Positions 1-64,000 of a stretch of 64,000 bases of DNA are shown here, in pieces. Source of the stretch: Candidatus Woesearchaeota archaeon (lineage in GTDB: Archaea; Nanobdellota; Nanobdellia; SCGC-AAA011-G17; CAYFGV01); contig CAYVLZ010000005.1 of the NCBI GenBank assembly GCA_964452525.1, positions 6,979 to 70,978 of the forward strand. The letters are read 5' to 3'. A program made the translations under genes and the position numbers. The first letter of the stretch is position 1. The number at the start of each line of letters is the position of its first letter. The notes under the pieces are model-generated. The model had not been told where the DNA came from. It saw only the letters and a list, made by a program, of their open reading frames with translations, and made no database searches.

Positions 1-740
1 GATTTAGATTTTTTAGCTATTGTTGCAGCCTGCTCTGCTGTTAAGTGTCCATATTCTTTTGCTAATTTTTCTAGCTCTGAAAGGAAAGTGGCTTCTGTTA
101 TTAGAATATCTGAATTTTTAGCTAACTTTATTGCATTTTGACAGAGTCTGGTATCTAATATTATAGATATTTTTTTACCTTTTTTAATTTTTGTAGCTTT
201 GGCTGCGGGTATTCTTTTGCCTTTGTATGTAACGTTTTGGCCTTTTTGTAATTTTCCAAGTAAGGGATGATTTTTTAAGCCAAATTTCTTAACGTAGTTG
301 AGATCAATTTTTCTTTTGTCTTTTTCTACGAAAGAATATCCAAGACACTTAGTTAGATGGTCTAGATAATATGATTCAAGTTGGAACTCTTTGTTTTCAA
401 AGAATTTTCCTTGTTTTTTAATCTCTGTTGTTTTTACATCTAATCTTCTTTCTGGTATGAATACTTTGTGTATTATTTTCATGAAGTTTTTTGTTCCTAT
501 TGGACCATAGATTTCTAAAGTTTTCTTTGTCTTGGTTGATGCTATTGTTTGTAATAATCCAGGCAGTCCGAATACGTGATCCCCGTGCCAGTGTGTGATT
601 AGAATCTTTGTTATCTTTGCTGGAGATATCTTGGCTGTTCTTAATTGCCTCTGAGTTCCTTCTGCACAATCCACGAGTATATTTTCATTCTTGTAATTAA
701 TTAAAATTGCAGAAGGATTTCTTTCTTTTGTTGGGAACAT
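1..740 (-). CDS. rnz: Ribonuclease Z (tRNA 3' endonuclease), partial; the C-terminus lies beyond the window start
   Basis: Minus-strand frame is open from the ATG at 738-740 to the window edge and is not in the ORF track because there is no stop. N-terminus reads MFPTKERNPSAILINYKNENILVDCAEGTQRQL...ITHWHGDHVFGLPGLLQT, with the metallo-beta-lactamase HxHxDH motif typical of tRNase Z. The listed 418..669 ORF is a different frame. Confidence 0.75.
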   Translation of the reverse strand, partial: MFPTKERNPSAILINYKNENILVDCAEGTQRQLRTAKISPAKITKILITHWHGDHVFGLPGLLQTIASTKTKKTLEIYGPIGTKNFMKIIHKVFIPERRLDVKTTEIKKQGKFFENKEFQLESYYLDHLTKCLGYSFVEKDKRKIDLNYVKKFGLKNHPLLGKLQKGQNVTYKGKRIPAAKATKIKKGKKISIILDTRLCQNAIKLAKNSDILITEATFLSELEKLAKEYGHLTAEQAATIAKKSK

Positions 741-819
741 GGTTCCTGTTCCAAGGAATATAATTTTCATATCTTTCTTCAGAGAAAGTTTTTTAAATAG
801 TTTACGCTTTAATTTTCTA

Positions 820-1371
820 ATGGCTAAGAAGAAACAGAAAGGTAAAAATAAGAAATTTGATATAATGTTTAGTGGAGAGAGAATCATTGCCGAAGATAGA
901 GGGGAAGCTACTGAATTGTATAATCAGGGGAGATTTGGAGAGTTAAAAGAAGGAAAAATTCAGTATAGTCTTGTTGAGGCCCTATTTCTTTTAGAAAAAG
1001 AAAGAGCTAAGATTTTAGATGGTAGAAAGAAACAACTAGATTTTGAAAGTTTTATTAGGAAAGCTAAGAGATATGAACCAAGGTTTTGGGTGAAATATTG
1101 TGTCTATAGAGATATGAGAAGTAGGGGGTATATTGTTAAAACTGCTTTGAAATTTGGAGCAGATTTTAGAGTTTATGACAGGGGTGTTAAGCCAGGAGAA
1201 GATCATGCTCGTTGGGTTCTTTATCCTGTTCATGAAAGCGAGGTAATGACCTGGTATGATTTTGCTGCCAAGAATAGAGTTGCACACAGTACTAGGAAGA
1301 GACTTTTACTTGGGATAGTTGATGATGAAAATGATTGTACTTTCTATGAGGTTGCTTGGACTAGGCCCTAA
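820..1371 (+). CDS. endA: tRNA-splicing (intron) endonuclease EndA, homotetramer-type, about 183 aa
   Basis: The ORF track gives 739..1371. The in-frame MAKKKQ at 820 avoids overlapping the rnz start. Motifs: YRDMRSRGYIVKTALKFGADFRVYDRG and HARWVLYPV (catalytic Tyr/His/Lys region of archaeal EndA). Confidence 0.85.
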   Translation: MAKKKQKGKNKKFDIMFSGERIIAEDRGEATELYNQGRFGELKEGKIQYSLVEALFLLEKERAKILDGRKKQLDFESFIRKAKRYEPRFWVKYCVYRDMRSRGYIVKTALKFGADFRVYDRGVKPGEDHARWVLYPVHESEVMTWYDFAAKNRVAHSTRKRLLLGIVDDENDCTFYEVAWTRP

Positions 1372-1407
1372 GAAAAGTATTTTATAGTTGTGGTAGTTAC
1401 TTGAATC

Positions 1408-2262
1408 ATGCGAGAAAATAAATCAAAAATTCTAGAGTATATAAGGTTGAACAGTCCTGTGTTGCCTGTACAAGTTTCTAAATATATTGGCACAAATATT
1501 ATCATGGCGGGGGCTTTATTATCAGAGCTTGTTAGAGATAAACAAGTAAGGATCACTAAGGTTAAGAGCGGAGGAAGCCCTTTTTATTACATTCCTGGAC
1601 AAGAGTCTAGGTTACAAAAATTGGTTAGTTTTTTGCCTCAGAAGGAAAAAGAGATTTGTGAGATTTTAAGAAATAAGAAGGTTATCAGAGATAAGACTTC
1701 GGAGCCTTGGCAGAGGGTGGCTTTGAGGTCTGTAACAGATTTTGCGATTCCTTTGCAGGTGACTTCTGATCATGGGGAAGAAATATTTTGGAAGTGGTAT
1801 CTGGTTGATAATTCTGATATTAAAGATATTGTTGATGATATTATTGGTAATAGAAAAGAAATAAAAGAAGAAAAGAAGGATGTTAAAAAAGAAAGTGAAA
1901 TTCAGAAGCCTTTAGTTAAAGAAGAAAAGAAGAAAGTTGAATATGCAGGAGATGATTTCTTTGATTTGTTAAAAAATTATTTTTCTAATAGCAAAATCTA
2001 TGTTGAAAGAGAAGAGATAATCAGAAAGAACAGAGAATTTAGCTTTGTTGTTAAAATTCCTTCTAAGATTGGGTTGTTGAAGTATTTCGTTAAGGCTAGA
2101 AATAAGAAGAGTATTAGTGATGCTGATTTAAGTTTAGCTTATAGTGAGGGGCAACAGGTAAAGTTGCCAGTTCTGTTTTTAACCAATGGAAAATTGACTA
2201 AAAAGGCAGAAAAATACCTAGAAGATAGATTAAAAGGTCAGTTGGTGTTTAAACAAATTTAA
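1408..2262 (+). CDS. Hypothetical DNA-binding protein: N-terminal winged-helix-like domain, K/E-rich linker, conserved C-terminal domain
   Basis: 284-aa ORF. Features are an N-terminal wH-like region, a lysine/glutamate-rich low-complexity linker (KEEKKDVKKESEIQKPLVKEEKKKVE) and a C-terminal globular segment. No confident family assignment. Confidence 0.4.
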   Translation: MRENKSKILEYIRLNSPVLPVQVSKYIGTNIIMAGALLSELVRDKQVRITKVKSGGSPFYYIPGQESRLQKLVSFLPQKEKEICEILRNKKVIRDKTSEPWQRVALRSVTDFAIPLQVTSDHGEEIFWKWYLVDNSDIKDIVDDIIGNRKEIKEEKKDVKKESEIQKPLVKEEKKKVEYAGDDFFDLLKNYFSNSKIYVEREEIIRKNREFSFVVKIPSKIGLLKYFVKARNKKSISDADLSLAYSEGQQVKLPVLFLTNGKLTKKAEKYLEDRLKGQLVFKQI

Positions 2263-2300
2263 TCGTAACCTTTAAATATAAGACTATTAATGTTTAATGT

Positions 2301-2531
2301 ATGGTGAAAAGAGGTAAGGAAGTATCTGATAGAGTGGTAATTATTCTTGTTATCGTTGCTGTTGTTGTTTCCATAGTTGGTACTTATTTAGTTTATACTA
2401 ATGCTACAGATATTGCTAAATCTAGACAACAATTGCTAATTCAGGAAAATGTTGGAGAAACTAATTCTGAAGGACAAGTGGGTCTAGTTGTAAACCCTCA
2501 ACCTAGAGAGGAAGGTGAAGGCGGTGGCTAG
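2301..2531 (+). CDS. Small membrane-anchored protein (N-terminal basic segment plus one TM)
   Basis: MVKRGKEVSDRVVIILVIVAVVVSIVGTYLVY; possibly a class-III-like signal. Overlaps the next gene by 17 nt. Confidence 0.4.
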   Translation: MVKRGKEVSDRVVIILVIVAVVVSIVGTYLVYTNATDIAKSRQQLLIQENVGETNSEGQVGLVVNPQPREEGEGGG

Positions 2532-3216
2532 AAGAAAAAGAAGAGAAATTAGAGAGCATCATGGAATATCTAATAATACTTTATTAATGTTAATAGTTAT
2601 TGCTATAGCTGTTTCTATTGTTGGAACATGGACTAGCTTAAGTAGATTAGCTCCATTGACTGGGGCTGTTGGATTAACTGGTCAAGCTAATGTAAGTGTC
2701 GGATCATTTACAGCTGTTAATTTTACTCGTGATAATATAACTTGGGGAGAAGGTGTTGTTAACGATGGGGATAGTTTTGCTGTTTTGAATACAAGTGATG
2801 GGGTGGTTGGAGGTAATTGGTCTCAAGTTGCTTATGGTTCTGGGAAAGGCTTTTTAATTAGGAATAATGGTAATATTAATGTTAGTTTGGATCTTTTATC
2901 TAGTACTGATGCTGCAACCATGATTGGTGGCGGTTCCCCTGAGTTGATGTGGAATGTTAGTCAGAATGAGGCGGGAAGTTGTACGAATAGTAGTTACGGT
3001 TGGTTGGAACCACAACAAGAGGTAGATGATTCAGAGTGGAGTTTATCAGAGTATCAGGATGTAAATACGACTAGTCCAGGTTCTAGAGTATGTTATGTAT
3101 TTCCTTTTAATAATGATTATGATGAGATAAGGGTAGATGTTCATATGAAGATACCTTCTGATTCTTTAAAAGGAGAATTAACAGCCATATTCACAGCTAC
3201 AGCAACAGCTTTGTAG
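2515..3216 (+). CDS. Secreted/membrane-anchored Gly/Asn/Ser/Thr-rich surface protein
   Basis: N-terminal hydrophobic anchor LLMLIVIAIAVSIVGTWTSL (alternative start M at 2587). Many N-x-S/T sequons (NVSV, NFTR, NITW, NTSD, NWSQ, NVSL, NVSQ, NSSY, NTTS). Confidence 0.5.
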   Translation: MKAVARRKRREIREHHGISNNTLLMLIVIAIAVSIVGTWTSLSRLAPLTGAVGLTGQANVSVGSFTAVNFTRDNITWGEGVVNDGDSFAVLNTSDGVVGGNWSQVAYGSGKGFLIRNNGNINVSLDLLSSTDAATMIGGGSPELMWNVSQNEAGSCTNSSYGWLEPQQEVDDSEWSLSEYQDVNTTSPGSRVCYVFPFNNDYDEIRVDVHMKIPSDSLKGELTAIFTATATAL

Positions 3217-3253
3217 TTTAATAGAAAAATATATAATGCAGTAAAACAGGTTT

Positions 3254-4375
3254 TTGATTATGAGATTGTTTATCTTAATAGTAATGTCTATTTTGATCTT
3301 TATTCCCTTCGTTAGTTCCATAGGTGTTACTCCTTCTAAAGCAGAATACGATTTTGTACCCAATTTACATGAAACAACTAAGTTTACAGTTTTTTCTGAG
3401 TCCGAAGTAGAGGTTTATGTTACCGGTGGTCTTAAAGATTATATTACTCTGAATAAGGATAAACTTCCTATCGGAGGTGGAAACGTCATAGTTGATATAA
3501 GTCTTCCTGCTGAGATGTCAAGACCGGGCATTCATAAAGCAATTATAGGATTTAGATCTGCTGGTAGTGGGGGCCAAATTGGTTCTATAGCGGCTGTTCA
3601 AGCACCTGTAATAGTTAGAGTTCCTTATCCTGGTCCTTATATAGAATCTAGTATGGAAGTAGATAATGTAAGAGTCGGGGAGACTGTAAAGTTTTTAGCT
3701 TCTTTAATTAATTATGGTGATCAGGAAAGTGGCACTATTAATCTTGATGCTGTTGTCTATGATTTGGAATATAATCTTGTTGGTAGTACTTCTGGAAGCA
3801 CTGGTTCTTTAGATCCAAAGGAATCTAGGAAGGTTGCACTCGATTGGTATTCTGTAGATGTTCCCGAGGGAGAATATTTAGTTAATTTGACGGTCGATTA
3901 TGATGGTAATCTGGCTTTTGCTCATGCTCCTTTTAGAATTGGGGACGTTTTAATTAAAATAGAAAAAATTAACGGCACCGAACTTAAAAAAGGAGAAATA
4001 AATATTGTAACCATAAAAGCAAAAAGTTATTGGAATGAAATCATTGAAGGAGTTTATGCTCAACTGGAGTTTGAGGTTGATGGAGATCCTGTAATTGTTA
4101 AGAGTGAATCCCGGGATTTTGATACTTGGAAGGCTTACGATTTTGATTTGTATGTTGATGCTACTGATTTGCAAGTCGGAGATTATAAGGGAATTGCTAA
4201 AGTCATATATAATGATAAAATAGCTGAAGAATCTGTAAAACTATCTGTTAATAAAAATTTTTTAAGCAGTCTGATTTCTACACAATCCATTCTAATATTT
4301 GCTATAACTATCCTAATATTAATAAACTTGAATAATTATCTTAAGAGAAGAAATAGGAAGAAGAAAGTAAAATGA
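3254..4375 (+). CDS. Surface protein with N-terminal signal peptide and C-terminal TM anchor (CARDB/adhesin-like beta-domains)
   Basis: N-terminus MIMRLFILIVMSILIFIPFVSSIG; C-terminus SSLISTQSILIFAITILILINL followed by a KRRNRKKKVK tail. Confidence 0.55.
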   Translation: MIMRLFILIVMSILIFIPFVSSIGVTPSKAEYDFVPNLHETTKFTVFSESEVEVYVTGGLKDYITLNKDKLPIGGGNVIVDISLPAEMSRPGIHKAIIGFRSAGSGGQIGSIAAVQAPVIVRVPYPGPYIESSMEVDNVRVGETVKFLASLINYGDQESGTINLDAVVYDLEYNLVGSTSGSTGSLDPKESRKVALDWYSVDVPEGEYLVNLTVDYDGNLAFAHAPFRIGDVLIKIEKINGTELKKGEINIVTIKAKSYWNEIIEGVYAQLEFEVDGDPVIVKSESRDFDTWKAYDFDLYVDATDLQVGDYKGIAKVIYNDKIAEESVKLSVNKNFLSSLISTQSILIFAITILILINLNNYLKRRNRKKKVK

Positions 4376-4785
4376 AAATAAGAAATATTGTTATCCTTTT
4401 GTTTTTTGTTTTGGTATCTTCTGTCTTTTTAGGCATCTTGTTTTCTAATTTGTTGCTTGTTGATTATACTGAGGTGGATGCTTATCTCACTGTAGGATCT
4501 CATTTAGGTTTTAATCTTGATTCAGATGCTTTATATCTGGGAACGGTTCTTCCCGGTTTTAGTGGCAATAGGGATTTAGTAGTGAATAATGAAGACTGTA
4601 GTAAATGCAAAGTAAACATCAGATCTGAAGGAGATTTGTCTCGGTGGTTGGTTATATCCAATAATAATTTTGTAATAAGAGAGGGGGAAGAGAGAAAAGT
4701 TAATGTTGCGGTATTTGTTCCTCAGGATGCAGAGTTTGGGAATTATACTGCTAAGATAAAGATATACTTTTGGAAAACTTTTTAA
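4372..4785 (+). CDS. Small secreted protein (signal peptide), start overlaps the previous stop
   Basis: MKIRNIVILLFFVLVSSVFLGILFS signal/anchor; ATGA overlap with the upstream gene. Confidence 0.45.
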   Translation: MKIRNIVILLFFVLVSSVFLGILFSNLLLVDYTEVDAYLTVGSHLGFNLDSDALYLGTVLPGFSGNRDLVVNNEDCSKCKVNIRSEGDLSRWLVISNNNFVIREGEERKVNVAVFVPQDAEFGNYTAKIKIYFWKTF

Positions 4786-4808
4786 AATTGAAAAGCTGGT
4801 GAATATCT

Positions 4809-5987
4809 ATGTTTAGGATTAGAAATGATATCATTGCCGTTCTTGTATTCTTACTTATGATTGCTTCTTTGAGTACCATGACTATTATTTCTTATAGAGC
4901 ACAGGAATCTTTAATTAGTGGAGATGTTTCTGGGACGATAAGTTTGAAAGTAGGTGAAACCGGCGTTACTCCGACCGAAGAACCCGGTCCCGGGGGTCCG
5001 GGTGGCGGAGGAGGGGGAGGAGGTCCAGCTACTACTGCTTCAAGATCCGATTTTACAGTGACTCCAGATTTCACTAAAGTCAATTTGATACCTGGTCAAA
5101 CTTCTAGAGCATCTTTAGCTATAACAAATACAGGCGAAACTTTATTATCATTTGGCTTGAAAGTTAATATTCTAGATGCTTATGTTACTGTAGATGAGGA
5201 TAGTTTTTCTCTTTCACCTGGCGAATCTAAGACTATTTATCTGGATTTTAAAATACCTTTAGAAATCCCTTTAGACGTCTATTCTGGAGAATTAATAATT
5301 AGTACTAAGGAGATTACCAAGAAGATTCCTATTGTGATTGATGTTGAATCTAAGGATACGCTTTTAGATTTAAAAGTCACAATACCTGAAGAATTTAAGA
5401 AAGTCAAAGCTGGAGAAACCGTTTATGCTAGGATATCTTTGTTTAATTTAATAGACGAACCTATTAACATTGAATTATATTATGCTATTAAAGATACTAA
5501 TAATAATATTGTTAACTCGGGTACAGAGAGGATTGTTCTGAATGATACTTTGGTTTTAAGCAAGGGTCTGGCTATTAATGGAGCTACTGGAGATTATATT
5601 TTTTATTCTAAAGTAACTTATAAGGGAAAAACTGCTGTAGATAGTGATGTCTTTGAGTTGGTCAGTGAGATAGTTAGTCCGAGATTAAGGATATCTGGTG
5701 TTTATATTTATGCTGGACTTTTTTTAGTATTAATTATTTTACTTTTAATAACATACCAACATAGGAAGTTAAAGAATCTGGAGAAAGGGCAGTCTAGAAA
5801 GTTGAGTACGATGTATAGCAGATATAAGAAGGAGAAAAAAACTATTGAGAATAAGAATTCTATGAAAGATAAATTAGAGAAACAAAAAACTTTATTAGAA
5901 AAAGCTTACAAGGGAGGACATATAGGTAGGAGTGCTTATATCAAAGGTAGAAGTAAGATTAATAATATTCTTGGTAAGATTAAATAG
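4809..5987 (+). CDS. Surface protein: N-terminal anchor, poly-Gly linker, CARDB-like domains, C-terminal TM and coiled-coil cytoplasmic tail
   Basis: PGPGGPGGGGGGGGP tract; ASLAITNTGETLLSF (CARDB-like strand); C-terminal TM GLFLVLIILLLITY followed by a K/E-rich tail. Confidence 0.5.
   Translation: MFRIRNDIIAVLVFLLMIASLSTMTIISYRAQESLISGDVSGTISLKVGETGVTPTEEPGPGGPGGGGGGGGPATTASRSDFTVTPDFTKVNLIPGQTSRASLAITNTGETLLSFGLKVNILDAYVTVDEDSFSLSPGESKTIYLDFKIPLEIPLDVYSGELIISTKEITKKIPIVIDVESKDTLLDLKVTIPEEFKKVKAGETVYARISLFNLIDEPINIELYYAIKDTNNNIVNSGTERIVLNDTLVLSKGLAINGATGDYIFYSKVTYKGKTAVDSDVFELVSEIVSPRLRISGVYIYAGLFLVLIILLLITYQHRKLKNLEKGQSRKLSTMYSRYKKEKKTIENKNSMKDKLEKQKTLLEKAYKGGHIGRSAYIKGRSKINNILGKIK
4985..5026 (+). 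repeat. G-rich low-complexity tract encoding PGPGGPGGGGGGGGP
   Basis: ggtcccgggggtccgggtggcggaggagggggaggaggtcc inside the 4809..5987 CDS; stands out in an approximately 30% GC genome. Confidence 0.8.
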
Positions 5988-6047
5988 AAAAGAGTAACAT
6001 TTATAAATGTGGAAGTTTAAAACTTTTTAAAAAGAGGTTGTTGATAG

Positions 6048-6347
6048 ATGGTTAAAAAGTCTAAGAGAAAAAAAGCATTACTTTCTGAGGCTTTGACGGA
6101 TATTTCTAAAGAAATTACCAAATTAAAAAGAGAGAAGATGGAGATTGCTAAGAAATTAAATCAGATAGATGGTACTTTGGTCAATGTTCAGAATAGAGAA
6201 TCTAGGTTGAGAGATAGGATTACTAGATTAATAGCCGAGGAATCTGCTTTAACTAAGAGGAAGAGCACTTCTCAATCAAAGTTACTTAGGTTGAAAGAGA
6301 AGTTAGCTAAAGTAGAGAAAATTAAAGGTGAGTTAAGAGATATTTAA
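6048..6347 (+). CDS. Small coiled-coil protein (hypothetical)
   Basis: 99 aa with heptad-like K/E/L pattern; no recognised motif. Confidence 0.3.
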   Translation: MVKKSKRKKALLSEALTDISKEITKLKREKMEIAKKLNQIDGTLVNVQNRESRLRDRITRLIAEESALTKRKSTSQSKLLRLKEKLAKVEKIKGELRDI

Positions 6348-6929
6348 TACTTCTAATATTCTTTTAAAATTTTTTTCTGTTTGTTCTTTTTTATAATTCT
6401 TTAGATCTTCTTTTAATTTTTTCTTGTTTATTTTTAATTCTTTATTTAATCTATACATTAAGAACTGACAAAATTGCGTAACGTTCTTAGGACTCTTTGT
6501 AATATAACAACGTTCGAAATCGATTAATTTAGGTTCTTTGTCTATAAGTATATGTTTTTCTGGATGTGTGAATTCCTTTTTGTTTATTTTTAATTTATCT
6601 AAGGTTCTACATTTCAGTAAAATATTTTTAATCGCCTTTGTTACCTCTTTTTTGTTTTTTATCCATTCTGATATTGGTTTTCCTTTGACGAATTCATATA
6701 CAATATATTTTTCCCCTGAGAATAGTATCCTGGGTCCTATATTGTATTTATTTATTTTTTTTAGGAAGAGGGCCTCGTTTTTTATTCTATTTTTTGCTTT
6801 GGTTTCTGGTTTCTCTATTTTGATGGCTACTTTTTTATTTTTATATATACCAGTGTAAACTATGGATCTTTTTCCTTTAGAAAAATATTCTATTGTCTTT
6901 ATTTTGTTTTTTACCTTTGGTGGTATCAT
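6333..6929 (-). CDS. Small atypical Ser/Thr protein kinase, Bud32/RIO-like (possible KEOPS Bud32)
   Basis: 198 aa. Gly-rich loop GKRSIVYTG, VAIK lysine (KKVAIKIEK), a catalytic-loop-like HILIDKEPKLIDFERC (DFG-equivalent DFE), and no activation segment. This is the minimal Bud32 architecture. Confidence 0.5.
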   Translation of the reverse strand: MIPPKVKNKIKTIEYFSKGKRSIVYTGIYKNKKVAIKIEKPETKAKNRIKNEALFLKKINKYNIGPRILFSGEKYIVYEFVKGKPISEWIKNKKEVTKAIKNILLKCRTLDKLKINKKEFTHPEKHILIDKEPKLIDFERCYITKSPKNVTQFCQFLMYRLNKELKINKKKLKEDLKNYKKEQTEKNFKRILEVLNIS

Positions 6930-6996
6930 GTTGTTTTTAAATAGAAAGATTTTTAAATAATTTGCCCTTATATTTCTTTAAAAAGAGGCTTATGAA

Positions 6997-8709
6997 ATGA
7001 AAAGGTTATTTATTTTTGTCATGTTGTTTATATTCTTAGCGGTTAATGTTAATGCTCAAGGTAATTTTAGTGTTTCTAAAAGTTTTAATTGGCTTAATGA
7101 TACCATGGATTCTTCCAACTGGAATAGAGACGTTGATGAAATATCGATGGCTATCTTGGCTTTGAGGAGTGGAGGATATGATGTTAGTGGTGGGGTTAAT
7201 AGATTGCTTGAAATGGAAAGTAATGATAACTGGGGGGACATAGATGATACTGCCCTTGCTGTTCTTGCATTGTCTAAGGAAGGACGCGATGTTAGTAAAG
7301 AGATAGAGTGGTTGGTTGATGAGGAGGAAAGAGGAGATTCTGGAGAATGGTTGATACAAATTGTTGCTGGTGGCGAGGGTACTTGTATACTGGAGCATAG
7401 CGGTGGTCAGGAAGAAATAGAAGTTAATGGTACGGAGGTTACTTGTAGGGGAAGTGGAGAAGGCAGTATGTTTGATGTTGTACATTGTATAGGAAGAAGA
7501 TTAGACCCCTATGAAGTTTTGGATATTGACTGTGGAGATGTTGGAGAAGCAGATGTTAATCTGTTGTATAGAGAGAATTTTAATTATTATTTGTTAGATG
7601 ATGATTTGCCTTTAGAAGTTAAAGATGCTTGTTATGATAATTGCAGGTATAGGGATGCTGCTTATGTTGCATGGGTTTTGTATGCAGTTGGAGAGGAAGA
7701 GCATTCTAGTATTTATTTAGATATAAATAGAAATGATAATGTGATAGGACATTCGGTGCTTTCTTTGATAACGAGGGAGAAGATTTATTCTAATTGGTTG
7801 AAAGATAATCAGCAGTTAAGTGGAAGTTGGAATGGGGATGTTACTGATACTGCTTTTGGTTATCTTGCTTTATCTAATGATTTTGAGAGTAGTAATAATT
7901 TGGATGATGCTGAAGATTGGTTTGCTGATGGGGTGGATGAAGATGGCTCTTTTGATCAGGATATTTTTGAAACTGCACTTGTTTTATATGTCTTAAATCC
8001 ACAGCCTGTTGGAACTGGTCCTTTTTGTGGAGATGGTGTTTGTAGTGCGGGAGGTGGAGAAACAATAAATAATTGTCCTAGTGATTGTGGGGTGTGTGGA
8101 GACGGTTTGATAACTTCTCCCGAGGAATGTGAATTCTCTAGTGATTGCTCTAGTTTTGGTTCTGGTTATGTATGTCAAGAATGTTTGTGTGTTCTTCCAG
8201 ATGAGACAGCTTGTACTGCTGATGATGAGTGTATGAATGATTTTGATTGTGAGGTTGGGGAAATTTGTAATACTGATTCATGCCAATGTGAGGTTTCTTC
8301 ATCAGAGGGTTGTTTAAGTGATTCTGATTGTCCTACTGATTATTTATGTAATGCTGTTACAGGAACCTGTGATTATGTGGGTGGAGAAGGCGAGGATGAA
8401 GGAGAAGGAGAGGAAGAGAGTTCAAGCTTCTTAATATGGGCATTTGTTTTGGTTGGATTCTTTGTATTAGCACTTGGTGCTTATTTCTTTTATATGAGGC
8501 GTAAGGGCGGATCTGGTTTAGGAAAGAAGAAGAAACCAGGAAGCTTTGAAGATTTTTTGAAGAAACGTCAACAGAGTAAACCTGCTTCGAGAACCGGTTT
8601 ACAGAGAGTGGCTCCACCTGCTAGGAAGCCTAAGCAATCTTATTCAGCCACGGAAAGGGCTTTGGACGAATCAATTAAGAAAGCTAAAGATCTTATAGGT
8701 AAAAAATAA
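6997..8709 (+). CDS. Secreted surface protein: prenyltransferase/terpene-cyclase-like alpha/alpha repeats, Myxococcus-type Cys-rich repeats, acidic linker, C-terminal TM and basic tail
   Basis: Signal MKRLFIFVMLFIFLAVNVNA. Repeats DDTALAVLAL / TDTAFGYLAL / DIFETALVLYVL. Cys-rich repeats CGDGVCSAGGGETINNCPSDCGVCGDGLITSPEEC. Acidic linker GEGEDEGEGEEE, then TM FLIWAFVLVGFFVLALGAYFF. Confidence 0.5.
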   Translation: MKRLFIFVMLFIFLAVNVNAQGNFSVSKSFNWLNDTMDSSNWNRDVDEISMAILALRSGGYDVSGGVNRLLEMESNDNWGDIDDTALAVLALSKEGRDVSKEIEWLVDEEERGDSGEWLIQIVAGGEGTCILEHSGGQEEIEVNGTEVTCRGSGEGSMFDVVHCIGRRLDPYEVLDIDCGDVGEADVNLLYRENFNYYLLDDDLPLEVKDACYDNCRYRDAAYVAWVLYAVGEEEHSSIYLDINRNDNVIGHSVLSLITREKIYSNWLKDNQQLSGSWNGDVTDTAFGYLALSNDFESSNNLDDAEDWFADGVDEDGSFDQDIFETALVLYVLNPQPVGTGPFCGDGVCSAGGGETINNCPSDCGVCGDGLITSPEECEFSSDCSSFGSGYVCQECLCVLPDETACTADDECMNDFDCEVGEICNTDSCQCEVSSSEGCLSDSDCPTDYLCNAVTGTCDYVGGEGEDEGEGEEESSSFLIWAFVLVGFFVLALGAYFFYMRRKGGSGLGKKKKPGSFEDFLKKRQQSKPASRTGLQRVAPPARKPKQSYSATERALDESIKKAKDLIGKK

Positions 8710-8711
8710 CA

Positions 8712-9920
8712 ATGAAAATTTTGTATTTTCTCTTAGTAATCTTGGTAATCTTACCTTTTGTTAATGCAGATCCCTTGAGCTTTGATATTGCTAAGAATGC
8801 CTACATGCCTGGAGAAACTTTTCAAGCTGAGATTTTGTTTAATGTTGATCTTGAAGACGGTTTAAGCGTTTCTGACTTTGAGGTTTTGAAGGATGGAAAT
8901 GAAATTGAGGTAGCTTATTCTTTAATTGAATTAAATAGTAGTTATTATTATTTATATTTTGATATTCCTAATGATTTGGACGAAGGAAACTATACGTTGG
9001 TTATTAAGAATTTGGTATATGTTGAAGAAGGAGTTTTACTAGAAGAGAATTATGAAAGATCCCTTGAAATATTTAATAAGCAGGGAAAGGTTTTAGCTGT
9101 CTCCTCTGGGGTTATCGTTGTTGAAAATGTTTGGGACGAAAACATATTTGATTTTGAAGTTAGAAATAATGGTAATGAAACTGTGAATGTTGATATAAGT
9201 TCTTCTAGTTTTATTAAACTATCTAACCAAGAATTAACTATTGATTCTGGAGAAACTGAAAATTTTCAAATATTTGTTGATGCTTGGAACGACGAAATTA
9301 AAGGACATGTTGTTATAGGCTATGGTGGTTTTTATGATATTCTTATTTGGTTGCCTTATTTTGAAGAGGAAGAAGAAAGTATTGAGCAGGTTGATATAGC
9401 TTTTCTGAATATAGACGAGATTAACCAAACTTTGGATCTTGAGGAGGAAAGAAGCGGTCCATTAAAGATCAAGAATACGGGCTCAGTTACTTTACAAAAT
9501 CTTGTTTTTGGGGTAAGTGATGATCTACAGCAAGTACTTCGTATTAAGTTAGAGAATGTTGATTCTATTGGTCCTGGCGAAGTTGTTGATCAGTATGTTT
9601 GGATCAATGAAAGGGATGTTAATCCTGGGTTTTACTTTGGTTATCTAACTATAAGTAATGATCAGATAAGCAAGTCCTTGCCGGTGTCCATAAAATTGTT
9701 ATCGAAAGGTATTGGAGATGATAATGAAACAGTGGTAGTGGATGATGATTTGAATGGAACTACTGATTATAATTATAGTGAAGATGATTTTGTTGTTGAA
9801 GAAGAAAATAGTAGGGTTTGGATTTGGTTTTTGTTTATTTTTGTGCTTTTGCTTATATTGCTATTTGGTTTTGTTTTCTATAGAAAGAAGAAAAGAAAAC
9901 CTGTTTGGCCTATTTCTTAG
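8712..9920 (+). CDS. Surface protein with signal peptide and C-terminal TM anchor
   Basis: MKILYFLLVILVILPFVNA signal; C-terminus WIWFLFIFVLLLILLFGFVFY plus RKKKRK. Confidence 0.5.
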   Translation: MKILYFLLVILVILPFVNADPLSFDIAKNAYMPGETFQAEILFNVDLEDGLSVSDFEVLKDGNEIEVAYSLIELNSSYYYLYFDIPNDLDEGNYTLVIKNLVYVEEGVLLEENYERSLEIFNKQGKVLAVSSGVIVVENVWDENIFDFEVRNNGNETVNVDISSSSFIKLSNQELTIDSGETENFQIFVDAWNDEIKGHVVIGYGGFYDILIWLPYFEEEEESIEQVDIAFLNIDEINQTLDLEEERSGPLKIKNTGSVTLQNLVFGVSDDLQQVLRIKLENVDSIGPGEVVDQYVWINERDVNPGFYFGYLTISNDQISKSLPVSIKLLSKGIGDDNETVVVDDDLNGTTDYNYSEDDFVVEEENSRVWIWFLFIFVLLLILLFGFVFYRKKKRKPVWPIS

Positions 9921-10314
9921 CATCTTGTAGTTTTTTTTCTAATACTTTGTTCTTTATTGCTAGATTGCTGATAGTCATACTGTAATTGTGTAATCTTCTT
10001 AATAATTCATTAAGGAATTCTGATAATTCTACTTCCTTTAATGTGAAATCTTTTGGCTCTATTATCTCTATGGAGGAAGGCATAAAATTAAAAGAGAAGG
10101 CTATAAGAGATTGCATATCTTTTAGTTCTATCTTTATTTCCATAAAAGTAGACCACATCTTTTTTACTTCTTTTACCTCTGCTATTTCTTGTTCCAATAC
10201 TTTTACGTCTTTTAATTCCTTTATTTTCTCTAATACTTTTTTTGTTGATTCTTCTACATGTTCTTTTGGAAAACCAGCTATTTCTATAATTGTCCTTATT
10301 GTTATTTTCGCCAT
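9910..10314 (-). CDS. Hypothetical protein (alpha/beta N-domain plus C-terminal coiled coil)
   Basis: 134 aa; no diagnostic motif. Weak resemblance of the N-terminus to the UPF0201-type pattern only. Confidence 0.3.
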   Translation of the reverse strand: MAKITIRTIIEIAGFPKEHVEESTKKVLEKIKELKDVKVLEQEIAEVKEVKKMWSTFMEIKIELKDMQSLIAFSFNFMPSSIEIIEPKDFTLKEVELSEFLNELLRRLHNYSMTISNLAIKNKVLEKKLQDAKK

Positions 10315-11801
10315 TTTGTTTGAATTATTATCATAAGAATTAACAATACTACAAAAAAGTATATGGTTAATCCTTTTGATTTTGTTTTTGTTGATTCAAA
10401 GACTATGGAGGGGTTTATATTTGTTTCGGCAGCATTTAGATTTGTAGATATTGTTTTTGGACATTCTTTTATTGTTGATTCTGTTTCGGTTTCACATTCT
10501 TTTTCTATTTCTTTACACAAATCTTTGTTTATTCCTTTGAATTCTATTCTTTCTTTTTCTTTGGTGTCTAGGCCTTCCATTATTATGTAATATTCTCCAT
10601 CTTTGTATTTTGAATCACAGTTAGGGTATGTTTGTATTGGTATCGTAACTGTTGTGTTGATGAATTTTCTTTCTATATTTATCTTGCTTGTTTTGCTTAT
10701 TTTTTCTTCATCATCGTTTTCTATGAATATTTTAATGCTTTTTTTAGTTGTATCGCCTTTTGTTATTTCTAGTTTTGTTCTTATCATGTCGCCGAATTTC
10801 GCAATATCATCTGATCCCAGATAGATTTTACTTATTTCTACTTCTGATTCGTTTATATGTTCTTTATAGAAGTTTTCTTCATTTGGTGTTGGAATTGTTA
10901 GATACCATTTCCCTTCTATATTTGACCAGGAAACATCTTCTTTGCTGTTGCTGTAGCTTACCTCATCTATTATTTTTTCCAAGGGGTTGTATAAAGTAAT
11001 CTTATCTCCATCGTTATTGAGTTCGAGTTTTCCATCTTCGTTCCTATATATAACTAGATATTCTTTTGGTTTTATTACAGTTGTTTCTATAACATTTGTG
11101 TCCGATATTGCTAAGCCGTTTCCATAATTATCATTTATTATGAACCCTTCTAAGTCTATTTCATTATCTCCTTGATTATAGATTTCTATCCATTCTCCAT
11201 CAGGTATTGGAGCATCATCATAACCATATGGATCTGGAATAAATTCTGTTATTTGTAATTTGTATTCTGTAGAAAATAGGGAATTAGTAGATCCTGGAGT
11301 TGTTTGACATTCTTGCCAGAAACCCTCGCTGTCTGGAATCTTACATAGTGAAAATCCGTTCCCATTAGCACCCCAAAAATCAAAGTAATGGACGGCTTCT
11401 ACTATCTCTCCTTCAGTGTCTTTTAGAATTAAAACATCTCCTCCATTGTTTAATCCATTGGCTATCTTGGTGTTTTCACATACGTATATTGTTGCATTTA
11501 TATTTGTGTAATTAAATCCGGTGCCTACTATTAACATATGGTTAGAATCAATATGTTTTGCCTCTGTCAATGCATCGTTTCCATTTAAATCTTCTATTAC
11601 ATATCCGCTTAAATTTAAAGAATTTTCAGAAAAAATTTCTATGTATTCTGCATCATAACCGTTAGAGAGTGGATCGTACATAATTTCGTTAATAACAATC
11701 TCTGCTGATATTGTTTTAGTAAGAAGTATTACTATAAATAAGGATAAGAGCGTTTTAGTTCCATATGCCAGGTATTTTCTGTCCACAACTACATTTACCA
11801 C
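10302..11801 (-). CDS. Lamin-tail-domain (LTD) surface protein with two LTD repeats, Cys-rich module and C-terminal TM
   Basis: INEIMYDP...AEYIEIFSENS and ITEFIPDPYGYDDAPIPDGEWIEIYNQGDNEIDLEGFIIND match the LTD consensus (EIMYDP...EWIEIYN). C-terminal TM LTIYFFVVLLILMIIIQT. Confidence 0.65.
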   Translation of the reverse strand: MVNVVVDRKYLAYGTKTLLSLFIVILLTKTISAEIVINEIMYDPLSNGYDAEYIEIFSENSLNLSGYVIEDLNGNDALTEAKHIDSNHMLIVGTGFNYTNINATIYVCENTKIANGLNNGGDVLILKDTEGEIVEAVHYFDFWGANGNGFSLCKIPDSEGFWQECQTTPGSTNSLFSTEYKLQITEFIPDPYGYDDAPIPDGEWIEIYNQGDNEIDLEGFIINDNYGNGLAISDTNVIETTVIKPKEYLVIYRNEDGKLELNNDGDKITLYNPLEKIIDEVSYSNSKEDVSWSNIEGKWYLTIPTPNEENFYKEHINESEVEISKIYLGSDDIAKFGDMIRTKLEITKGDTTKKSIKIFIENDDEEKISKTSKINIERKFINTTVTIPIQTYPNCDSKYKDGEYYIIMEGLDTKEKERIEFKGINKDLCKEIEKECETETESTIKECPKTISTNLNAAETNINPSIVFESTKTKSKGLTIYFFVVLLILMIIIQTKWRK

Positions 11802-12753
11802 CCTTTAAGGTATTTTTGGGTTTTTGGTGGGAATCCCTTTCTATTAATAGCTTTTTGCATTTTGGGCAATATGTGCTTTCATTCTCTTTATTCTGGATAT
11901 TTCCTATATATACATGATTTAGATGCTTTTCGGCTTCTTTTTTAACTTTCTCTAAGTTTTCTGTGGGGGTAGGCATTTTATCCAACATTTTGTAGTGTGG
12001 AAAGAATCTAGATAGGTGTAAAGGAATCTCCCCAAGGTTTTCTTTGATCCATTTACACATCCTGTTAATTTCTTCTGTGCTATCATTTAATCCAGGAATT
12101 ATTAGCGTTGTTACTTCCAACCATACTTTTTTTCTCTTTAATATTTTTAACGATTCTAATACGGGTTCTAACGTTGCTGAACAGTATTTTTTGTAAAATT
12201 CCGTATTGAAGGATTTTATATCTATATTTGCAGCATCAAGATATTTACATAGTTTTGTTAAAGGTTCTTTATTTATGAAACCATTTGAAACTATTACATT
12301 TTTTATTTTATTCTTTTTAGATATTTTTGCTATCTCTAAAACATATTCATAGGATATCAAAGGTTCTGTGTAGGTATAAGATAGTGAAGGACATTTAGAC
12401 TCTTTGGCTAACTTGACTATTTTTTCTGAATTCATTTCTTTGCTTGGGATTTCTTCTGGTCCTTTTTGAGATATTTCAAAGTTTTGGCAATGTTGACATT
12501 TTAAATTACAACTGGCCATGCCCACTGAAAAAGTGTAGGTTCCTGGGAGAAAATGGAATAAGGGCTTTTTTTCAATTGGATCTAGGTGGATTGCAATTGG
12601 TTTGTTATAAGATAAAGTGTATAATTTTCCATCAATATTTTTTCTTACATTACATATTCCAAATTGATTGTTTGCTATCTTGCAGTTATGAGGGCATAGT
12701 TTGCACTGGATATGTTTGTTATTTGACTTTTCGTAGAAGATTGCTTGTTTCAT
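11755..12753 (-). CDS. amrS: AmmeMemoRadiSam-system radical SAM enzyme (AmrS; PFL-activating-enzyme-like)
   Basis: N-terminal CKLCPHNCKIANNQFGICNVRKNIDGKLYTLSY plus the radical-SAM cluster CNLKCQHCQN. 35-nt overlap with the hjc stop. Confidence 0.75.
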   Translation of the reverse strand: MKQAIFYEKSNNKHIQCKLCPHNCKIANNQFGICNVRKNIDGKLYTLSYNKPIAIHLDPIEKKPLFHFLPGTYTFSVGMASCNLKCQHCQNFEISQKGPEEIPSKEMNSEKIVKLAKESKCPSLSYTYTEPLISYEYVLEIAKISKKNKIKNVIVSNGFINKEPLTKLCKYLDAANIDIKSFNTEFYKKYCSATLEPVLESLKILKRKKVWLEVTTLIIPGLNDSTEEINRMCKWIKENLGEIPLHLSRFFPHYKMLDKMPTPTENLEKVKKEAEKHLNHVYIGNIQNKENESTYCPKCKKLLIERDSHQKPKNTLKGGKCSCGQKIPGIWN

Positions 12754-13138
12754 CTTTAATTAGATCTTCAAATCTTATTCCTTTTTTTTGGGCTAGAGTC
12801 AAGGATATAAAATCTACTCTGTTCTTTGTTTTTTCTATATCTCTTGCATGGATAAAAAACCATCCTTTGTTGTTAAATTTTACCCCAACCCAAGGATCGG
12901 CTCCGAATTTATTTGAAAAATCGGTTAATTGTTTGATTTCTCCTTCTTTGAAATATATTGTTGTGCCTTTTAGGGCTTTACATTCTATTGCTAAAGTTTT
13001 TTTGGTGTTTGATGTTATTAAATCCGGTGATGGAAGTGTTGTTGAGCCTGAGCCTGCTGACCTTACTGTGCAGAAATTAGCATTCCATAACATATGGAAT
13101 AGTTCACGTTCAGCTCTTGTCCCCTTTTTTTTCATCAA
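12719..13138 (-). CDS. hjc: Holliday junction resolvase Hjc
   Basis: GTRAERELFHMLWNANFCTVRSAGSGS...PDLI...ECK matches the archaeal Hjc catalytic motifs (E, SAGS, PD..ExK). Confidence 0.85.
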   Translation of the reverse strand: MMKKKGTRAERELFHMLWNANFCTVRSAGSGSTTLPSPDLITSNTKKTLAIECKALKGTTIYFKEGEIKQLTDFSNKFGADPWVGVKFNNKGWFFIHARDIEKTKNRVDFISLTLAQKKGIRFEDLIKDETSNLLRKVK

Positions 13139-13203
13139 ATAAAAGAAGTAGAACTAGATTAAATAATTTTTGAATTTAAAAATAAAAAACAAATAGAAAG
13201 ATA

Positions 13204-13368
13204 TCATAAGTCACGAGCTTGAACTGTTTTTCTTCCGTTAGACTCAGCTCTTTTAACGGCTTTTCCGATCAGACTTTTAACTTCTGTATCTAATGCTTCA
13301 GCGAAGTCTCCAGATACATTCATCCCTTTTGCTTCTTCTTTTACTTTTGCTTTTACAATTAAAGACAT
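13204..13368 (-). CDS. Small histone-fold-like protein (DUF1931-type), 54 aa; absent from the >=60-aa ORF track
   Basis: Minus-strand ORF MSLIVKAKVKEEAKGMNVSGDFAEALDTEVKSLIGKAVKRAESNGRKTVQARDL. The C-terminal A..R.....GRKTV....D resembles the archaeal histone L2/alpha3 region (AGRKTVKAEDI). Confidence 0.45.
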   Translation of the reverse strand: MSLIVKAKVKEEAKGMNVSGDFAEALDTEVKSLIGKAVKRAESNGRKTVQARDL

Positions 13369-13488
13369 ATTTATAACCTCCATTTGTATTTGCTTTTTCT
13401 ATTTTTCAGAAAGGTTACTAGTATATAAATCTTTTGAAAAAAATGCTAAATTTTGATAGTAGAAGCCTTGAGAATGAAGATTTAATTT

Positions 13489-13761
13489 TTAGAATATTAT
13501 TTCGAAAGATTTGAAATTTCCTACGTACTTTTCTATCTTTACATCAACACTTTCAACTTTAGATAGTAGAGGACCCTTTTTGCATACATTGATCAATCTT
13601 TTAACATTTTCATATTCACCTTCAGCTACTACCTCTACATGATTGTTTTTGTTTTTAACATATCCTTTTACATCTAGGGAATTGGCATTGGACTTTATCA
13701 AATATCTAAAACCAACTCCTTGGACGATTCCTTTTATGGTTATTTTTCTTCTTATTTTCAT
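13489..13761 (-). CDS. acyP: Acylphosphatase
   Basis: KGIVQGVGFRY signature at the N-terminus and a second motif GYVKNKNNHVEVVAEG. Confidence 0.8.
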   Translation of the reverse strand: MKIRRKITIKGIVQGVGFRYLIKSNANSLDVKGYVKNKNNHVEVVAEGEYENVKRLINVCKKGPLLSKVESVDVKIEKYVGNFKSFEIIF

Positions 13762-13786
13762 TATAAATAAAAAAAGGAAAAAAGTT

Positions 13787-14110
13787 TTATTTTTTAGCTA
13801 ATGAGAAAACGGATTTTAAAGCTACTATAACTGTTGCTGGTGCGAATAATTGTATCATTGCATTAAATATACCGTTAATAGCGCTAATTGTTGAGAAAAC
13901 TGATCCTCCGAATTGGCCTACGATTACCAATACAACTCCTGCTAATAAGAAGGGCTGTACTTCCTTATCTGTAATGTTTAGGAGACCAACTATTATACCC
14001 AAGACCAATAGTAGCCAAGAGATCGTTGATGTTATCCCTATGAATCCAAATATAATCGCTAAAATTACGCCTATTATGAATGCCCATGCACCTAATCTAC
14101 CTCCTACCAT
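13787..14110 (-). CDS. Small polytopic membrane protein (3 TM), hypothetical
   Basis: Hydrophobic throughout: AFIIGVILAIIFGFIGI, LLLVLGIIVGLL, LLAGVVLVIVGQFGG. Confidence 0.4.
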   Translation of the reverse strand: MVGGRLGAWAFIIGVILAIIFGFIGITSTISWLLLVLGIIVGLLNITDKEVQPFLLAGVVLVIVGQFGGSVFSTISAINGIFNAMIQLFAPATVIVALKSVFSLAKK

Positions 14111-14190
14111 TTTTCACCCCCTTTATCCTAATCTATATGGTATTTCTGGGTTTTTGATTATTTAAAGGTTTTGAGACTACATACAAGTCA

Positions 14191-15180
14191 TTAAACCTTT
14201 TTTGACGGGTATGTAGACCGAGGCAGGAATACCTTTATTGTTTTGGCAGTTATCCCTTTTTGTTTTTGTATTATTTCTTCTGATGAAATTCTTGCTTTTC
14301 CAAGGCATACTAATTCATTCTTGAGACTTAGGATTGCTATTAAATCATCTTTCTGGATTTTTGATTCTATTTTTGAAATTCCGGGGATGGCTAAATCTGC
14401 TCCATGACATATGCTGTCCACTGTAGAATCTGTGATCCATATTTTTGGTAGATGCGATGTAGCAAATTCTAAAGGAACTATTATTCTTTTTAGTTCTTTT
14501 TCATTCCCTTTTTTGTAGATCTCATAAGCGTCTTTTAAGTCGTGTAGAGAGTGCCAATCTTTGTCTTTGAATGGTCCTGCTTTTGTTCTTATTAATGAGG
14601 ACATGTGCGCCTTTGTATTTAATTTAAGACCGAAATCATGACAGAATTTTCGTACATAGAATCCTGCTTCTGATCCTATTTTAAAGAGTACGTCTTTATC
14701 TTTTATTTCTAATATCTTTAAGTAGTAGATTTCCCTTTCCCTTAATCTTCTTTTTACAGCACTCTTTATTGGAGGTAGTTGTTTTATTTTACCTATGAAT
14801 TCTTGAGTTGTGTTGTGTATTTTTTCTTCTGGAATTTTTTTATGTATGTGCATTACTCCAATGTATTCTTTTCCAGCTTTTAGAAGAACCTGAGTTATTC
14901 TTGTTGCTTTATTTAGAGCTATGGGAAGGACGCCCGTAACGTGAGGATCTAGAGACCCTGAATGGCCTACTTTTTCTGAATTTAGGATTTTTTTAACATA
15001 GTCCGAAGTTTGATGTGATGTTGGGCCTTCTGGTTTATTTAAATTAATTACTCCATAATCTAATAGTTGTTGTATGCTTCTTTTTTTTGGGCAAGTTCCA
15101 TATTTTTCTGAAATTTCGGACTCTTTTTTTATTAGAATTTCTCTTTTGGTTTTTTCGAAAGGTAATTTTTCTTCCATCAT
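14191..15180 (-). CDS. cbf5: tRNA/rRNA pseudouridine synthase Cbf5 (H/ACA RNP catalytic subunit)
   Basis: TruB motifs NLNKPEGPTSH and GHSGSLDPHVTGVLP (catalytic Asp), with a C-terminal PUA-like region. Confidence 0.85.
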   Translation of the reverse strand: MMEEKLPFEKTKREILIKKESEISEKYGTCPKKRSIQQLLDYGVINLNKPEGPTSHQTSDYVKKILNSEKVGHSGSLDPHVTGVLPIALNKATRITQVLLKAGKEYIGVMHIHKKIPEEKIHNTTQEFIGKIKQLPPIKSAVKRRLREREIYYLKILEIKDKDVLFKIGSEAGFYVRKFCHDFGLKLNTKAHMSSLIRTKAGPFKDKDWHSLHDLKDAYEIYKKGNEKELKRIIVPLEFATSHLPKIWITDSTVDSICHGADLAIPGISKIESKIQKDDLIAILSLKNELVCLGKARISSEEIIQKQKGITAKTIKVFLPRSTYPSKKV

Positions 15181-15203
15181 CTTATTAGGTAGAACTAGCT
15201 GAT

Positions 15204-15638
15204 TTAATCTTTTTTATTTGTTTTCTTTTCTTTTTTAATTTCTTCTTTAGGTTTTATTTTTTCTTTCTTATCGGTTTTTTCTACCTTCTTTTCTTTTGGT
15301 TCTTCGGGTTTTTTGTCTTGTTTAACTTCTTTCTTTTCTTCTTTCTTAGATTTCTTATCTTCTTCTTTTTTTGAAGTTTCGAAGGGAATATCTATTAATT
15401 CTACTTTTGCTATGTTACCTTCTTTCATAGTATGGACTTTTATTCTTGCTGGAGGGTTCTTTCTTCCGTGTTTCCATAATTCTAGATTTAGTTTTGATCC
15501 TATTTTTACATCATCTGTTTTCATATGTCTTTTAATGAAAGAGCGTACTGCTGTAACAGCCCTTTTAGTTCTTTTGTAGTTTGGAGCTTTTAAGAATTCT
15601 TTTCTTAAAGGTATTGTGTAAATTCTTTCTTCTGCCAT
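15204..15638 (-). CDS. rpl31e: Ribosomal protein L31e with K/E-rich C-terminal extension
   Basis: MAEERIYTIPLRKEFLKAPNYKRTKRAVTAVRSFIKRH matches L31e; the C-terminal roughly 50 aa are a Lys/Glu-rich low-complexity tail. Confidence 0.8.
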   Translation of the reverse strand: MAEERIYTIPLRKEFLKAPNYKRTKRAVTAVRSFIKRHMKTDDVKIGSKLNLELWKHGRKNPPARIKVHTMKEGNIAKVELIDIPFETSKKEEDKKSKKEEKKEVKQDKKPEEPKEKKVEKTDKKEKIKPKEEIKKEKKTNKKD

Positions 15639-15640
15639 TT

Positions 15641-15814
15641 TTATGCTTTGGTTTTAGTTCTTCTCCAGCTTCTTTTTCTTGTAGTTTCCCTTGAAGGGTG
15701 TATTCTTCTCCCTGGACGATATATCTTAGGAATTATCCAAAAAGGGGCCCATTTAGTTTGTTTGGCCTTCTTTGCTAGTCTTTTCTTTTTAGCTCTTGGT
15801 TTGTATCTTGCCAT
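15641..15814 (-). CDS. rpl39e: Ribosomal protein L39e (57 aa); not in the ORF track
   Basis: Minus-strand translation MARYKPRAKKKRLAKKAKQTKWAPFWIIPKIYRPGRRIHPSRETTRKRSWRRTKTKA, the L39e pattern (MARxKPxAKKxRLAKAxKQNxxxPxW). Confidence 0.8.
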   Translation of the reverse strand: MARYKPRAKKKRLAKKAKQTKWAPFWIIPKIYRPGRRIHPSRETTRKRSWRRTKTKA

Positions 15815-16095
15815 TATCTTCTAGATATTTTAAATTCTTTTTTTGGACCTTGAATTTGTTTTAAAAGGTCTTTTAGCTGGTTATCGTTTATTTTTTCTTT
15901 TAACTGTCCTGATTGAACTGCTTGAACTATTATAGCAATTATATTTACTGCTAATTCTGGATGTGCAGTTTTAATGTTTCCATATCTCGTTATTGCTTCT
16001 TTTGTTAGGTGTTGTTTTGCTATATCTTCAAGTTGTTTTATTTGTTGTTGGAGCTTCAATCTTTCTTGGAGCTCCTTTATCTTTTCTTGTTCCAT
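15814..16095 (-). CDS. PDCD5/TFAR19-family dsDNA-binding protein
   Basis: Coiled N-terminus, then HLTKEAITRYGNIKTAHPELAVNIIAIIVQAVQSGQLKEKINDNQLKDLLKQI...KKEFKISRR. The family also typically sits between S19e and L39e in archaea. Confidence 0.75.
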   Translation of the reverse strand: MEQEKIKELQERLKLQQQIKQLEDIAKQHLTKEAITRYGNIKTAHPELAVNIIAIIVQAVQSGQLKEKINDNQLKDLLKQIQGPKKEFKISRR

Positions 16096-16498
16096 TCTCA
16101 GATTTTTTTAATAATAAAATACCTTCCTTGGTAATTATTCGGCCTTTGTGACCTTTCTTTTTTGTTTGTTTTACTAGACCTGCTTTTTCTAATTGTTGTA
16201 ATATCTTTCTGGTTATATTTCCAGATCCTTTGAATACTTTTTCGGGTTTGTATCCTCTGTTTTTCTTTCCACCATATTTTCTTCTTAGTTTTGATACTCC
16301 TATTGGGCCTAGATTAGCTGTTTTGTTTAGTATCGAGGCTGCTCTTGTATACCACCAGTCTTTTTCTATGGGTGGGCGTTCTTTGTGATGGCCTGTTTTA
16401 CAGTATTTTGACCATTCTAGAGGTTTAATAGAGTCTATTTTCTTTAATTCTTGAGTAGTTTTTTTTATTAATTCTTCGTTAGGAATATCATGAACCAT
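16028..16498 (-). CDS. rps19e: Ribosomal protein S19e
   Basis: WWYTRAASILNKTANLGPIGVSKLRRKYGGKKNRGYKPEKVFKGSGNITRKILQQLEKAGLV matches S19e. The basic C-terminal tail overlaps the downstream ORF by 68 nt. Confidence 0.85.
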   Translation of the reverse strand: MVHDIPNEELIKKTTQELKKIDSIKPLEWSKYCKTGHHKERPPIEKDWWYTRAASILNKTANLGPIGVSKLRRKYGGKKNRGYKPEKVFKGSGNITRKILQQLEKAGLVKQTKKKGHKGRIITKEGILLLKKSENGTRKDKGAPRKIEAPTTNKTT

Positions 16499-16533
16499 AG
16501 CTCAGAGATAATTATATTGTTTTAAAAAGTTTT

Positions 16534-17904
16534 CTATTCTGTTTTGATTTTGGGCCCTTTTGCTGTATCTTCTATGATTATGCCTTTTTTCTTTAATCTG
16601 GTTCTTATTTCGTCTGCTTTTTTGTAATCTTTGTTTTTCCTTGCTTTTTCCCTATCCTCCATTAGTTTTTTGATTTCTTTAGTCACTTTTACATTTTCTT
16701 TCTTGAATAAGTCTAGAGCAAGTATTTTATCCATTTCTTTTATTGTATTTTTTTTCCCTTGCGCTTTTTTGTCTCTTACAAGTTTCCATAATAGGGAGAG
16801 AGCCTTTGGCATATCTAAATCATCGTTTACGGCTTTTTTGAATTCTTTTAGGTATTTTTGATTTGTTTTTTTATCATCTTTTGTTTCTGAGATTATATTT
16901 TTAAGTCGTTTGTAAGCATTTTCGGCGTTCTTTAGAGTTTTATTGCCGAATGCTAATTGGGTTCTGTAGTGTGCAGTTAAACATAGATATCTGTAACTTA
17001 AAGGGTTATAATCTTTTTTCTCTAACTTCGATAAAGTATAGAGGTCTCCTTTGCTTTTTGCCATCTTTTGACCTTTAAATAGTAACCAGGAAGCATGTAA
17101 CCAATATTTTACGAATTTCTTTCCTGTTGCAGCTTCGCTTTGTGCTATCTCGTTAGTGTGGTGGATTGGAACGTGTTCTTCTCCTCCGGTGTGTATGTCT
17201 ATTGTCTCTCCGAGATACTTCATTGACATGGCTGAACATTCCAGGTGCCATCCTGGGAATCCTTTACCCCATGGTGATGGCCATTGCATTATGTGTTTTG
17301 GTTGATTTGTTATCCATAATGCAAAATCAGAAGGATTTTTCCTTTCAGGATCTTCCTTAACTCTTGCTCCTTTTTTGAGGTCTTTTAGTTTTAATTTTGC
17401 TAGTTTATCATAGTCTTTGAATTTAGAAGTATCAAAAGTTAAACCTACTTTTGTTTTGTAAGTGTAGTTGTTTTTTTCTATTCTTTTTATAAGGTTAATC
17501 ATGTCCTGGATGTGTTCTGTAGCTTTGCTCCATATGTTTGGTTCTTTGATATTTAATTTTTTAAGATCCTTTTTGAATACCTCTGTGTATTTATTTGCTA
17601 ATTTTAACATTGAATCTTTTGTCAGGGGGAGGTTTTCTCTTTTTAGAGCTTTAACCATCTTGTCTTCTCCTTCATCAGCATCACTAGTAAGATGACCAAC
17701 ATCAGTGATATTCATTACATGTTTTGTTTTATATTTATTGTATTCTAGAACTCTTTTTAGGATATCTACAAAGATGTACGTTCTTAAATTGCCTATGTGT
17801 TGATACCAGTAGACGGTAGGTCCACAACTATATATCGTAGCTATACCTTTTTTTAGTGGTTTAAATTCTTCTTTTTTTCTTGTTAATGTGTTGTAGAGTT
17901 TCAT
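16534..17904 (-). CDS. cysS: Cysteinyl-tRNA synthetase
   Basis: YSCGPTVYWYQHIGNLRTY (HIGH-type) and KMAKSKGD (KMSKS); 456 aa. Confidence 0.85.
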   Translation of the reverse strand: MKLYNTLTRKKEEFKPLKKGIATIYSCGPTVYWYQHIGNLRTYIFVDILKRVLEYNKYKTKHVMNITDVGHLTSDADEGEDKMVKALKRENLPLTKDSMLKLANKYTEVFKKDLKKLNIKEPNIWSKATEHIQDMINLIKRIEKNNYTYKTKVGLTFDTSKFKDYDKLAKLKLKDLKKGARVKEDPERKNPSDFALWITNQPKHIMQWPSPWGKGFPGWHLECSAMSMKYLGETIDIHTGGEEHVPIHHTNEIAQSEAATGKKFVKYWLHASWLLFKGQKMAKSKGDLYTLSKLEKKDYNPLSYRYLCLTAHYRTQLAFGNKTLKNAENAYKRLKNIISETKDDKKTNQKYLKEFKKAVNDDLDMPKALSLLWKLVRDKKAQGKKNTIKEMDKILALDLFKKENVKVTKEIKKLMEDREKARKNKDYKKADEIRTRLKKKGIIIEDTAKGPKIKTE

Positions 17905-17939
17905 TAAACGGTAAGAGAATTAAAGGTTTAAATGTTTTT

Positions 17940-18419
17940 TTATATGATTATTATGACTATTGATTCTGATCCAACGTCTGGATTAGACATTACTGTGGCA
18001 GTGTAAGTATTTCCAGGTATTTCACTTTTCGGTACTTTCAATACAATTGGGATCCCTTTCACTTCCCCAGCTTTAACAGATATTGGATCTGGTGTTTGGA
18101 ACCATGCCGCTTTTTCTCCGCTGACGGATATTGCAAAATTGGAATCGCTTCCCAGTATGTTTCTAACTCCGACATTGATTGTCGTTATGTCTCCTGGTTC
18201 TACTTCAAAAGTTTGACCTGAAACATAAAAGTTAGTCCCTTCCCTCATTCTATCTCTGATTTCTTTATCAGCGTTTCTGAAAGCTTCTTCACTTAATTCG
18301 CTTATGTCGCTGAATACACCTTTTACCCAGACCAAAGCTAGGCTTAGTAAAGTGATACCTATTACTATTACTATAATGGTGGTCATAGAAAGTTCAATTG
18401 CACCTTCTTTCTTTTTCAT
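17940..18419 (-). CDS. Class III signal peptide (type IV pilin-like) protein
   Basis: MKKKEGAIELSMTTIIVIVIGITLLSLALV: basic N-terminus, G|A cleavage-like site, Glu at +3, about 20-residue hydrophobic helix. Confidence 0.5.
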   Translation of the reverse strand: MKKKEGAIELSMTTIIVIVIGITLLSLALVWVKGVFSDISELSEEAFRNADKEIRDRMREGTNFYVSGQTFEVEPGDITTINVGVRNILGSDSNFAISVSGEKAAWFQTPDPISVKAGEVKGIPIVLKVPKSEIPGNTYTATVMSNPDVGSESIVIIII

Positions 18420-18453
18420 GTTAGAAATTTTTGTGTTAAGATGTTTATAAATG

Positions 18454-20274
18454 TTATGGTGGATAGTATTCTACTTCTGCTTTTATCATAAACGATGATT
18501 GTTCTCCAAATATTTCTCTTGGTTTCATATCTGATGTAGAGAAAATGTAATTATTTTCTTTTATTGCTTGAGTATCTCCACCTAGACAGGGTTTCTGATT
18601 CTCTACAAATTGCATTCCAATATAAAATGAACCTTCGTTTATCTGTATGTTATAATCTGATACATCTACTTTTTCCCAATAACCTTCTCCGTAATTTATT
18701 CTTCCTTCTACATCTAGAGAAAGTATTACTTCGCCGTTATCATCAAATATATATGCTTTGAAAGGGGTGTCTGATTTGTGGCAAGGATACCATTCTCTTC
18801 CGTTTAGGAAATATTCTGCTTTTCTTATCTTTGCTGGATATTTTTCTGGATGGAATTTTACTGTAAATCCCATTCCTTCGTCTGCTGTATTTGCGTATTC
18901 AGGATTTCCGTCATCATATCCCAATTCAGCTATCTCTGGTTCTTGTGTTACAAAATATTCTAGGTTAGATTCTGTTTCGTTTATTATTGTATCGTCTTTA
19001 ACTTTTACTTGAGCTTCATGTTGTCCTGCTGGCAGGTTATTTATTGTAATTGATTTTCCTTCAACATATCTCCAATTTTCGTATGGACTATTGCTTACTC
19101 TTACCCAATAAAATAAATCACTTCCGGATGTTGGGCCTTGGCATATTAATGATCCGTCTATAGTTCCATCGGCGTAATAATCTCTATCGAATCCTGACCA
19201 GCTTAAAGTTACAGCGTCTCCGTTTACTTCGGGAGGATTGAGAGTTACTTCCGGGATTTGGCTTGCTCTTAATATGTTGCCTGTGAATGTTCCGGTTATT
19301 GGTGATAAATCTCCTTGTGGAATTTGTTTGTATTTGTCCCAGTTTTCATCTTCGAAATTTATTTCACTTCCCAGAATATTGGATAGTTTTTCTATGTTAC
19401 CTTCTAGGGTTGATATTTGATATATCACATTGCTTGTTCCAGGGATTATTGTGTAGATCTCTGCCATTGCTTTTTCATGATCTTTAATTTGTTGTCCAGT
19501 GAATGTTCCTATGTAATAAAGTTCATTATCTAGCTCACATATCTTGAATCCTTCTCCCAGATTATCTAAGAAATTTATTATTGCTTCTATTGTTTCTGGA
19601 TTTGTTATTTTTTCTAATACATAGTTTTGTAACCCTTTTTTAGTCATTTCTAATATGTGCCCAGAGTTGTGTGTAAAGTAGAATTGGTCTGGAAAATATT
19701 CTTTATTTGGGTCTTCTACGGAAAATACTTTTGCATCTGGTTGACTATAGTATGTTACCTCAAAACCTTCTAATGATTCTCCTGAATTTGTATCTATTGT
19801 TGTAACAAATGTGTCTGAGAAATAGGCATTACCTTGTTCATCGGTAATTCCTGGTTGTATTGGGTCTCCTGGATCTCCCGGACCAGGTATATTTACATTA
19901 AAGGATCTTTTTGATAATTTGGAAAGAGCATTTTGATTGTCTTCTGCTCTTAGATAGAAGGTATTAGTACCATTGCTTAAATTAGTAAACTTGTACTTCG
20001 TTTCTGTAGTCTCTATATCTGGAGTATCATCGTTAATATCTATGTAATATTTTATTATTTCTCCGTCTTCATCGGATCCTTTCCATTCAAATGTAGCATG
20101 ATTTTCTTGTATTGTTCCTGATGGCCCAGAAATTATCTCAACTATCGGAGGTTGGTTTCCTGTATTTGGATCTGTTGGGTTTTTCTTTCCGCAAGAAGAG
20201 TATAGAAGGAATGTAGAAGTTATAATTGGGATTGTAATCTTGCTGGTTTTTCTTACGAGGTCTGTTAAAGACAT
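18454..20274 (-). CDS. Large secreted protein, probably lipoprotein-like (beta-rich, Ig/PKD-like)
   Basis: The ORF track gives a start at 20343, but those first 10 codons overlap the tRNA gene at 20314-20421. The in-frame MSLTDLVRKTSKITIPIITSTFLLYSSCGKK (lipobox-like LYSSC) at 20274 is the more plausible start. Confidence 0.5.
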   Translation of the reverse strand: MSLTDLVRKTSKITIPIITSTFLLYSSCGKKNPTDPNTGNQPPIVEIISGPSGTIQENHATFEWKGSDEDGEIIKYYIDINDDTPDIETTETKYKFTNLSNGTNTFYLRAEDNQNALSKLSKRSFNVNIPGPGDPGDPIQPGITDEQGNAYFSDTFVTTIDTNSGESLEGFEVTYYSQPDAKVFSVEDPNKEYFPDQFYFTHNSGHILEMTKKGLQNYVLEKITNPETIEAIINFLDNLGEGFKICELDNELYYIGTFTGQQIKDHEKAMAEIYTIIPGTSNVIYQISTLEGNIEKLSNILGSEINFEDENWDKYKQIPQGDLSPITGTFTGNILRASQIPEVTLNPPEVNGDAVTLSWSGFDRDYYADGTIDGSLICQGPTSGSDLFYWVRVSNSPYENWRYVEGKSITINNLPAGQHEAQVKVKDDTIINETESNLEYFVTQEPEIAELGYDDGNPEYANTADEGMGFTVKFHPEKYPAKIRKAEYFLNGREWYPCHKSDTPFKAYIFDDNGEVILSLDVEGRINYGEGYWEKVDVSDYNIQINEGSFYIGMQFVENQKPCLGGDTQAIKENNYIFSTSDMKPREIFGEQSSFMIKAEVEYYPP

Positions 20275-20313
20275 ATTTTGGGGAACAGAATTAAAGTTAT
20301 AAATGTTTTGAAA

Positions 20314-20421
20314 TGGAGCCGGTGGGATTTGAACCCACGACACCTAGATGGCTGCTCTTGGAGATCTTCAGTTTCACTTACTTTTGGAGTAGCTAGTGCT
20401 CTCCCCCTGAGCTACGGCTCC
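20314..20421 (-). tRNA. Intron-containing tRNA gene (about 108 nt; roughly 36-nt insertion in the anticodon-arm region). Anticodon uncertain; candidate CCA (Trp). CCA end not encoded
   Basis: Reverse complement GGAGCCG-UA-GCUC-AGGGGGA-GAGC-A-CUAGC...UCUAG-GUGUC-GUGGG-UUCAAAU-CCCAC-CGGCUCC-A. Acceptor, D-arm and T-arm (GUGGG/UUCAAAU/CCCAC) are canonical. The intervening 43 nt contain two CUCCAA copies (a C-U-CCA-A-A loop would be Trp), but I could not fold a clean 5-bp anticodon stem by hand. Confidence 0.7.
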
Positions 20422-20507
20422 TTAATAAGGTTCTCTGTAGGTTTGTTAATAAAGTTTACGATTGGGGTAAAGAAAGGTTTAAATATTGTTTTAAGAAACA
20501 TAGTTTA

Positions 20508-22853
20508 ATGGAACTAGAAAAAACTTATGATGCTAAGAAAATAGAATCTAAAATCCAGAGTTTTTGGGATAAAAACAAGATATATAAATTTAGAAATAAA
20601 GGAAAGGTGTATAGTATAGATACTCCTCCCCCTACCGTTTCTGGAAAGATGCATATGGGTCATGTTTTTTCTTATGCACAACAAGATTTTGTAGCTAGAT
20701 TTAGGAGAATGGTTGACAATGTTTTTTATCCGTTTGGTACAGACGATAACGGGTTGCCTACTGAAAGATTGATTGAGAGATTAAAGAAGGTTAAGAGTGA
20801 AAACCTTTCAAGATTAGATTTTATTAAATTGTGTCTTAAGACTTTAAGCGAGATAACTCCCGGATTCGTAGAGCAATGGAAAAATTTGGGAGTCTCTGCG
20901 GATTATGATGTTTATTATTCTACTATTGATGATCAGTCTAGGCAAATCTCTCAGAGATCTTTTATTGATTTGTATAAAAGAGGTTTCGTCTATAAAAAAG
21001 AGTTTCCTACCATATGGTGTCCTGAATGTCAAACAGCTATTGCTCAAGCGGAATTGGATGATGAGGAAGAAACAGGTTTGTTTTCTACTTTGAGATTTAA
21101 AGTTGATGGAGAAGATCTACTGATTGCTACTACACGACCTGAACTTTTAGCAGCATGCGTTGCAGTATTTGTTAATCCTGCTGATAAAAAAAATAAAAAA
21201 TTTGTAGGAAAAAAAGCTAAGGTTCCTTTATTTAATTTTGAAGTGCCTGTTTTAGAAGATGCTTCTGCTGACATGGAAAAAGGTACGGGGGTTCTGATGG
21301 TCTGTAGTTATGGAGATAGGTTTGATGTCGATGCTATTGCTAGACATAATTTGATACCTAGATTAATAATGAACCCCGATGGTACTATCAATGTTGTGGG
21401 TTATAAGGGTTTAAAGGTTAAGGAAGCTAGAAAGAAAATTATTAGAGATTTAAGGGAGAATAATCTTATTAAGGAAGAAAAACAGATTAGCCATGTTTTG
21501 AATGTTCATGATAAATGTGGTACTCATGTAGAATTCATAATGACGGAGCAATGGTTCATTAAAATTCTACAAAATAAAGTTAAATTGATAAAACAAGGTA
21601 GAAAGTTAAACTGGTATCCTGATTATATGTATAAAAGATATGAGAATTGGGTGAAGGGATTGGAATGGGATTGGAGTATATCTAGAGATAGACATTTTGG
21701 AATTCCTATTCCCGTATGGGTGTGTAAAAAATGTGATGAGATTATTTTGCCTAAATTAAATGAGTTGCCTGTTGATCCCTTACAGATTAAAAAAAGATGT
21801 AGCAAATGTAAACAATTTGCAGAACCAGAAACTAAAGTTTTAGATACTTGGGCTACGTCTTCATTAACACCTCAGATAGCTTCTAGTCTTGTTAAAAATA
21901 AAATTAAGATACCTTATTCCTTGAGACCACAAGCACACGATATTATAAGGACGTGGGCTTTCTATACGATAGTTAAATCTTTTTATCATGATAAGAAAAT
22001 ACCTTGGAATGATGTGATGATTTCTGGTTTTGTTACGTTGCATGGAGAGAAGATGTCTAAGAGCAAAGGTAATGTTATAGAGCCCGAGAAAGTTTTACAT
22101 AAATTTGGTGTTGATGCGTTAAGGTTTTGGGCAGGAGGGCCTAAAATAGGAGAGGATTTAGATTATAGGGAGGAGGATTTGATAATTGGTAAGAAGTTTA
22201 TAACTAAATTATGGAATGCTTCTAGACTTGCTTTTATGAATTTGCAGGACTATAAGGGAAAGAAAGTAAAATTAGAAATGATGGACAGGTGGTTACTTTC
22301 TAAGTTGAATAATGTTATAAAGGAGTCTACAGATAGTTTTTACAAGTACAATCCCGGAGAATCTAAAAGGGTTGTAGAATACTTTTTCTGGAGCGTTTTT
22401 TGTGATAATTATTTGGAAATTGTTAAGGATAGGTTGTATAATCCTAAGATAAGGGGGAAGCGAGCTAGAGAATCTGCGCAATATACATTGTATATTTCTT
22501 TATTAACCGTTTTAAAATTAATGGCACCTATTGTTCCCCATGTTACTGAAGAAATCTATCAGAAAGGGTTTAGAAAAAGAGAAAAAGATAAAAGTATACA
22601 TATTTCTAAATGGCCGAAGTATGATAAAAGAATGTTCGATAAAAAAATAGAAAAAATAGGCGATGATGTTGTACATATTGTATCCAAAGTTAGACAATTT
22701 AAAGCCAAAAATAATCAGTCATTGAAAGTACCTGTAGTTTTGACTTTAGAGAAAAGATATAAAAAAGAATTTAAAGATGTTATGGAAGATTTAAAAGCAA
22801 CACTAAATGCCAAAAAAGTTAACTTTGGGTCCAGTTTTAATGTGAGATTCTAA
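20508..22853 (+). CDS. valS: Valyl-tRNA synthetase (class I; compact 781 aa)
   Basis: TPPPTVSGKMHMGH (ValRS-type HIGH region), WCPECQTAIAQAELD editing/CP region, KMSKSKGNVIEP...GVDALRFW (KMSKS). Confidence 0.7.
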   Translation: MELEKTYDAKKIESKIQSFWDKNKIYKFRNKGKVYSIDTPPPTVSGKMHMGHVFSYAQQDFVARFRRMVDNVFYPFGTDDNGLPTERLIERLKKVKSENLSRLDFIKLCLKTLSEITPGFVEQWKNLGVSADYDVYYSTIDDQSRQISQRSFIDLYKRGFVYKKEFPTIWCPECQTAIAQAELDDEEETGLFSTLRFKVDGEDLLIATTRPELLAACVAVFVNPADKKNKKFVGKKAKVPLFNFEVPVLEDASADMEKGTGVLMVCSYGDRFDVDAIARHNLIPRLIMNPDGTINVVGYKGLKVKEARKKIIRDLRENNLIKEEKQISHVLNVHDKCGTHVEFIMTEQWFIKILQNKVKLIKQGRKLNWYPDYMYKRYENWVKGLEWDWSISRDRHFGIPIPVWVCKKCDEIILPKLNELPVDPLQIKKRCSKCKQFAEPETKVLDTWATSSLTPQIASSLVKNKIKIPYSLRPQAHDIIRTWAFYTIVKSFYHDKKIPWNDVMISGFVTLHGEKMSKSKGNVIEPEKVLHKFGVDALRFWAGGPKIGEDLDYREEDLIIGKKFITKLWNASRLAFMNLQDYKGKKVKLEMMDRWLLSKLNNVIKESTDSFYKYNPGESKRVVEYFFWSVFCDNYLEIVKDRLYNPKIRGKRARESAQYTLYISLLTVLKLMAPIVPHVTEEIYQKGFRKREKDKSIHISKWPKYDKRMFDKKIEKIGDDVVHIVSKVRQFKAKNNQSLKVPVVLTLEKRYKKEFKDVMEDLKATLNAKKVNFGSSFNVRF

Positions 22854-22854
22854 C

Positions 22855-23943
22855 ATGGAAGCTAAGAGTAAATTAAAATTAAGGAAATTTATAGAAGAGT
22901 TAAAACCAATTAGAGGGAGACATACGGAGTTGGTTACAGTCTATATCCCCACTGGTTATGATATACATAAAATCATAAATCACCTACAGCAAGAGCAGGA
23001 TACTGCTTCTAATATTAAGGATAAGACAAATAGAAAAAGAGTTCAGGATTCCTTGGAAAGGATGATTAGGCACCTTAGGATTTATAAGAAAACTCCCGAG
23101 AATGGATTAGCTGCATTTTCTGGTAATGCTTCTGGTTCTGATACTAAGGTTGATATTAAAGTTTGGAGTATCGAGCCACCCGAGCCCATTAACACAAGGT
23201 TGTATAGATGTGACCAATATTTTGTTTTGGATATTCTTGAGGACATGGTGGAATATAAGGAGACTTATGGTTTGATAGTTATCGATAGGAGAGAAGGCAA
23301 CATTGGTTTGTTGAAAGGTAATACTGTTAACGGGGTGGCTAGTTTTAGTTCTGATGTTCCTGGAAAAACAACCAAAGGAGGCCAGAGCCAACAACGTTAC
23401 GCAAGAATAAGGGAAGCTGCTGCTAAGGATTTTTTTAAAAAAATTGGAGATGCAGCAAATAAAGAATTCTTGGAAATGAAAGATTTAAAGGGAATTATCA
23501 TTGGAGGTCCCGGTCCCACTAAGGAAGATTTTCTTAACGGGGATTATTTAAACAACGAGGTCAAGAAAAAAGTTTTAGGAACTCTTGATTTGAGTTATAC
23601 TGGAGAATTTGGTTTGAATGAGTTAGTTGACAAGAGTCAGGAGTTGTTGGCTGAAGAGGAGGTCATGGAAGAAAAAAAAGTAATGCAGGAGTTTTTTACA
23701 ACTTTAGCTACAAATCCTCAAAAGACTGCTTATGGAAAGGAAGTTGATAAAGCCTTTGAGTACGGTGCAGTTAAGATTGTTTTACTTTCCGATAGTTTGG
23801 ATAGTAAAGATATTGAAGAATATGAGAAGAAAGCAGAAGATACGGGAGCAGAAATTAAGATAATATCTACTAAGACTAGAGAAGGAGAGCAACTAAAGGA
23901 GATAGGAAAAGTTGCTGCTATTCTCAGATTTGTTGTTTCGTAA
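22855..23943 (+). CDS. prf1: Peptide chain release factor aRF1
   Basis: NIKS-type motif TASNIKDKTNR and the GGQ motif KGGQSQQRYARIR. Confidence 0.85.
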   Translation: MEAKSKLKLRKFIEELKPIRGRHTELVTVYIPTGYDIHKIINHLQQEQDTASNIKDKTNRKRVQDSLERMIRHLRIYKKTPENGLAAFSGNASGSDTKVDIKVWSIEPPEPINTRLYRCDQYFVLDILEDMVEYKETYGLIVIDRREGNIGLLKGNTVNGVASFSSDVPGKTTKGGQSQQRYARIREAAAKDFFKKIGDAANKEFLEMKDLKGIIIGGPGPTKEDFLNGDYLNNEVKKKVLGTLDLSYTGEFGLNELVDKSQELLAEEEVMEEKKVMQEFFTTLATNPQKTAYGKEVDKAFEYGAVKIVLLSDSLDSKDIEEYEKKAEDTGAEIKIISTKTREGEQLKEIGKVAAILRFVVS

Positions 23944-23956
23944 ATAAAACGAAAGT

Positions 23957-23988
<32 letters not shown>

Positions 23989-23999
23989 GAGATTTAATT

Positions 24000-24359
24000 A
24001 TGAAAAAAGAGATTTTAGTAGCGATTTTAGTTATTACTGCTATATTCATAGTAGGGTGTACATCAGAAGCACAACAGAGTCCGAGGAAAGCAGCAACAAG
24101 TATACAAACATTTACAATAGGGGATGTATTAGAGAGAATACAAAATGCAGAAGTTATAATTGATTATGCTCCCAATTGTACTTATGCTTGTAATCCTAAT
24201 GTTTGTGTTGATGCTTTTATGTTTAATGAGACTCGTATAGTTGAACATGATAACGGTAGGAAAAATGTGTTGGAACCACTGGGATGTGGAGATACTGCTT
24301 TCTATGACAATGGTGATGTAATGAATCGACCTATGATGTGCGAGTGTGCACAAACTTAA
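24000..24359 (+). CDS. Small secreted Cys-rich protein, lipoprotein-like
   Basis: MKKEILVAILVITAIFIVGCTSE (lipobox-like); 8 Cys in 119 aa. Confidence 0.45.
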   Translation: MKKEILVAILVITAIFIVGCTSEAQQSPRKAATSIQTFTIGDVLERIQNAEVIIDYAPNCTYACNPNVCVDAFMFNETRIVEHDNGRKNVLEPLGCGDTAFYDNGDVMNRPMMCECAQT

Positions 24360-24412
24360 CTTTTTTCTTTTTTTTCATTAATTTTATAAACTCTTAGCTT
24401 TTTTGTTAACCT

Positions 24413-24919
24413 ATGGTTGAAGATATTAATAAGATAGAGACTATATTGTTTACAACTGGAAAATTTTTGAATCTGGATGAGATATCTCAGTTAACGGGTG
24501 TTGCTAGTATTGGTTATTTGAAGGACTTGTTAGTTGAACTTAAGAATAAGTATGAGTCTTCTAACTCTGCCTTACAGGTTATTAATGAGAATAATAAATG
24601 GAAGCTTGGGATCAAGAAAGAATATCTTTATTTGACTGAGAAATTATTGACAACTGCCGAATTAGATATGCCTGTACAGGAGACTTTGGCTGTAATAGCG
24701 TATAAACAACCCGCCATTCAAGCTGATGTTGTTAATATTAGGGGGAACAAATCTTATGACCATATTAGGAGATTAAAAGAGGAGGGTTTTTTGGTTTCAG
24801 AGAAATTTGGAAGAACTAGAATATTAAAGTTAACCAATAAGTTTTATGATTATTTTGATGTATTGGATGATCAATTAAAAGAACAATTAGTTAATAAATC
24901 AGATGATAAAAAAGATTAA
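24413..24919 (+). CDS. scpB: Segregation and condensation protein B (ScpB)
   Basis: Tandem wH pattern: ETLAVIAYKQPAIQADVVNIRGNKSYDHIRRLKEEGFLV...GRTRILKLTNKFYDYFDV matches ScpB. Confidence 0.7.
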   Translation: MVEDINKIETILFTTGKFLNLDEISQLTGVASIGYLKDLLVELKNKYESSNSALQVINENNKWKLGIKKEYLYLTEKLLTTAELDMPVQETLAVIAYKQPAIQADVVNIRGNKSYDHIRRLKEEGFLVSEKFGRTRILKLTNKFYDYFDVLDDQLKEQLVNKSDDKKD

Positions 24920-26390
24920 AGTTAATTGGCTATTGCTGCTGATATTTGTATTTGTGTTGTCTTTTAGGTTATTTTTTGTTTTTCAGGTAGATGGATTTTC
25001 TCCGGATGCTTATTTTAATATTAAACACATAGATTACGTTTCTGATAATTGGCATATTATGGATCATGACTGGTTGAGTTATGGTGGAAGAGATGTTTTA
25101 TTGACCCCTGGTTTTTATTATTTTATTGCTTTTTTTGATATTTTCTTTTCTTTTGACTTACTTTTGAAGATTCTCCCGGAGATTCTTTTAGCAAGTTTGG
25201 TTATTATAGTTTATCTTATCTCTATGGAAATAACACAAGATAAAAATTCTTCTTTAATTGCCGCTTTAATCTCGGGTTTTGTCCCTTTGCTTGTAGAAAA
25301 AACTTTGAATGCAGTTTCTGTTTATTCTTTGGTCTTGCCCTTGATGTTCTTTATGTTTTATTGTTTTATCAAGTTAGTCGAGGATAGAAGGTATGTTGTT
25401 CCTTTTGTTGTTTCTTCTTTTATTTTACCTTTAATACATCCTAGTGTTTTGATATTTGTTTTTTCCTTAATATTTTACTTTATATTGTTAGTTAGCGAAG
25501 GATTGAGAATGAATACTTTAAGAAAAGAGGTTTTATTATTCTCTTTTTTCCTAATATTATTAATCCAGTTCATTATTTTCAAATCAGCTTTTATCCAATA
25601 TGGTTTAGATATTATCAAATACAATATCCCCTCTAAGATTCTTGAAGATTATTTTAGAAATGTGGATGTCTTTTCTTTAGTGTACGCTGTGGGCATCTTA
25701 CCTTTTGTTTTAGGTACTATTGGAGTATTCTATGGGATTTTTTCTAATAAAAAAAGAAAGATATTTTTGATCACTAGTATTATTCTATCAGTTCTTTTAT
25801 TACTCTTAACCAAACTTGTTGAATTTTATACTGGTTTAATCTTTCTTGGAGTATCTTTAGCAATATTATCTGCATTTACTCTATCTAGATTGTATCGTTA
25901 TATAAGATTAACTAAGTTTTCAGATTATAATAGTTATCTTACTTATTTTATTTTATTTTTGGTTACTTTGTTCTCGATTGTTCCTTCCTTTTCAGTTGCT
26001 AAAGAGGTTACTGAGAATTCCCTTAATTCTGAAGAGTTAGAAGCTTTGGAATGGTTTAGAGATAGTTCCGGAGACAGGGAAGTTGTATTGGCTGACATCT
26101 CTGAAGGTCATTTAATCAATGTTGTTGCCGAAAGGAAAACCGTTATGGACGATTATTTTTTGTTGGTTGATGACGCCTTCATGAGATATAATGATGTTAA
26201 CAAGGTTTTTACTACAGGTAGCGAAGCTGTAGCTCTCGGCATAGTTGATAAATATAATATAAGATATTTCTATATTTCAGAGAGAGTTAAAGAAAGATAT
26301 AATATAGAATCTATTAAATATTTAGAAAATAGGAATTGTTTTGATAGGTTGTGGAATAATGAAGTCCAAATTTATAAAATTGTTTGCTGA
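24903..26390 (+). CDS. Polytopic membrane protein, GT-C-like (PMT/ArnT/AglB-N-like glycosyltransferase fold), paralog A
   Basis: More than 10 predicted TM segments; extracytoplasmic loop after TM1 with DHDWLSYGGRDVLLTPGF, shared with the next gene; C-terminal soluble domain. Confidence 0.45.
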   Translation: MIKKIKVNWLLLLIFVFVLSFRLFFVFQVDGFSPDAYFNIKHIDYVSDNWHIMDHDWLSYGGRDVLLTPGFYYFIAFFDIFFSFDLLLKILPEILLASLVIIVYLISMEITQDKNSSLIAALISGFVPLLVEKTLNAVSVYSLVLPLMFFMFYCFIKLVEDRRYVVPFVVSSFILPLIHPSVLIFVFSLIFYFILLVSEGLRMNTLRKEVLLFSFFLILLIQFIIFKSAFIQYGLDIIKYNIPSKILEDYFRNVDVFSLVYAVGILPFVLGTIGVFYGIFSNKKRKIFLITSIILSVLLLLLTKLVEFYTGLIFLGVSLAILSAFTLSRLYRYIRLTKFSDYNSYLTYFILFLVTLFSIVPSFSVAKEVTENSLNSEELEALEWFRDSSGDREVVLADISEGHLINVVAERKTVMDDYFLLVDDAFMRYNDVNKVFTTGSEAVALGIVDKYNIRYFYISERVKERYNIESIKYLENRNCFDRLWNNEVQIYKIVC

Positions 26391-27771
26391 AAAAAAATTT
26401 TTAATAATATTGTTGGTTATATATGTAGTTATTCTTATCTCTGTACATGTGGTTAGAGGTAATTTCTTGATTGGAGAAGAGGCTTATTTTAATTCTAGGA
26501 TAGCTAATCAATTCTTGGAAACTGGAGAAATTGTCCATGATGATTTTAGTTATGGTGGAAGAAACTTATTGATACCTTTAGCTTTTCCACTTGTTTTGGC
26601 TGGTTTTAGTGCTTTAACCGGGACCACGGTTTTTTTTGCAGCCAAAGCAATTCCTTTTATTTTGGGATTCTTTTCTATTATTTTGTTTTATCTAATTTTG
26701 ACTTTCTTTAAGGTCAATGAGAGAGTTAAATTATTTTCTTTAATATTTTTGTTACTTTCTCCTACTTTTTTATACTTGTTTATTACTTCTACTAAATTCT
26801 CTTCCGTAATCTTTCTTTCTTTTTTGGGTTTTTATTTATTGTTGAAGAATAGAAAAATTTTAGCCGCTATATCTTTTATTCTTATTCCATTACTCAATCT
26901 TCTTTTATCTTATTTCATATTTTTTATTTTATTTTTCTATGTTCTTAAGCAAAGAAAGAACCTGAGATGGTACTTTTTAGTTTTATTTTTAACTTTTAGT
27001 ATTGTTTTTACTTTATATGGCTATGGTGTTGGATATAGACCAGAAGTTCCTTTTAAATCTCTAATTTCTGATTTTGGTGGACAATTCGGTCTGAGTATTT
27101 TTTCCGTTACTCTGTCTTTTATAGGCCTTGGTAATCTTTGGAGAAGAAAATACAGGAATTTTTTAGTTTATTTAGTCTTCGTTGTACTTTTGATTTCTAG
27201 TCTTTATTATGTCCAAAATTTATTTTTATTTAATTTTTTGGTTGTTGTTCTGGCTGCTTATGGTTTAAACTATCTTGTTAATAGGAGTTGGAGTAGTTTT
27301 TTGATAAAAAGATTCACATTGTTTATACTTTTATTGGGCGTATTGTTCTCAGGAATATCTTATATCAATATTTTGGAGGATGTGAGACCGGATCAACAAG
27401 ATATTAAAGTTTTAAGGTATTTAGAAGATGTTACTGGTCCTGGCGATATGGTTTTCTCTCATTACAGTATGGGAAATTGGATTAGTGGAATTGCTCATAG
27501 AAGAAATTTTATGGATTCTAATTTCATTAATGCCCCTTCTTTAGAAAAAAGACTTAGATACTCGGATGTTTTATTTTATTCAAGAGATAGACAGTTGATG
27601 ATTAGTATCTTAGAAGAATATGATATAGATTATATCTGGATAGATTATGAAATGATAAGAGAGTTGGACCTTGATAACAGGGGAGGATTGTTGTTATTGT
27701 TTTTATATGATGATAGATTTGAAAATCTTTATAATAGGGACGGCATAGAGATCTGGAAATTTAATGGATAG
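26341..27771 (+). CDS. Polytopic membrane protein, GT-C-like, paralog B (likely start MKSKF at 26359)
   Basis: Same architecture and DDFSYGGRNLLIPLAF loop motif as paralog A; C-terminal soluble domain. Confidence 0.45.
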   Translation: MIGCGIMKSKFIKLFAEKKFLIILLVIYVVILISVHVVRGNFLIGEEAYFNSRIANQFLETGEIVHDDFSYGGRNLLIPLAFPLVLAGFSALTGTTVFFAAKAIPFILGFFSIILFYLILTFFKVNERVKLFSLIFLLLSPTFLYLFITSTKFSSVIFLSFLGFYLLLKNRKILAAISFILIPLLNLLLSYFIFFILFFYVLKQRKNLRWYFLVLFLTFSIVFTLYGYGVGYRPEVPFKSLISDFGGQFGLSIFSVTLSFIGLGNLWRRKYRNFLVYLVFVVLLISSLYYVQNLFLFNFLVVVLAAYGLNYLVNRSWSSFLIKRFTLFILLLGVLFSGISYINILEDVRPDQQDIKVLRYLEDVTGPGDMVFSHYSMGNWISGIAHRRNFMDSNFINAPSLEKRLRYSDVLFYSRDRQLMISILEEYDIDYIWIDYEMIRELDLDNRGGLLLLFLYDDRFENLYNRDGIEIWKFNG

Positions 27772-27805
27772 AAAAGCTTTAATATATTTTAGCTTTTAGG
27801 ACCTT

Positions 27806-29011
27806 ATGATAGCAGATTTTATAGTATATCCTGTTTATTTTATAACTATTTTTGTTAGTGTATTTTATCTTGTAACTTATTTTCAAAGTAAGAAATATTT
27901 TCATAGCAATATTACAACAAGATTCCCTTTTATTACAATAATAATGCCTGCTTATAATGAAGAACAGGTGATAGCTGATTCTATTACAGGTTTATTGAAT
28001 ATAGATTATCCTAAAGATAAGTTTAAAGTTATTGTAGTTGATGATGGAAGTAAAGATGATACTTATAATCTAGCTAAAGAATTTGAAGGTGGAAATGTTT
28101 TCGTTTACACTAAAAAAAATGAAGGTAAAGCTGCTGCTATGAATTTTGGTATAGATAAGGCTGAAGGAGAGTTTATGGTTACTATTGATGCCGATAGTTA
28201 TATGGATCCTGATTTATTGAAAAAGGCGATACCCTATTTTGATGATCCTGAAGTTGGTTTGGCGGTTCCCACTCTTAAGCCCCATAAACCCAAAAAAATA
28301 ATAGAGAAAATACAGCTTATGGAATATGTTATGAGTAGTTTTAATAGAAAAGTTTTAACTTTCATCGGAAGTATGTTGGCTGCTCCGGCATGTACCATAT
28401 TCCGAGCACAAGTTTTTAAGAAGATAGGCAAGTTTGATGTGGGTAATCTTACAGAGGATTTTGAGATAGCTCTGAGAGCGCAAAAACATAACTATAAACT
28501 AGCACACATTTTAGATTCTACTACGCATACGCATGTTCCAGATACTTTAAAGAAATTATTCAGACAGAGATTGAGATGGGATTACGGTACTTTTTATAAT
28601 CTTAGAAAACATAGACAGTTGTTTAGTTTGAAGTATGGAGATTTGGGTATATTTTATCTTCCTGTCTTTGTTATAGCTATAGGTATTGGAATTCTTATTT
28701 ATAGTCTGTTTACATATGATTGGTTGACAAGATTCATAAGAAGATTTCATTTACTCTCATTAACTAATTTTGATTTGGATTTGAGTGGGCTTAGTCCATG
28801 GGATTTTGTTCCTGGAGCAAGGGTCATACTTGGTGTTATAGTATTGATATTTGCTTTATTGCTTTATAGATATAGTAAAAAATATACTAATGAGAAAAGA
28901 GTTAATTTAATAAGTTTGACCGCATACTTCACTATCTTCAACTTTGGCATGGTTATTATTTGGATAGTAGCGTTATTTTATTTTATCTTGGGTAAGAAAC
29001 CAAAATGGTAA
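27806..29011 (+). CDS. Processive family-2 glycosyltransferase (cellulose/chitin/NodC-type synthase fold)
   Basis: IIMPAYNEE, VIVVDDGSKDDT (D,D), TIDADSYM (DxD), NLTEDFEIALR (TED), FRQRLRWDYG (QxxRW), with N- and C-terminal TM helices. Confidence 0.75.
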   Translation: MIADFIVYPVYFITIFVSVFYLVTYFQSKKYFHSNITTRFPFITIIMPAYNEEQVIADSITGLLNIDYPKDKFKVIVVDDGSKDDTYNLAKEFEGGNVFVYTKKNEGKAAAMNFGIDKAEGEFMVTIDADSYMDPDLLKKAIPYFDDPEVGLAVPTLKPHKPKKIIEKIQLMEYVMSSFNRKVLTFIGSMLAAPACTIFRAQVFKKIGKFDVGNLTEDFEIALRAQKHNYKLAHILDSTTHTHVPDTLKKLFRQRLRWDYGTFYNLRKHRQLFSLKYGDLGIFYLPVFVIAIGIGILIYSLFTYDWLTRFIRRFHLLSLTNFDLDLSGLSPWDFVPGARVILGVIVLIFALLLYRYSKKYTNEKRVNLISLTAYFTIFNFGMVIIWIVALFYFILGKKPKW

Positions 29012-29643
29012 GAACAGTAAGTAAAAGAAAATATGCAATCGTTTATGTATTCACAGCTCTAATCTTTCTTGTTGGTTTAGCAGTGGGATGGCAAATTAGT
29101 AACTATTTGGTTTCGGATGTTAAAGAGAGCAATGATGTTTTGAGAAGTCAACTTATTGGTCTAGATTTAAGAGACGAGTTGTTAAATGAAGATATTTGCG
29201 ATGTTCCCGAGTATATATTGTTTGAAGAGAGACTTAGGATAGCTAGAGAAATAACAGAGTTAGAAGATCGTCTTGGTAAATATGATAAGGAAGTATTAGT
29301 ACAAAAGGAATTTTATCAATTAATTGAGTTGAAAACTTGGTTACTAGTTAAAAATTTAAACGATAATTGCATAGAGAATTATGATTGGATATTGTTTTTT
29401 TATAGTAATAGTAAAGAGAATAATTTAGATAAAATAAGTGAAGATCAAGGTTATGTTTTAGATAATTTTTATTCAAATAACAGAGACGTGGTTGTATTTT
29501 CGTTTGATATTGACACGAGAAATCCTGCTTTGAATACCTTAAAAGAGATATATAACATTTCTGTAGTTCCTAGTTTGGTTATTAATGAAGATTTATACGA
29601 AGGGTACCAGAATTACTACCAGATAGAGCAGGCTATGGGATAA
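29005..29643 (+). CDS. Membrane-anchored hypothetical protein
   Basis: N-terminal TM YAIVYVFTALIFLVGLAVGW; no motif recognised. Confidence 0.35.
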   Translation: MVRTVSKRKYAIVYVFTALIFLVGLAVGWQISNYLVSDVKESNDVLRSQLIGLDLRDELLNEDICDVPEYILFEERLRIAREITELEDRLGKYDKEVLVQKEFYQLIELKTWLLVKNLNDNCIENYDWILFFYSNSKENNLDKISEDQGYVLDNFYSNNRDVVVFSFDIDTRNPALNTLKEIYNISVVPSLVINEDLYEGYQNYYQIEQAMG

Positions 29644-29680
29644 ACAAAATTTATTTAAGTAAAAAAGTATTCTTATTATC

Positions 29681-30130
29681 ATGGGTACTTGTGATTTGTG
29701 TGGTGTTGAAGAAGAACTTGTTGAAGCTATAGTTGAGGGTGCTTTGTTATCTGTTTGCGATAGATGTTCTAAGCATGGAGAAGTTATAAAAGTTCAACCT
29801 AAGATTATAACTAAAAGAGTTGAGAAGGAGAAGAAATTAGATATTGGTCCTGTTAAAATGGTTGTTGATGATTATGCGGAATTAGTAAGGAAAGCCAGGG
29901 AGAAAAAAGGGCTAAAGCAGAAAGATCTTGCTAGAAGTATTGGAGAAAAAGAATCTACAATTCATAAAGTTGAAACCAGCCATCTTAAACCCAGTTTAGT
30001 TTTAGCAAAAAAATTTGAAGTTTTCCTTGGTGTTAAACTTATTGGAGACTATGAAGACATGCCTAAGAAGAAGATAGATTTTAGAGATAGTAATCTGACA
30101 GTTGGAGATTTGATTAGAGCGGGCAAATGA
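29681..30130 (+). CDS. MBF1-type transcriptional regulator (N-terminal Zn ribbon plus XRE-family HTH)
   Basis: CDLCG...CDRCSKHG zinc ribbon; HTH KKGLKQKDLARSIGEKESTIHKVETSHLKPSLVLAKKFEVFLGVKL. Confidence 0.65.
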   Translation: MGTCDLCGVEEELVEAIVEGALLSVCDRCSKHGEVIKVQPKIITKRVEKEKKLDIGPVKMVVDDYAELVRKAREKKGLKQKDLARSIGEKESTIHKVETSHLKPSLVLAKKFEVFLGVKLIGDYEDMPKKKIDFRDSNLTVGDLIRAGK

Positions 30131-30180
30131 TTAATTTTCAAAAACGAAAGATTTAAAATTGGTTTATTTTTCTTTAATTC

Positions 30181-30453
30181 ATGGAAATAACTATTCTAGA
30201 AGAGTCTAAAAATAAGATTAGGTTTAAGTTAATTGGAGAAGACCATACCCTATGTAACGCCCTTAGAAAGGAGTTATGGAAAGATAAGCATGTAACCGTT
30301 GCGGGTTATAATGTAGAACATCCTATGGTTAGCGAACCGGTGATGGTTGTAGAAACCTCTGGTGAAGATCCTAGAAAAGCTTTATTTAGAGCTGTAGAAG
30401 GTTTAAAAAGCAATAATAAGGAAATAATAACACAGCTTAAGAATATAAAATGA
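30181..30453 (+). CDS. rpoL: DNA-directed RNA polymerase subunit L (Rpo11)
   Basis: GEDHTLCNALRKELWKDKHVTVAGYNVEHPMVSEPVMVVET matches RpoL/Rpb11. Confidence 0.85.
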   Translation: MEITILEESKNKIRFKLIGEDHTLCNALRKELWKDKHVTVAGYNVEHPMVSEPVMVVETSGEDPRKALFRAVEGLKSNNKEIITQLKNIK

Positions 30454-31004
30454 TGCTCAATTCTGAGCAAGGAAAGGCACTTCTCCAGTTAGCGAGACAT
30501 TCTATAAGCTCTTATTTTTTAAAAGAAGAATTAAGTTTACCAGGTAAATTTAATATTAAGCAAGGGGTTTTTGTAACGCTTCATGATTCTACCGCTAGAT
30601 TAAGAGGTTGTATTGGATTTATAGATCCTATTTTTCCCTTAGAAGAAGCTGTTTTCAGAGCAGCCAGAGCTGCAGCATTTTCTGATCCACGGTTTAAACC
30701 GTTAGATAAGGAAGAATTACAAAATATAGTTATAGAAATATCTGTTTTAACAAAACCAGAGTCTTTACAGCTAGATCGTGGTGATTTTAAGAAGATCGTT
30801 ATTGGTGAGGATGGTTTGGTTGTGGAAAAGGGTAATTGTAAGGGCTTATTGTTGCCTGTTGTTGCTGTAGAACAGAACTGGGATCAAAGGAAGTTTATAG
30901 AGAATTGTTGTGTTAAGGCTGGTTTAGACAAAGATTCTTGGAGAGACCAAGAATGTAGAATTTATAGATTTCAAGCACAGGTTTTTTCTGAAAATGATGG
31001 ATGA
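30450..31004 (+). CDS. AMMECR1-domain protein
   Basis: GVFVTLHD...LRGCIGF..P signature of AMMECR1; ATGA overlap with rpoL. Confidence 0.8.
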   Translation: MMLNSEQGKALLQLARHSISSYFLKEELSLPGKFNIKQGVFVTLHDSTARLRGCIGFIDPIFPLEEAVFRAARAAAFSDPRFKPLDKEELQNIVIEISVLTKPESLQLDRGDFKKIVIGEDGLVVEKGNCKGLLLPVVAVEQNWDQRKFIENCCVKAGLDKDSWRDQECRIYRFQAQVFSENDG

Positions 31005-31641
31005 GAGATTAGATTATGAGGATCATGAAGAGAATAAAAGAAGTCCTATAATATATATTTTAACTACTTTTTTGTTTTTGTTGGTTGTTTTAATGGCCAT
31101 ACCTTATTATGGTATAAGATCTGATCCTAGTCCTACTTATATTCCTGAGTTGGAAGATGTCATGTCTGGTCTTGTTATTGATAATGCGACTAGGTTAAGT
31201 GACATTGAACAAATTAATTATGTTCAGGTAGATCCTTTTTTGAAAACAGTTTCTGCTAGAGTTGCTAGGTCTTGTGATACTAGCAGGAAGGTTTGTTACT
31301 CTAAAGCTTTTTTTATTTTTGTTAGAGATGAGATCAGTTATATTAGTGACCCTGATTTTGAGTACATAGAGAGTGCTGAGCTTGTTTTAAATAGTGGTTC
31401 TGCTGATTGTGATGGTAAAAGTATTTTGTTAGTTAGTTTTTTGAAAAGTGTGGGTGTTCCTAGTAGAATTGTAATTGGGAACAACCATGCTTTTGTTCAG
31501 GCTTATTTGCCGGATGCTCTAGAGTCTTACAAGACTGAGGGTGAATGGGTGAGTTTAGATCCTAGTTGTAGCAATTGTGAGTTTGGGGAAGTAAATCCTA
31601 GGTATCTGAATAATATTTATGATGTGGTTTATGTGAATTAA
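30994..31641 (+). CDS. Membrane-anchored transglutaminase-like (papain-fold) protein
   Basis: N-terminal TM IIYILTTFLFLLVVLMAI; core GSADCDGKSILLVSFLKSVGVPSRIVIGNNHAFVQ (Cys...His...Asp). Confidence 0.6.
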   Translation: MMDERLDYEDHEENKRSPIIYILTTFLFLLVVLMAIPYYGIRSDPSPTYIPELEDVMSGLVIDNATRLSDIEQINYVQVDPFLKTVSARVARSCDTSRKVCYSKAFFIFVRDEISYISDPDFEYIESAELVLNSGSADCDGKSILLVSFLKSVGVPSRIVIGNNHAFVQAYLPDALESYKTEGEWVSLDPSCSNCEFGEVNPRYLNNIYDVVYVN

Positions 31642-31682
31642 AATAGAAAGTTTTTTATGTATCCTGTTTAGTAAGTTAAAAA

Positions 31683-32273
31683 ATGGTTTCTTGGTCTAGG
31701 GTGTTGAGGAAGTTCTGGAATTTCATATGGCATGACAATAGTGTTTGGAGTTGGCTTGCTAATATAGCTTTAGCATTTGTTTTAGTTTACTTTATTGTAT
31801 ACCCTGGTTTGGGTTTATTTTTAAGCACTACTCATCCTGTTGTTGCTGTTGTTTCTGGAAGCATGGAGCATGGATCTGATTTTGATGAATGGTGGGATAG
31901 TAATAGGGGTGCTTGGTATGAGAAGAATGGCATAGATAAAGAAATGTTTAGTCAATATATTTTTAAGAATGGTTTTAATAAAGGAGATATCATGGTTTTG
32001 ACTGGAGCGGAGGCTCCAGAAATTGAAGTCGGGGACGTGATTGTTTTTAGGAGCAATGCTAATGATCCTATAATTCACAGGGTGGTGAATAAAACTTATG
32101 AGGATGGAGAATATGTTTTTCAGACTAAAGGAGACCATAATGCTGGAATTAGTAGTCCTTTGGGGGAGGACGATATAACGGAGAATGAGATTGTAGGTAA
32201 GGCAGTATTTAGAGTTCCTTGGTTGGGATGGTTTAAAATTATATTTGTAGATTTATTAAACTTTATAGGGTGA
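31683..32273 (+). CDS. Signal peptidase I (archaeal/ER Sec11 type)
   Basis: N-terminal TM, box B VVSGSMEHG (catalytic Ser), GDIMVL, and box D IIHRVV (catalytic His). Confidence 0.8.
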   Translation: MVSWSRVLRKFWNFIWHDNSVWSWLANIALAFVLVYFIVYPGLGLFLSTTHPVVAVVSGSMEHGSDFDEWWDSNRGAWYEKNGIDKEMFSQYIFKNGFNKGDIMVLTGAEAPEIEVGDVIVFRSNANDPIIHRVVNKTYEDGEYVFQTKGDHNAGISSPLGEDDITENEIVGKAVFRVPWLGWFKIIFVDLLNFIG

Positions 32274-32279
32274 TAAAAG

Positions 32280-32588
32280 ATGTTTTGTCCAAAATGTGGA
32301 AGTATTTTAATTGTAGACTCTGATAAAAAGAAGTTAAGATGTAAATGTGGGTACACTCCTAGATCGAAGAAAAATGTTATTTTGAAAGAGAAGACTAACT
32401 TGAAAGAAGGTTTTGGTGTTCTTGATGAGAAGGATCTTAAGACTTTGCCAAAAGTTAAAGAAACTTGTAAAAAGTGTGGTAATAAACAGGCTTATTATTG
32501 GTTAGTTCAGACAAGAGCTGCTGATGAAGCAGAGACAAGGTTTTTAGAGTGTACAAAATGTAAGCATAGGTGGAGAGTCTATGAATAA
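32280..32588 (+). CDS. tfs: Transcription factor S (TFS) / RNAP subunit M
   Basis: N-terminal Zn ribbon CPKCG...CKCG; C-terminal CKKCGNKQAYYWLVQTRAADEAETRFLECTKCKHRW (QTRSADE-type acidic hairpin). Confidence 0.85.
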   Translation: MFCPKCGSILIVDSDKKKLRCKCGYTPRSKKNVILKEKTNLKEGFGVLDEKDLKTLPKVKETCKKCGNKQAYYWLVQTRAADEAETRFLECTKCKHRWRVYE

Positions 32589-32871
32589 TTTTGTTGAAAA
32601 AAGAATAAGGAATGTTAAAGAAGGAGACTTTAAAGTAGCTGTTTCAGGTATTGTGGTTAGTAAGGGGCAGAATAGTTTCATGATTGATGACGGAACAGGA
32701 CAAGCAGGAGTTTTTTACGGCGGAGAGATTGAGCAAGGAAAGTATTTTAGAGTATTTGGCAGAGTTTCTAGATTTGGAGAAGGCTTAGAGATTGAAGCAG
32801 AGTTTATACAATCTTTGGAAGGTATAGATAAACAATTACATCAACAGATTGTTGACATTATGAATAAATAA
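32581..32871 (+). CDS. OB-fold nucleic-acid-binding protein (RPA-associated-like)
   Basis: 96 aa; FKVAVSGIVVSKGQNSFMIDDGTGQAGVF...YFRVFGRV has the OB-fold pattern. Confidence 0.45.
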   Translation: MNNFVEKRIRNVKEGDFKVAVSGIVVSKGQNSFMIDDGTGQAGVFYGGEIEQGKYFRVFGRVSRFGEGLEIEAEFIQSLEGIDKQLHQQIVDIMNK

Positions 32872-32902
32872 TCTTTATATATTAGTAATTTAAGTTAGTT
32901 AT

Positions 32903-33301
32903 ATGGTAGCTTTAACTACTGGGAGTTTGTTATTGATTCCCTCTTTAGCATTGGGAGTAATAATTGGTTTAATAGAGGTAATATTTGTGCATTCTGATGA
33001 GCCTGGAATGGGTTGGTTTAAGCATGGGTTGCATGCTTTTCCTTTTGCTGTCCTTTTTGTTTTTATTAACATGAATGTTCAATACGTTTTGGATTTGTTT
33101 AATTTAGTTTTGCCTTTTAATGTTCTTTATGTGTATCTTGGTGTTGGAGTAATAGCTTTTATTAAGATTCAAGGAGCAGCAGCTATAGCTGGAAGTACTG
33201 GAGAAAAGCTTTGGCACACATTGATTATAGCTTTGTTGATTGTAGGGGCCCCTTACCTTTGGCAATATATCGGACCTTTGATGCCTGCTTATTTACAATA
33301 G
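32903..33301 (+). CDS. Polytopic small membrane protein, hypothetical
   Basis: 4 predicted TM helices; no motif. Confidence 0.35.
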   Translation: MVALTTGSLLLIPSLALGVIIGLIEVIFVHSDEPGMGWFKHGLHAFPFAVLFVFINMNVQYVLDLFNLVLPFNVLYVYLGVGVIAFIKIQGAAAIAGSTGEKLWHTLIIALLIVGAPYLWQYIGPLMPAYLQ

Positions 33302-33349
33302 ATGTTCTAAAACAACAAACTATAAATATTAAATGGTATTTCTGCATTT

Positions 33350-34093
33350 ATGAAGTTAGTTTTGGCTGAACCTAAATATCTGAAGGATAGTGTTTTTATT
33401 TTATCTGAGCTTGTAAATGATGTGCAATTAAAAGTCACTAAAGATAAGATAGAAGTTATATCTATGGATCCTGCTAATGTTGCTATGGTTATTTTTAGAT
33501 TATTGAGTAGTGCATTTGTTGAGTACAATGTTGATGGGGATAAAACTATCGGAGTTAGTTTAGATAGTTTGAAGAATGTACTTAGAAGAGCAAAACCTAG
33601 TGATACAGTAGTTATAGAATTAGATGAAGATAAGAATAAATTAAAGGTTCAATTGAGAGGGGATAGTACAAGAACTTTTAATCTTGGTCTGATTGATATT
33701 GAGGAGAAAGAACATAAGATTCCTGATTTAAATTTTTCTGCTAATATAGAAACTAATACAATCTTCTTTGATGAAGCAATAGAGGATATGGACGTTGTTT
33801 CTGATTCTGTTAATCTAAGTAGTGATAAGAATAATTTCATTATCCAGGCTACTGGTAACATTCATGAAGGTAATGTTGTAATGAATAATGATAAAGACAC
33901 TTCTATTATTCTGAATGGTGATTCTGCAAAGGCTAAATATAGTATTGAATATCTGAAAAAAATAATAAAAGGAAGTAAACTAGTTGATAAGGTAAAATTG
34001 CAGTTTAGTAATGATTATCCTTTAAGAGTAGAATATAATGTTAAAGATAAATTGCAATTGGTTACTATTTTAGCTCCTAGAGTTTCTGAATAG
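33350..34093 (+). CDS. pcn: DNA polymerase sliding clamp PCNA
   Basis: 247 aa, MKLVLAEPKYLKDSVFILSELVNDVQLKV...QLRGDSTRTFNLGLIDIEE; two-domain PCNA pattern including an interdomain linker. Confidence 0.8.
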   Translation: MKLVLAEPKYLKDSVFILSELVNDVQLKVTKDKIEVISMDPANVAMVIFRLLSSAFVEYNVDGDKTIGVSLDSLKNVLRRAKPSDTVVIELDEDKNKLKVQLRGDSTRTFNLGLIDIEEKEHKIPDLNFSANIETNTIFFDEAIEDMDVVSDSVNLSSDKNNFIIQATGNIHEGNVVMNNDKDTSIILNGDSAKAKYSIEYLKKIIKGSKLVDKVKLQFSNDYPLRVEYNVKDKLQLVTILAPRVSE

Positions 34094-34140
34094 GCTTTTG
34101 GAAGGGAAACCTTTATAAGTTTATTATCTTAAATAGTTGC

Positions 34141-34896
34141 ATGAGTAAAAGAGGTCAGGTTACTGCTTTTATATTAGTTGGTATTGTTGTTTTAGCTATA
34201 TTGGGTTTTGTTTTTTATGCTAGAGGTTATTTTTCTAGAATTTCTATTGGTGGAGAATCCGGACAGAGGTATGTTAATTCTCAGTTGGAATCTATTACTG
34301 AATATTTAGATGATTGCGTTAATGAGGTTGTAGAAGATGATTTAAAATTGTTAATAGATAATGCTGGTTTTTTTCAATTGACAAGCTATTATATTATTTA
34401 TGAAGGCGGAGAAGTTAATTATTTGATTTATGAAATAGATGGAGAAAAAGTTAATGGAATGAATTTAAAGAGTTATATTGAAGATCAGATTTCTGATCAT
34501 GTTAAGAATAAATTAGTTAATGAATGTACTTTGAAAGAATATGAAGATCAGTTTACCTTGAATAGAGGAAATATAAATGTAGATACCTTAATTGTTGATG
34601 AAAAGATATTGGTGGTACTAGATTATCCTGTTACAGTTGTCAGGGGAGATGTTAGAGGAGAGATAAGAGAGGTTGAAGTTGATATAGATACAGATTTTGG
34701 AAAGATTTATGATGCGGTTACTGATATTGTAAATGGTGAAATGGAGAATGGAGACTTTGATAAAAATAGTTACGAATTAAGTCATAGAGATATTGTTATA
34801 AGAAAAGATAACCTTTATTTATCTGATGCTGTTTATAGTATTACTACTACCGAAGATGGAGAAGATGAGTTTGTGATATTCGCGGTTAGAAGATGA
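34141..34896 (+). CDS. Class III signal peptide (prepilin-like) protein 1
   Basis: MSKRGQVTAFILVGIVVLAILGFVFYA: K-R-G|Q followed by a 20-residue hydrophobic helix. Confidence 0.55.
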   Translation: MSKRGQVTAFILVGIVVLAILGFVFYARGYFSRISIGGESGQRYVNSQLESITEYLDDCVNEVVEDDLKLLIDNAGFFQLTSYYIIYEGGEVNYLIYEIDGEKVNGMNLKSYIEDQISDHVKNKLVNECTLKEYEDQFTLNRGNINVDTLIVDEKILVVLDYPVTVVRGDVRGEIREVEVDIDTDFGKIYDAVTDIVNGEMENGDFDKNSYELSHRDIVIRKDNLYLSDAVYSITTTEDGEDEFVIFAVRR

Positions 34897-36605
34897 AAAA
34901 AAAGAGTTTGATATTAATTTTTGTGTTTTTTGTTAGTTTGTTAACTATTTCTGTTGATAAGGTAAATGCGGCTAGCGTTTGTTGTGAAAAAAGTAACGGA
35001 GATTACTGTGTATTTACTGATATTGGTGCATGTGATACTGCTTATAGTAGCAATCTTCAGAGAAATTATGGTTTTTCACAGTTTTCTTGCTCATCTGTTA
35101 ATTATTGCCAACAAGTTTGTTGTATAGATACTGGTGGAGTTTGTTCCGAGGGTATGACTGAAGTACAGTGTTTAGATCAGGGGGGAACTGTTAGAAGTGA
35201 AGGTTGTGACAATTATTTAGAATGTCAGGTTGGAAGTTGTGTTATTGGTGGGCAATGTAGCACCGGAGTAACGAATAGGGAATGTAGATTAAATGCTGAT
35301 AAATTTAATGTTACTTATATTTTTGATCCCAATATTAATGATTTGGATGAATGTAGGGATAAGTATTCTACAGAAGAGGGTTGCTGTATTACTGAAAACG
35401 GTTGTGTAAGAACAACTTCTGCCGTATGTGAAGGTGATTTTAAAGCTGGAAAATTGTGTAGTAATACGGATTTCGTTGGGTTATGTACTAATCAAAAAGA
35501 GTTCGAGAGAAGATGTGGACCTGATGGTGAAGATGTTTATTGGTACGATTCTGAAGGGCAGTTAGAGAATATTGTCGGCGTTCCTTATGATGGAAATATT
35601 AGGACGAAGCAACAGTCTATGGGGGTTGTTGGTGATTGTGATTATGTTGCTGGGAATACTTGTGGGATAAATGAAAGGGGTGATTATTCTTGTGTAACTA
35701 TAGATTGTGTATCGGGAAATAAATTTAGCATTCCAAGGCCAATTCCAAGTACTGGAGAGGTGTTGAATATAGAAGTTGATATAAGTAATGATCTTTTAGG
35801 TGGAAAAAATATTAGGAAAAATGGAGAAAGCTGGTGTTTTATGAGTAGTTATAATTGGGATCAAACAAGTATGGATAGAGGTTACTATCTTGGTGACCAG
35901 TCTTTGGATAGTACTGGATTGGTTCATCAAAAATATTCGGCTGGATCTAGGCATTATATTATGAGTTGTAATCTTGGAAGAGTTGAGCCGGAATTTTGTA
36001 GTGCTTTTAGAGAAACGGTTTGTAAAGAAAACACGGTTTCAGGACAAACTTCTGCCAAATGTGTTGAGAATGAGGCTGATAAATGTAGAAGTATAACAAG
36101 TGATAGTGTTTGTAAGAATGAAGATAATCGGGAGTTTTGTGTTTTGAATACGGGAGGTATTAATGAATGTTGGCCTAGACCAGAATATGCCCTTGGTTTT
36201 GAGTTTTGGTTAGATTCTAATGTTAATAGTCAAAATGAAAGACAATGTCAAAGTAAATGTGGCAAGGGCGTAGATGTTTGTGATGATGATGAGTGTTGGA
36301 GTTTGGGAGATTGTACTATTGAAGATAGGGGCATGTTTGGTGGAGGTGGAAGTGCTTTGGCTGGTTGTGCTGTTGGAGCTGGTATCGGAGGTTTTGGAGC
36401 CCATATTCCTGTGGTTGGCGGACAGTTTGAATCTGGATTATTGAGATTGAGAGAGATATTTGGGTTGGTTCCAGATTTGGTAGGCCCTCCAGCACCCTCT
36501 TCTCCTCTTAGAGAAGATGTAGAAATCACTTGTAATACTGATGATGATTGTAATGAAGGAGAGAAATGTTTGTATCAGTTTGGAGGATGTGTTAAAGTAA
36601 GTTAG
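34893..36605 (+). CDS. Large cysteine-rich secreted protein (about 60 Cys; Gly-rich hydrophobic segment near the C-terminus)
   Basis: Sec-type signal MKKKSLILIFVFFVSLLTISVDKVNA; CC/CxxC-dense throughout; GGGGSALAGCAVGAGIGGFGAHIPVVGG Gly-zipper-like segment. Confidence 0.55.
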   Translation: MKKKSLILIFVFFVSLLTISVDKVNAASVCCEKSNGDYCVFTDIGACDTAYSSNLQRNYGFSQFSCSSVNYCQQVCCIDTGGVCSEGMTEVQCLDQGGTVRSEGCDNYLECQVGSCVIGGQCSTGVTNRECRLNADKFNVTYIFDPNINDLDECRDKYSTEEGCCITENGCVRTTSAVCEGDFKAGKLCSNTDFVGLCTNQKEFERRCGPDGEDVYWYDSEGQLENIVGVPYDGNIRTKQQSMGVVGDCDYVAGNTCGINERGDYSCVTIDCVSGNKFSIPRPIPSTGEVLNIEVDISNDLLGGKNIRKNGESWCFMSSYNWDQTSMDRGYYLGDQSLDSTGLVHQKYSAGSRHYIMSCNLGRVEPEFCSAFRETVCKENTVSGQTSAKCVENEADKCRSITSDSVCKNEDNREFCVLNTGGINECWPRPEYALGFEFWLDSNVNSQNERQCQSKCGKGVDVCDDDECWSLGDCTIEDRGMFGGGGSALAGCAVGAGIGGFGAHIPVVGGQFESGLLRLREIFGLVPDLVGPPAPSSPLREDVEITCNTDDDCNEGEKCLYQFGGCVKVS

Positions 36606-36607
36606 AA

Positions 36608-38227
36608 ATGAATAAATCAAAGAAGACTTGGATGAAGCATGTTGTTGTTTTGGGAGTAGTTATGCTTTTGTTGATTCCTTCTGCTTTTGCTATCTGGAAT
36701 TATGTTATTGGATGTGGCGTTGGTGCTGTAGTTGGTCTTTTTGTCGGGGGCATTGGAGTAAATTGTTATGATTATCAATGGACTCCTGATATGGATAAGA
36801 GTAAAGATAATTATCAGTGTACTTTATGTAATAATTTTAATGAGTTTGGTTTAGATGAAGATTTGACTTCTTATTTTGAGCCTTGTACTGAGTATAGATG
36901 TAAGAGTATAGGTAAGTTATGTGAGTTTAAAGAGTTTGAAGAGGAGGAAGGAGCTGGTATCTGTGTAAGAAAAGATTGTAGTAAAGAATTTGATGCACCT
37001 AAAATTACCAATTGTGAGGTCAGGGATCCCGATACTACAAATAAATATAATGTAGCACAGACTGAAAATGGTTGTAAAATTCTAGATCCTATACCAGAGT
37101 TTGATGGTGCTGCTATTATGTTAAATATAAGCGAGGCTGGCCAGTGTAGGTTTAGTACTGTTCCTGATTTTACAGAAACTAATAGTGTTTGGTTTGGCAG
37201 TCCTAATTTTGATACAGCACATTTCTTTTTACTAAGTGTTTATGATGCCAATGAAACGGTTATTCAAGAATGTAATTCTGGAGATTGTAATTTATATGTT
37301 AAATGTGGTGATGTTTGTGATAATACAATGGGTAGTAGTTATGCTATTAGTTTCAATATAAAAGAAGGTCCTGATTTAGAATCTCCCAGGATTGTTGATA
37401 CTTTAGTTGAGAGTGGTGCTATGGTACCTGCTGGTATTGAAAATATAGAATTTAGTATGAGTGTTTTTGATCATAGCAATATTGAAAGTTGTAAATGGGC
37501 AACTGATGAATTTGAAGAATATGAAGATATTAAGAATACCTTTGATTGTAAGAATGATTTTGGCAATGTAGATGTTGTAGCTAATTTTCTTGAAGAAGGT
37601 ATATTTTGTGAAACTACTTTAACTGGATTAGAGGATGACGAAGATAATATATTTTACTTTAGTTGTAGAGACGATTCTGAACAGAAAAATACCTTAAAAC
37701 CTTATGTAGAGTTTATATTGAAAGGAACTACTCCCTTAAATATTACTAATTCTCATATGCCAGAAGGCACCCTTTATAGTTTGAATTATACCGTTACTGC
37801 TGTAACTAATAGGGATGCTAATTGTTATTATAAGATCAATAATAGAGACAGGGAAGAGTTTAATAATACTGGATTGACTTCACATAGCGCTGAGGTTAAA
37901 TTTGATCCAGGACAGGTTAATTTAGAAATTTTATGTCATGATATTGCTGGAAATGAAGATAGTGTTACAGGTACATTTAGAGCGGAAGAAGATACTAAAC
38001 CACCCACGTTGGTAAGGTTGTATTCTGATGCAAGTTATTTAACAGTTGTTTTAGATGAAGAAGCTAAATGTGAGTATTCTGATGAGCAATTTATATTTGA
38101 AGATGGTACGGTTATGGTTCCTGCAGATTATAGTAAAGAGCATAGAGCAGCAATAGGACAGGATGTTTATTACATCAAATGCAGGGATGTTTATGAGAAT
38201 GAGTTAAGCTTCACAGTTTATCCTTAA
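36608..38227 (+). CDS. Large cysteine-rich secreted/membrane-anchored protein with N-terminal glycine-zipper TM
   Basis: HVVVLGVVMLLLIPSAFAIWNYVIGCGVGAVVGLFVGGIGV N-terminus; about 35 Cys; acidic. Confidence 0.5.
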   Translation: MNKSKKTWMKHVVVLGVVMLLLIPSAFAIWNYVIGCGVGAVVGLFVGGIGVNCYDYQWTPDMDKSKDNYQCTLCNNFNEFGLDEDLTSYFEPCTEYRCKSIGKLCEFKEFEEEEGAGICVRKDCSKEFDAPKITNCEVRDPDTTNKYNVAQTENGCKILDPIPEFDGAAIMLNISEAGQCRFSTVPDFTETNSVWFGSPNFDTAHFFLLSVYDANETVIQECNSGDCNLYVKCGDVCDNTMGSSYAISFNIKEGPDLESPRIVDTLVESGAMVPAGIENIEFSMSVFDHSNIESCKWATDEFEEYEDIKNTFDCKNDFGNVDVVANFLEEGIFCETTLTGLEDDEDNIFYFSCRDDSEQKNTLKPYVEFILKGTTPLNITNSHMPEGTLYSLNYTVTAVTNRDANCYYKINNRDREEFNNTGLTSHSAEVKFDPGQVNLEILCHDIAGNEDSVTGTFRAEEDTKPPTLVRLYSDASYLTVVLDEEAKCEYSDEQFIFEDGTVMVPADYSKEHRAAIGQDVYYIKCRDVYENELSFTVYP

Positions 38228-38229
38228 AG

Positions 38230-38709
38230 ATGAAAAAAGCACAGATATTTTCAACGCCATTATTATATATTTTTATTTTAATCGTTATGGCTTTTGTTAT
38301 ATTTTTTGGAGCTAAAGCAATTAAGAACACTACTGAAATTAGTAAAACTGTAGATTATGAAACTTTTATCGACGATGTTCAGGAAAGATTTGATAGTGTT
38401 TCTATTTTGGATTATGGTAGTACAGTTTCTTTAAGAGAGGTATATGTTCCTACGGATGTGAAAGAGGTGTGTTTTGTAGATTCAGAAGAGAGGATTAATA
38501 TTGGTAATGTTAAGGATGAAAAATTGAAAAAAATTATTGATTCTGGTGTTGATGCAGACTTATTTTTTGTTAATGGAAGGGTAACCTATAATAATGTGGG
38601 TAGAGTTTTTGAACTAGAGGAAAATCCTTTATGCGATTCTACTTTTGATGATAGGTTGGATGTTAAGTTGATAAATCAAGGAAATGTTATAAGGGTAGAG
38701 AAAGCTTAA
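38230..38709 (+). CDS. Class III signal peptide (prepilin-like) protein 2
   Basis: MKKAQIFSTPLLYIFILIVMAFVIFFGAKA. Confidence 0.5.
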   Translation: MKKAQIFSTPLLYIFILIVMAFVIFFGAKAIKNTTEISKTVDYETFIDDVQERFDSVSILDYGSTVSLREVYVPTDVKEVCFVDSEERINIGNVKDEKLKKIIDSGVDADLFFVNGRVTYNNVGRVFELEENPLCDSTFDDRLDVKLINQGNVIRVEKA

Positions 38710-38734
38710 TATATCAATAAAAAGAAATATTCTT

Positions 38735-39610
38735 ATGAGAAAAGGGCAGGTGCAGTTTAATTGGATTTTTATTTTGGTTGCTGGAGCTATTCTTTTGGCT
38801 TTCTTTGCTGGTTTTATAGTTAAGTACACACAATTACAAGACGATAAGTTAAATGTTCAGGTTGGTATGGGCCTAGATGAGATAATAAGTAATTTAAGAG
38901 GAACTACCCTGTATAAGAATTTGAGTACAGAAGTTCCTTTTAATGTTAATTTTGGTTGTGATGGTTTTTCTATTGGTGAATATCAACAAGATATTGGAAC
39001 GAAAGTTGTTTTTGCTTCTAAGAATATTAGTAGTGATAATGTTTTTACTTGGACTAGAGAATGGAGAGGACCTTTTAGGATTGATAATATGATATATTTT
39101 GTGAATGGAGATTCTAAATATTATTTATCTAACGATCCTTTAAACTTATTACAGGATATGTCAGGACATATCAGAGAAAATTTCGTTGGAATGAATAATG
39201 CAGATATTTTTGTTGTTTTTTCTTTAACAGATTTTAATCATTTTAAACAGAGAGGTAATACTGTTTATATTGAGCCTAGGGAAATCGGAGAAGTTAGGTT
39301 TTATAGAGAAGGTAGAGAGGAAAGAAGTTATCATCTGGGAAAAGAATTTATTTATGGTGCTATTTTTTCAGCTAATTATGATAATTATTATTGTAATGTT
39401 CTAAAATTAGAGGAGAAATATGATAATTTAAGACAAATTTATGCTAAGAAGGCTATGTATTTGGACAGTATTTATCCTGAATGTGATTATAGTACTGTTG
39501 TTTCAGATCTTAATATTGTTTTTGATAGTAATAAATTTGATGTTGTCAGCAATAATTTAGCAAGTGCTAATAGCATTTTATGGGAAAAAGGTTGCGAGGT
39601 GGTATTTTGA
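38735..39610 (+). CDS. Class III signal peptide (prepilin-like) protein 3
   Basis: MRKGQVQFNWIFILVAGAILLAFFAGFIV. Confidence 0.55.
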   Translation: MRKGQVQFNWIFILVAGAILLAFFAGFIVKYTQLQDDKLNVQVGMGLDEIISNLRGTTLYKNLSTEVPFNVNFGCDGFSIGEYQQDIGTKVVFASKNISSDNVFTWTREWRGPFRIDNMIYFVNGDSKYYLSNDPLNLLQDMSGHIRENFVGMNNADIFVVFSLTDFNHFKQRGNTVYIEPREIGEVRFYREGREERSYHLGKEFIYGAIFSANYDNYYCNVLKLEEKYDNLRQIYAKKAMYLDSIYPECDYSTVVSDLNIVFDSNKFDVVSNNLASANSILWEKGCEVVF

Positions 39611-40056
39611 AGAAAGGGCAATTGCAGATACAGGAAACAATTATTGTTATTTTTGTGTTTACTGTTATATTTGTGATTGGTTTAATGTTTTTTTATAGAT
39701 ATACTGTAAATAGTATAGAGCAGGATATAGAGAGACATAAGGAGGCTAATTTTAGACAGTTAATTGGTTATATTCCCAGTATGCCTGAACTTAAATGTAG
39801 TAGATTTTATGTTGAAGAGGAATGTATTGATGTGGCTAAGATGAATGCTTTTAAGTTTATCTCTGGAGATTATGATTTCGGAGAGATAAAACTTAATGTA
39901 AAAGAAGTATATTTAACAGGTAACGAATGGCAGATTTATGACGGTTCTCCTATGGACTATGAAAATGTTTTAGTTATATCTAGTCCTATTAGTTTATATT
40001 ATCCTGATACAGGTAAATATGGTGTGGGGGTTTTAGAGATATCTAAATATGATTAA
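39607..40056 (+). CDS. Class III signal peptide (prepilin-like) protein 4 (probable TTG start overlapping the previous stop)
   Basis: The ORF track gives ATG at 39580 inside the upstream gene. The in-frame TTG at 39607 gives (M)KKGQLQIQETIIVIFVFTVIFVIGLMFFY, a canonical KG|Q prepilin N-terminus. Confidence 0.5.
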   Translation: MKKGQLQIQETIIVIFVFTVIFVIGLMFFYRYTVNSIEQDIERHKEANFRQLIGYIPSMPELKCSRFYVEEECIDVAKMNAFKFISGDYDFGEIKLNVKEVYLTGNEWQIYDGSPMDYENVLVISSPISLYYPDTGKYGVGVLEISKYD

Positions 40057-40060
40057 GATG

Positions 40061-40495
40061 AAAGGGCAAATAGAGACTATGGGTTTGTTAATCATTGTAA
40101 TTTTACTGATATTTATGGCTTTAATTGCTTTAGTTTTCACGAGTAAAACTGAGAGAAATATCGACGAGAGTTTTTATAGTGTAAAAGCGAATAATCTTTT
40201 AAATGCAATACAAAAAGTAAGTGTTTGTGAGGAAAATATTGAAGAAGGAATAGGTAGTTGTTTAGAGGGAAGGGATTTTTGTGGTTCTGATGATGTTTGT
40301 GGTTTGGTTGAGCAGGAAATTAACAAAATAATTGATGTTACTGTCCAAGAGCAGGTTAGGTTTAGCGTAAAAGGGCAATATGGGGCTCCTGTGATTGAGA
40401 TTGGTGATTGTGAAGAGGGGGTTAGTTCTGTTTCTAGTGTTCTGAGAACAGAAGTTGGAAGTTATAATCTTGGTTTGTTGGTTTGTGAAAAATGA
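40061..40495 (+). CDS. Class III signal peptide (prepilin-like) protein 5
   Basis: MKGQIETMGLLIIVILLIFMALIALVF (ORF-track start 40049 is MIKMKGQ...). Confidence 0.55.
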   Translation, partial: KGQIETMGLLIIVILLIFMALIALVFTSKTERNIDESFYSVKANNLLNAIQKVSVCEENIEEGIGSCLEGRDFCGSDDVCGLVEQEINKIIDVTVQEQVRFSVKGQYGAPVIEIGDCEEGVSSVSSVLRTEVGSYNLGLLVCEK

Positions 40496-40567
40496 ATATA
40501 GATTTAGCTAATTTGGGCCTTATAGGCCGTGAAAATAAGGAATTCTTGTTTCAAATGTATTTTGTAG

Positions 40568-40586
40568 TATATAAATATTTATAAAC
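40568..40586 (+). promoter_or_regulatory. Candidate BRE/TATA promoter for the S-layer gene
   Basis: tatataaatatttataaa about 105 nt upstream of ATG 40692 in a 200-nt intergenic region. Confidence 0.35.
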
Positions 40587-40691
40587 ATAATCTATGATTT
40601 AGAACCATATTTAGACGACAGAATCTCAATAATAGTCACTACTAGGAACGTGGATGCTCAAAATATAATAAAATTCGGAGGTGTAAACCAC

Positions 40692-42899
40692 ATGAAAAAG
40701 ATGATTAAAAGTATTGCGGCTCTGGGAGCTGGAGTTGCTATGCTTGGAGCAACATTAGGTGGAGCTTTAGCAGTGAATGATTTAGGAAATTTACCTTCTC
40801 CATTTGTACAAGATAGTGCATTGGTTGATACTGCTATAGTTCTAGGAGAAACAGGTAACGACGCAGCAGCAAGAGACGATATAAATAATTACCTTGGCGG
40901 TTTAGCAACTGCTGGAGGTGTGACTGTTACTGGTGGAGAGGATAAGGATATTCCTCTTAACAACCATTTAGCTAATCCTACATATGGTTGGACGAGTCCA
41001 GTACAGGATCAAGATGTAGATGCTCTACAAGATACAGTGATTGATGTAGATATAGGAGATGTTTCTAATACTTACGATGTACATGATCAGGTGTACTTTG
41101 GAACAGGTATTAGAGTTGAAACTGGTTTGACTATAGGTACTCCAGATGACGATTTTGGTAGTGAACCATTTTTAAAGGTAAACAAAGATTCTGTAAAGTA
41201 TTCTTATGTATTTGATGACTCCATAAAACAAGATAACTATTTTGCGAATACAAGTACAGACGATTCGATAATAATAAGTTTCTTGGGTAATGAACTGGAA
41301 ATTATCGGTTCTGATGCCGCTAATAAATTTACTGCACTGGTTGGTGAAAAAGTTACACTGCAAGTAGATGAAACTTATACGGATCCTGATACTGGTGCTG
41401 TAGTTACATTGGTTGATGTAGCCAGCGGAGGAGCTGTATTTGTAGATGTTGATGGAGAGACGGATACAATCTCAAGTGGACAGTCAAAGCAAATAGGCGG
41501 TACTAAGATTAAAAATCAGAACCAGTTCTATACTGCTGATAGAGAAGATAGAAGAGCAACCTTGGTTATTGGTTCTGATACAACTAAGACGTATACTAGT
41601 GGTGACTATTATATTGGGTCTTCATCAAGTCCTGTTTGTGATGAAACAGATACTAGTGACCCTGACTGTTGGAAATGGGAAATTTCTGGATTGAACACTG
41701 CAACACCTACAATAAACATAACATTTGCAACTACTTTGGATAGTTCGGATGAAGTTATAAGAAAAGGTGACGCATTGAGATTACCAGATGACTTCATTGT
41801 TGTATCTTTGACTGATTATGTTATAAATGATTGGTTAGAGTATGAGTTTGAAGAATGTACAGAGGAACTACACAATAGTACTGGTGGAACTGGTATTGTT
41901 GCTGGTGAAGGGCCTGCAGGAACAACAAGTGAAAAGGCATTGTGCGTTAAAGCACTTGGTGGTACGGATGATGGATTTAAAGTTGGAACAACAGAGACAG
42001 ACGATGTTTTAATATTTGCTAATAACACTTGGGAAGCTGGAACTGGTGATGCTAGAGGTCCTTGGGTATATTATAAGGATCCTAATGATGTTGGTTCTGG
42101 TTGGAAATACAGAGCAAATGATACAGTAGAGCTATTCAACCACAAAGCAGGTAGTGTACTGTACAACCATTCCTTGACGAAAGTTACCATGCAATTTGAT
42201 GACACTAAATTGACAGCTGTAGTGACTACTGATAATGTTACGGATGAAGCTGGTTCCATTGGAGTGGGTTTCCAAATAGATGGTACTGCTGCTAATGACA
42301 TTAACTTTACAGCGAATGTAACGGGTAATGGTATTGAATGGTTGGGTGCTGTTGATGGAGATGCTAAGTCTAAGGATCTTACAGCAAACAATACAGAGAT
42401 AGGTACTTGGGAAGATGATACCATGACATATGATGGTATAAAAATATTTAACCCAGACTCTTATGGAGACTCTGATAAATGGAGAGTAGCTATCCCTGGT
42501 GATGTTGGAACTGACTTTAGAATGACTGTAACTGTATCTGGCGAGTCTACAACAGGAACTACTTCAGCGGCTTTGATGACTGCAGATGATGTAAGTACAC
42601 CATCTGACTACAACTTAATCCTTGTAGGTGGACCATGTGTCAATAGCTTAACTGCTTCATTCTTAGGAGTAGCAGCTAACTCTTGTGGTGATTCCTCTGG
42701 ATTTAACCCAGGAGAAGGTTATGTTGAGCTTATGGACAATGGCAATAAAGTAGCGATGATTGTAGCAGGATGGGAAGTAGACGACACTAGAAGAGCTGCT
42801 AAGGTTGTAGCTAACCCAGGTAGTTTTGACTTGGCAGGCAAGTCTTCAGTAACTGTAACAGGAACATCAACAAGCTTGAACGACATAACAGTTGTTTAA
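40692..42899 (+). CDS. Candidate S-layer (major surface) glycoprotein
   Basis: Signal peptide MKKMIKSIAALGAGVAMLGATLGGALA; 735 aa, acidic, Thr/Gly/Asp/Val-rich with few Cys; multiple sequons (NTST, NHSL, NVTD, NFTA, NVTG, NTEI); long 5' leader and T-rich terminator. Confidence 0.55.
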   Translation: MKKMIKSIAALGAGVAMLGATLGGALAVNDLGNLPSPFVQDSALVDTAIVLGETGNDAAARDDINNYLGGLATAGGVTVTGGEDKDIPLNNHLANPTYGWTSPVQDQDVDALQDTVIDVDIGDVSNTYDVHDQVYFGTGIRVETGLTIGTPDDDFGSEPFLKVNKDSVKYSYVFDDSIKQDNYFANTSTDDSIIISFLGNELEIIGSDAANKFTALVGEKVTLQVDETYTDPDTGAVVTLVDVASGGAVFVDVDGETDTISSGQSKQIGGTKIKNQNQFYTADREDRRATLVIGSDTTKTYTSGDYYIGSSSSPVCDETDTSDPDCWKWEISGLNTATPTINITFATTLDSSDEVIRKGDALRLPDDFIVVSLTDYVINDWLEYEFEECTEELHNSTGGTGIVAGEGPAGTTSEKALCVKALGGTDDGFKVGTTETDDVLIFANNTWEAGTGDARGPWVYYKDPNDVGSGWKYRANDTVELFNHKAGSVLYNHSLTKVTMQFDDTKLTAVVTTDNVTDEAGSIGVGFQIDGTAANDINFTANVTGNGIEWLGAVDGDAKSKDLTANNTEIGTWEDDTMTYDGIKIFNPDSYGDSDKWRVAIPGDVGTDFRMTVTVSGESTTGTTSAALMTADDVSTPSDYNLILVGGPCVNSLTASFLGVAANSCGDSSGFNPGEGYVELMDNGNKVAMIVAGWEVDDTRRAAKVVANPGSFDLAGKSSVTVTGTSTSLNDITVV

Positions 42900-42979
42900 A
42901 TAAACAACTATTTTTCTTTTTCTTTTAATTTTTAATCAACCATAGAAAGATTTTTATTTGATTACAATTTACTTTATAT

Positions 42980-43528
42980 ATGAAAGAGACATCTAGTAAA
43001 AAAAATATGTTCTTTGTTCTATTTATAGCACTAATAATGATAACTAGCGTTCTTGGATTTGTGATGAGGGGCGATTCTTCTAATAGTAGTTATGAGTATA
43101 ATGGCTATGATTTCATTAAGGTGGAGGGCAAGTGGGTAATTTATATAGATGATAAGTACTTTTCTTTTGATTATCTTCCCTCTGAAGTAAGTGATGTTGA
43201 TGTAGGTAATTTTGAGTTGGGTTCTGGAAAAATTTATATTGCTTATCTTCCTGCTGAAAAAGATTCCGTTATAGAATATAATATGTTAAGACTGTACGAT
43301 ATTATTCAGTACAGGGGGGTTTTGCCTGTATTTGCTTGTACTGGAGAAGATGGATGTCCTGATATTCCTGTCGTTACTTGTGATAATGAGAATAAAGTTA
43401 TTCGGTTTAAGAAGTTAGATGATTATGGGGTTGCTATTGAAGATAATTGTGTTATTCTTCGGGGTGAGGGAACTGATTTGACTAAAGTAACAGATAGGTT
43501 TATATATCATTTGTTGGGTGTTATGTAA
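42980..43528 (+). CDS. Membrane-anchored protein, paralog 1 of a two-gene pair downstream of the S-layer gene
   Basis: N-terminal TM MFFVLFIALIMITSVLGFV; C-terminal ...GVAIEDNCVILRGEGTDLTKVTDRFIYHLLGVM. Confidence 0.4.
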   Translation: MKETSSKKNMFFVLFIALIMITSVLGFVMRGDSSNSSYEYNGYDFIKVEGKWVIYIDDKYFSFDYLPSEVSDVDVGNFELGSGKIYIAYLPAEKDSVIEYNMLRLYDIIQYRGVLPVFACTGEDGCPDIPVVTCDNENKVIRFKKLDDYGVAIEDNCVILRGEGTDLTKVTDRFIYHLLGVM

Positions 43529-43530
43529 AA

Positions 43531-44190
43531 ATGGATAGTAAAGATAGATTCGTTACGGGATTGATATTGTTCTTTGTATTTGTTTTAGCTTTTGTTCTGA
43601 CTTTTGCTTTTTATAGTAGATCAAAAGGTCCTGAAACTTATACTTATTCAGGAAAGGATGGTAAGGAGTATAAGTTTACTATTGATGAAAAGAATGATGT
43701 GACTTTTCATGTATTAAGTATGAGAAGGAATTATGTTGATTATAATATTCCCTTTGAGTTTGGTCCCGCTGAGCTTTCTCATGTATATTTAGAGGAAGAT
43801 ATAGATGATAAGATCTTATATAATGATAATGGAAATAAAAAGAGGGCGATATTTGTCACACAGGATCCTGATCTAGTATCACAGACTAGACAAAGATCTG
43901 TGATTGCTCTGTTGACTATTAGTAGAATTACTGGCCTGGATAACCCCGGGTTTTTTAAAATACCTTCTTACCAAGCTTTTACTGAAACTACGGATGTAAT
44001 AAATGAGAGAGACCATTTTATTAGAACTTGTGAGGATGCATCTTCTTTGAGGGGGGTTGTTCTTTTACGTATAGGTGATGAAAATAGAATATATTCTGAT
44101 GGTTATTGCGTGATTGTTGAAGGTGTGGATGGTGATGGATTAGTTGAGGGAGCTACTAAGTTAGTTTATAATTTGTTAGGAATAGTATAA
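43531..44190 (+). CDS. Membrane-anchored protein, paralog 2
   Basis: N-terminal TM LILFFVFVLAFVLTFAFY; C-terminal ...DGYCVIVEGVDGDGLVEGATKLVYNLLGIV, same ending pattern as the upstream paralog. Confidence 0.4.
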   Translation: MDSKDRFVTGLILFFVFVLAFVLTFAFYSRSKGPETYTYSGKDGKEYKFTIDEKNDVTFHVLSMRRNYVDYNIPFEFGPAELSHVYLEEDIDDKILYNDNGNKKRAIFVTQDPDLVSQTRQRSVIALLTISRITGLDNPGFFKIPSYQAFTETTDVINERDHFIRTCEDASSLRGVVLLRIGDENRIYSDGYCVIVEGVDGDGLVEGATKLVYNLLGIV

Positions 44191-44228
44191 ACAAAAACTT
44201 AAAAAGGGAATTCTTTTACTTCTTAATA

Positions 44229-44361
44229 TGCCGAGGTCGCATAACCTGGTATTGCGCAGAATCTTTTTGAGAAAAAGTTTCATCAAAAAGGTGCGTAAGC
44301 CTTGAATATGCGAGTAAGCCTGTTTCCTTCGGGATATCTGGGTTCGAATCCCAGCCTCGGC
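44229..44361 (+). tRNA. Intron-containing tRNA gene, 133 nt (about 55-60 nt of insertion). Type-II-like features; identity unresolved (Ser/Leu candidates)
   Basis: GCCGAGG-UC-GCA-UAACCUGGUAU-UGC... (3-bp D stem, 11-nt D loop with GG)...CUGGG-UUCGAAU-CCCAG-CCUCGGC-G with canonical T-arm and acceptor. A UUCC-UUCG-GGAU hairpin precedes the T-stem (variable-arm-like). Internal CUUUUU/AAAAAG hairpin and duplicated GCG(A)UAAGCCU(U)G segments. Confidence 0.7.
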
Positions 44362-44370
44362 GTTTGTTGT

Positions 44371-45147
44371 TTAGTTATTCTTTTGCATATTGTAAAAGAA
44401 TTCGAAATTGTTATCGGGGGAGGCGTGGTATATATCTAAGTAAGGAGAATATGTTTTAACTTCTACTTTGTTGTCTTCTGGATAAAAGGTCATAATTCTC
44501 AACCATCCGTTTCCACCATTTTCATAGGCTTGATAATTTGATAGGATTTGATGTACTTCGTTGCCTTCTTCTCCCAATGTTTTTAGATAAGCCGTTCCCA
44601 AAGGTTTATCTACATGTCCGCTAAGTACTAAGAATATATTTTTGTTATTTCTTATTAATTCACGCCATATTAGTTCTCCATGGTTTCTGCAAGTAGGTTT
44701 AACTAATGGATCTCCACCATCTATTCTAGTATTGTCGTAATTCATGTACATATGAGTTACAATAATCACTCTTTTATTGATATTTTCTTTTAAAATATTG
44801 TCTGCCCATTCCAAGATTTCATCTCTTGGACAATACTCTAAATGGAAAATTAAGAAATCTTTGTCTTCAATTGAGAATGTTTGATATGTGTTATCTATTG
44901 TATTATCATAACTTCCTCCCCACCAATCTTTTTTATTATAATCTTGTATCTTAAAATATTTGTTGAGGTAATTGGAGTTTCTTCCATCTGTCCAATTAAA
45001 CTCTATGTCATGATTTCCTGGACTTATTGCATAGGGTATGTTGGCTTTATCTAGAATTTCCATGCTTTTTTTGGCTAGTTCCCATTGACTATCGTTGTTA
45101 TAATCTTCTACTATGTCTCCTAGATGGGTGACGAATTTTATATTCAA
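44371..45147 (-). CDS. Calcineurin-like metallophosphoesterase; N-terminus extends upstream of the listed ATG without a canonical start
   Basis: Motifs HLGDIVED (GDxxD), GNHD, VTHMY, SGHVDKP. The same frame stays open upstream to about 45270 and encodes ...ILIFIIITIVLINQNPLRRILQPSATIIVLPDTQKYT (motif I D-x-Q plus a signal-anchor-like segment) with no in-frame ATG/GTG/TTG. Confidence 0.6.
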   Translation of the reverse strand: MNIKFVTHLGDIVEDYNNDSQWELAKKSMEILDKANIPYAISPGNHDIEFNWTDGRNSNYLNKYFKIQDYNKKDWWGGSYDNTIDNTYQTFSIEDKDFLIFHLEYCPRDEILEWADNILKENINKRVIIVTHMYMNYDNTRIDGGDPLVKPTCRNHGELIWRELIRNNKNIFLVLSGHVDKPLGTAYLKTLGEEGNEVHQILSNYQAYENGGNGWLRIMTFYPEDNKVEVKTYSPYLDIYHASPDNNFEFFYNMQKNN

Positions 45148-45415
45148 TTTATTTTTATTTTCTGCAATCCATTTTGTTTGTTCAAAAAATATATCTTGAT
45201 TGGATACAGTATATTTCTGGGTGTCTGGTAATACTATTATGGTTGCAGAAGGTTGTAAAATTCTCCTTAATGGGTTTTGGTTAATTAGAACTATGGTTAT
45301 AATTATGAATATTAATATATATATATAAATTTAAAATTATTAGATATCTCCTTTTTTTCCATGTTATGAATCAACCAATAAAGTATTTAAATTTATCTTG
45401 TTTAACTATATATAG

Positions 45416-46183
45416 ATGAAACTTGAAAAATATCCGAAAGTCTTGGTTGGTTGTCCAACTTCCAGTCATAAAGAGTATTGTATTGAAGAATATTGGGAGA
45501 GGTTGAAGAATCTTACTTATCCTAATTATGACGTTTTACTGGTGGATAATTCTAAAGATGATGTTTATTTTGAAAAATTGAAAAAGATGAATATTCCTGT
45601 TATTAAATCTAAATATTTTGATTTTGCTAAGGATAGAATTATCTTTTCTAGGAACATCATTAGACAAAAGGTGATTGATGGAGATTATGATTACTTTTTA
45701 AGCCTGGAGCAGGACGTTATTCCTCCTAGAGGATTAATTGAGCGTTTATTATGGAGAAATAAAGATGTTGTTTCTGGATTAGTTTTTCATTTGGTTCCTA
45801 AAGTTGATAAAAATGGAAAAAAATATTTATTACAGATTCCCATGTTGGGAAGAAATGTGGATAATACAGATAAGATTTCTATGTTTCGTACAGAACAGGT
45901 TTTATCTTCTGGTTCTTTGGTGGAGATTGATTATGCTAGTATGGGTTGTTTATTGATTAAAAATAATATTCTCGATAAGATAAAATTTAGATATGAAGAA
46001 TATGGGAGCGATGATGTAGATAATGTGATATGGGATGATTTTTGTTTTTGCAGGGATGCTAGGAAACTAGGATATTCTTTATTCGCTGATCTGGGTGTGA
46101 GATGTAAGCATCAGGTTTTACAAGGGCATACCGTTTCTATTGGTGATGCTTTACATATTAAAAATTTAAAAAGAATTAATTAA
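45416..46183 (+). CDS. Glycosyltransferase family 2-like protein (soluble)
   Basis: VLVGCPTSSHKEYCIEEY...VLLVDNSKDD...LSLEQDVIPP, a GT-A fold with a DxD-equivalent. Confidence 0.5.
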   Translation: MKLEKYPKVLVGCPTSSHKEYCIEEYWERLKNLTYPNYDVLLVDNSKDDVYFEKLKKMNIPVIKSKYFDFAKDRIIFSRNIIRQKVIDGDYDYFLSLEQDVIPPRGLIERLLWRNKDVVSGLVFHLVPKVDKNGKKYLLQIPMLGRNVDNTDKISMFRTEQVLSSGSLVEIDYASMGCLLIKNNILDKIKFRYEEYGSDDVDNVIWDDFCFCRDARKLGYSLFADLGVRCKHQVLQGHTVSIGDALHIKNLKRIN

Positions 46184-46195
46184 AGAAAAAAGAAA

Positions 46196-47845
46196 TTATT
46201 TTTTCTTTTTGCTCATGAAGTAGTAGGCTACTCCAATTACTACTACAGCTATTATTAATATCCATAGCCATATCAAGCTTGTTCCTTCTTCTATTATTTC
46301 GCCTTCTCCTTCACCTTCTTGTCCTGTTGCCATTCCTGTAAATGTTATGTCTGCTTCTCCGTTAGATACGCTGTTTAGAGTTATGCTTAGGTCTTCTGTA
46401 CCGTCCTCATTTACATCTAATTCTCTTGTTTCTCCAGTATTGATTGTTATTTCTTGTGGATTTGGTGATGCTACTGTTAGAGTTACATAACTTTCTCCTA
46501 TTGTCTCAATTTTGAAAGCATGTGTTTCTCCTGCTAATACAAATCTACCACCATCTCCTTGCATTACTTTTTGTGATTTTCCTGTTGTACTTATGGTTCC
46601 TAGATCATGTGTTTCTCCTGTTACTTCATTAAGCAGGTCTTCTACATCTTCCGAGATATCTTCTCCTTCACCTTCACCACCGCTTCCTCCTCCGGTGGTT
46701 TCTGAAGCTGATACATCAAAGTTGTATGTTGAACTATCTGTTGAGTATCCTACTTCGTCTGTTACAGTACATTTTACATCATATTCTCCAATATCATCTA
46801 TTGTTGTTCCGTTGAAGTTTACGGAGCTTGATCCGTTGAAAGTTGTTGTATCGTCTGATGGGTATGTTAGTGTCCATGTGTAGTCTATGCTTGACATATC
46901 ATCGCTACCTTGACAACTATAAGTTATTCCTGATGATGATAATGCGTCTACGGTTGTGTCTGATGGTGCTGTAACTGTTGGTGTTGATGGTGCTGTAGCA
47001 TCTATTGTGAAGTTAAATCCTTGATCGTTTACACCATCTACTATCGAAATATTTCTAGCACTTGTATCATTTACTACTACTAAGAAACTGAAGTTTGTAC
47101 CGTGATCGAACTGTGATGGTGCGAAGGTTGCATTGAATTGTTTTATTGCTCCTGTTGCTGTAGATAGATTAGTTAGATTTACATAGTCATGATGTATACT
47201 ACTGAAGTTTGCAGTTTCTGTTACGTTCCAATATAATTTCGGGGTCACACCAAAAGCAACAGTTTCATTTATGACTACTGTTACGGTAATAGTAGCATTC
47301 TTTAGATATCTTGTACCTTTTAAGTCAGAATCGTTCCAATGTGTACTAACTCCATCACTTACATTTATTTCTATTACTGTGGGCGGACTATTGTCGATGA
47401 TGATGTCATCTAATGTTGTACTGTTTACTGCTACTCTTTGTGCGCTGTAGTTTGTTGCATATACCGTGACATTAATGGTATAATTACCATCTGGGATTAA
47501 TTTTGTGCTGTTCGTATTAAGCATAGAGACAACCCCTTCAGCTCCATCATTGGGTGTAGCAGATTCATTTATCAGTTCTATTCCAGAATCTGTCCATGCT
47601 CCTGCTGTACCATTATCTCTATAGAAGATTGTTGCATTGTAAACAAGATTTGCAGCTCCTGATGCATAAATTTCGGTAAAGTTTCCCGTTACAGATGTAT
47701 TGAAAACATAGGTACCGTTAATAGTACTTGGAGAAGATGGATCTACCCAATTTACTGTTTTAATCTCCGATGCCATAACAAATATTGCTAGAAGCAATAA
47801 GCATATCGTTGGTATTATTAAAGATATATTTGACTTTTTAATCAT
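46196..47845 (-). CDS. Heavily N-glycosylation-sequon-rich surface protein with N-terminal signal/anchor and C-terminal TM
   Basis: More than 25 N-x-S/T sequons (NGTY, NTSV, NFTE, NYTI, NVTV, NYSA, NSTT, NVSD, NATI, NETV, NVTE, NFSS, NLTN, NLST, NFSF, NDTS, NFTI and others). GGGSGGEGEGED linker. C-terminal LIWLWILIIAVVVIGVAYYF plus KKKK. Confidence 0.55.
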   Translation of the reverse strand: MIKKSNISLIIPTICLLLLAIFVMASEIKTVNWVDPSSPSTINGTYVFNTSVTGNFTEIYASGAANLVYNATIFYRDNGTAGAWTDSGIELINESATPNDGAEGVVSMLNTNSTKLIPDGNYTINVTVYATNYSAQRVAVNSTTLDDIIIDNSPPTVIEINVSDGVSTHWNDSDLKGTRYLKNATITVTVVINETVAFGVTPKLYWNVTETANFSSIHHDYVNLTNLSTATGAIKQFNATFAPSQFDHGTNFSFLVVVNDTSARNISIVDGVNDQGFNFTIDATAPSTPTVTAPSDTTVDALSSSGITYSCQGSDDMSSIDYTWTLTYPSDDTTTFNGSSSVNFNGTTIDDIGEYDVKCTVTDEVGYSTDSSTYNFDVSASETTGGGSGGEGEGEDISEDVEDLLNEVTGETHDLGTISTTGKSQKVMQGDGGRFVLAGETHAFKIETIGESYVTLTVASPNPQEITINTGETRELDVNEDGTEDLSITLNSVSNGEADITFTGMATGQEGEGEGEIIEEGTSLIWLWILIIAVVVIGVAYYFMSKKKK

Positions 47846-47981
47846 GTAGTCTCACCCCTTTATTTTTATAATGAACATAATCTAAACATTAACTACCTAA
47901 TATATAAACCTTTCGAAATTAAAATTTATTGTCTGTAGCTGTTCTCTTCTAAAGATTCTTAAAATCAGTATTTTTAATTGT

Positions 47982-49448
47982 TTGTCAGTGAAATTAAACA
48001 AAAGGCTTAAATATATGTTAAACCTTGATTCTTGTTGTGACCATATGATGAGACAATTTAAGCTACCTCTTTTTATTACTGTACTATTTTTATTATTAGT
48101 TTCTTTTAGCTTTTTAGCTTATGCCAGGGATATAGAGGTTAGTATAGAACCTATAAAAGATACAATTTTTGGAGATCAAACTGCTATTTTTAATGTTACT
48201 ATTCAGAATAACCAGTTAAGAAGTGATAATATAAGGATAAGTAGTTTAGATATTGAATGGGATGTAAATCCTAGCAGTATTAAGATTGATTCTAATTCGG
48301 AGAAGACAATAGAGATTAGATTAATGCCTGTTGGAGAAAGAGAACCTGGAATCAATAGGGCCAATATTGTTTTCTCTTCTTTGACAGACCAGAATATTTT
48401 AACAGAACATTTGTTTAAAATAAAGGTTATTGATCCTAATGAGTTATTATTAATAGATTTTGAGTTGCCTAGTACTATAGATCCTAATGAAGAAAATCTT
48501 ATTCGAGTTATCTTGAGTAATAAGAATGATATTACTTTAGATAACATTACCTTGGAGTTAAAGACAAGTTTCTTTGAAGAAAGCAGGATTTTAAGTTTTG
48601 AGCCTTTTGAAGAAAAAACAGAATTTTTTGTTATTGGATCTGAGCAAGGAATTAGTGAGGGTATGCACGATCTAACTGCAAACATATATTATAATGGTGA
48701 ATTGTATGTTAAAGAAGTAACAGAGCTTGCAGTTGGTTATGGTTATGGTATAGTTGAGGTTGTAAGTCCTGAGTCTGGTTTTTTGGTTACTAAACTGGAA
48801 GTAACTAAGGCGAATAATGGAAATATAACGACTTATGATTTATATAGGAAAGAATTTAGTTCCTTTGAAAAGTTCTTTACTTCTTCTGAACCCGAGCCTG
48901 ATACGGTAAGCAAAGAAGATGGTTATTATGTGATGGAGTGGGAGTTCAATTTATCTCCAGGAGAAGTTAAAACTGTTGTAATAGAAACAAATTATACATG
49001 GTTCTTAATTGGATTGATAGCTTTAGTTTTAGCAATAGTTCTTGTTTATTTATACACCCAAAAGGATATTGTTATAACCAAGAAAATTGGGAGAATAAGT
49101 AGAAATAAGGAGGGAATTTCTACTTTTAGAGTTATGCTGAATATTAAAAATAAGAGAATGAGAGTTTTAAGGAATGTCAAGGTTATGGATAGATTACATG
49201 GCGTTCATGAAATTCCTAAGGACTTTGGTACAATTAAACCTAATAAGGTTATTAAGAAAAATGGAAGTGCAGAATTGATTTGGTATATTCCTCACCTTGG
49301 AAGGGGGGAGGAGATTGTTATTTCTTATAAGCTTACGTCTAAGATAGATACTATTGGTAAATTACATGTGCCTGTGGCTCATGCTAGATATAGTAGAGGA
49401 AAAAGGAGCGTTATTGTAACTTCTAATAAAGTTAAGTTGTTTTCTTAA
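47982..49448 (+). CDS. Surface protein with CARDB-like domains, TM segment and cytoplasmic C-terminal domain
   Basis: Probable start at MMRQFKLPLFITVLFLLLVSFSFLAYA; AIFNVTIQNNQLRSDNIRISS (CARDB-like); TM WFLIGLIALVLAIVLVYLY. Confidence 0.5.
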   Translation: MSVKLNKRLKYMLNLDSCCDHMMRQFKLPLFITVLFLLLVSFSFLAYARDIEVSIEPIKDTIFGDQTAIFNVTIQNNQLRSDNIRISSLDIEWDVNPSSIKIDSNSEKTIEIRLMPVGEREPGINRANIVFSSLTDQNILTEHLFKIKVIDPNELLLIDFELPSTIDPNEENLIRVILSNKNDITLDNITLELKTSFFEESRILSFEPFEEKTEFFVIGSEQGISEGMHDLTANIYYNGELYVKEVTELAVGYGYGIVEVVSPESGFLVTKLEVTKANNGNITTYDLYRKEFSSFEKFFTSSEPEPDTVSKEDGYYVMEWEFNLSPGEVKTVVIETNYTWFLIGLIALVLAIVLVYLYTQKDIVITKKIGRISRNKEGISTFRVMLNIKNKRMRVLRNVKVMDRLHGVHEIPKDFGTIKPNKVIKKNGSAELIWYIPHLGRGEEIVISYKLTSKIDTIGKLHVPVAHARYSRGKRSVIVTSNKVKLFS

Positions 49449-50942
49449 TCACTTTATTTTTATTGTTTCTTTAACAAAACTTTTTGCATAATTTAAGTTG
49501 GTTTTGTTGTCAGAATATATCGTAAATAGTTTGTGCCCTTTATTTACCTTATCTTTTGTTTTTACGTATAGATATATTCCGGCTTCTTTGTCCTGAGGAG
49601 ATCCGGCAATTCTTGCAATCTTATTTATTTTTTTTATATCTATTGAACTAATGATTCCGGTTTTGCTCGCTTTGACTGTATGGGAAAATTTTCCTATTCT
49701 TAATTGTGAGGGTAGGATGTTGGGGTTTCCTTCTTGTGCTTTAATTATTTCCTTCATCCTTTTGTAGGCAAGACCTGAATCTAAAATACTTTTAACAAGA
49801 GTTTCTGATTTTTTTATCCCAACCATTTTTAAGATTATGCTAGCCATCTTGATGGATTTTCTTTCTAAGTCTTTTGGCGCTTTTTCATCTCTTTTTAATA
49901 TGTAAAGTACGTCTCTGGCTTCTAGGTTCGGACCTATTCCGTTTCCTATTGGTTGTGAACCATCTGTTAGTATTACTTTTATCTTTATACCTAATCTTCT
50001 CCCTATTCTTTTGAATTTTAATTTTAGTCTCTTGCCTTCTCTTATTGATTTTATTTTAGAATCTTTTCCGATTGGTAAATCTATTAGTACATGGGTTGCA
50101 TTAACTGCAGCTTTTTTTGCAAGTATACTGCTAATTAACATTGCTTCTGGGTCTAAGCTTAGAGAATGTCTTACTTTTATGAGTTTGTCATCTGCGCTTG
50201 CTAATTCTATTGCACCTCCCCATGCTATAAAGGCGTTTGTTTTTTTGATTATTTTTTTTAATTTTTTAATCGGCAAGTTTACTTTTGCTAAACTTTCCAT
50301 GGTGTCTGCGGTCCCGCTCGCAGAAGTTATGCTTCTTGAACTTGTTTTGGGAATGGTTAGATTGGCTGCAGCTAGAATTGGTACTACTATCATAGTTGTT
50401 CTATTTCCTGGAATTCCTCCAGAACAATGTTTGTCTACTATTATCTTTCTATTAATCTTTATTTGAGAGCCATTTTTAACTATGGCTTTTGTTAGGTAGG
50501 TAATTTCTCTTTCATCTAGCCCATGATTATAACAAGCAGAAACAAAATATGCTAGTTCTATTTCTGTTAGTTCGTTTGCTACTAGATCTTTCACTATAAT
50601 ATTGATCTCTTTTTCATTTAATTTTTTACCTTCAAGTTTTTTCTTTATCAATTCTATAGATTCTGGTATTGTTACTGGGAAGATTTTTACTTTTTGTTTA
50701 TCTTTAACTTTTAAAATATCTAGAACTTCTTCAAACAATCCTATTTTTCCTTTTTTAATGCCCTTGTCACTCTCTGATATATCTACTGCTGCTATTATTT
50801 GTTTTTTTCCTTTTTTTATCTTTATTCTATCCAATGCTTGGAGATCTAGTTTTTCTGCATCTTTATAGTTGAGTATTACTATTAACGGACCTCCAGAAGA
50901 GATATCTACGTCTTTAACTTTTAATAACATTTTTTTCCTCAT
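49449..50942 (-). CDS. deoA: AMP phosphorylase (thymidine-phosphorylase family, archaeal DeoA type)
   Basis: N-terminal extension characteristic of AMPpase, then the nucleoside-phosphorylase-II core HCSGGIPGNRTTMIVVPILAAANLTIPKTSSRSITSASGTADTMESLA; 497 aa. Confidence 0.8.
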   Translation of the reverse strand: MRKKMLLKVKDVDISSGGPLIVILNYKDAEKLDLQALDRIKIKKGKKQIIAAVDISESDKGIKKGKIGLFEEVLDILKVKDKQKVKIFPVTIPESIELIKKKLEGKKLNEKEINIIVKDLVANELTEIELAYFVSACYNHGLDEREITYLTKAIVKNGSQIKINRKIIVDKHCSGGIPGNRTTMIVVPILAAANLTIPKTSSRSITSASGTADTMESLAKVNLPIKKLKKIIKKTNAFIAWGGAIELASADDKLIKVRHSLSLDPEAMLISSILAKKAAVNATHVLIDLPIGKDSKIKSIREGKRLKLKFKRIGRRLGIKIKVILTDGSQPIGNGIGPNLEARDVLYILKRDEKAPKDLERKSIKMASIILKMVGIKKSETLVKSILDSGLAYKRMKEIIKAQEGNPNILPSQLRIGKFSHTVKASKTGIISSIDIKKINKIARIAGSPQDKEAGIYLYVKTKDKVNKGHKLFTIYSDNKTNLNYAKSFVKETIKIK

Positions 50943-51921
50943 AGAATTTGAAGAAAGTGATAGTCAATGCTAATATTAAAGGACCGATTATAACACCCAC
51001 TAAGCCGAACATTTTTATCCCTCCTACTAATCCTAGTAAGACAATTATTGGATGTATCTTGATCTTTGAGCTTATTAATCGAGGTTTTATTACATTATCC
51101 ACAGAGCTGATTATTATTGTACCATAGATTAGGAGCAGGATACCATTTATTACGTTTCCAGTGAATAATAAATATATTCCTGCTGGAACCCAGATCAAAA
51201 ATGGACCCACGATGGGAAGTATGGACATTGTGGCCATTACCACACCCCAGAACAAAGCGTTTGAAATACCAAATATTTTGAAACCTATTGCTCCCGCTAT
51301 TCCCTGTGCTATTCCAGCTACGATTAGACCAAATATAACAGACTTTGTAACTACGGCAAATTCTTTTATGACCTCTTCTTTATGTTTATTGTCTACAGGT
51401 AAAACTCTCTTTAATGTTTCTAGTAGATTTTCTTTGTCCTTAAGAACGTAGAAGAATGTAAACAGTATTACGAAGAGGGAGAATAACTTTCTTGGTATTG
51501 ATAATAAGAATTCTGGTATGGTTCCTGTTATTATATTAGTGATCTCTGATCTTGCTTCAGAAATATAGGTGCTGACGTCTATCCTGCTTCCTATTACCGA
51601 ACTTATTGCGTTAGATATCTCAGCTTCATCAATAGATCTTATTGAAGAATAAATGTTGAAGACCTCTTTTAATAATATGTTTGCTGCGAATATTGCTGGA
51701 ATTAATATTAAGATTATTAGAATAATTAACATTACGTAAGATGTTATTTTTTTATTTTTTATTTTTTTGTTCAGTTTTTTGAATAGTGGATAGAAGACGA
51801 AAGCTAATACTATTGCGGTTAGTACTGCATTTATGAAAGGGAGAATTATTTTAAATGATAAAATTATGAGTAATACTAACAATGCTAGAAAGAAATATTT
51901 TCTATGATTTCTGTTTTTCAT
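50914..51921 (-). CDS. AI-2E (PerM/UPF0118) family transporter
   Basis: 8 TM helices; C-terminal conserved pattern ...GPFLIWVPAGIYLLFTGNVINGILLLIYGTIIISSVDNVIKPRLIS typical of the family. Confidence 0.55.
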   Translation of the reverse strand: MKNRNHRKYFFLALLVLLIILSFKIILPFINAVLTAIVLAFVFYPLFKKLNKKIKNKKITSYVMLIILIILILIPAIFAANILLKEVFNIYSSIRSIDEAEISNAISSVIGSRIDVSTYISEARSEITNIITGTIPEFLLSIPRKLFSLFVILFTFFYVLKDKENLLETLKRVLPVDNKHKEEVIKEFAVVTKSVIFGLIVAGIAQGIAGAIGFKIFGISNALFWGVVMATMSILPIVGPFLIWVPAGIYLLFTGNVINGILLLIYGTIIISSVDNVIKPRLISSKIKIHPIIVLLGLVGGIKMFGLVGVIIGPLILALTITFFKFYEEKNVIKS

Positions 51922-51997
51922 ACTACCTTTTTGGATTATGGTTATAAAAGCTTTTTGTTTACGCTGGTGTAGAAATGTTTATAAAAAACTTTGACTT

Positions 51998-52342
51998 GTG
52001 TTTACTATGGTTCCTACTATAGTTGGTTTTGTCGAGAAAGTTAGAATAGCAGATAAGCAAATAATGGCTAGAGTAGATACTGGAGCTACAATTAGTTCGA
52101 TAAACAAGACTTTGGTGGATAGCCTTGGTCTAGGGCCTGTTGTTAGAACTACTAAGGTTGCTAGTGCTCAAGGAAAGCAGGTTAGGCCGATTGTCATAGT
52201 TGATTTAGAAATTGCAGGGAAGAATCTTAAAGCAGAGTTTAGTGTAGCTAATAGGGACCACATGGAATATCAGATATTGATAGGAAGGAACATCCTGAAG
52301 CATGGTTTTTTGATTGATCCTAGGAAGGAATTTAAAAAATGA
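51998..52342 (+). CDS. Retropepsin-like aspartic protease (RimK-associated type)
   Basis: ARVDTGATISSIN contains the D-T/S-G-A catalytic motif; 114 aa; ATGA overlap with the downstream ATP-grasp gene. Confidence 0.65.
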   Translation: MFTMVPTIVGFVEKVRIADKQIMARVDTGATISSINKTLVDSLGLGPVVRTTKVASAQGKQVRPIVIVDLEIAGKNLKAEFSVANRDHMEYQILIGRNILKHGFLIDPRKEFKK

Positions 52343-53412
52343 AAGTGGCGCTGATTGGTTTGGGAGGAGATACTACTAAGTCAATAATCAGAGAATGTAT
52401 CGGATACTTCAAGAAGGCAGATTTTTTAGATATAAGGAAATTAAAGTTACATATAAGTTCTGATAGCGTTGAGGTATTTTATGATGATAATAATCTTGAG
52501 GATTATGATTGCGTTTATTGTAGAGGAAGTCATAAATATGCCTTGTTGTTGACGGGGATTACGGAGGCTTTAAATAGCAAATGTTATATGCCTGTCTCTA
52601 GTAACGCTTTTTTAGCTTGCCATAATAAATTTTTAACTTCTATGGAACTTCAAAAGGCCAATATTCTTATGCCTAGGACTTTCTTGGCATCTAATAGTAA
52701 TGCTGCTAAGAAGATTTTAGAAGAGATCCACTACCCTGTTATTATTAAAATACCTAGTGGAACTCATGGAAAAGGTGTAATGTTTGCTGATAGTAGGAGT
52801 AGTGCTAAGAGCGTCATAGACACCTTAGAAGTTTTTAATCAATCCTATATCATACAGGAATATGTTGAAACTGATGCTACAGATATAAGGGCGGTAGTTC
52901 TTGGAGATAGGGTTATTTCTGCTATGAAAAGAAAAGCTGCTAAAGATGAATTAAGAGCTAATCTCCACATGGGAGGAATGGGAATTGCTACCAATGTTAG
53001 TGAGGAAGTAGAGAGATTGGCTGTAAGGTCTGCAAAGGCCTTAGGTCTTGATATTTGCGCTGTTGATCTACTAGAGGGAGCTAAAACAAGCGTTTTAGAA
53101 GTTAATGTTAGTCCAGGTCTTAGGGGGATAAGTGAAGTTACTAAAAGAAATATAGCTAGAGATGTTGCTAAATTTTTATATGATAAAACTTGTAATTTTA
53201 AAAACATTAAAAAGAAAGAAGGATATGATGACATAATTAATGGTTTAGATAAGAAGATTAACAATCAGTTTCTGTCTAACCTAGATATAAAATTAGGTAG
53301 GATAAGATTGCCGGGAGCAGCCACTAAGTTAAGTGGTTTAACTGAGCATGACGAAGTTATGATTAAGGCTGATAGAGGAAAGATAATTATAACTAAGTCA
53401 GATGTTAAATGA
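52339..53412 (+). CDS. RimK-family ATP-grasp ligase (alpha-L-glutamate ligase-like) with about 90-aa C-terminal extension
   Basis: ATP-grasp core YPVIIKIPSGTHGKGVMFA...IIQEYVE...DIRAVVLGDRVISAMKRKA...LHMGG...AVDLLEG...VLEVNVSPGL. Confidence 0.7.
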   Translation: MKVALIGLGGDTTKSIIRECIGYFKKADFLDIRKLKLHISSDSVEVFYDDNNLEDYDCVYCRGSHKYALLLTGITEALNSKCYMPVSSNAFLACHNKFLTSMELQKANILMPRTFLASNSNAAKKILEEIHYPVIIKIPSGTHGKGVMFADSRSSAKSVIDTLEVFNQSYIIQEYVETDATDIRAVVLGDRVISAMKRKAAKDELRANLHMGGMGIATNVSEEVERLAVRSAKALGLDICAVDLLEGAKTSVLEVNVSPGLRGISEVTKRNIARDVAKFLYDKTCNFKNIKKKEGYDDIINGLDKKINNQFLSNLDIKLGRIRLPGAATKLSGLTEHDEVMIKADRGKIIITKSDVK

Positions 53413-53448
53413 AAAGATTTTTAAATCATTAACTTTCTGCTCTTTAAG

Positions 53449-54138
53449 ATGAAAGTTGCAATTTTGTTTAGCGGAGGAAAAGATTCTGTTAATGCTGTAG
53501 CTTTAGCTAAAGAAAAAGGATGGGATATTGATTATTTGCTTAGTGTTAAGCCTTCTAGAACAGATTGTTATTTGTTTCATTACGCTACTGTTGAATATAC
53601 TAAAGAGTTAGCTGAAATATTTGGTTTAAAGCATATATTAACTGGATGTGATGTAGCTGATCCTGAGAAGGAAGCAGAAATTATTAAAAATATTGTCAAA
53701 GATAATCCAGTTGATGCTGTTGTACTTGGAGGTGTTGGACTTCAGGAAACTCAGATCAATAGCATTAGAAAAGCTTTGAGTTCTTTAGGAGTAGAAGTTT
53801 TTGCTAGTCATGCTGAAGAAGATTCTTTAAAGTTGATGAATGAGATGATAAAGAATGGTTATGAGATTGTGATTACCGAGATAGCTTCTGATGGATTAAC
53901 TGAAGAACATATAGGTTTAAAGTTAGATGCTGAGAACTTCCCAAAATTTGTTGAATTGTCTAGAAAATATGGCTTTGAGGTTTTGGGAGAAGGTGGATAC
54001 TATAACACCTTGGTTGTAGATGGTCCTATTTTTGATAAAAGATTAGAAATTATTGACTCTGAGAAAGTTATGGAATCTGAAAATGTTGGATATCTAAAAG
54101 TGAATCAAGTTAAGATGTCTAAAAAAGTCATTCAATAG
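53449..54138 (+). CDS. Diphthine-ammonia ligase-like PP-loop ATPase (Dph6/MJ0570 family)
   Basis: VAILFSGGKDS PP-loop; about 229 aa alpha/beta ATP-pyrophosphatase domain. Confidence 0.6.
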   Translation: MKVAILFSGGKDSVNAVALAKEKGWDIDYLLSVKPSRTDCYLFHYATVEYTKELAEIFGLKHILTGCDVADPEKEAEIIKNIVKDNPVDAVVLGGVGLQETQINSIRKALSSLGVEVFASHAEEDSLKLMNEMIKNGYEIVITEIASDGLTEEHIGLKLDAENFPKFVELSRKYGFEVLGEGGYYNTLVVDGPIFDKRLEIIDSEKVMESENVGYLKVNQVKMSKKVIQ

Positions 54139-54685
54139 GGTCCACTTCATATAATTCTTGTCCATACTCTACGGGTTCTCCATTTTCAACTTCTACTTTT
54201 TTAATTTTTGCCTTATTGACTTTTTCTGATACTCTGTAATCTTCTGGTTCTATTTCTTCGTAGAAACAAGTTCCCAGGTTTACGTTTCTTCTTTCCTCCG
54301 GTTTTACTAATTTTACTTCGTTTGGTATTTTGAGAGCTTCTATTATTCCTATTGTGTCTCCAATCGATACTTCTTCTCCTTCTTCTATAGATATTCCAAG
54401 TATTTTATCAAATCTATAAAAGGTTCCTACTGAGGGGGATAAAATAAAATATCTATTTACTTTTCCTTCTAGATTTTCTTCATCACTCTTTATTGTTAAT
54501 TTTTCATTTTTTTTGTCTTTAACCATTGTTATTTTTAAGTTTATTTTGGATAGTGCCGGGATTATTTTTCCTTTATAATCTAGATACACCTCATGACCTT
54601 TTTCTTTTTGTTCTTCTAATAATTCTAGTAATTTGTTTAAATAATGCTTTCCAGATAGATATTCTTTTATAAGTTCAAAGCCCAT
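54128..54685 (-). CDS. Protein with C-terminal biotinyl/lipoyl-like hybrid-barrel domain
   Basis: SPSVGTFYRF...EEGEEVSIGDTIGIIEALKIPNEVK resembles biotin/lipoyl attachment domains (GD..IEAMK) but lacks the AMKM biotinylation motif. Confidence 0.45.
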   Translation of the reverse strand: MGFELIKEYLSGKHYLNKLLELLEEQKEKGHEVYLDYKGKIIPALSKINLKITMVKDKKNEKLTIKSDEENLEGKVNRYFILSPSVGTFYRFDKILGISIEEGEEVSIGDTIGIIEALKIPNEVKLVKPEERRNVNLGTCFYEEIEPEDYRVSEKVNKAKIKKVEVENGEPVEYGQELYEVDPIE

Positions 54686-54729
54686 CTGCTTTGGTATCTT
54701 TTCAAACTATATAAATATTAAGAAAATTT

Positions 54730-55992
54730 TTATAATCCCCATTTTTTAATTGCTGTTTTTAGTTCTGGATGCGACTGTGCGTACTTCTTTAGAGTTATGT
54801 TCTGTAGTGATGCGTCTAGAGCTTGTTTAATTGCTTTTGCACCTTCTTTTGGCCCTCTGGGATGTCCGAATAAACCCCCCCCAAATTGGCATATTATGTC
54901 GTTTCCAAGGTATTTCATAAGTTTGGGTATTTGTGTTGGATATAAACCTCCGCTGCAAATTGCGAAAGTTGGTTTGATGTGATGCCAATTTTCAGCTAGA
55001 GTGTGGTTTGCTTCATCTTCCTTTATTATTTTCTTTTCTATTTCTTCTCCTATGTGCTGAACCTCTCTTTTACTTCCGGACATTTTTCCTATTATTGTGC
55101 CTATGTGGAGTTGGTCTATCCCTAATAATCTTGAAACATCAGCTATTACTAACATTGATACTCCGTGTTTGGGGTTTCTGGTTATTGCTGCGTGCCCGCT
55201 TCTATGGCCATGAATTATTAATTCTAGATTTTCATCCCTTAATGTTTGTAGAGATGACCAACCAGAAGTTATTATGTCTATCATGCAAAATCTTCCACCA
55301 TTTTCTTCTACAAATTTAGCTCTTTTAATCATTTCTTTAGTTTCTGCTGTTATGTTTGCTACGTAACCTTTTTTTTCTCCCGTTTCCTTTTCTACTTTTT
55401 TTCTCATCTTGAGAGTTAGTTTTACTCTTCTCTTAAATTGGTTAAAATTTAGGTTTCCTAGATTTTCGTCTTCTTTTATCATATCCATTCCGTTTTTCCA
55501 GAGAATGTAAGCGTTTTTAGCCTGTTCTTGAGAAGATAGCCCTACTTTTGGTTTTATTATGCTTCCAATTAGTGGACGTTCATGTACCTTTAGAATTTTT
55601 CTTATTCCAGGAATTCCGTATCTAGGTCCTTTAAAGCTTTTAATTATTTTATAAGGCCATTGTATATCTTCTAATCTCAGATTTTTAATTGCTTTCATAC
55701 CAAAAATGTTCCCTGCAATGCTTGAAAGTATTTGCGGCATATTTCCTTGTTCAAATAGTTGAGAAGGGTAAGCTATTTTTGTCCAGTTGCCTTTTATAGA
55801 GAATACCTTTGCTCCTATTTTTCTTATACTGGGTTTCATGGTTGATATTTTTGTCCAGGTTCCTATAGAAGATTCAGAAGCAATTTTCTCTGAAGCACTC
55901 TTAACACTTAACCCTTTTACGGGTTCTATGTAAAATGAACAGATTAGATCGTTTTGGGTTGGCTTATAATTTAGATTTACATATTTTAACAT
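54730..55992 (-). CDS. rbcL: Ribulose-1,5-bisphosphate carboxylase large subunit, form III (archaeal)
   Basis: SESSIGTWTKISTM (ESSTGTWT motif), GMDMIKEDENL (GLDFTKDDE-type), CQFGGGLFGHPRGPKEGAKA (C-terminal GG..GHP); 420 aa. Confidence 0.85.
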   Translation of the reverse strand: MLKYVNLNYKPTQNDLICSFYIEPVKGLSVKSASEKIASESSIGTWTKISTMKPSIRKIGAKVFSIKGNWTKIAYPSQLFEQGNMPQILSSIAGNIFGMKAIKNLRLEDIQWPYKIIKSFKGPRYGIPGIRKILKVHERPLIGSIIKPKVGLSSQEQAKNAYILWKNGMDMIKEDENLGNLNFNQFKRRVKLTLKMRKKVEKETGEKKGYVANITAETKEMIKRAKFVEENGGRFCMIDIITSGWSSLQTLRDENLELIIHGHRSGHAAITRNPKHGVSMLVIADVSRLLGIDQLHIGTIIGKMSGSKREVQHIGEEIEKKIIKEDEANHTLAENWHHIKPTFAICSGGLYPTQIPKLMKYLGNDIICQFGGGLFGHPRGPKEGAKAIKQALDASLQNITLKKYAQSHPELKTAIKKWGL

Positions 55993-57431
55993 TTTAGCAC
56001 CTTAGGAAGATCTTTTAAAGTTTTAATTATAAAATCTGGATTTTTCTTTTTTAAATTTTTCTTTGGAGTATTTCCACTAAGTACCGCAACAGTTCTTATT
56101 CCAGCTTTTTTTCCAGCTATTATATCATAGATTGAATCGCCTACCATGTAATCAGCTCTGATGTGTAGAAGCTTTTCTGCCCTGAATATCTCATCGGGAG
56201 CTGGCTTTGGTTCTTTTACGTCATCGTAACCGACTATTACATCAAATAAATTTATACTTATTCCTGCTGTGCTTAACAGTATTTCTATTTGCCTATGGGT
56301 GCAGTTTGATACTATAGCAAGTTTGTATTTTTTTCTTAATCTTTTTAGAGTAGACACTACTCCTTTGAAGGGTTTGATGTATTTTTTTGTCTCTTTTATT
56401 AGTATTTTATGCCTATCTTTTCTTATTTTTTCTATTTTTTTCTTCGATAACTTCGGATACAGTTTTTTTATAATCTTTGTTCCTAACATGCCAAACATAC
56501 TTTTAAGTTTTTCTGGATCTGTTTCTGGTAAGTTGTTTTTTTTGAAAGCTTTGTTGTAAGATAGAATATGTGATTTATTTGCATCTAATAAAGTATGGTC
56601 CATATCTAGACATATTAATTCTTTTATGGATTTGTATTCTTTTTTGACTTTTTTAATAAACTCTTTTGGCTTTAGGATTCCTAGTTCAGAGATTATGCCT
56701 GTTATGTGTTTTGGATTTATTATTTCAAAAGCAGGGTTTTTAATTTTTATTTTTCTGGGTGCATTTTTCCAAATCTCTTTGAAATTTCTTTGTTCTATGT
56801 CTACTCTTCTTGGCGAGAATTTCCAAGAGTCTGTTACTATGTAAACGGGAATTTTATGGTGATAAGCTATCTCAGCAAACATTCCCGAGCCTATTTTATT
56901 TATTACGGAGCCATCTGATAGTATAGCATCACAACCTAAAAGAACTAAATTTACTTTTTTCATTGTTTGGCTTTTTTTTAGCGCCACTCCTGCAGCAGAG
57001 TCCACCACTTGTGTTACATCTATTCCTAGTTTAGACAGCTCTTTTGCTGTTTTTCTTCCTTGATATAATGGACGCGTTTCTGTATTAAAAACTTTAAAAT
57101 TCTTACCTTGTTTTTTAGCCTCTTTTAATACTGAAATAACTGTAGAGCTGTGACAATGTGTAAATATTGTTGAATTGTTCTTTATTTTTCTGGTACCGAA
57201 TTTGTTTATTTTTTCTAGTGCTTCATTAAAGTGGTTCAGGGTGGTTTCAATTCCGTAGTCTTCTGCATAATCAAGAGCATTTTTTAGCATAGGTTCTGTG
57301 GGCCTTAAGCTTAGAAGCTTCTTTTTTGAAATCCCCTTTAACTTTAAACATTTAACGGCAGCTTTGGCTATATTCTGTGCACCCTGAATTCTTAAGGTTT
57401 TAATGTCTTTATACAACTTAGAAGTTTGCAT
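55986..57431 (-). CDS. Fusion protein: ribose-1,5-bisphosphate isomerase (eIF2B-like, e2b2) N-domain plus HAD-IA phosphatase C-domain
   Basis: N-terminal about 300 aa eIF-2B alpha/beta/delta-like (TIFTHCHSSTVISVLKEA...VLLGCDAILSDGSVINKIGSGMFAEIAYHHKIPVYIV). C-terminal about 170 aa with HAD motifs ICLDMDHTLLD (DxDxT), IVSNCT, KEPKPAPD, GDSIYDIIAGKKAG. 7-nt overlap with the rbcL start. Confidence 0.7.
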   Translation of the reverse strand: MQTSKLYKDIKTLRIQGAQNIAKAAVKCLKLKGISKKKLLSLRPTEPMLKNALDYAEDYGIETTLNHFNEALEKINKFGTRKIKNNSTIFTHCHSSTVISVLKEAKKQGKNFKVFNTETRPLYQGRKTAKELSKLGIDVTQVVDSAAGVALKKSQTMKKVNLVLLGCDAILSDGSVINKIGSGMFAEIAYHHKIPVYIVTDSWKFSPRRVDIEQRNFKEIWKNAPRKIKIKNPAFEIINPKHITGIISELGILKPKEFIKKVKKEYKSIKELICLDMDHTLLDANKSHILSYNKAFKKNNLPETDPEKLKSMFGMLGTKIIKKLYPKLSKKKIEKIRKDRHKILIKETKKYIKPFKGVVSTLKRLRKKYKLAIVSNCTHRQIEILLSTAGISINLFDVIVGYDDVKEPKPAPDEIFRAEKLLHIRADYMVGDSIYDIIAGKKAGIRTVAVLSGNTPKKNLKKKNPDFIIKTLKDLPKVLKC

Positions 57432-57496
57432 AACAGATTTCTAATTTTTCGTTATTTAAACTTTTCCAAAAATTATATAAAGTCGGTACTTACAAT

Positions 57497-58354
57497 ATGG
57501 TTATGGTTTTAGAATCTTTTAGAAGTCCCTTGAAAGCTATTGAAAAACCTTGGCATATGTTCTTTGTTGGATTACTTTATTCTATAATAGCTATATTTCT
57601 TGGAGTTTGGATATTTAAACAAAACTCTAGTTTGATAATGGTTTTCTTAGCTGTTTTAGCTACTGTTCCTTTAATGTATAAGACTATGAAGCAGCAAGAA
57701 AGTATGGACATAAAAGTTAAAGATGAAAGGGTTATAATGAAGAACCACGCTAGAGTCTTGGAATTTTTAATGTTTTTATTTTTAGGATTTTTAGTGGGTT
57801 ATTCTTTGATGTTCGTGTTACTCCCTGCAGGTATAGTGGCTGATCTATTTAGGATACAGTTAGACACTATAGCTGCTATAAATACAGAGATATCTGGAGA
57901 CATAATTCTATCACCTGGATTTTTTTCACAAATATTTTTCAATAACGTAAAAGTTCTGATGTTTTCTGTATTCTTTGCTTTCTTTTATGGTGCAGGTGCT
58001 ATATTTATTCTTACATGGAACGCTTCAGTAATTAGTGCGGCCGTAGGATCTTTTGTTAAAAATAGGATTGCAGAATATATGGCTGCTATTGGTTCTTTAA
58101 ACGCTTTTAATTACTTTCACCTTTTTTCGTTAGGTTTATTAAGGTATACCATTCACGGTATTCCCGAGATTGCTGCTTACTTTATGGGCGGGTTAGCAGG
58201 GGGTATCATATCTGTTGCTATGATAAATCATGATTTGATGACAGAAAGATTTAACATTATTATGAAAGATGCTTTAGAGTTATTGGTTTTGGCGATATTT
58301 GTGTTGTTTGTAGCAGCGCTGTTGGAAGTTTTCATAACACCTATGTTCTTCTAA
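57497..58354 (+). CDS. SpoIIM/DUF95-family polytopic membrane protein
   Basis: 6 TM helices; conserved IHGIPEIAAYFMGGLAGG near the C-terminus. Confidence 0.45.
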   Translation: MVMVLESFRSPLKAIEKPWHMFFVGLLYSIIAIFLGVWIFKQNSSLIMVFLAVLATVPLMYKTMKQQESMDIKVKDERVIMKNHARVLEFLMFLFLGFLVGYSLMFVLLPAGIVADLFRIQLDTIAAINTEISGDIILSPGFFSQIFFNNVKVLMFSVFFAFFYGAGAIFILTWNASVISAAVGSFVKNRIAEYMAAIGSLNAFNYFHLFSLGLLRYTIHGIPEIAAYFMGGLAGGIISVAMINHDLMTERFNIIMKDALELLVLAIFVLFVAALLEVFITPMFF

Positions 58355-58355
58355 A

Positions 58356-60980
58356 ATGGAGGATAAACAATCATTAGATGCTCTGGAACAGAGAAAAGAG
58401 AGATTATCAAATTATCTTAAAGATAAATATAACTATTTTGTTTATATAATCTTAGCTTTCTTGATTTGGTTTGGTTATTATATTAGAACAAGGAATCTTG
58501 ATCTATTAAAGGATGTTACTACAGGCAAATATATTCCTTTGGCCTTGGACCCTTTTGTTTTTTTAAGATATGTTAGATATATTCTAGAGCATGGGGCTTT
58601 AATGGTAAATGATGTTATGAGATATTATCCCAAGGGGTTTGATCCTAGAGCAGAGTTTTCTTTCTTGTCTAATTTTGTAGTTTATTTATTTAAATTTTTA
58701 AATACCTTTAATTCAGGTTTGACCCTTGAGAAGGTTCATGTTTTGTATCCGGCCATTGCTTTTGCTATCAGTCTTATATTCTTCTTTTTACTAGTTAGAA
58801 AGTTATTTGATTATAGAGTTGCTTTATTAGCTACAACTTTTTTAGTTATACTACCTACTTATCTTTATAGAACTATGGCAGGATTCTCAGATAAAGAAAG
58901 CCTTGCTATGTTGTTCATTTTTATGTCTCTTTACTTTTATGTCAGTGCTTGGAAATCTAAAAAATTGCAAAGAAATCTTCTTTTCGGGGTTCTATCGGGA
59001 ATTACAACAGCATTTGCGGCTTTGATTTGGGGAGGAACTACATTTGTATTCTTTACAATAGGTTTATTTGTTCTTGTTGAAGTTATTCTTAATAAATTTG
59101 CTAAGAAAGACTTTTATGTGTATCTTAGTTGGATAATACCAATAACAATCATATTGCCAATATATGGTAACTATACTCTTGATAGTTTAGTTACATCCTT
59201 ATCTACTGGTGTAGCTTTCTTTGCTTTATTAATGGGAATATTAAGCTTCATGGTTAGAGAGAAGAACATATTTAATCTTAAAACTAGGTTGTCCAAGTAT
59301 CCGACAGGATTGGTCTTATTTGTACTGACAGCTGTTGTTGGTTTGGTCATAATATCCATCTATAGTGGGCCTTCTTATCTCTTTGAGAGATTATCTTCTT
59401 CATTCACTACATTCATAAGTCCTTTTTCTGGGAGTAGGTGGTCTTTGACTGTGGCAGAAGCGCATCAACCTTATCTTATTAACCTAATAGGTAATCTTAA
59501 TTCTTGGTATTTTTATTCCGTATTAATTGCTTCTGTTCTTTTATTCTATGAAATGATAAGATCTTTGAAGCATTCCAAGAAATTGACAGCGCTTTATACT
59601 TTATTTATTTTTTCCTTTGTATTTAGTAGATACTCTCCAGATTCTGTTCTTAATGGTGTGAATTCTTTATCTAGTTTTCTGTTTGTTGGAAGTTTAACTT
59701 TATTTGCTTTAGCTTGGATTGGAATTTATGTATATTCTTTTTATAAGGATAAGGATCTTTTTGGTCAAATTCTCGGTATGGACAAGACATACATATTTGT
59801 ATTGATTTGGTTCTTATTGATGGTTGTTGCAGCTAGGAGTGCAGTTAGATTATTCTTTATATTCACTCCAATAACTGCGGTATTGTTTTCTTATTTAGTC
59901 TTTAAAGGAGTAGACTTTCTCTATGGTGTTAAAGACAATTTATATAAAATCCTTGGTTATGGATTTATTATACTTGTAGTTGTTTTATTGTTTAATGGTT
60001 TTGCTAAGTCTACTTTTGCACAATCAGCGGCATTAGGTCCTAGTTATAATCAACAATGGCAACACGGAATGTCTTGGGTTAGAGAGAATACTCCTGAAGA
60101 TTCTGTATTTGCTCACTGGTGGGATTATGGTTATTGGGTTCAAACCGGTGGGGAAAGAGCAACAATAACTGACGGCGGAAATACCGGAGGGGCATCTTTA
60201 AACTATTTTATGGGTAGAAATGTTTTAACAGCACCAAATGAAGAAGATGCTTTAGAGTTTTTGAAGACTAGGGGAGCTACTCATTTGTTAATGATATCTG
60301 ATGAGGTGGGAAAATATCCTGCTTTCTCATCTATAGGTTCAAATTATCAATATGACAGGTACAGTTGGATAGGTACTTATTCTTTAGATCTTAGTCAGAC
60401 TCAGGAGACTAGAGATGATGTGATATATTTCTATGGTGGCGGTTCCGGTTTAGATGAAGATATGGTTTATAATGGACAGTTATTGCCTAGAAGAAGTACA
60501 GTTATATATGGATTTTTTGTTCCTATGGCAGGGTCTGAAGATGGTTCAGCTTCTATAGGACAGCCTATGGCGGTCTTATTCTATAATGATCAACGATTCG
60601 ATATTCCTGTTGAATGTATCTTTATAGAGAACCAGGAGATTAATTTTGGGGGAGAAGGTTTAAAGGGTTGTTTAAGATTTATCCCTTCAATAAACTCTAA
60701 TAATGAAGCGAACCCCCTTGGAGCAATTCTTTATCTTTCTGAGAGGGTAAGAAATACTTTATTCACTAAACTTTATTTGTATGGAGAAGAGTCAAATAAC
60801 TTTAAGTTGGTTTATAATGACGAGAATTCTATGCCTCTGGCAGTTTACAGAGGAAGTGTCATAGGTCCTTTGAAGATATGGGAAATTAGTTACCCTGGCC
60901 ATATAGAAGAAAATCCCATATACTTAAATTCTTCATTCCCTGACCCGAAGGCAAATTTGGTTAATCCAGAATATTATTGA
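58356..60980 (+). CDS. aglB: Archaeal oligosaccharyltransferase AglB (STT3 homolog)
   Basis: 13-TM N-domain, periplasmic WWDYGYW motif (FAHWWDYGYWVQTGGERATITDGGN) and MI-type motif LLMISDEV. Confidence 0.85.
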   Translation: MEDKQSLDALEQRKERLSNYLKDKYNYFVYIILAFLIWFGYYIRTRNLDLLKDVTTGKYIPLALDPFVFLRYVRYILEHGALMVNDVMRYYPKGFDPRAEFSFLSNFVVYLFKFLNTFNSGLTLEKVHVLYPAIAFAISLIFFFLLVRKLFDYRVALLATTFLVILPTYLYRTMAGFSDKESLAMLFIFMSLYFYVSAWKSKKLQRNLLFGVLSGITTAFAALIWGGTTFVFFTIGLFVLVEVILNKFAKKDFYVYLSWIIPITIILPIYGNYTLDSLVTSLSTGVAFFALLMGILSFMVREKNIFNLKTRLSKYPTGLVLFVLTAVVGLVIISIYSGPSYLFERLSSSFTTFISPFSGSRWSLTVAEAHQPYLINLIGNLNSWYFYSVLIASVLLFYEMIRSLKHSKKLTALYTLFIFSFVFSRYSPDSVLNGVNSLSSFLFVGSLTLFALAWIGIYVYSFYKDKDLFGQILGMDKTYIFVLIWFLLMVVAARSAVRLFFIFTPITAVLFSYLVFKGVDFLYGVKDNLYKILGYGFIILVVVLLFNGFAKSTFAQSAALGPSYNQQWQHGMSWVRENTPEDSVFAHWWDYGYWVQTGGERATITDGGNTGGASLNYFMGRNVLTAPNEEDALEFLKTRGATHLLMISDEVGKYPAFSSIGSNYQYDRYSWIGTYSLDLSQTQETRDDVIYFYGGGSGLDEDMVYNGQLLPRRSTVIYGFFVPMAGSEDGSASIGQPMAVLFYNDQRFDIPVECIFIENQEINFGGEGLKGCLRFIPSINSNNEANPLGAILYLSERVRNTLFTKLYLYGEESNNFKLVYNDENSMPLAVYRGSVIGPLKIWEISYPGHIEENPIYLNSSFPDPKANLVNPEYY

Positions 60981-62488
60981 TTATGGATAGAACAAAAAAT
61001 ATTGGTATTCCGAATAAATGGTTGTATTTTCCAATAATCTCTTTATTGGTTTATTTAGTTATTAGGTTTTTTGATCAATCCCGGATAATAAGATACTTTC
61101 CCTTAGACCAGGTTAATGACATTGCTTCTTACATGGCTCAGCTTTTTTTCTTAACTAGGTGTGGTTTTCTCGAACTCTGTCCTTATTGGTATAATGGTTT
61201 TATTACATTCCAATTTACTCCACCGGGATGGTTTTTCTTTTCACTTCCTTTGTATTTAATTACTGGTGATGTGCTTTTCACCTCCTTTTTAATGTTAACG
61301 TTAAGTTATGTTTTCTCTTTCCTTAGCTTTTATTTTTGGGGAAAGATATTCAGATTTTCAGGAATTAAGAGAATTGCATTCTTTTTATTTTTCTTGGCAA
61401 ATGCTGTTGCTATAGGTAATTTTGTTAGATTAGGAAGACTTCATGAGCTTCTAGCTTGGTTGTTTTTTATTAATTTTGCTTTCCTTATTTTGTGGTATAA
61501 AAATAATAGGTTTGATGGAAAGAGTTTATTTCTGCCGTTTTTATTTGGGTTTATTATATTAACTCATCAGACTGTAGCTGTTTTATCTTCTGTTTTGATT
61601 TTGTCTTTATTTTTGGTTAAGAAAGGAAAGGAGAAATTTATTCTTGTAGGTTTGGCTATCTTGGGGTTCTTAGTTTCTTCTTTTTGGTCAGTTCAATATA
61701 TAATGTCTTTTAATAATGCTTGGGCTTCTTCCTTGGTAAAGACTAAGACTCTTTTTGATTTTAGTCAGAAAGTTTTATTTGAGAATCTTGTAACTATTAT
61801 GATCCCTATTGTGTTATGGATAATCTTTTATTATTATTGGGTGTCTAGAAACAAGTCTAAAAGCGAACTCTTGTTTTTCTTGCCTATTTTTATCCTTAGT
61901 TTTTTATTAATTTCTAGATTGGTTTATTTCGTTCCTATCTTTAAGCATGTTTTCCCTGATTCTTATAATCTCTTCTTTTTATTTTTTATTTTATTTTACT
62001 TATTCAAGACTGATTATAAAGTATTTAATCCTCTGGTTAAAAAATTATTATTGTTAGGCCTTGTTTTATTACCTATTATGAGTATAGGAGCTAATATTTT
62101 CTTAACACCACAGTTTACGATTCCAGGAGAATTGGAAAGAGATACTTTATCGGTGATTTCAAAGGTAGAAAATAAATTTTTCATAGTTAGAACTCCTTCT
62201 GAAAACAGTTATCCGATGGCTTATTATTCATATGCGTCAATCTATTATAATCTTTCTTCTCCTCTTGGTTTTCATAAGGAAGTAGTTTCTAAGGAATATA
62301 GAGATAGAATCAATACTGCTGGAGATTTTCTAGATTTTAAAGATTGTGAAGGTTTTGTTAGTTTGCTTGATGAATATCAAGTTTATGAAGTAATCTCTTA
62401 TAATGATGATTGTAAAATTTTTGAACAATGTGATTTTACAGAAAGGTTTAGAAAAAATGATGTTTGTTTGTATGATCTAGATCCTTAA
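60977..62488 (+). CDS. Polytopic membrane protein downstream of aglB (ATGA-coupled), hypothetical; possibly glycosylation-related
   Basis: More than 12 TM helices followed by a C-terminal soluble domain; stop-start overlap with aglB. Confidence 0.4.
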   Translation: MIMDRTKNIGIPNKWLYFPIISLLVYLVIRFFDQSRIIRYFPLDQVNDIASYMAQLFFLTRCGFLELCPYWYNGFITFQFTPPGWFFFSLPLYLITGDVLFTSFLMLTLSYVFSFLSFYFWGKIFRFSGIKRIAFFLFFLANAVAIGNFVRLGRLHELLAWLFFINFAFLILWYKNNRFDGKSLFLPFLFGFIILTHQTVAVLSSVLILSLFLVKKGKEKFILVGLAILGFLVSSFWSVQYIMSFNNAWASSLVKTKTLFDFSQKVLFENLVTIMIPIVLWIIFYYYWVSRNKSKSELLFFLPIFILSFLLISRLVYFVPIFKHVFPDSYNLFFLFFILFYLFKTDYKVFNPLVKKLLLLGLVLLPIMSIGANIFLTPQFTIPGELERDTLSVISKVENKFFIVRTPSENSYPMAYYSYASIYYNLSSPLGFHKEVVSKEYRDRINTAGDFLDFKDCEGFVSLLDEYQVYEVISYNDDCKIFEQCDFTERFRKNDVCLYDLDP

Positions 62489-63871
62489 TTTTAATATAGA
62501 TAGAGCAGCTTTAAGGTTTAATCTGAATCTGTGTACGGATTTCGTCCTTGTTATTTGTTGTAATATCTTTTTTGGTCTGAAATAGAATTCTCTATATGCC
62601 TTTTTTTCTATTTCTAACATTCTTTGTGGACTTACAGTAGGTAATTTGTGTACTGGAGTATGATAGACTCCGTATTTATCATAATCCTTTTCCAGTATTA
62701 ATCCTTGTTCATCTAGTTGTTTATAGACTTCACTTCCTGGGAAAGGTTTTAGTATGAGGAATTTTGCTAGGTCTGGATCTAATTCTTTTGCGAAATCTAT
62801 TGTTTGTCTTATCGTTTCTTCTGTATCTCCTGGTAACCCTATCATAAAGAAAGCCCATATCTCAAATTTGAATTTTTTTGCTAGGCTAATAGCTTTTCTT
62901 ATCTGATCTGTGTTAGTGTTCTTCTTTACAATCCTTAATATTTCATTGTTTCCAGATTCTACTCCGAATCCTAGACTATAGACTCCGATTTCTTTTAATG
63001 CTTTTAAAGTCTCTTCATCTACTTGGTCTACTCTTAATCCTTGTGGGATTGATATCGGGATATCTATGTTGCGTTCTTTGAATTCTTTACAGAAATCTAA
63101 AACTCTTTTTTTATTTACAGTGAAATTGTCGTCCCAAATGTGGATTTCTTTTGCCTTATATTTTTCTATTAAATGTTCTATTTCATCTAGGATATTTTTT
63201 GCACTTCTGAATCTGTATCTAAGTCCGCAAATCTGTTTTGTCTGACAATAAGTGCATTGCCCTGGGCAGCCTCTGCTTGTCATTATTGGTATTGTTGGAG
63301 AATACATTGCATCTGGATATGTGTACTTGAAATGTTTGAATAGATGTCTTGCTGGGAAAGGTAAAGAATCTAGATCGTTTATTAGTTCTCTATTTTTGTT
63401 ATTCTTTATCTTACCTTTTTCCTTAAAAGTTAGACCATCTATATCACCTAATTTTTTGTTTTTTTCTTCTAACTTCTTTAGAAGTTCAGACATTGTTATC
63501 TCTCCTTCGCCTCTTATAACGAAATCTACGTATTCTGAGGAGATTACTTCTCTAGGTTTTATTGTTGGGTGTATTCCCCCTATTGCAACGTACGGAACTT
63601 TATTTTCCTTGCACGTCTTTGCTAATAGTAAAGATGTTTTGAATAGTGGGGTTGCACAGCTTATTCCTACTATCTCTGGACAATATTCATTTAAGAATCC
63701 TTTGAGTTGATTTATGTCCATCTTTTCTATATCCATATCTAGGATATGTACTTGATGTCCGTCTTTTTCTAAAACTGCACCTATGTAAGCTAAGCCTATT
63801 GGAGGGTAGTCTGGGGGATCCATATCTCCGTAAGCTATTCTCTTTGATGGACTGATCAGTAGAGTCTTCAT
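62477..63871 (-). CDS. B12-binding-domain radical SAM protein (class B rSAM, methyltransferase-like)
   Basis: N-terminal B12-binding Rossmann (ISPSKRIAYGDMDPPDYPPIGLAYIGAVLEKDGHQVHILD) and MTSRGCPGQCTYCQTKQ (CxxxCxxC). Confidence 0.7.
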   Translation of the reverse strand: MKTLLISPSKRIAYGDMDPPDYPPIGLAYIGAVLEKDGHQVHILDMDIEKMDINQLKGFLNEYCPEIVGISCATPLFKTSLLLAKTCKENKVPYVAIGGIHPTIKPREVISSEYVDFVIRGEGEITMSELLKKLEEKNKKLGDIDGLTFKEKGKIKNNKNRELINDLDSLPFPARHLFKHFKYTYPDAMYSPTIPIMTSRGCPGQCTYCQTKQICGLRYRFRSAKNILDEIEHLIEKYKAKEIHIWDDNFTVNKKRVLDFCKEFKERNIDIPISIPQGLRVDQVDEETLKALKEIGVYSLGFGVESGNNEILRIVKKNTNTDQIRKAISLAKKFKFEIWAFFMIGLPGDTEETIRQTIDFAKELDPDLAKFLILKPFPGSEVYKQLDEQGLILEKDYDKYGVYHTPVHKLPTVSPQRMLEIEKKAYREFYFRPKKILQQITRTKSVHRFRLNLKAALSILKLRI

Positions 63872-64000
63872 TTTAATAGTATATGTGAAATAATCTTTTA
63901 AGCAACTTTGGATATAACGAAGGGGTATAAGCTATTGTATTTCCTATCGCGCATTCGAATGTACAATGACATTTGTTATTTTTAATAAACTTTTTTATTC

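Follow-up and report, generated by a model that had tools for sequence, protein, structure and literature searches.

A retropepsin-like protease and a RimK-family ligase with an AbrB-like domain: a probable poly-glutamate writer/eraser pair in DPANN archaea

In Pseudomonas, the ATP-grasp ligase RimK builds poly-alpha-L-glutamate chains that are cleaved by RimB, a small protease resembling that of HIV, as described between 2016 and 2025 (PMC4741518, PMC7343187, PMC10092738, PMC11957791). RimB is a poly-glutamate-specific endopeptidase, which trims the RimK-made tails on RpsF and modulates RimK (PMC11957791, PMC7343187, PMC10092738). According to the same RimB/RimK studies, it cleaves runs of at least five to six glutamates and stimulates RimK, and its docking site on the ligase was proposed to be the divergent terminal region. 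A sequence-only reading of the locus described here had regarded the pairing of a RimK-like ligase with a retropepsin-like peptidase as functionally unresolved, a view that is outdated now that RimB/RimK has been worked out in bacteria (PMC11957791, PMC7343187, PMC10092738).

Two further arrangements of these modules are known. The RloA proteases of the RloA-RloB-RloC system of Pseudomonas aeruginosa cleave runs of at least eight glutamates (PMC12239564). Poly-E is coordinated in RloA by K46, R114 and R137, which are conserved in RimB, and the R114A and R137A variants are impaired in poly-E cleavage and do not complement the mutant (PMC12239564). Fusions of both modules into a single protein, RimBK or RimK-DUF785, occur in Desulfotalea psychrophila, Rhodobacterales, Flavobacteriales, Synechococcus, Halobacteria and marine phages (PMC11957791, PMC2530865). 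RimBK of D. psychrophila is active as a protease and shows no ligase activity on SBW25 RpsF (PMC11957791).

The window, i.e., the whole 64-kb stretch of woesearchaeal DNA analysed here, contains a protease gene and a ligase gene of this kind (Table 1), and the pair is most likely an archaeal variant of the known RimB/RimK system. The ATG at position 52007 is favoured as the start of the protease by the deposited gene model (P0121, 111 aa) and by the alignment of homologs. Of 81 related loci, 43 show the same 4-nt ATGA overlap between the two genes, and a further 32 have another overlap or a gap of at most 60 nt (75 of 81 in total). Most of about 80 related loci have an element of the xGAAAnnTTTAAAA type 22-30 nt before the start of the protease gene; its counterpart in the window is a putative promoter for the protease gene, and its position would imply a leaderless or very short-leader transcript. 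The best explanation is that the protease and ligase genes form one transcription and translation unit.

Table 1. Features of the protease-ligase locus (positions in the window; protease residues are numbered in the 114-aa frame).
Feature	Position	Strand	Details
Retropepsin-like (RimB-like) aspartic endopeptidase	52007..52342	+	111 aa, or 114 aa from the alternative GTG at 51998
RimK-family ATP-grasp alpha-L-glutamate ligase with C-terminal extension	52339..53412	+	357 aa
ATGA overlap, protease TGA stop / ligase ATG	52339..52342	+	Read from the sequence; translational coupling
BRE/TATA-like element TAGAAATGTTTATAAAAAA	51970..51988	+	Centre about 25 nt 5' of the ATG at 52007; from the sequence
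Catalytic D27-T-G-A motif (VDTGAT)	52076..52087	+	D27 codon 52076-52078
Three predicted poly-glutamate-coordinating residues	52070..52258	+	R25 52070-52072; R63 52184-52186; R86 52253-52255
ATP-grasp core, RimK-homologous	52339..53190	+	Approximately residues 1-284
Long helix, then low-confidence linker	53152..53274	+	Helix residues 272-303, linker about 298-312; AlphaFold secondary structure, pLDDT
AbrB/SpoVT/MazE-like swapped-hairpin half-barrel domain	53275..53409	+	Residues 313-357; beta-beta-alpha-beta-beta

The pairing is obligate: in 82 of 84 related loci, the protease gene immediately precedes the ligase gene on the same strand, and in the two exceptions the ligase gene is too near a contig end. 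Both this pairing across loci and the ATGA overlap agree with the tight coupling of the two genes that had been read from the window. The full-length form of the module is present in at least 80 species-level DPANN genomes, with ligase relatives labelled Woesearchaeota or Nanoarchaeota, and no description of it was found in the literature linking RimK with DPANN, Woesearchaeota or AbrB. Clustering of about 850 neighbouring ORFs revealed no third gene family that is consistently linked to the module. Among the clustered neighbours, a Dph6-like gene occurs near the module in 18 loci and AMP-salvage genes in 8-10. The Dph6-like gene was rejected as a functional partner, as neighbour clustering shows lineage-level synteny only.

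The protease scores 57.7 bits against Pfam PF05618 (cutoff 27) and 43.4 bits against PF13975 (cutoff 28.2), and this HMM search upholds its initial assignment to the retropepsin-like DUF785/PF05618 family, which belongs to the clan AA aspartic peptidases. It remains below the NCBIfam equivalog cutoffs, with 31.9 versus 200 bits for RimB (NF052261) and 60 versus 210 bits for RloA3, its best NCBIfam match (the RloA1-3 models are NF052262-4). Its sequence matches in the PDB are 2pma and RloA (9g58). A D[TS]G[AS] motif is present in all 82 archaeal relatives, and the catalytic D, G and A stay unchanged when bacterial RimB-like and RimBK sequences are added to the alignment; the Asp of the D-T-G-A motif, recognised already in the sequence-only reading, is thus never lost. 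The C-terminal LIG(Q/R/K)N hallmark is likewise kept among the archaeal relatives, whose median pI is about 10.

The PDB sequence alignment maps R25, R63 and R86 of the protease to K46, R114 and R137 of RloA, when 20 is added to the RloA chain index to obtain the published numbering (PMC12239564). The first of these positions is K or R, and the other two are R, in each of the 82 archaeal relatives. R63 and R86 likewise do not vary once the bacterial RimB-like and RimBK sequences are included in the alignment.

The locus resembles the RimB-RimK (RimABK) systems of P. fluorescens, P. syringae and P. aeruginosa in combining a cytoplasmic retropepsin-like protease with an adjacent RimK-family ligase, and in a protease in which both the catalytic DTG and the basic residues for poly-E binding are conserved. 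It differs from them by the absence of a RimA or c-di-GMP component, and both of its proteins score below the NCBIfam equivalog cutoffs for RimB and RimK. While RimB has about 148 aa, the window protease has about 110 and, in the alignment, the archaeal protease is devoid of a 22-residue segment of the bacterial RimB-like proteins, the loss of which could alter its specificity or partner binding. With 110 aa, it is among the smallest RimB-type retropepsins in this analysis.

The RloABC system shares with the window a poly-Glu-cleaving PF05618 retropepsin that is genetically linked to an ATP-grasp protein (PMC12239564). RloA proteases, however, are secreted by means of signal peptides, whereas neither a signal peptide nor an N-terminal hydrophobic run is present in any of the 82 archaeal proteases, that of the window included. 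RloB is encoded by a 7-TM gene with an inactive transglutaminase domain, and no RloB-like neighbour is found at the related loci. True Rlo-type loci differ from window-type loci, and membership in RloABC was rejected on these grounds.

The RimBK fusions contain the same two catalytic modules, and the cases in Halobacteria show that these are associated already in archaea. A 456-aa fusion protein of Thioclava aligns with both window proteins. In the window, by contrast, the modules are encoded by separate, translationally coupled genes. The protease domain of the halobacterial fusions is reported to be C-terminal, a position that is taken in the window ligase by an AbrB-like domain.

The ligase scores 138 bits against PF08443 and, with 194.9 bits, exceeds the cutoff of TIGR00768 (rimK_fam, 143.4), in keeping with its original designation as a RimK-family ATP-grasp enzyme. 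Its full-length homologs are about 50% identical, with E-values down to 1e-122. The best PDB sequence matches are the RimK structures 7qys, 5zct, 4iwx and 7qyr (about 120 bits), and RimK also provides the top Foldseek matches (TM 0.85-0.90) of the AlphaFold ligase model (pLDDT 89). The core of the ligase shares its fold and about 33% identity with bacterial RimK, with the alignment spanning residues 21-282 in the PDB search and 28-293 against bacterial RimK. The ATP-grasp catalytic columns do not vary among 82 ligase homologs, K97, K137, R184, R206, N208, H210, D243, E254 and N256 being among the invariant residues. RimK contacts poly-E through R64, R189 and N262, the equivalents of which in the window ligase are R62, R184 and N256.

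MptN, CofF and LysX/ArgX belong to the same TIGR00768 ATP-grasp subfamily, with cross-scores of 80-150 bits, and the window ligase misses every equivalog cutoff within it. It reaches 134.5 bits on the RimK model NF007764 (cutoff 331; Vibrio RimK as control, 447.9), 149.5 bits on the LysX_arch model TIGR02144 (cutoff 275.6), 149.1 bits on the MptN model (cutoff 350) and 80.2 bits on the CofF model (cutoff 300). As the RimK, LysX and MptN scores are similar, sequence alone leaves the ligase substrate unfixed. The cross-scores were calibrated with a genuine bacterial RimK, which obtains 140 bits on LysX and 161 bits on MptN.

The LysX_arch score of the ligase lies slightly above its RimK equivalog score, and ArgX and LysX are structural neighbours of the ligase model. 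Both observations would fit an enzyme of the LysX/ArgX type, which loads an amino-acid precursor onto a LysW-like carrier for lysine or arginine synthesis and is accompanied by an unrelated or carrier-processing protease. Yet the score is far under its cutoff and is approached by genuine RimK, and pairwise matches reach 120 bits for RimK but 78-85 bits for LysX/ArgX. A pattern search detected no LysW-like Zn-ribbon ORF in the window, and the 84 loci contain a single, non-recurrent small Zn-ribbon candidate devoid of the EDWGE tail. Neighbours resembling lysY/Z/J/K were seen neither at the window nor at the related loci, and the obligate partner of the ligase is a protease with poly-E-binding residues. 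The sequence-only reading had considered that the ligase might cluster with LysX/ArgX and be accompanied by a LysW-like gene; instead, it is nearer to RimK in sequence and in structure, and no LysW-like gene is found nearby. A role in carrier-bound lysine or arginine synthesis is therefore hardly credible.

Characterised archaeal RimK homologs such as MptN and CofF glutamylate a small-molecule cofactor once or twice, and the ligase does give sizeable scores on both models. These scores are, however, far below the respective cutoffs, and true RimK scores at the same level. Cofactor-biosynthesis genes are missing from the surroundings, as had been noticed for F420 and H4MPT, and the same holds for a lysine-biosynthesis context. 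MptN, CofF and LysX/ArgX have no protease partner, in contrast to the window ligase, and a protease that needs runs of five to eight glutamates would find no substrate on such cofactors, although it is always co-encoded. Glutamylation of a cofactor is thus very improbable for this ligase.

The two proteins probably constitute a poly-alpha-L-glutamate writer and eraser of the RimB/RimK type. Poly-glutamylation combined with processing, which had been proposed for the pair at the outset, remains its most likely role in view of family membership, conserved residues and pairing. The ligase, probably a tetramer by analogy with RimK, would use ATP to add L-glutamates stepwise via alpha-peptide bonds, either to a protein or peptide, at its C-terminal carboxylate, or to free glutamate. 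The protease would act as a small cytoplasmic retropepsin homodimer, in which each subunit provides one D27 and the basic cleft with R25, R63 and R86 holds the substrate. By cutting glutamate runs it would limit chain length, and binding to the ligase would probably allow it to modulate ligase activity as well. The finding on D. psychrophila RimBK bears on the window pair as well, in that ligase activity on proteins cannot be assumed for every member of the family.

The AbrB-like C-terminal domain distinguishes the window ligase, as it occurs neither in crystal structures of RimK nor in rimK genes of plasmids and phages. An extra C-terminal domain of about 90 aa had been noticed from the sequence; the extension is real, but it comprises only about 64-75 aa beyond the RimK homology, in which a long helix is followed by a disordered linker and then by a folded domain of about 45 aa. 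In Pfam, the C-terminal 80 aa of the window ligase itself had no match, and the domain was classed by family alignment and structure model. PF04014 is matched by 14 of 54 homolog C-terminal domains (best E 1e-6) and SymE_toxin by 11, and the domain profile retrieves MazE from the PDB at E 0.016-0.023. The model of the domain alone has a pLDDT of 84, and its approximately 30 top Foldseek matches in the PDB are AbrB-N, SpoVT, MazE, VapB and Sso7c4, with probabilities up to 0.98 and E-values of at least 0.07, which are weak because the domain is small.

The beta-beta-alpha-beta-beta fold and the signature G-x-[IV]-[RK]-[LI]-P are shared with the AbrB/SpoVT/MazE domains of the PF04014 clan. The latter are located at the N-terminus of a regulator or antitoxin, whereas the window domain is found at the C-terminus of an enzyme and represents a divergent subtype. 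In an exhaustive profile search (E up to 1e-3), this subtype was found only in the present ligase family or in apparent fragments, and the AbrB/MazE-like domain is specific to the Woesearchaeota/Nanoarchaeia clade. It would probably pair with its counterpart on an adjacent ligase subunit and thereby complete a swapped-hairpin barrel. Its most likely function would be docking, with the acceptor, the protease dimer or a polyanion (the poly-Glu chain or nucleic acid) as the bound partner.

The AbrB-like fold family is classically DNA-binding. The Foldseek matches to AbrB, SpoVT, MazE, VapB and Sso7c4 and the conserved basic positions K318 (96%), R323 (94%) and K330 (70% K/R) are in line with a DNA-binding domain, which would turn the ligase into a bifunctional enzyme and transcriptional autoregulator or tether it to chromatin. 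On the other hand, the median net charge of the domain is only +2, an acidic DDE patch is conserved at residues 337-339, and no canonical AbrB or MazE protein is retrieved with the profile at E up to 1e-3. Furthermore, k-mer enrichment over about 80 loci detected no conserved palindrome or operator-like motif upstream of the operon, where the BRE/TATA element is the only common feature. DNA binding is therefore unlikely; it concerns the extra domain only and would be compatible with a poly-glutamate writer/eraser pair.

To our knowledge, bS6, the bacterial target of RimK and its only known protein target, is specific to bacteria and archaea do not contain it. The window host is an archaeon, unlike the hosts of RimB-RimK, and the acceptor cannot be bS6 because archaea lack this protein; an S6-like substrate, as suggested by the sequence-only reading, is unlikely for the same reason. 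No rpsF-like gene was seen within the window. A search near the module for proteins that end in EE or contain runs of at least five glutamates yielded nothing systematic among the neighbours, and none of the neighbouring gene families has a C-terminal glutamate run. A small protein family, very acidic and with a Cys motif, occurs in five loci and is absent from the window.

The lack of bS6 and of a candidate acceptor near the module would be expected if the pair makes and turns over free poly-alpha-L-glutamate, which could store glutamate or charge, act as an osmolyte or buffer cations, while the protease recycles the chains or sets their length. RimK does make free poly-alpha-glutamate and is stimulated in this by RimB, and an AI-2E-family permease is encoded divergently upstream of the module in 29 of 84 loci according to phmmer and in 34 according to clustering. 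The permease linkage is, however, limited to closer relatives, and the clade-specific, macromolecule-binding AbrB-like domain is easier to explain if something is recruited. A purely free polymer is thus a rather doubtful product, and a protein or peptide acceptor is favoured over it, albeit at somewhat less than even chance.

A more specific proposal that starts from a protein acceptor is tentative: the pair could constitute the first archaeal system for protein poly-glutamylation, in which an AbrB-like dimer would recruit the ligase to a nucleic-acid-bound or otherwise macromolecular target other than bS6, e.g., a ribosomal, chromatin or translation-factor protein, and the minimal retropepsin would erase the mark. 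If this holds true, the retention of the module in many small-genome Woesearchaeota and Nanoarchaeia would suggest a regulatory role of central importance.

Eukaryotes are well known to poly-glutamylate proteins reversibly, with tubulin as the substrate. The module described here holds all residues needed for poly-glutamate chemistry, in archaea that do not possess the RimK target, and its wide retention in small DPANN genomes probably reflects an important role. The clade-specific AbrB-like domain offers an experimental handle for the acceptor, and the protease, with its 110 aa, lends itself to structural studies of poly-E recognition. Should a protein acceptor be identified, regulated poly-glutamylation would extend to the third domain of life.

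The window encodes a retropepsin-like protease and a RimK-family ATP-grasp ligase, both found as the sequence-only reading had described them, with the stop of the first overlapping the start of the second. Judged by their profile matches, both are clearly real genes. The protease scores 57.7 bits against PF05618 (cutoff 27) and 43.4 bits against PF13975 (cutoff 28.2), while the ligase reaches 138 bits against PF08443 (cutoff 21) and 194.9 bits against TIGR00768 (rimK_fam, cutoff 143.4) and has more than 100 full-length relatives at ~45-55% identity. The family assignments and the pairing as such are already known: PGAP annotates the ligase relatives as "RimK family alpha-L-glutamate ligase" and applies "RimK/LysX family protein" to some of the protease relatives. 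An antisense ORF of low-complexity composition (139 aa), wholly inside the ligase gene, was treated as spurious. The ATG at 52007 is favoured as the protease start by the deposited model of an identical database protein (P0121, 111 aa) and by the N-termini of homologs. The BRE/TATA-like element 5' of this ATG has counterparts 22-30 nt 5' of the protease start in most of ~80 related loci, and this position and recurrence suggest a leaderless or short-leader transcript of the archaeal type.

Features of the protease-ligase module and its surroundings (window coordinates unless a related locus, L, is named)
Feature	Coordinates	Strand	Remarks
BRE/TATA-like element	51970-51988	+	TAGAAATGTTTATAAAAAA; centred ~25 nt 5' of ATG 52007
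Protease ORF	51998-52342	+	GTG start, 114 aa
ATGA overlap	52339-52342	+	protease TGA stop/ligase ATG, read in the sequence
Ligase gene	52339-53412	+	357 aa
Antisense ORF	52845-53264	-	inside ligase gene
AI-2E-family (PF01594) permease	50914-51921	-	divergent from protease
Dph6-like PP-loop ATPase	53449-54138	+	starts 36 nt after ligase
AMP-salvage gene set	49449-50942, 54730-55992, 55986-57431	-	flanks the pair
Biotinyl/lipoyl-like domain protein	54128-54685	-	185 aa
tRNA	20314-20421	-	108 nt
Acidic Cys-motif proteins	L016 5804-6073, L026 5623-5910, L035 5295-5612, L039 6373-6669, L059 5620-5910	-	related loci
Second-subgroup pair	L091 1277-2593		131-aa protease, 291-aa ligase
Vibrio plasmid operon	L089 2914-6180		four genes
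Protease beside DUF1611 gene	L088 3869-5357		118-aa protease

The window protease is, as far as its sequence tells, an intact retropepsin. The catalytic aspartate flagged earlier is kept on alignment (D27-T-G-A in the window, D[TS]G[AS] in 82/82 archaeal relatives), as is the second retropepsin hallmark (ILIGRNIL in the window, LIG(Q/R/K)N in the family). Among solved structures, the DUF785 protein 2pma and Pseudomonas RloA (9g58, 9g59) are closest in sequence. In RloA, K46, R114 and R137 are conserved contacts of an octa-glutamate substrate, and the R114A and R137A variants show strongly reduced cleavage and do not complement the mutant (PMC12239564). Alignment to the PDB chain, in which chain index + 20 gives the numbering of that paper (D28 becomes D48), places these residues at R25, R63 and R86 of the window protease; all 82 archaeal proteases carry K or R at position 25 and R at both 63 and 86. 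A joint alignment that adds two bacterial sequences, a RimB-like protein of Vibrio and the protease half of a RimBK fusion from Thioclava, shows no variation at R63, R86 or the catalytic D, G and A; at position 25 the Vibrio, Thioclava and window proteins all have a K or an R. None of the 82 archaeal proteases has an N-terminal hydrophobic run and their median pI is ~10, so they are predicted to be cytoplasmic and RimB-like, not secreted as RloA is. A 22-residue segment after the DTG strand is present in the bacterial proteins and absent from the aligned archaeal ones, which at about 107-118 aa represent a minimal form of the protease, described in no paper of the searchable literature.

The RimK-family ATP-grasp core occupies ~residues 1-284 of the ligase. 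Its best PDB sequence matches are RimK of Pseudomonas and E. coli (~120 bits; LysX/ArgX 77-85 bits), and the AlphaFold model (pLDDT 89) superposes best on RimK structures (TM 0.85-0.90), then on ArgX and LysX. Identity to Vibrio RimK is 33% over 270 residues. No ATP-grasp catalytic column varies among 82 ligase homologs, and R62, R184 and N256 align with R64, R189 and N262 of RimK, which touch the resolved poly-Glu chain in RimK-PA. The window ligase belongs to no characterised equivalog, with scores of 134.5 against the RimK model NF007764 (cutoff 331; Vibrio RimK as control, 447.9), 149.5 against LysX_arch TIGR02144 (cutoff 275.6; control 140.3), 149.1 against MptN NF040720 (cutoff 350; control 160.7) and 80.2 against CofF TIGR04443 (cutoff 300; control 82.0). 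Since the LysX and MptN models give even a genuine RimK 140-161 bits, the ~149-bit values are ordinary family cross-talk and say nothing specific. On these scores, a separate subfamily inside TIGR00768 is the best description of the clade.

The sequence-only reading had named kinship with the LysX/ArgX carrier-protein ligases, together with a LysW-like gene, as the finding that would speak against it. A LysX/ArgX-type function is not supported: the scores are sub-threshold and non-specific, a LysW-like gene is neither present in the window nor recurrent in 84 related loci, pathway neighbours were not found, and the ligase has a poly-E protease as its obligate partner. For the same reasons, glutamylation of a cofactor by an MptN/CofF-like enzyme is unlikely, and such cofactors would offer no substrate to a protease requiring long Glu runs.

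Bacterial RimK stops where the window ligase is at ~residue 293, so the extension measures ~64 aa; the extra C-terminal domain proposed earlier thus exists, but is shorter than the ~90 aa assigned to it. The structure models show a long helix (272-303) that is joined through a linker of low confidence to a compact beta-beta-alpha-beta-beta unit (~313-357). This unit is strongly conserved (NLDIK-G-I[RK]LP--TK---F--DDEV-I---GK--IKK) and is modelled as an AbrB/SpoVT/MazE-type swapped-hairpin half-barrel. A Pfam scan of the window's own copy gave no match; among 54 homolog copies, PF04014 matched 14 (best E 1e-6) and SymE_toxin, which we take to be a related toxin-antitoxin family, matched 11. The family profile of the domain finds MazE in the PDB at E ~0.02, and the top ~30 Foldseek hits of a domain-only model (pLDDT 84) are nearly all AbrB-N, SpoVT, MazE, VapB and Sso7c4 (probability <=0.98), with E-values kept weak by the small size of the domain. 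An exhaustive search of 1.84 billion representative proteins (E <=1e-3) returned only 85 matches to the domain profile; the nine inspected were mostly fragments of the same ligase family, and the other short ones also match C-terminally. The AbrB-like subtype thus appears specific to this ligase clade, and such a domain is described in no paper of the searchable literature. It is absent from RimK crystal structures and from plasmid-borne bacterial or phage rimK; the matches in these plasmid and phage genes all stay below 80% coverage of the query and end by ~residue 308. It is also absent from a second archaeal subgroup with a 131-aa protease and a plain 291-aa ligase. In L091, a locus of this subgroup, the RimB-like protease carries a C-terminal tail and the ligase is 33% identical to that of the window; the subgroup is probably Aenigmarchaeota-like, judged from the database protein P0130 and the locus L085. 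Conserved basic residues of the AbrB-like domain (K318, R323, K330) adjoin a conserved acidic patch (337-339). It is possible that the domain is a DNA-binding autoregulator, a role to which upstream motif analysis lent no support.

A scan of GTDB species-representative genomes gave at least 396 loci encoding some relative. The best 80 of these are all full length, including the C-terminal domain, and nearly all bear the label Woesearchaeota, Nanoarchaeota or Nanoarchaeia. Some genome records with this DPANN-type module carry the name "Omnitrophota bacterium" or "uncultured Methanosarcinales archaeon" (L066 on CP070655.1, L044, L048, L049, L053 and others); these labels look doubtful. The tight coupling proposed from the window recurs: the protease lies directly 5' of the ligase on the same strand in 82/84 loci, the ligase of the other two being too near a contig end. 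The ATGA overlap is found in 43/81 loci, and an overlap or a gap of <=60 nt in 75/81. Effectively universal pairing over a large DPANN clade is reported in no paper of the searchable literature. Clustering of all neighbouring ORFs from the 84 loci gave no third constant partner. The divergent AI-2E permease is seen again in 29 loci with phmmer and in 34 with clustering. The Dph6-like gene (160 bits against TIGR03679, below the cutoff of 197.3) is <=4 kb from the ligase in 19/84 loci (18-19 overall), usually on its strand and 3' of it; in L001 the next gene, which overlaps the Dph6-like one, encodes a class-I glutamine amidotransferase. The AMP-salvage set comprises an AMP phosphorylase-like protein whose N-terminus is CDC48_N-like, the large subunit of a form III-type RuBisCO, and a fusion of ribose-1,5-bisphosphate isomerase (IF-2B family) with a HAD phosphatase domain; the set flanks the module in 8-10/84 loci. 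All three were rejected as module parts because they are confined to closer relatives, and their linkage is read as lineage synteny. In L088, the neighbour of a RimB-like protease is a DUF1611 (PF07755) gene, and no ATP-grasp ligase lies closer than 5 kb; this protease is orphan or differently partnered. Elsewhere in the window, Rfam reports a tRNA (51.7 bits) that ARAGORN does not; its length is compatible with an archaeal tRNA that contains an intron.

RimK extends the RpsF C-terminus by alpha-linked glutamates and also produces free poly-alpha-glutamate, while RimB, a dimeric retropepsin-like endopeptidase, requires ~5-6 contiguous glutamates, reads the tail and not the protein fold, and stimulates poly-Glu synthesis by RimK (PMC11957791). 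RimB also alters RimK ATPase activity, and a divergent terminal surface of RimK was proposed as its dock (PMC10092738). The survey in the 2025 RimB paper covers bacterial genomes only and archaea are not mentioned; RimK-DUF785 fusions in Halobacteria were noted in 2008. In bacterial RloABC-type operons, distant 194-aa protease relatives occur with a transglutaminase-like membrane protein, an architecture that differs from the window pair. On a Vibrio nigripulchritudo plasmid (L089), rimK is followed by a succinylglutamate desuccinylase/aspartoacylase-family gene, a RimB-like gene annotated "RimK/LysX family protein" and a mechanosensitive channel gene; the Pseudomonas model lacks the metallo-carboxypeptidase-like gene seen here between ligase and protease.

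The same chemistry as that of RimB/RimK is the best-supported reading of the window pair, since the catalytic and poly-E residues of the protease and the catalytic residues of the ligase are kept and the genes are always paired. The ligase would be an ATP-dependent writer of poly-alpha-glutamate and the protease a poly-glutamate-specific eraser, with one coupled transcript yielding the two in fixed proportion. The pair differs from Pseudomonas RimB/RimK in its acceptor and in the additional AbrB-like domain. To our knowledge, archaea have no bS6, and no candidate acceptor was found near the module. The window protein with a biotinyl/lipoyl-like domain (PF00364, EALK motif) ends in ...EVDPIE and has no homolog in 84 related loci; it is a formal, unsupported candidate acceptor on account of its C-terminal Glu. 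Five related loci encode very acidic Cys-motif proteins (89-105 aa; ...KC-LC...RFCSEEHAE...) a few hundred nucleotides 3' of the ligase; three have a Glu run at the start (MEEEEF or MMEEEEF) and two have EE or EEE at the end. No homolog is encoded in the window. Metabolism of free poly-glutamate without any protein acceptor is a serious, if rather improbable, alternative.

For a writer-eraser pair, we infer that the AbrB-like domains may pair between ligase subunits and would then form a docking platform for the acceptor, a polyanion or the protease dimer. Docking of the protease dimer would fit with two observations, that the extension leaves the RimK end proposed to bind RimB and that the archaeal proteases lack a segment found in bacterial RimB. 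With its predicted function, the module is mechanistically interpretable and widely conserved in reduced genomes, and its acceptor is now within experimental reach.

Follow-up and report, generated by a model that had tools for sequence, protein, structure and literature searches.

What is a haloacid-dehalogenase (HAD) phosphatase doing in an archaeal RuBisCO operon, and why is it joined to the isomerase? The AMP/nucleoside-to-RuBisCO shunt is seen as a main scavenged-nucleotide energy route of genome-reduced DPANN archaea and CPR bacteria, and to our knowledge it is always drawn with three enzymes. We analysed a 64,000-nucleotide stretch of DNA from a Candidatus Woesearchaeota archaeon, a small uncultured member of DPANN. 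In this stretch, here called the window, a first-pass annotation had described a single 481-aa ORF carrying an isomerase domain and a HAD-IA domain with its nucleophile intact. The ORF listing, Pfam and the motifs all bear this out. The features of the locus are as follows.

57432..57496, no strand assigned: 65-bp divergent, A/T-rich intergenic region between the fusion gene and a SpoIIM-like gene
55986..57431, minus strand: fused ORF, 481 aa, ATG start, R15P-isomerase-like and HAD-IA phosphatase domains (ORF listing, Pfam)
56631..57431, minus strand: predicted short eIF2B-like R15P isomerase (e2b2) domain, residues 1-267 (TIGR00511, PDB, Foldseek)
55989..56630, minus strand: predicted HAD-IA (C1-cap) phosphatase domain, Gph/PpaX (COG0546-like) type, residues 268-481
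55998..56003, minus strand: AAGGTG, 5 nt before the ATG of rbcL and within the end of the fusion ORF, a putative Shine-Dalgarno-like motif (from sequence)
55986..55992, minus strand: 7-nt overlap AAATGTTAA of the fusion stop TAA (55988-55986) and the rbcL ATG (55992-55990)
54730..55992, minus strand: form III RuBisCO large subunit, 420 aa (TIGR03326 rubisco_III, 574.6 bits vs cut-off 497.45; Pfam RuBisCO_large and RuBisCO_large_N)
49449..50942, minus strand: AMP phosphorylase (DeoA-like), which makes R15P, ~3.8 kb beyond rbcL (TIGR03327, 530.4 bits, cut-off 535; PRK04350, 561 bits, cut-off 434)

The fused ORF is the first gene of the operon. The overlap of its stop with the rbcL start, taken in the first-pass annotation as coupling to form III RuBisCO, is confirmed by the ORF coordinates and by TIGR03326. 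The 65-bp intergenic region is presumably the operon promoter, and a TATA-like TTTAAATA can be read ~20-28 nt before the ATG of the fusion. Relatives also keep SpoIIM as the divergent neighbour. The association of e2b2 with AMP phosphorylase and form III RuBisCO is found in the window and likewise in relatives.

Pfam places IF-2B at residues 61-255 of the fused ORF (8.5e-53) and HAD_2 at residues 275-450 (2.9e-35), with Hydrolase and Hydrolase_like also matched. The AF2 model of the whole protein has a mean pLDDT of 92.3 and a pTM of 0.74, and the junction, residues 261-280, is modelled at pLDDT 84-96. It is extremely improbable that an indel, introduced in an A-rich stretch during sequencing or assembly, has made one ORF out of two genes here. 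Homopolymer A runs do lie near the junction, in the closest relatives the two genes are separate and overlap by 10 nt, and databases contain this exact protein only once. However, the junction holds no in-frame stop and no ATG, GTG or TTG between the end of the isomerase and Asp276, leaving a separate HAD gene without any start codon that would keep its nucleophile. The confident AF2 model of the junction also speaks against an artefact. We found 27 database clusters with both Pfam domains at full coverage, drawn from independent assemblies; the 26 others come from independent projects and have different linkers. The feature is not unique to this genome. A frameshift hiding two genes and degenerate HAD motifs, either of which would have undone the initial claim, were both looked for and neither was found, and the fusion therefore stands.

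The two residues expected of a catalytic isomerase are present in the N-terminal domain.

57153..57155, minus strand: Cys93 codon TGT (THCHSS), equivalent of the catalytic Cys of Tk/Ph R15P isomerase (alignment to 3a11/5yfj)
56928..56930, minus strand: Asp168 codon (GCDAI), equivalent of the catalytic Asp, aligned with the residue changed in the Ph D204N structures

They align with Cys133/Asp202 of the Tk enzyme and Cys135/Asp204 of the Ph enzyme, and across 19 fused proteins Cys93 is invariant and Asp168 invariant or nearly so. A PDB search with this domain returned the Tk/Ph R15P isomerases at 3e-41, compared with 1e-25 for the aIF2B PH0440 and 1e-24 for M1Pi. The best 13 Foldseek matches are all R15P isomerases (5yfj/3vm6 at E 1e-24, TM 0.75, 34% identity). 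From this evidence the domain is predicted to be an R15P isomerase, making RuBP from the R15P that AMP phosphorylase releases. It shares fold (rmsd 2.2-2.7 Å), catalytic Cys and Asp, and pathway neighbours AMP phosphorylase and form III RuBisCO with the Thermococcales enzyme (TK0185; PDB 3a11/3vm6; P. horikoshii 5yfj). However, the latter has 322 aa against 267 here, with ~55 residues of the N-terminal helical domain missing, and the isomerase of the fusion stays below the TIGR00511 equivalog cut-off (182.9 bits vs 314.1) and carries a C-terminal HAD domain. The TIGR00511 shortfall accompanies the shorter N-terminal domain, which is typical of DPANN homologues; DPANN e2b2 proteins have 265-276 aa. 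Here the earlier description needs correcting: it had set the fusion against a canonical isomerase of ~320 aa, and the picture of such an enzyme with an extra domain gives way to that of the short DPANN-type isomerase fused with a gene that elsewhere lies next to it. We found no report of an assayed DPANN-type R15P isomerase.

Methionine salvage uses MtnA (an eIF2B-like isomerase), MtnW (a RuBisCO-like enolase) and MtnX/MtnC (a HAD phosphatase), the same three superfamilies acting on a pentose-derived phosphate ester. However, the isomerase domain scores 183 bits as e2b2 and 114 bits as MtnA, the RuBisCO is a genuine form III enzyme (574.6 bits on rubisco_III vs 170-208 on MtnW models), and neither the MtnX nor the MtnC model is among the best 25 matches of the HAD domain.

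The C-terminal domain holds all four HAD motifs, as had been reported for it, and these were read directly from the DNA.

56592..56606, minus strand: motif I, D276-M-D278-H-T280 (nucleophile and general acid/base Asp)
56568..56570, minus strand: His288 codon, family-specific His 12 residues past the nucleophile, in a K-x-H-x-x-A-F-N hinge motif
56298..56309, minus strand: motif II, S375-N376-C-T378
56205..56207, minus strand: motif III, Lys409 (KPAPD)
56124..56141, minus strand: motif IV, G431-D432-S-I-Y-D436

Across 19 fused homologues and 85 family members the motifs are invariant or nearly so: D276, D278, T280 and motif IV do not vary, N376 and K409 are at 100%, and S375 is at 90% or more. 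His288 is kept as His in 91% of the family. The AF2 model of the domain (pLDDT 97.2) has cap helices at 285-298, 306-310, 317-324 and 330-351, between strands 271-275 and 369-374. This is an alpha-helical C1 cap between motifs I and II, and the TIGR01549 (HAD-SF-IA-v1) cut-off of 23.3 is passed with a score of 39.9.

The suggested affinity to the phosphoglycolate-phosphatase (PGP) group appears to be borne out by Pfam, NCBIfam, the PDB profile search and hhalign against CbbZ. Judged on sequence, the domain appears nearest to Gph/CbbZ/PpaX-type phosphatases and farther from CbbY. The Aquifex PGP is the best PDB profile match (4.8e-28 vs 5e-9 for CbbY), hhalign against C. necator CbbZ gives a score of 110 (E 1e-16, 25% identity) compared with 77.5 (E 3e-11) against CbbY, and the best Foldseek matches are COG0546-type putative PGP structures, mostly uncharacterised (TM 0.85-0.92). 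The best NCBIfam matches are PpaX and PGP models, with PpaX first. No equivalog cut-off was reached in NCBIfam, neither for PpaX (117 (116.6) bits vs 218) nor for the PGP models (77-98 vs 180-225), and the Gph/CbbZ models TIGR01449 / PRK13222 fell short as well (97.6 vs 225, 77.1 vs 180, 68.8 vs 327). The 2-phosphoglycolate (2-PG) phosphatase CbbZ/Gph (C. necator pHG1 gph; Aquifex PGP 2yy6) thus resembles the domain as a HAD-IA enzyme with a C1 cap, is its best overall profile and structure match, and is encoded in an operon with RuBisCO. However, identity is only 25-31% and below equivalog cut-offs, the hinge motif past motif I differs, and the HAD described here is fused to or adjoins the isomerase of a non-CBB pathway, in an archaeon of mostly low-oxygen habitats.

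The K-x-H-x-x-A-F-N hinge motif is common to CbbY and absent from CbbZ. CbbY, the XuBP phosphatase (PDB 4uar; C. necator pHG1 cbbY), is also a HAD-IA enzyme encoded beside RuBisCO, has a T/K-A-H-x-x-A-F-N hinge motif, and disposes of a misfire product of RuBisCO. A place for the domain in the CbbY / beta-PGM-like group (HAD-IA variant 3) was considered and rejected. The hinge motif alone is shared, the PDB profile match is weaker (39 bits for 4uar vs 101 for Gph-like), as is that in hhalign (77.5 vs 110), and CbbY lies outside the best 50 structural neighbours from Foldseek.

To place the fusion among its relatives, we surveyed the HAD family in 80 species-representative loci of Woesearchaeota and Pacearchaeota. 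A single locus is fused; e2b2 ends at most 200 nt upstream of HAD in 25, and lies within 4.2 kb in 13 more. RuBisCO follows within 1 kb downstream in 22 of the 80. In three relatives (L007, L008 and L009), e2b2 (269 aa) is followed by HAD (210 aa) with a 10-nt overlap (AGATGGATATAA), and then by RuBisCO. Many species keep this same-strand operonic order, with overlaps or gaps below 50 nt on both sides of HAD. The check for the same fusion or for an adjacent separate HAD in related genomes, as proposed at the outset, thus turned up both (27 fused clusters; 25/80 adjoining). The fusion is a Rosetta stone, since the same HAD family is elsewhere normally a separate gene between e2b2 and RuBisCO. 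The split e2b2-HAD(-RuBisCO) cluster is the general condition and the fusion a variant. The fused form is rare, with one fused representative among the 150 matches listed from 1.84 billion cluster representatives.

Among 48 well-flanked loci, 23 have the e2b2-HAD pair, seven of these without RuBisCO within 10 kb, and 19 (~40%) have HAD alone in a SpoIIM, HAD, DPH6 slot with neither e2b2 nor RuBisCO nearby. HAD adjacent to RuBisCO without e2b2 was found in none of the 48; RuBisCO, in loci that have it, nearly always follows HAD directly. The gene associations are therefore nested: HAD, then e2b2-HAD, then e2b2-HAD-RuBisCO. The loci that have HAD with no e2b2 or RuBisCO nearby caution against a RuBisCO-specific role. 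The functionally unrelated SpoIIM, STT3 and diphthamide synthase (DPH6) genes belong to the same conserved synteny block, and because the whole block is syntenic, the association of HAD may partly be inherited gene order. In a concatenated tree, four to five changes between the fused and split states are required in 300/300 bootstraps, so that e2b2-HAD was fused or split independently at least four times. In no case does the protein of the window join the marine fused clade, a diverse group that keeps the fused state throughout, and the forms nearest to it are split. HADs that stand alone and linked ones are intermingled in the tree.

Taken together, these results make it almost certain that the operon's first gene, before form III RuBisCO, encodes a two-domain protein: a short DPANN R15P isomerase and a complete, Mg-dependent HAD-IA phosphomonoesterase of Gph/CbbZ/PpaX type, a Rosetta-stone fusion with at least four fusion or split events behind it.

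For the role of the phosphatase, we tentatively suggest that it clears a RuBisCO by-product, chiefly 2-PG, like cbbZ in bacterial cbb operons; gph (cbbZ) sits within the pHG1 cbb operon. The phosphatase would serve the RuBisCO step as a housekeeping or repair enzyme. It would most likely hydrolyse 2-PG, the product of RuBisCO oxygenation, and possibly other inhibitory by-products. Co-expression with the isomerase and RuBisCO would clear the toxic by-product in step with pathway flux, and the fusion would reflect gene adjacency and 1:1 co-expression, not substrate channelling. Under microaerobic conditions the pentose bisphosphate pathway RuBisCO of T. kodakarensis oxygenates, and the organism therefore needs a 2-PG phosphatase (PMC11032457). 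PGP genes are common also in RuBisCO-free genomes (0.68 vs 0.81 copies; PMC7895386), which fits the solo HAD loci. The first-pass annotation had offered both 2-PG removal and trimming of a sugar-phosphate intermediate; the sequence favours the former, while the nested associations and the isomerase as fusion partner keep the latter alive. Encoded upstream of RuBisCO in the same transcript, an enzyme that destroys RuBP would be its competitor and a phosphatase for by-products would not; this favours the by-product role.

Some observations run counter to a 2-PG role. HAD is fused to, and most tightly adjoins, the isomerase and not RuBisCO. The hinge motif resembles that of CbbY, a pentose-bisphosphate phosphatase, and not that of CbbZ. 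TK1734, the archaeal 2-PG phosphatase already known, is of a HAD subfamily different from that of the present domain (PMC11032457).

It is possible, but in our view unlikely, that the HAD is instead a phosphatase of pentose bisphosphates whose substrate is what the isomerase makes or consumes: it would release ribulose-1-P or ribulose-5-P from RuBP, or a ribose monophosphate from R15P. As a two-step enzyme, the fusion would in that case divert nucleotide ribose from carboxylation, a non-carboxylating or overflow branch resembling the haloarchaeal route. There, the HAD hydrolase Halxa_2271 / VNG_1202C is a strict RuBP phosphatase encoded with a Ru1P aldolase, in some species in the same operon as R15P isomerase (PMC9700705). 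A tblastn search of a plasmid, made in looking for this protein, gave only aIF2B paralogues. Compared by context, not sequence, the two settings differ: the haloarchaeal enzyme accompanies a FucA-type Ru1P aldolase in species without RuBisCO, that route and RuBisCO being mostly in different species (PMC9700705), whereas the HAD described here is co-transcribed with and immediately upstream of RuBisCO, for whose RuBP it would compete. No FucA-like aldolase match was obtained in 1.29 Mb, the window plus 92 related loci, which is weak evidence. T. kodakarensis TK2301 does prefer RuBP though RuBisCO is present (PMC11032457), and fused HAD domains often use the product of their partner domain, e.g. 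MtlD. The repeated fusion with the isomerase, the CbbY-like hinge motif, the e2b2-HAD pairs lacking RuBisCO within 10 kb (7/23) and the dependence of HAD-RuBisCO adjacency on e2b2 are all consistent with such an enzyme. However, the whole-domain profile is nearer Gph/CbbZ than CbbY, and 19/48 loci keep HAD without e2b2 nearby.

Those same 19 loci, with HAD alone between SpoIIM and diphthamide synthase, would be expected of a general housekeeping phosphatase or pyrophosphatase that has no specific pathway link and merely occupies a conserved syntenic slot by e2b2, its fusions being near-neutral accidents eased by overlapping stop and start codons. The interspersion of solo and linked HADs, the equal conservation of unrelated STT3, SpoIIM and DPH6 neighbours, the pyrophosphatase PpaX as best NCBIfam match and the rarity of the fused form (one representative among the 150 matches listed) agree with this. 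We nonetheless find it quite unlikely, given the same-strand operon with overlaps or gaps below 50 nt on both sides in many species, the position of RuBisCO, when present, nearly always directly downstream, and fusion or fission on at least four independent occasions, with the fused state kept across a diverse marine clade. A HAD that feeds the isomerase, removing the terminal phosphate of PRPP by P-O-P cleavage, as PpaX/BT2127 do, to give R15P and an AMP-phosphorylase-independent entry to the RuBisCO shunt, is very unlikely. Its best family match is a HAD pyrophosphatase (PpaX 116.6 bits; BT2127 3e-13), and the fusion would make sense if HAD supplied its partner's substrate. Finn and Tabita reportedly proposed in 2004 a route from PRPP through R15P to RuBP for methanogens. 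However, AMP phosphorylase is already encoded in the window, PRPP hydrolysis is wasteful of energy, PRPP synthase is not linked to the loci (one match in 92), no supporting literature was found, and the solo HAD loci would be left unexplained.

The substrate of HAD bears on whether mostly anaerobic symbionts protect themselves against RuBisCO oxygenase or misfire products or run a haloarchaea-like non-carboxylating bypass. More speculatively, and with considerable doubt on our part, the e2b2-HAD pair could be a dedicated two-step module with HAD acting on a pentose bisphosphate, an undescribed branch of the DPANN archaeal pentose bisphosphate pathway. Candidate reactions are RuBP to Ru5P/Ru1P, XuBP removal, and conversion of PRPP or R15P. 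Such a module would explain the pair persisting without adjacent RuBisCO and the repeated fusion; nucleotide ribose could be routed with or without RuBisCO, and in DPANN archaea the 'AMP pathway' would gain HAD as its missing fourth enzyme.

In the literature searched we found no description of the fusion or of the e2b2-HAD gene partnership. The form III-c RuBisCO-isomerase fusions of CPR bacteria likewise join adjacent AMP/RuBisCO pathway genes and were taken as functional coupling, but the partners there are e2b2 and RuBisCO, here e2b2 and HAD; no phosphatase or HAD gene is mentioned in the CPR clusters (Jaffe et al. 2019, PMC6389311). The RuBisCO operon of Woesearchaeota and Pacearchaeota holds a fourth gene, for a Gph/PpaX-like HAD phosphatase by its predicted type, that is repeatedly fused to the isomerase. 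As one construct that is easy to express, the fusion protein would serve to address the substrate of HAD; its public annotation reads only eIF-2B subunit or generic HAD hydrolase.

The AMP/RuBisCO pathway runs from AMP phosphorylase through ribose-1,5-bisphosphate (R15P) isomerase, encoded by e2b2, to form III RuBisCO. Two of its genes in the window are as follows.

55986..57431, minus strand: fused ORF, 481 aa, ATG start, uninterrupted (ORF listing)
49449..50942, minus strand: AMP phosphorylase, by profile match

Within the fused ORF, Pfam places IF-2B at residues 61-255 (8.5e-53) and HAD_2, Hydrolase and Hydrolase_like at residues 272-475, with HAD_2 at 2.9e-35. The HAD motifs read from the DNA are D276-M-D-H-T280, S375-N-C-T, K409 and G431-D-S-I-Y-D436. 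The first-pass annotation had described a 481-aa ORF joining an isomerase to a HAD domain with all four motifs, and both readings bear this out. The 7-nt overlap it reported between the fusion stop and the rbcL start was recovered (TAA, 55988-55986; ATG, 55992-55990), and a Shine-Dalgarno-like AAGGTG lies 5 nt 5' of the rbcL ATG. The gene thus coupled encodes, as had been proposed, a bona fide form III RuBisCO (TIGR03326, 574.6 bits; cut-off 497). It is firmly supported that this is a two-domain, putatively bifunctional protein, and that a single operon yields both halves in 1:1 co-expression with RuBisCO. Judged from its neighbour genes and the names of homologues, the host is a DPANN archaeon of Woesearchaeota/Pacearchaeota type; the neighbours supporting this placement encode an STT3/AglB-type oligosaccharyltransferase, diphthamide synthase and an S-layer protein.

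The fusion is real and its architecture solid. A frameshift hiding two genes had been considered, yet the DNA contains no in-frame stop at the domain junction and no ATG, GTG or TTG that could serve as the start of a separate HAD with its nucleophile Asp276 preserved, the sole ATG being Met277 within motif I. The two Pfam domains also occur together, with full coverage and 43-54% identity, in another 26 clusters of proteins drawn from independent projects (JGI, ENA, Logan, Tara). AlphaFold2 modelling of the fusion from a 74-sequence alignment gave a mean pLDDT of 92.3 and a pTM of 0.74, with a short, confident linker. The absent HAD start codon, the other fused clusters and the confident junction together lead us to reject a frameshift or assembly artefact. 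Nor are the HAD motifs degenerate, the other early concern: across 19 aligned fused homologues both active sites are invariant, comprising THCHSS with Cys93, Asp168 and every HAD motif residue.

The N-terminal half finds its best match in the R15P isomerases of known structure from T. kodakarensis and P. horikoshii (3e-41; Foldseek E 1e-24, TM 0.75, 34% identity), which outrank aIF2B and methylthioribose-1-P isomerases. Catalytic Cys and Asp are retained. Score ranking, catalytic residues and context rule out aIF2B or MtnA as its identity. The score against TIGR00511 is 182.9, below the cut-off of 314, and compared with the Thermococcales enzymes the half lacks about 55 residues. The initial picture, a roughly 320-aa isomerase with a further domain attached, must therefore be revised: the isomerase domain stands, but stand-alone DPANN homologues are similarly short (265-276 aa), so the 320-aa comparison does not.

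The C-terminal half is a HAD-IA domain with a four-helix C1 cap in the AlphaFold2 model, and its structural neighbours align at TM 0.85-0.92 (Foldseek). Its best matches are COG0546-type proteins, in keeping with the kinship to phosphoglycolate phosphatases first suggested; they include an Aquifex 'phosphoglycolate phosphatase' (profile E 4.8e-28) and the NCBIfam PpaX and PGP models, although no NCBIfam equivalog cut-off was attained. For comparison we used the actual cbb-operon proteins of C. necator pHG1, CbbZ/Gph (2-phosphoglycolate phosphatase) and CbbY (XuBP phosphatase). The HAD family profile matched CbbZ/Gph with an hhalign score of 110 (E 1e-16) and CbbY more weakly (77.5, 3e-11). Profile and structure ranking rule out a CbbY orthologue, the hinge motif alone being shared. 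In the segment after motif I, the consensus K-x-H-x-x-A-F-N-x-A-F is as in CbbY (TAHLQAFNAAF) and unlike CbbZ, and by sequence this hinge would cut the other way from the Gph-like whole-domain similarity. His288 is conserved in 91% of the family, and its distance from the nucleophile equals that of His20 in beta-phosphoglucomutase. The K-x-H-x-x-A-F-N motif lies at fusion residues 283-296 (window 56544-56585), the remaining domain being Gph-like.

Whether related genomes carry the fusion or an adjacent separate HAD had been raised at the outset; both exist. The nearest relatives of the isomerase half are split forms at 65-67% identity. Three related loci (L007, L008, L009) share the order e2b2 (269 aa), HAD (210 aa), a flavin-reductase-like gene and RuBisCO, with a 10-nt e2b2/HAD stop/start overlap (AGATGGATATAA). 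A HAD-only search returned stand-alone orthologues of 203-225 aa in about 100 clusters, with 40-59% identity. We also ran a family-profile scan with one genome per species, which gave 80 loci, and located matches to the window's proteins on these. The fused state occurs in 1 of the 80 HAD-family loci; e2b2 ends within 200 nt upstream of the HAD on the same strand in 25 and lies 0.3-4.2 kb upstream in 13, and RuBisCO lies within 1 kb downstream in 22. In the subset of 48 DPANN-type loci with adequate flanks, the e2b2 and RuBisCO association of the HAD is a nested pattern.

Position of e2b2 and RuBisCO relative to the HAD gene in 48 DPANN-type loci
e2b2 fused or adjacent (23 loci): RuBisCO within 1 kb, 14; at 1-10 kb, 2; none within 10 kb, 7
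e2b2 near (6 loci): RuBisCO within 1 kb, 1; at 1-10 kb, 4; none within 10 kb, 1
e2b2 absent (19 loci): RuBisCO within 1 kb, 0; at 1-10 kb, 0; none within 10 kb, 19

In the 19 loci lacking e2b2, a solo HAD occupies the same slot between SpoIIM and diphthamide synthase. Fused orthologues have the same surroundings, with a divergent SpoIIM upstream and with RuBisCO following at 0.5-1.4 kb in 4 of 5 contexts. That the fusion represents a conserved e2b2-HAD(-RuBisCO) module is firmly supported. No extra gene recurs between HAD and RuBisCO, intervening genes being merely lineage-specific: Flavin_Reduct in L007-L009 and L021, unrelated small Cys-rich membrane proteins elsewhere. The Flavin_Reduct gene (156 aa), an insertion of one sub-lineage, lies at 4123-4593 in L007, 7433-7903 in L008 and 10635-11102 in L021.

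Whether built from either domain or from the two concatenated, the trees scatter fused forms over about five positions, and parsimony requires 4-5 fused/split changes in all 300 of 300 bootstraps. The large marine clade of fused forms is monophyletic (100%) and in no case contains the window's protein, whose nearest relatives are the split L007 and L008. The gene is a Rosetta-stone fusion of neighbouring genes. The fused state is rare: among the 150 matches listed, from 1.84 billion 50%-identity representatives searched, one representative was fused. Spread to CPR bacteria is undercut, since contigs labelled as bacterial encode STT3/AglB, SpoIIM and diphthamide synthase of archaeal type, arranged in the same synteny. 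Four contigs, L023, L030, L044 and L094, were submitted under the names Woesebacteria, Bdellovibrio, 'bacterium' and Patescibacteria, respectively. L023 and L094 carry these archaeal markers in DPANN synteny, and L030 and L044 encode the same HAD family as the fusion; all four are probably misbinned, with L023, L030 and L094 probably DPANN contigs. Two Bathyarchaeia HADs beside a RuBisCO-family gene (L082, L084) were set aside as orthologous evidence, since their context differs and identity is only 32-34%. Their cluster (L082 3534-12333; L084 4870-12248) comprises GH42 beta-galactosidase, a RuBisCO-family protein (~452 aa), FGGY sugar kinase, HAD, cyclase and DeoC/LacD aldolase, and looks like a RuBisCO-like-protein sugar pathway rather than the AMP shunt.

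As to substrate, the reading we rank first, and hold tentatively, is that the HAD would hydrolyse 2-phosphoglycolate (2-PG), a CbbZ-like clearance of a by-product. Whole-domain similarity to the Gph group favours it, as does the precedent of cbbZ, a RuBisCO-operon phosphatase (C. necator pHG1). The anaerobe T. kodakarensis also requires a 2-PG phosphatase, since its pentose bisphosphate pathway includes RuBisCO (PMC11032457). Phosphoglycolate phosphatase genes are frequent in genomes without RuBisCO (PMC7895386), and the solo HAD loci are therefore accommodated. A by-product phosphatase does not conflict with an adjacent RuBisCO, while a pentose-bisphosphate phosphatase, comparable to the RuBP phosphatase that in haloarchaea is linked to R15P isomerase (PMC9700705), would compete with the co-transcribed enzyme. 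This main rival, which we think doubtful, draws on the nested association, the repeated fusion of HAD to isomerase, the CbbY-like hinge and the analogy of fused HADs acting on their partner's product (MtlD), which might apply here; a Ru1P-aldolase candidate was not found in the window and related loci, which is weak evidence against it. A tblastn of the isomerase domain against PLSDB matched two haloarchaeal plasmids, both with plain aIF2B paralogues and neither with HAD or FucA neighbours beside them.

That the HAD is a housekeeping phosphatase unconnected with the pathway, sitting in a syntenic slot that happens to be conserved, is unlikely, but it deserves mention, since neighbours with no functional relation are conserved as well. 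A feeder converting PRPP to R15P we regard as very improbable. The HAD's function may prove to be that of an ordinary phosphoglycolate phosphatase.

RuBisCO-isomerase fusions are known in CPR bacteria, and no phosphatase or HAD gene was reported in such clusters (Jaffe et al., PMC6389311). A comparative study of Woesearchaeota lists deoA, R15Pi and rbcL alone. Neither an e2b2-HAD fusion nor the presence of a HAD gene among DPANN RuBisCO clusters is described in the literature searched, and source annotations read 'eIF-2B subunit' or 'HAD hydrolase'. Because none of these shows an e2b2-HAD partnership, what is new is the joining of these domains and a fourth gene, not remarked on before, in a pathway already known; the type of system is not new. 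The fusion architecture is directly testable.

Several other genes lie near the locus. A 185-aa ORF (54128..54685, minus strand) follows rbcL on the same strand, 44 nt beyond its stop, and has a biotin/lipoyl-attachment domain (Pfam 6e-08); its motif EALKIPNEV is similar to EAMKLMNEI, at which BCCP is biotinylated. Since the 92 related loci yielded no homologue, this ORF may be a third operon gene specific to the lineage. Three large ORFs of 570, 539 and 549 aa (34893..38227, plus strand; 46196..47845, minus strand) have no Pfam match at E <= 0.001 and are adjoined by an S-layer-like protein (40650..42899). A small ORF (51998..52342, plus strand), judged putatively retropepsin/RimB-like from Pfam matches of its counterpart in the related locus L004, overlaps a RimK-type ATP-grasp ligase (52339..53412, plus strand), and the pair is kept beside the RuBisCO block in L004 (11188-12590). 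In L007 (5960-8494) the B12-binding radical-SAM gene adjoining RuBisCO contains an intein (Intein_splicing, LAGLIDADG); in L008 (9298-10838) and L009 this gene is called as two ORFs, with no intein.
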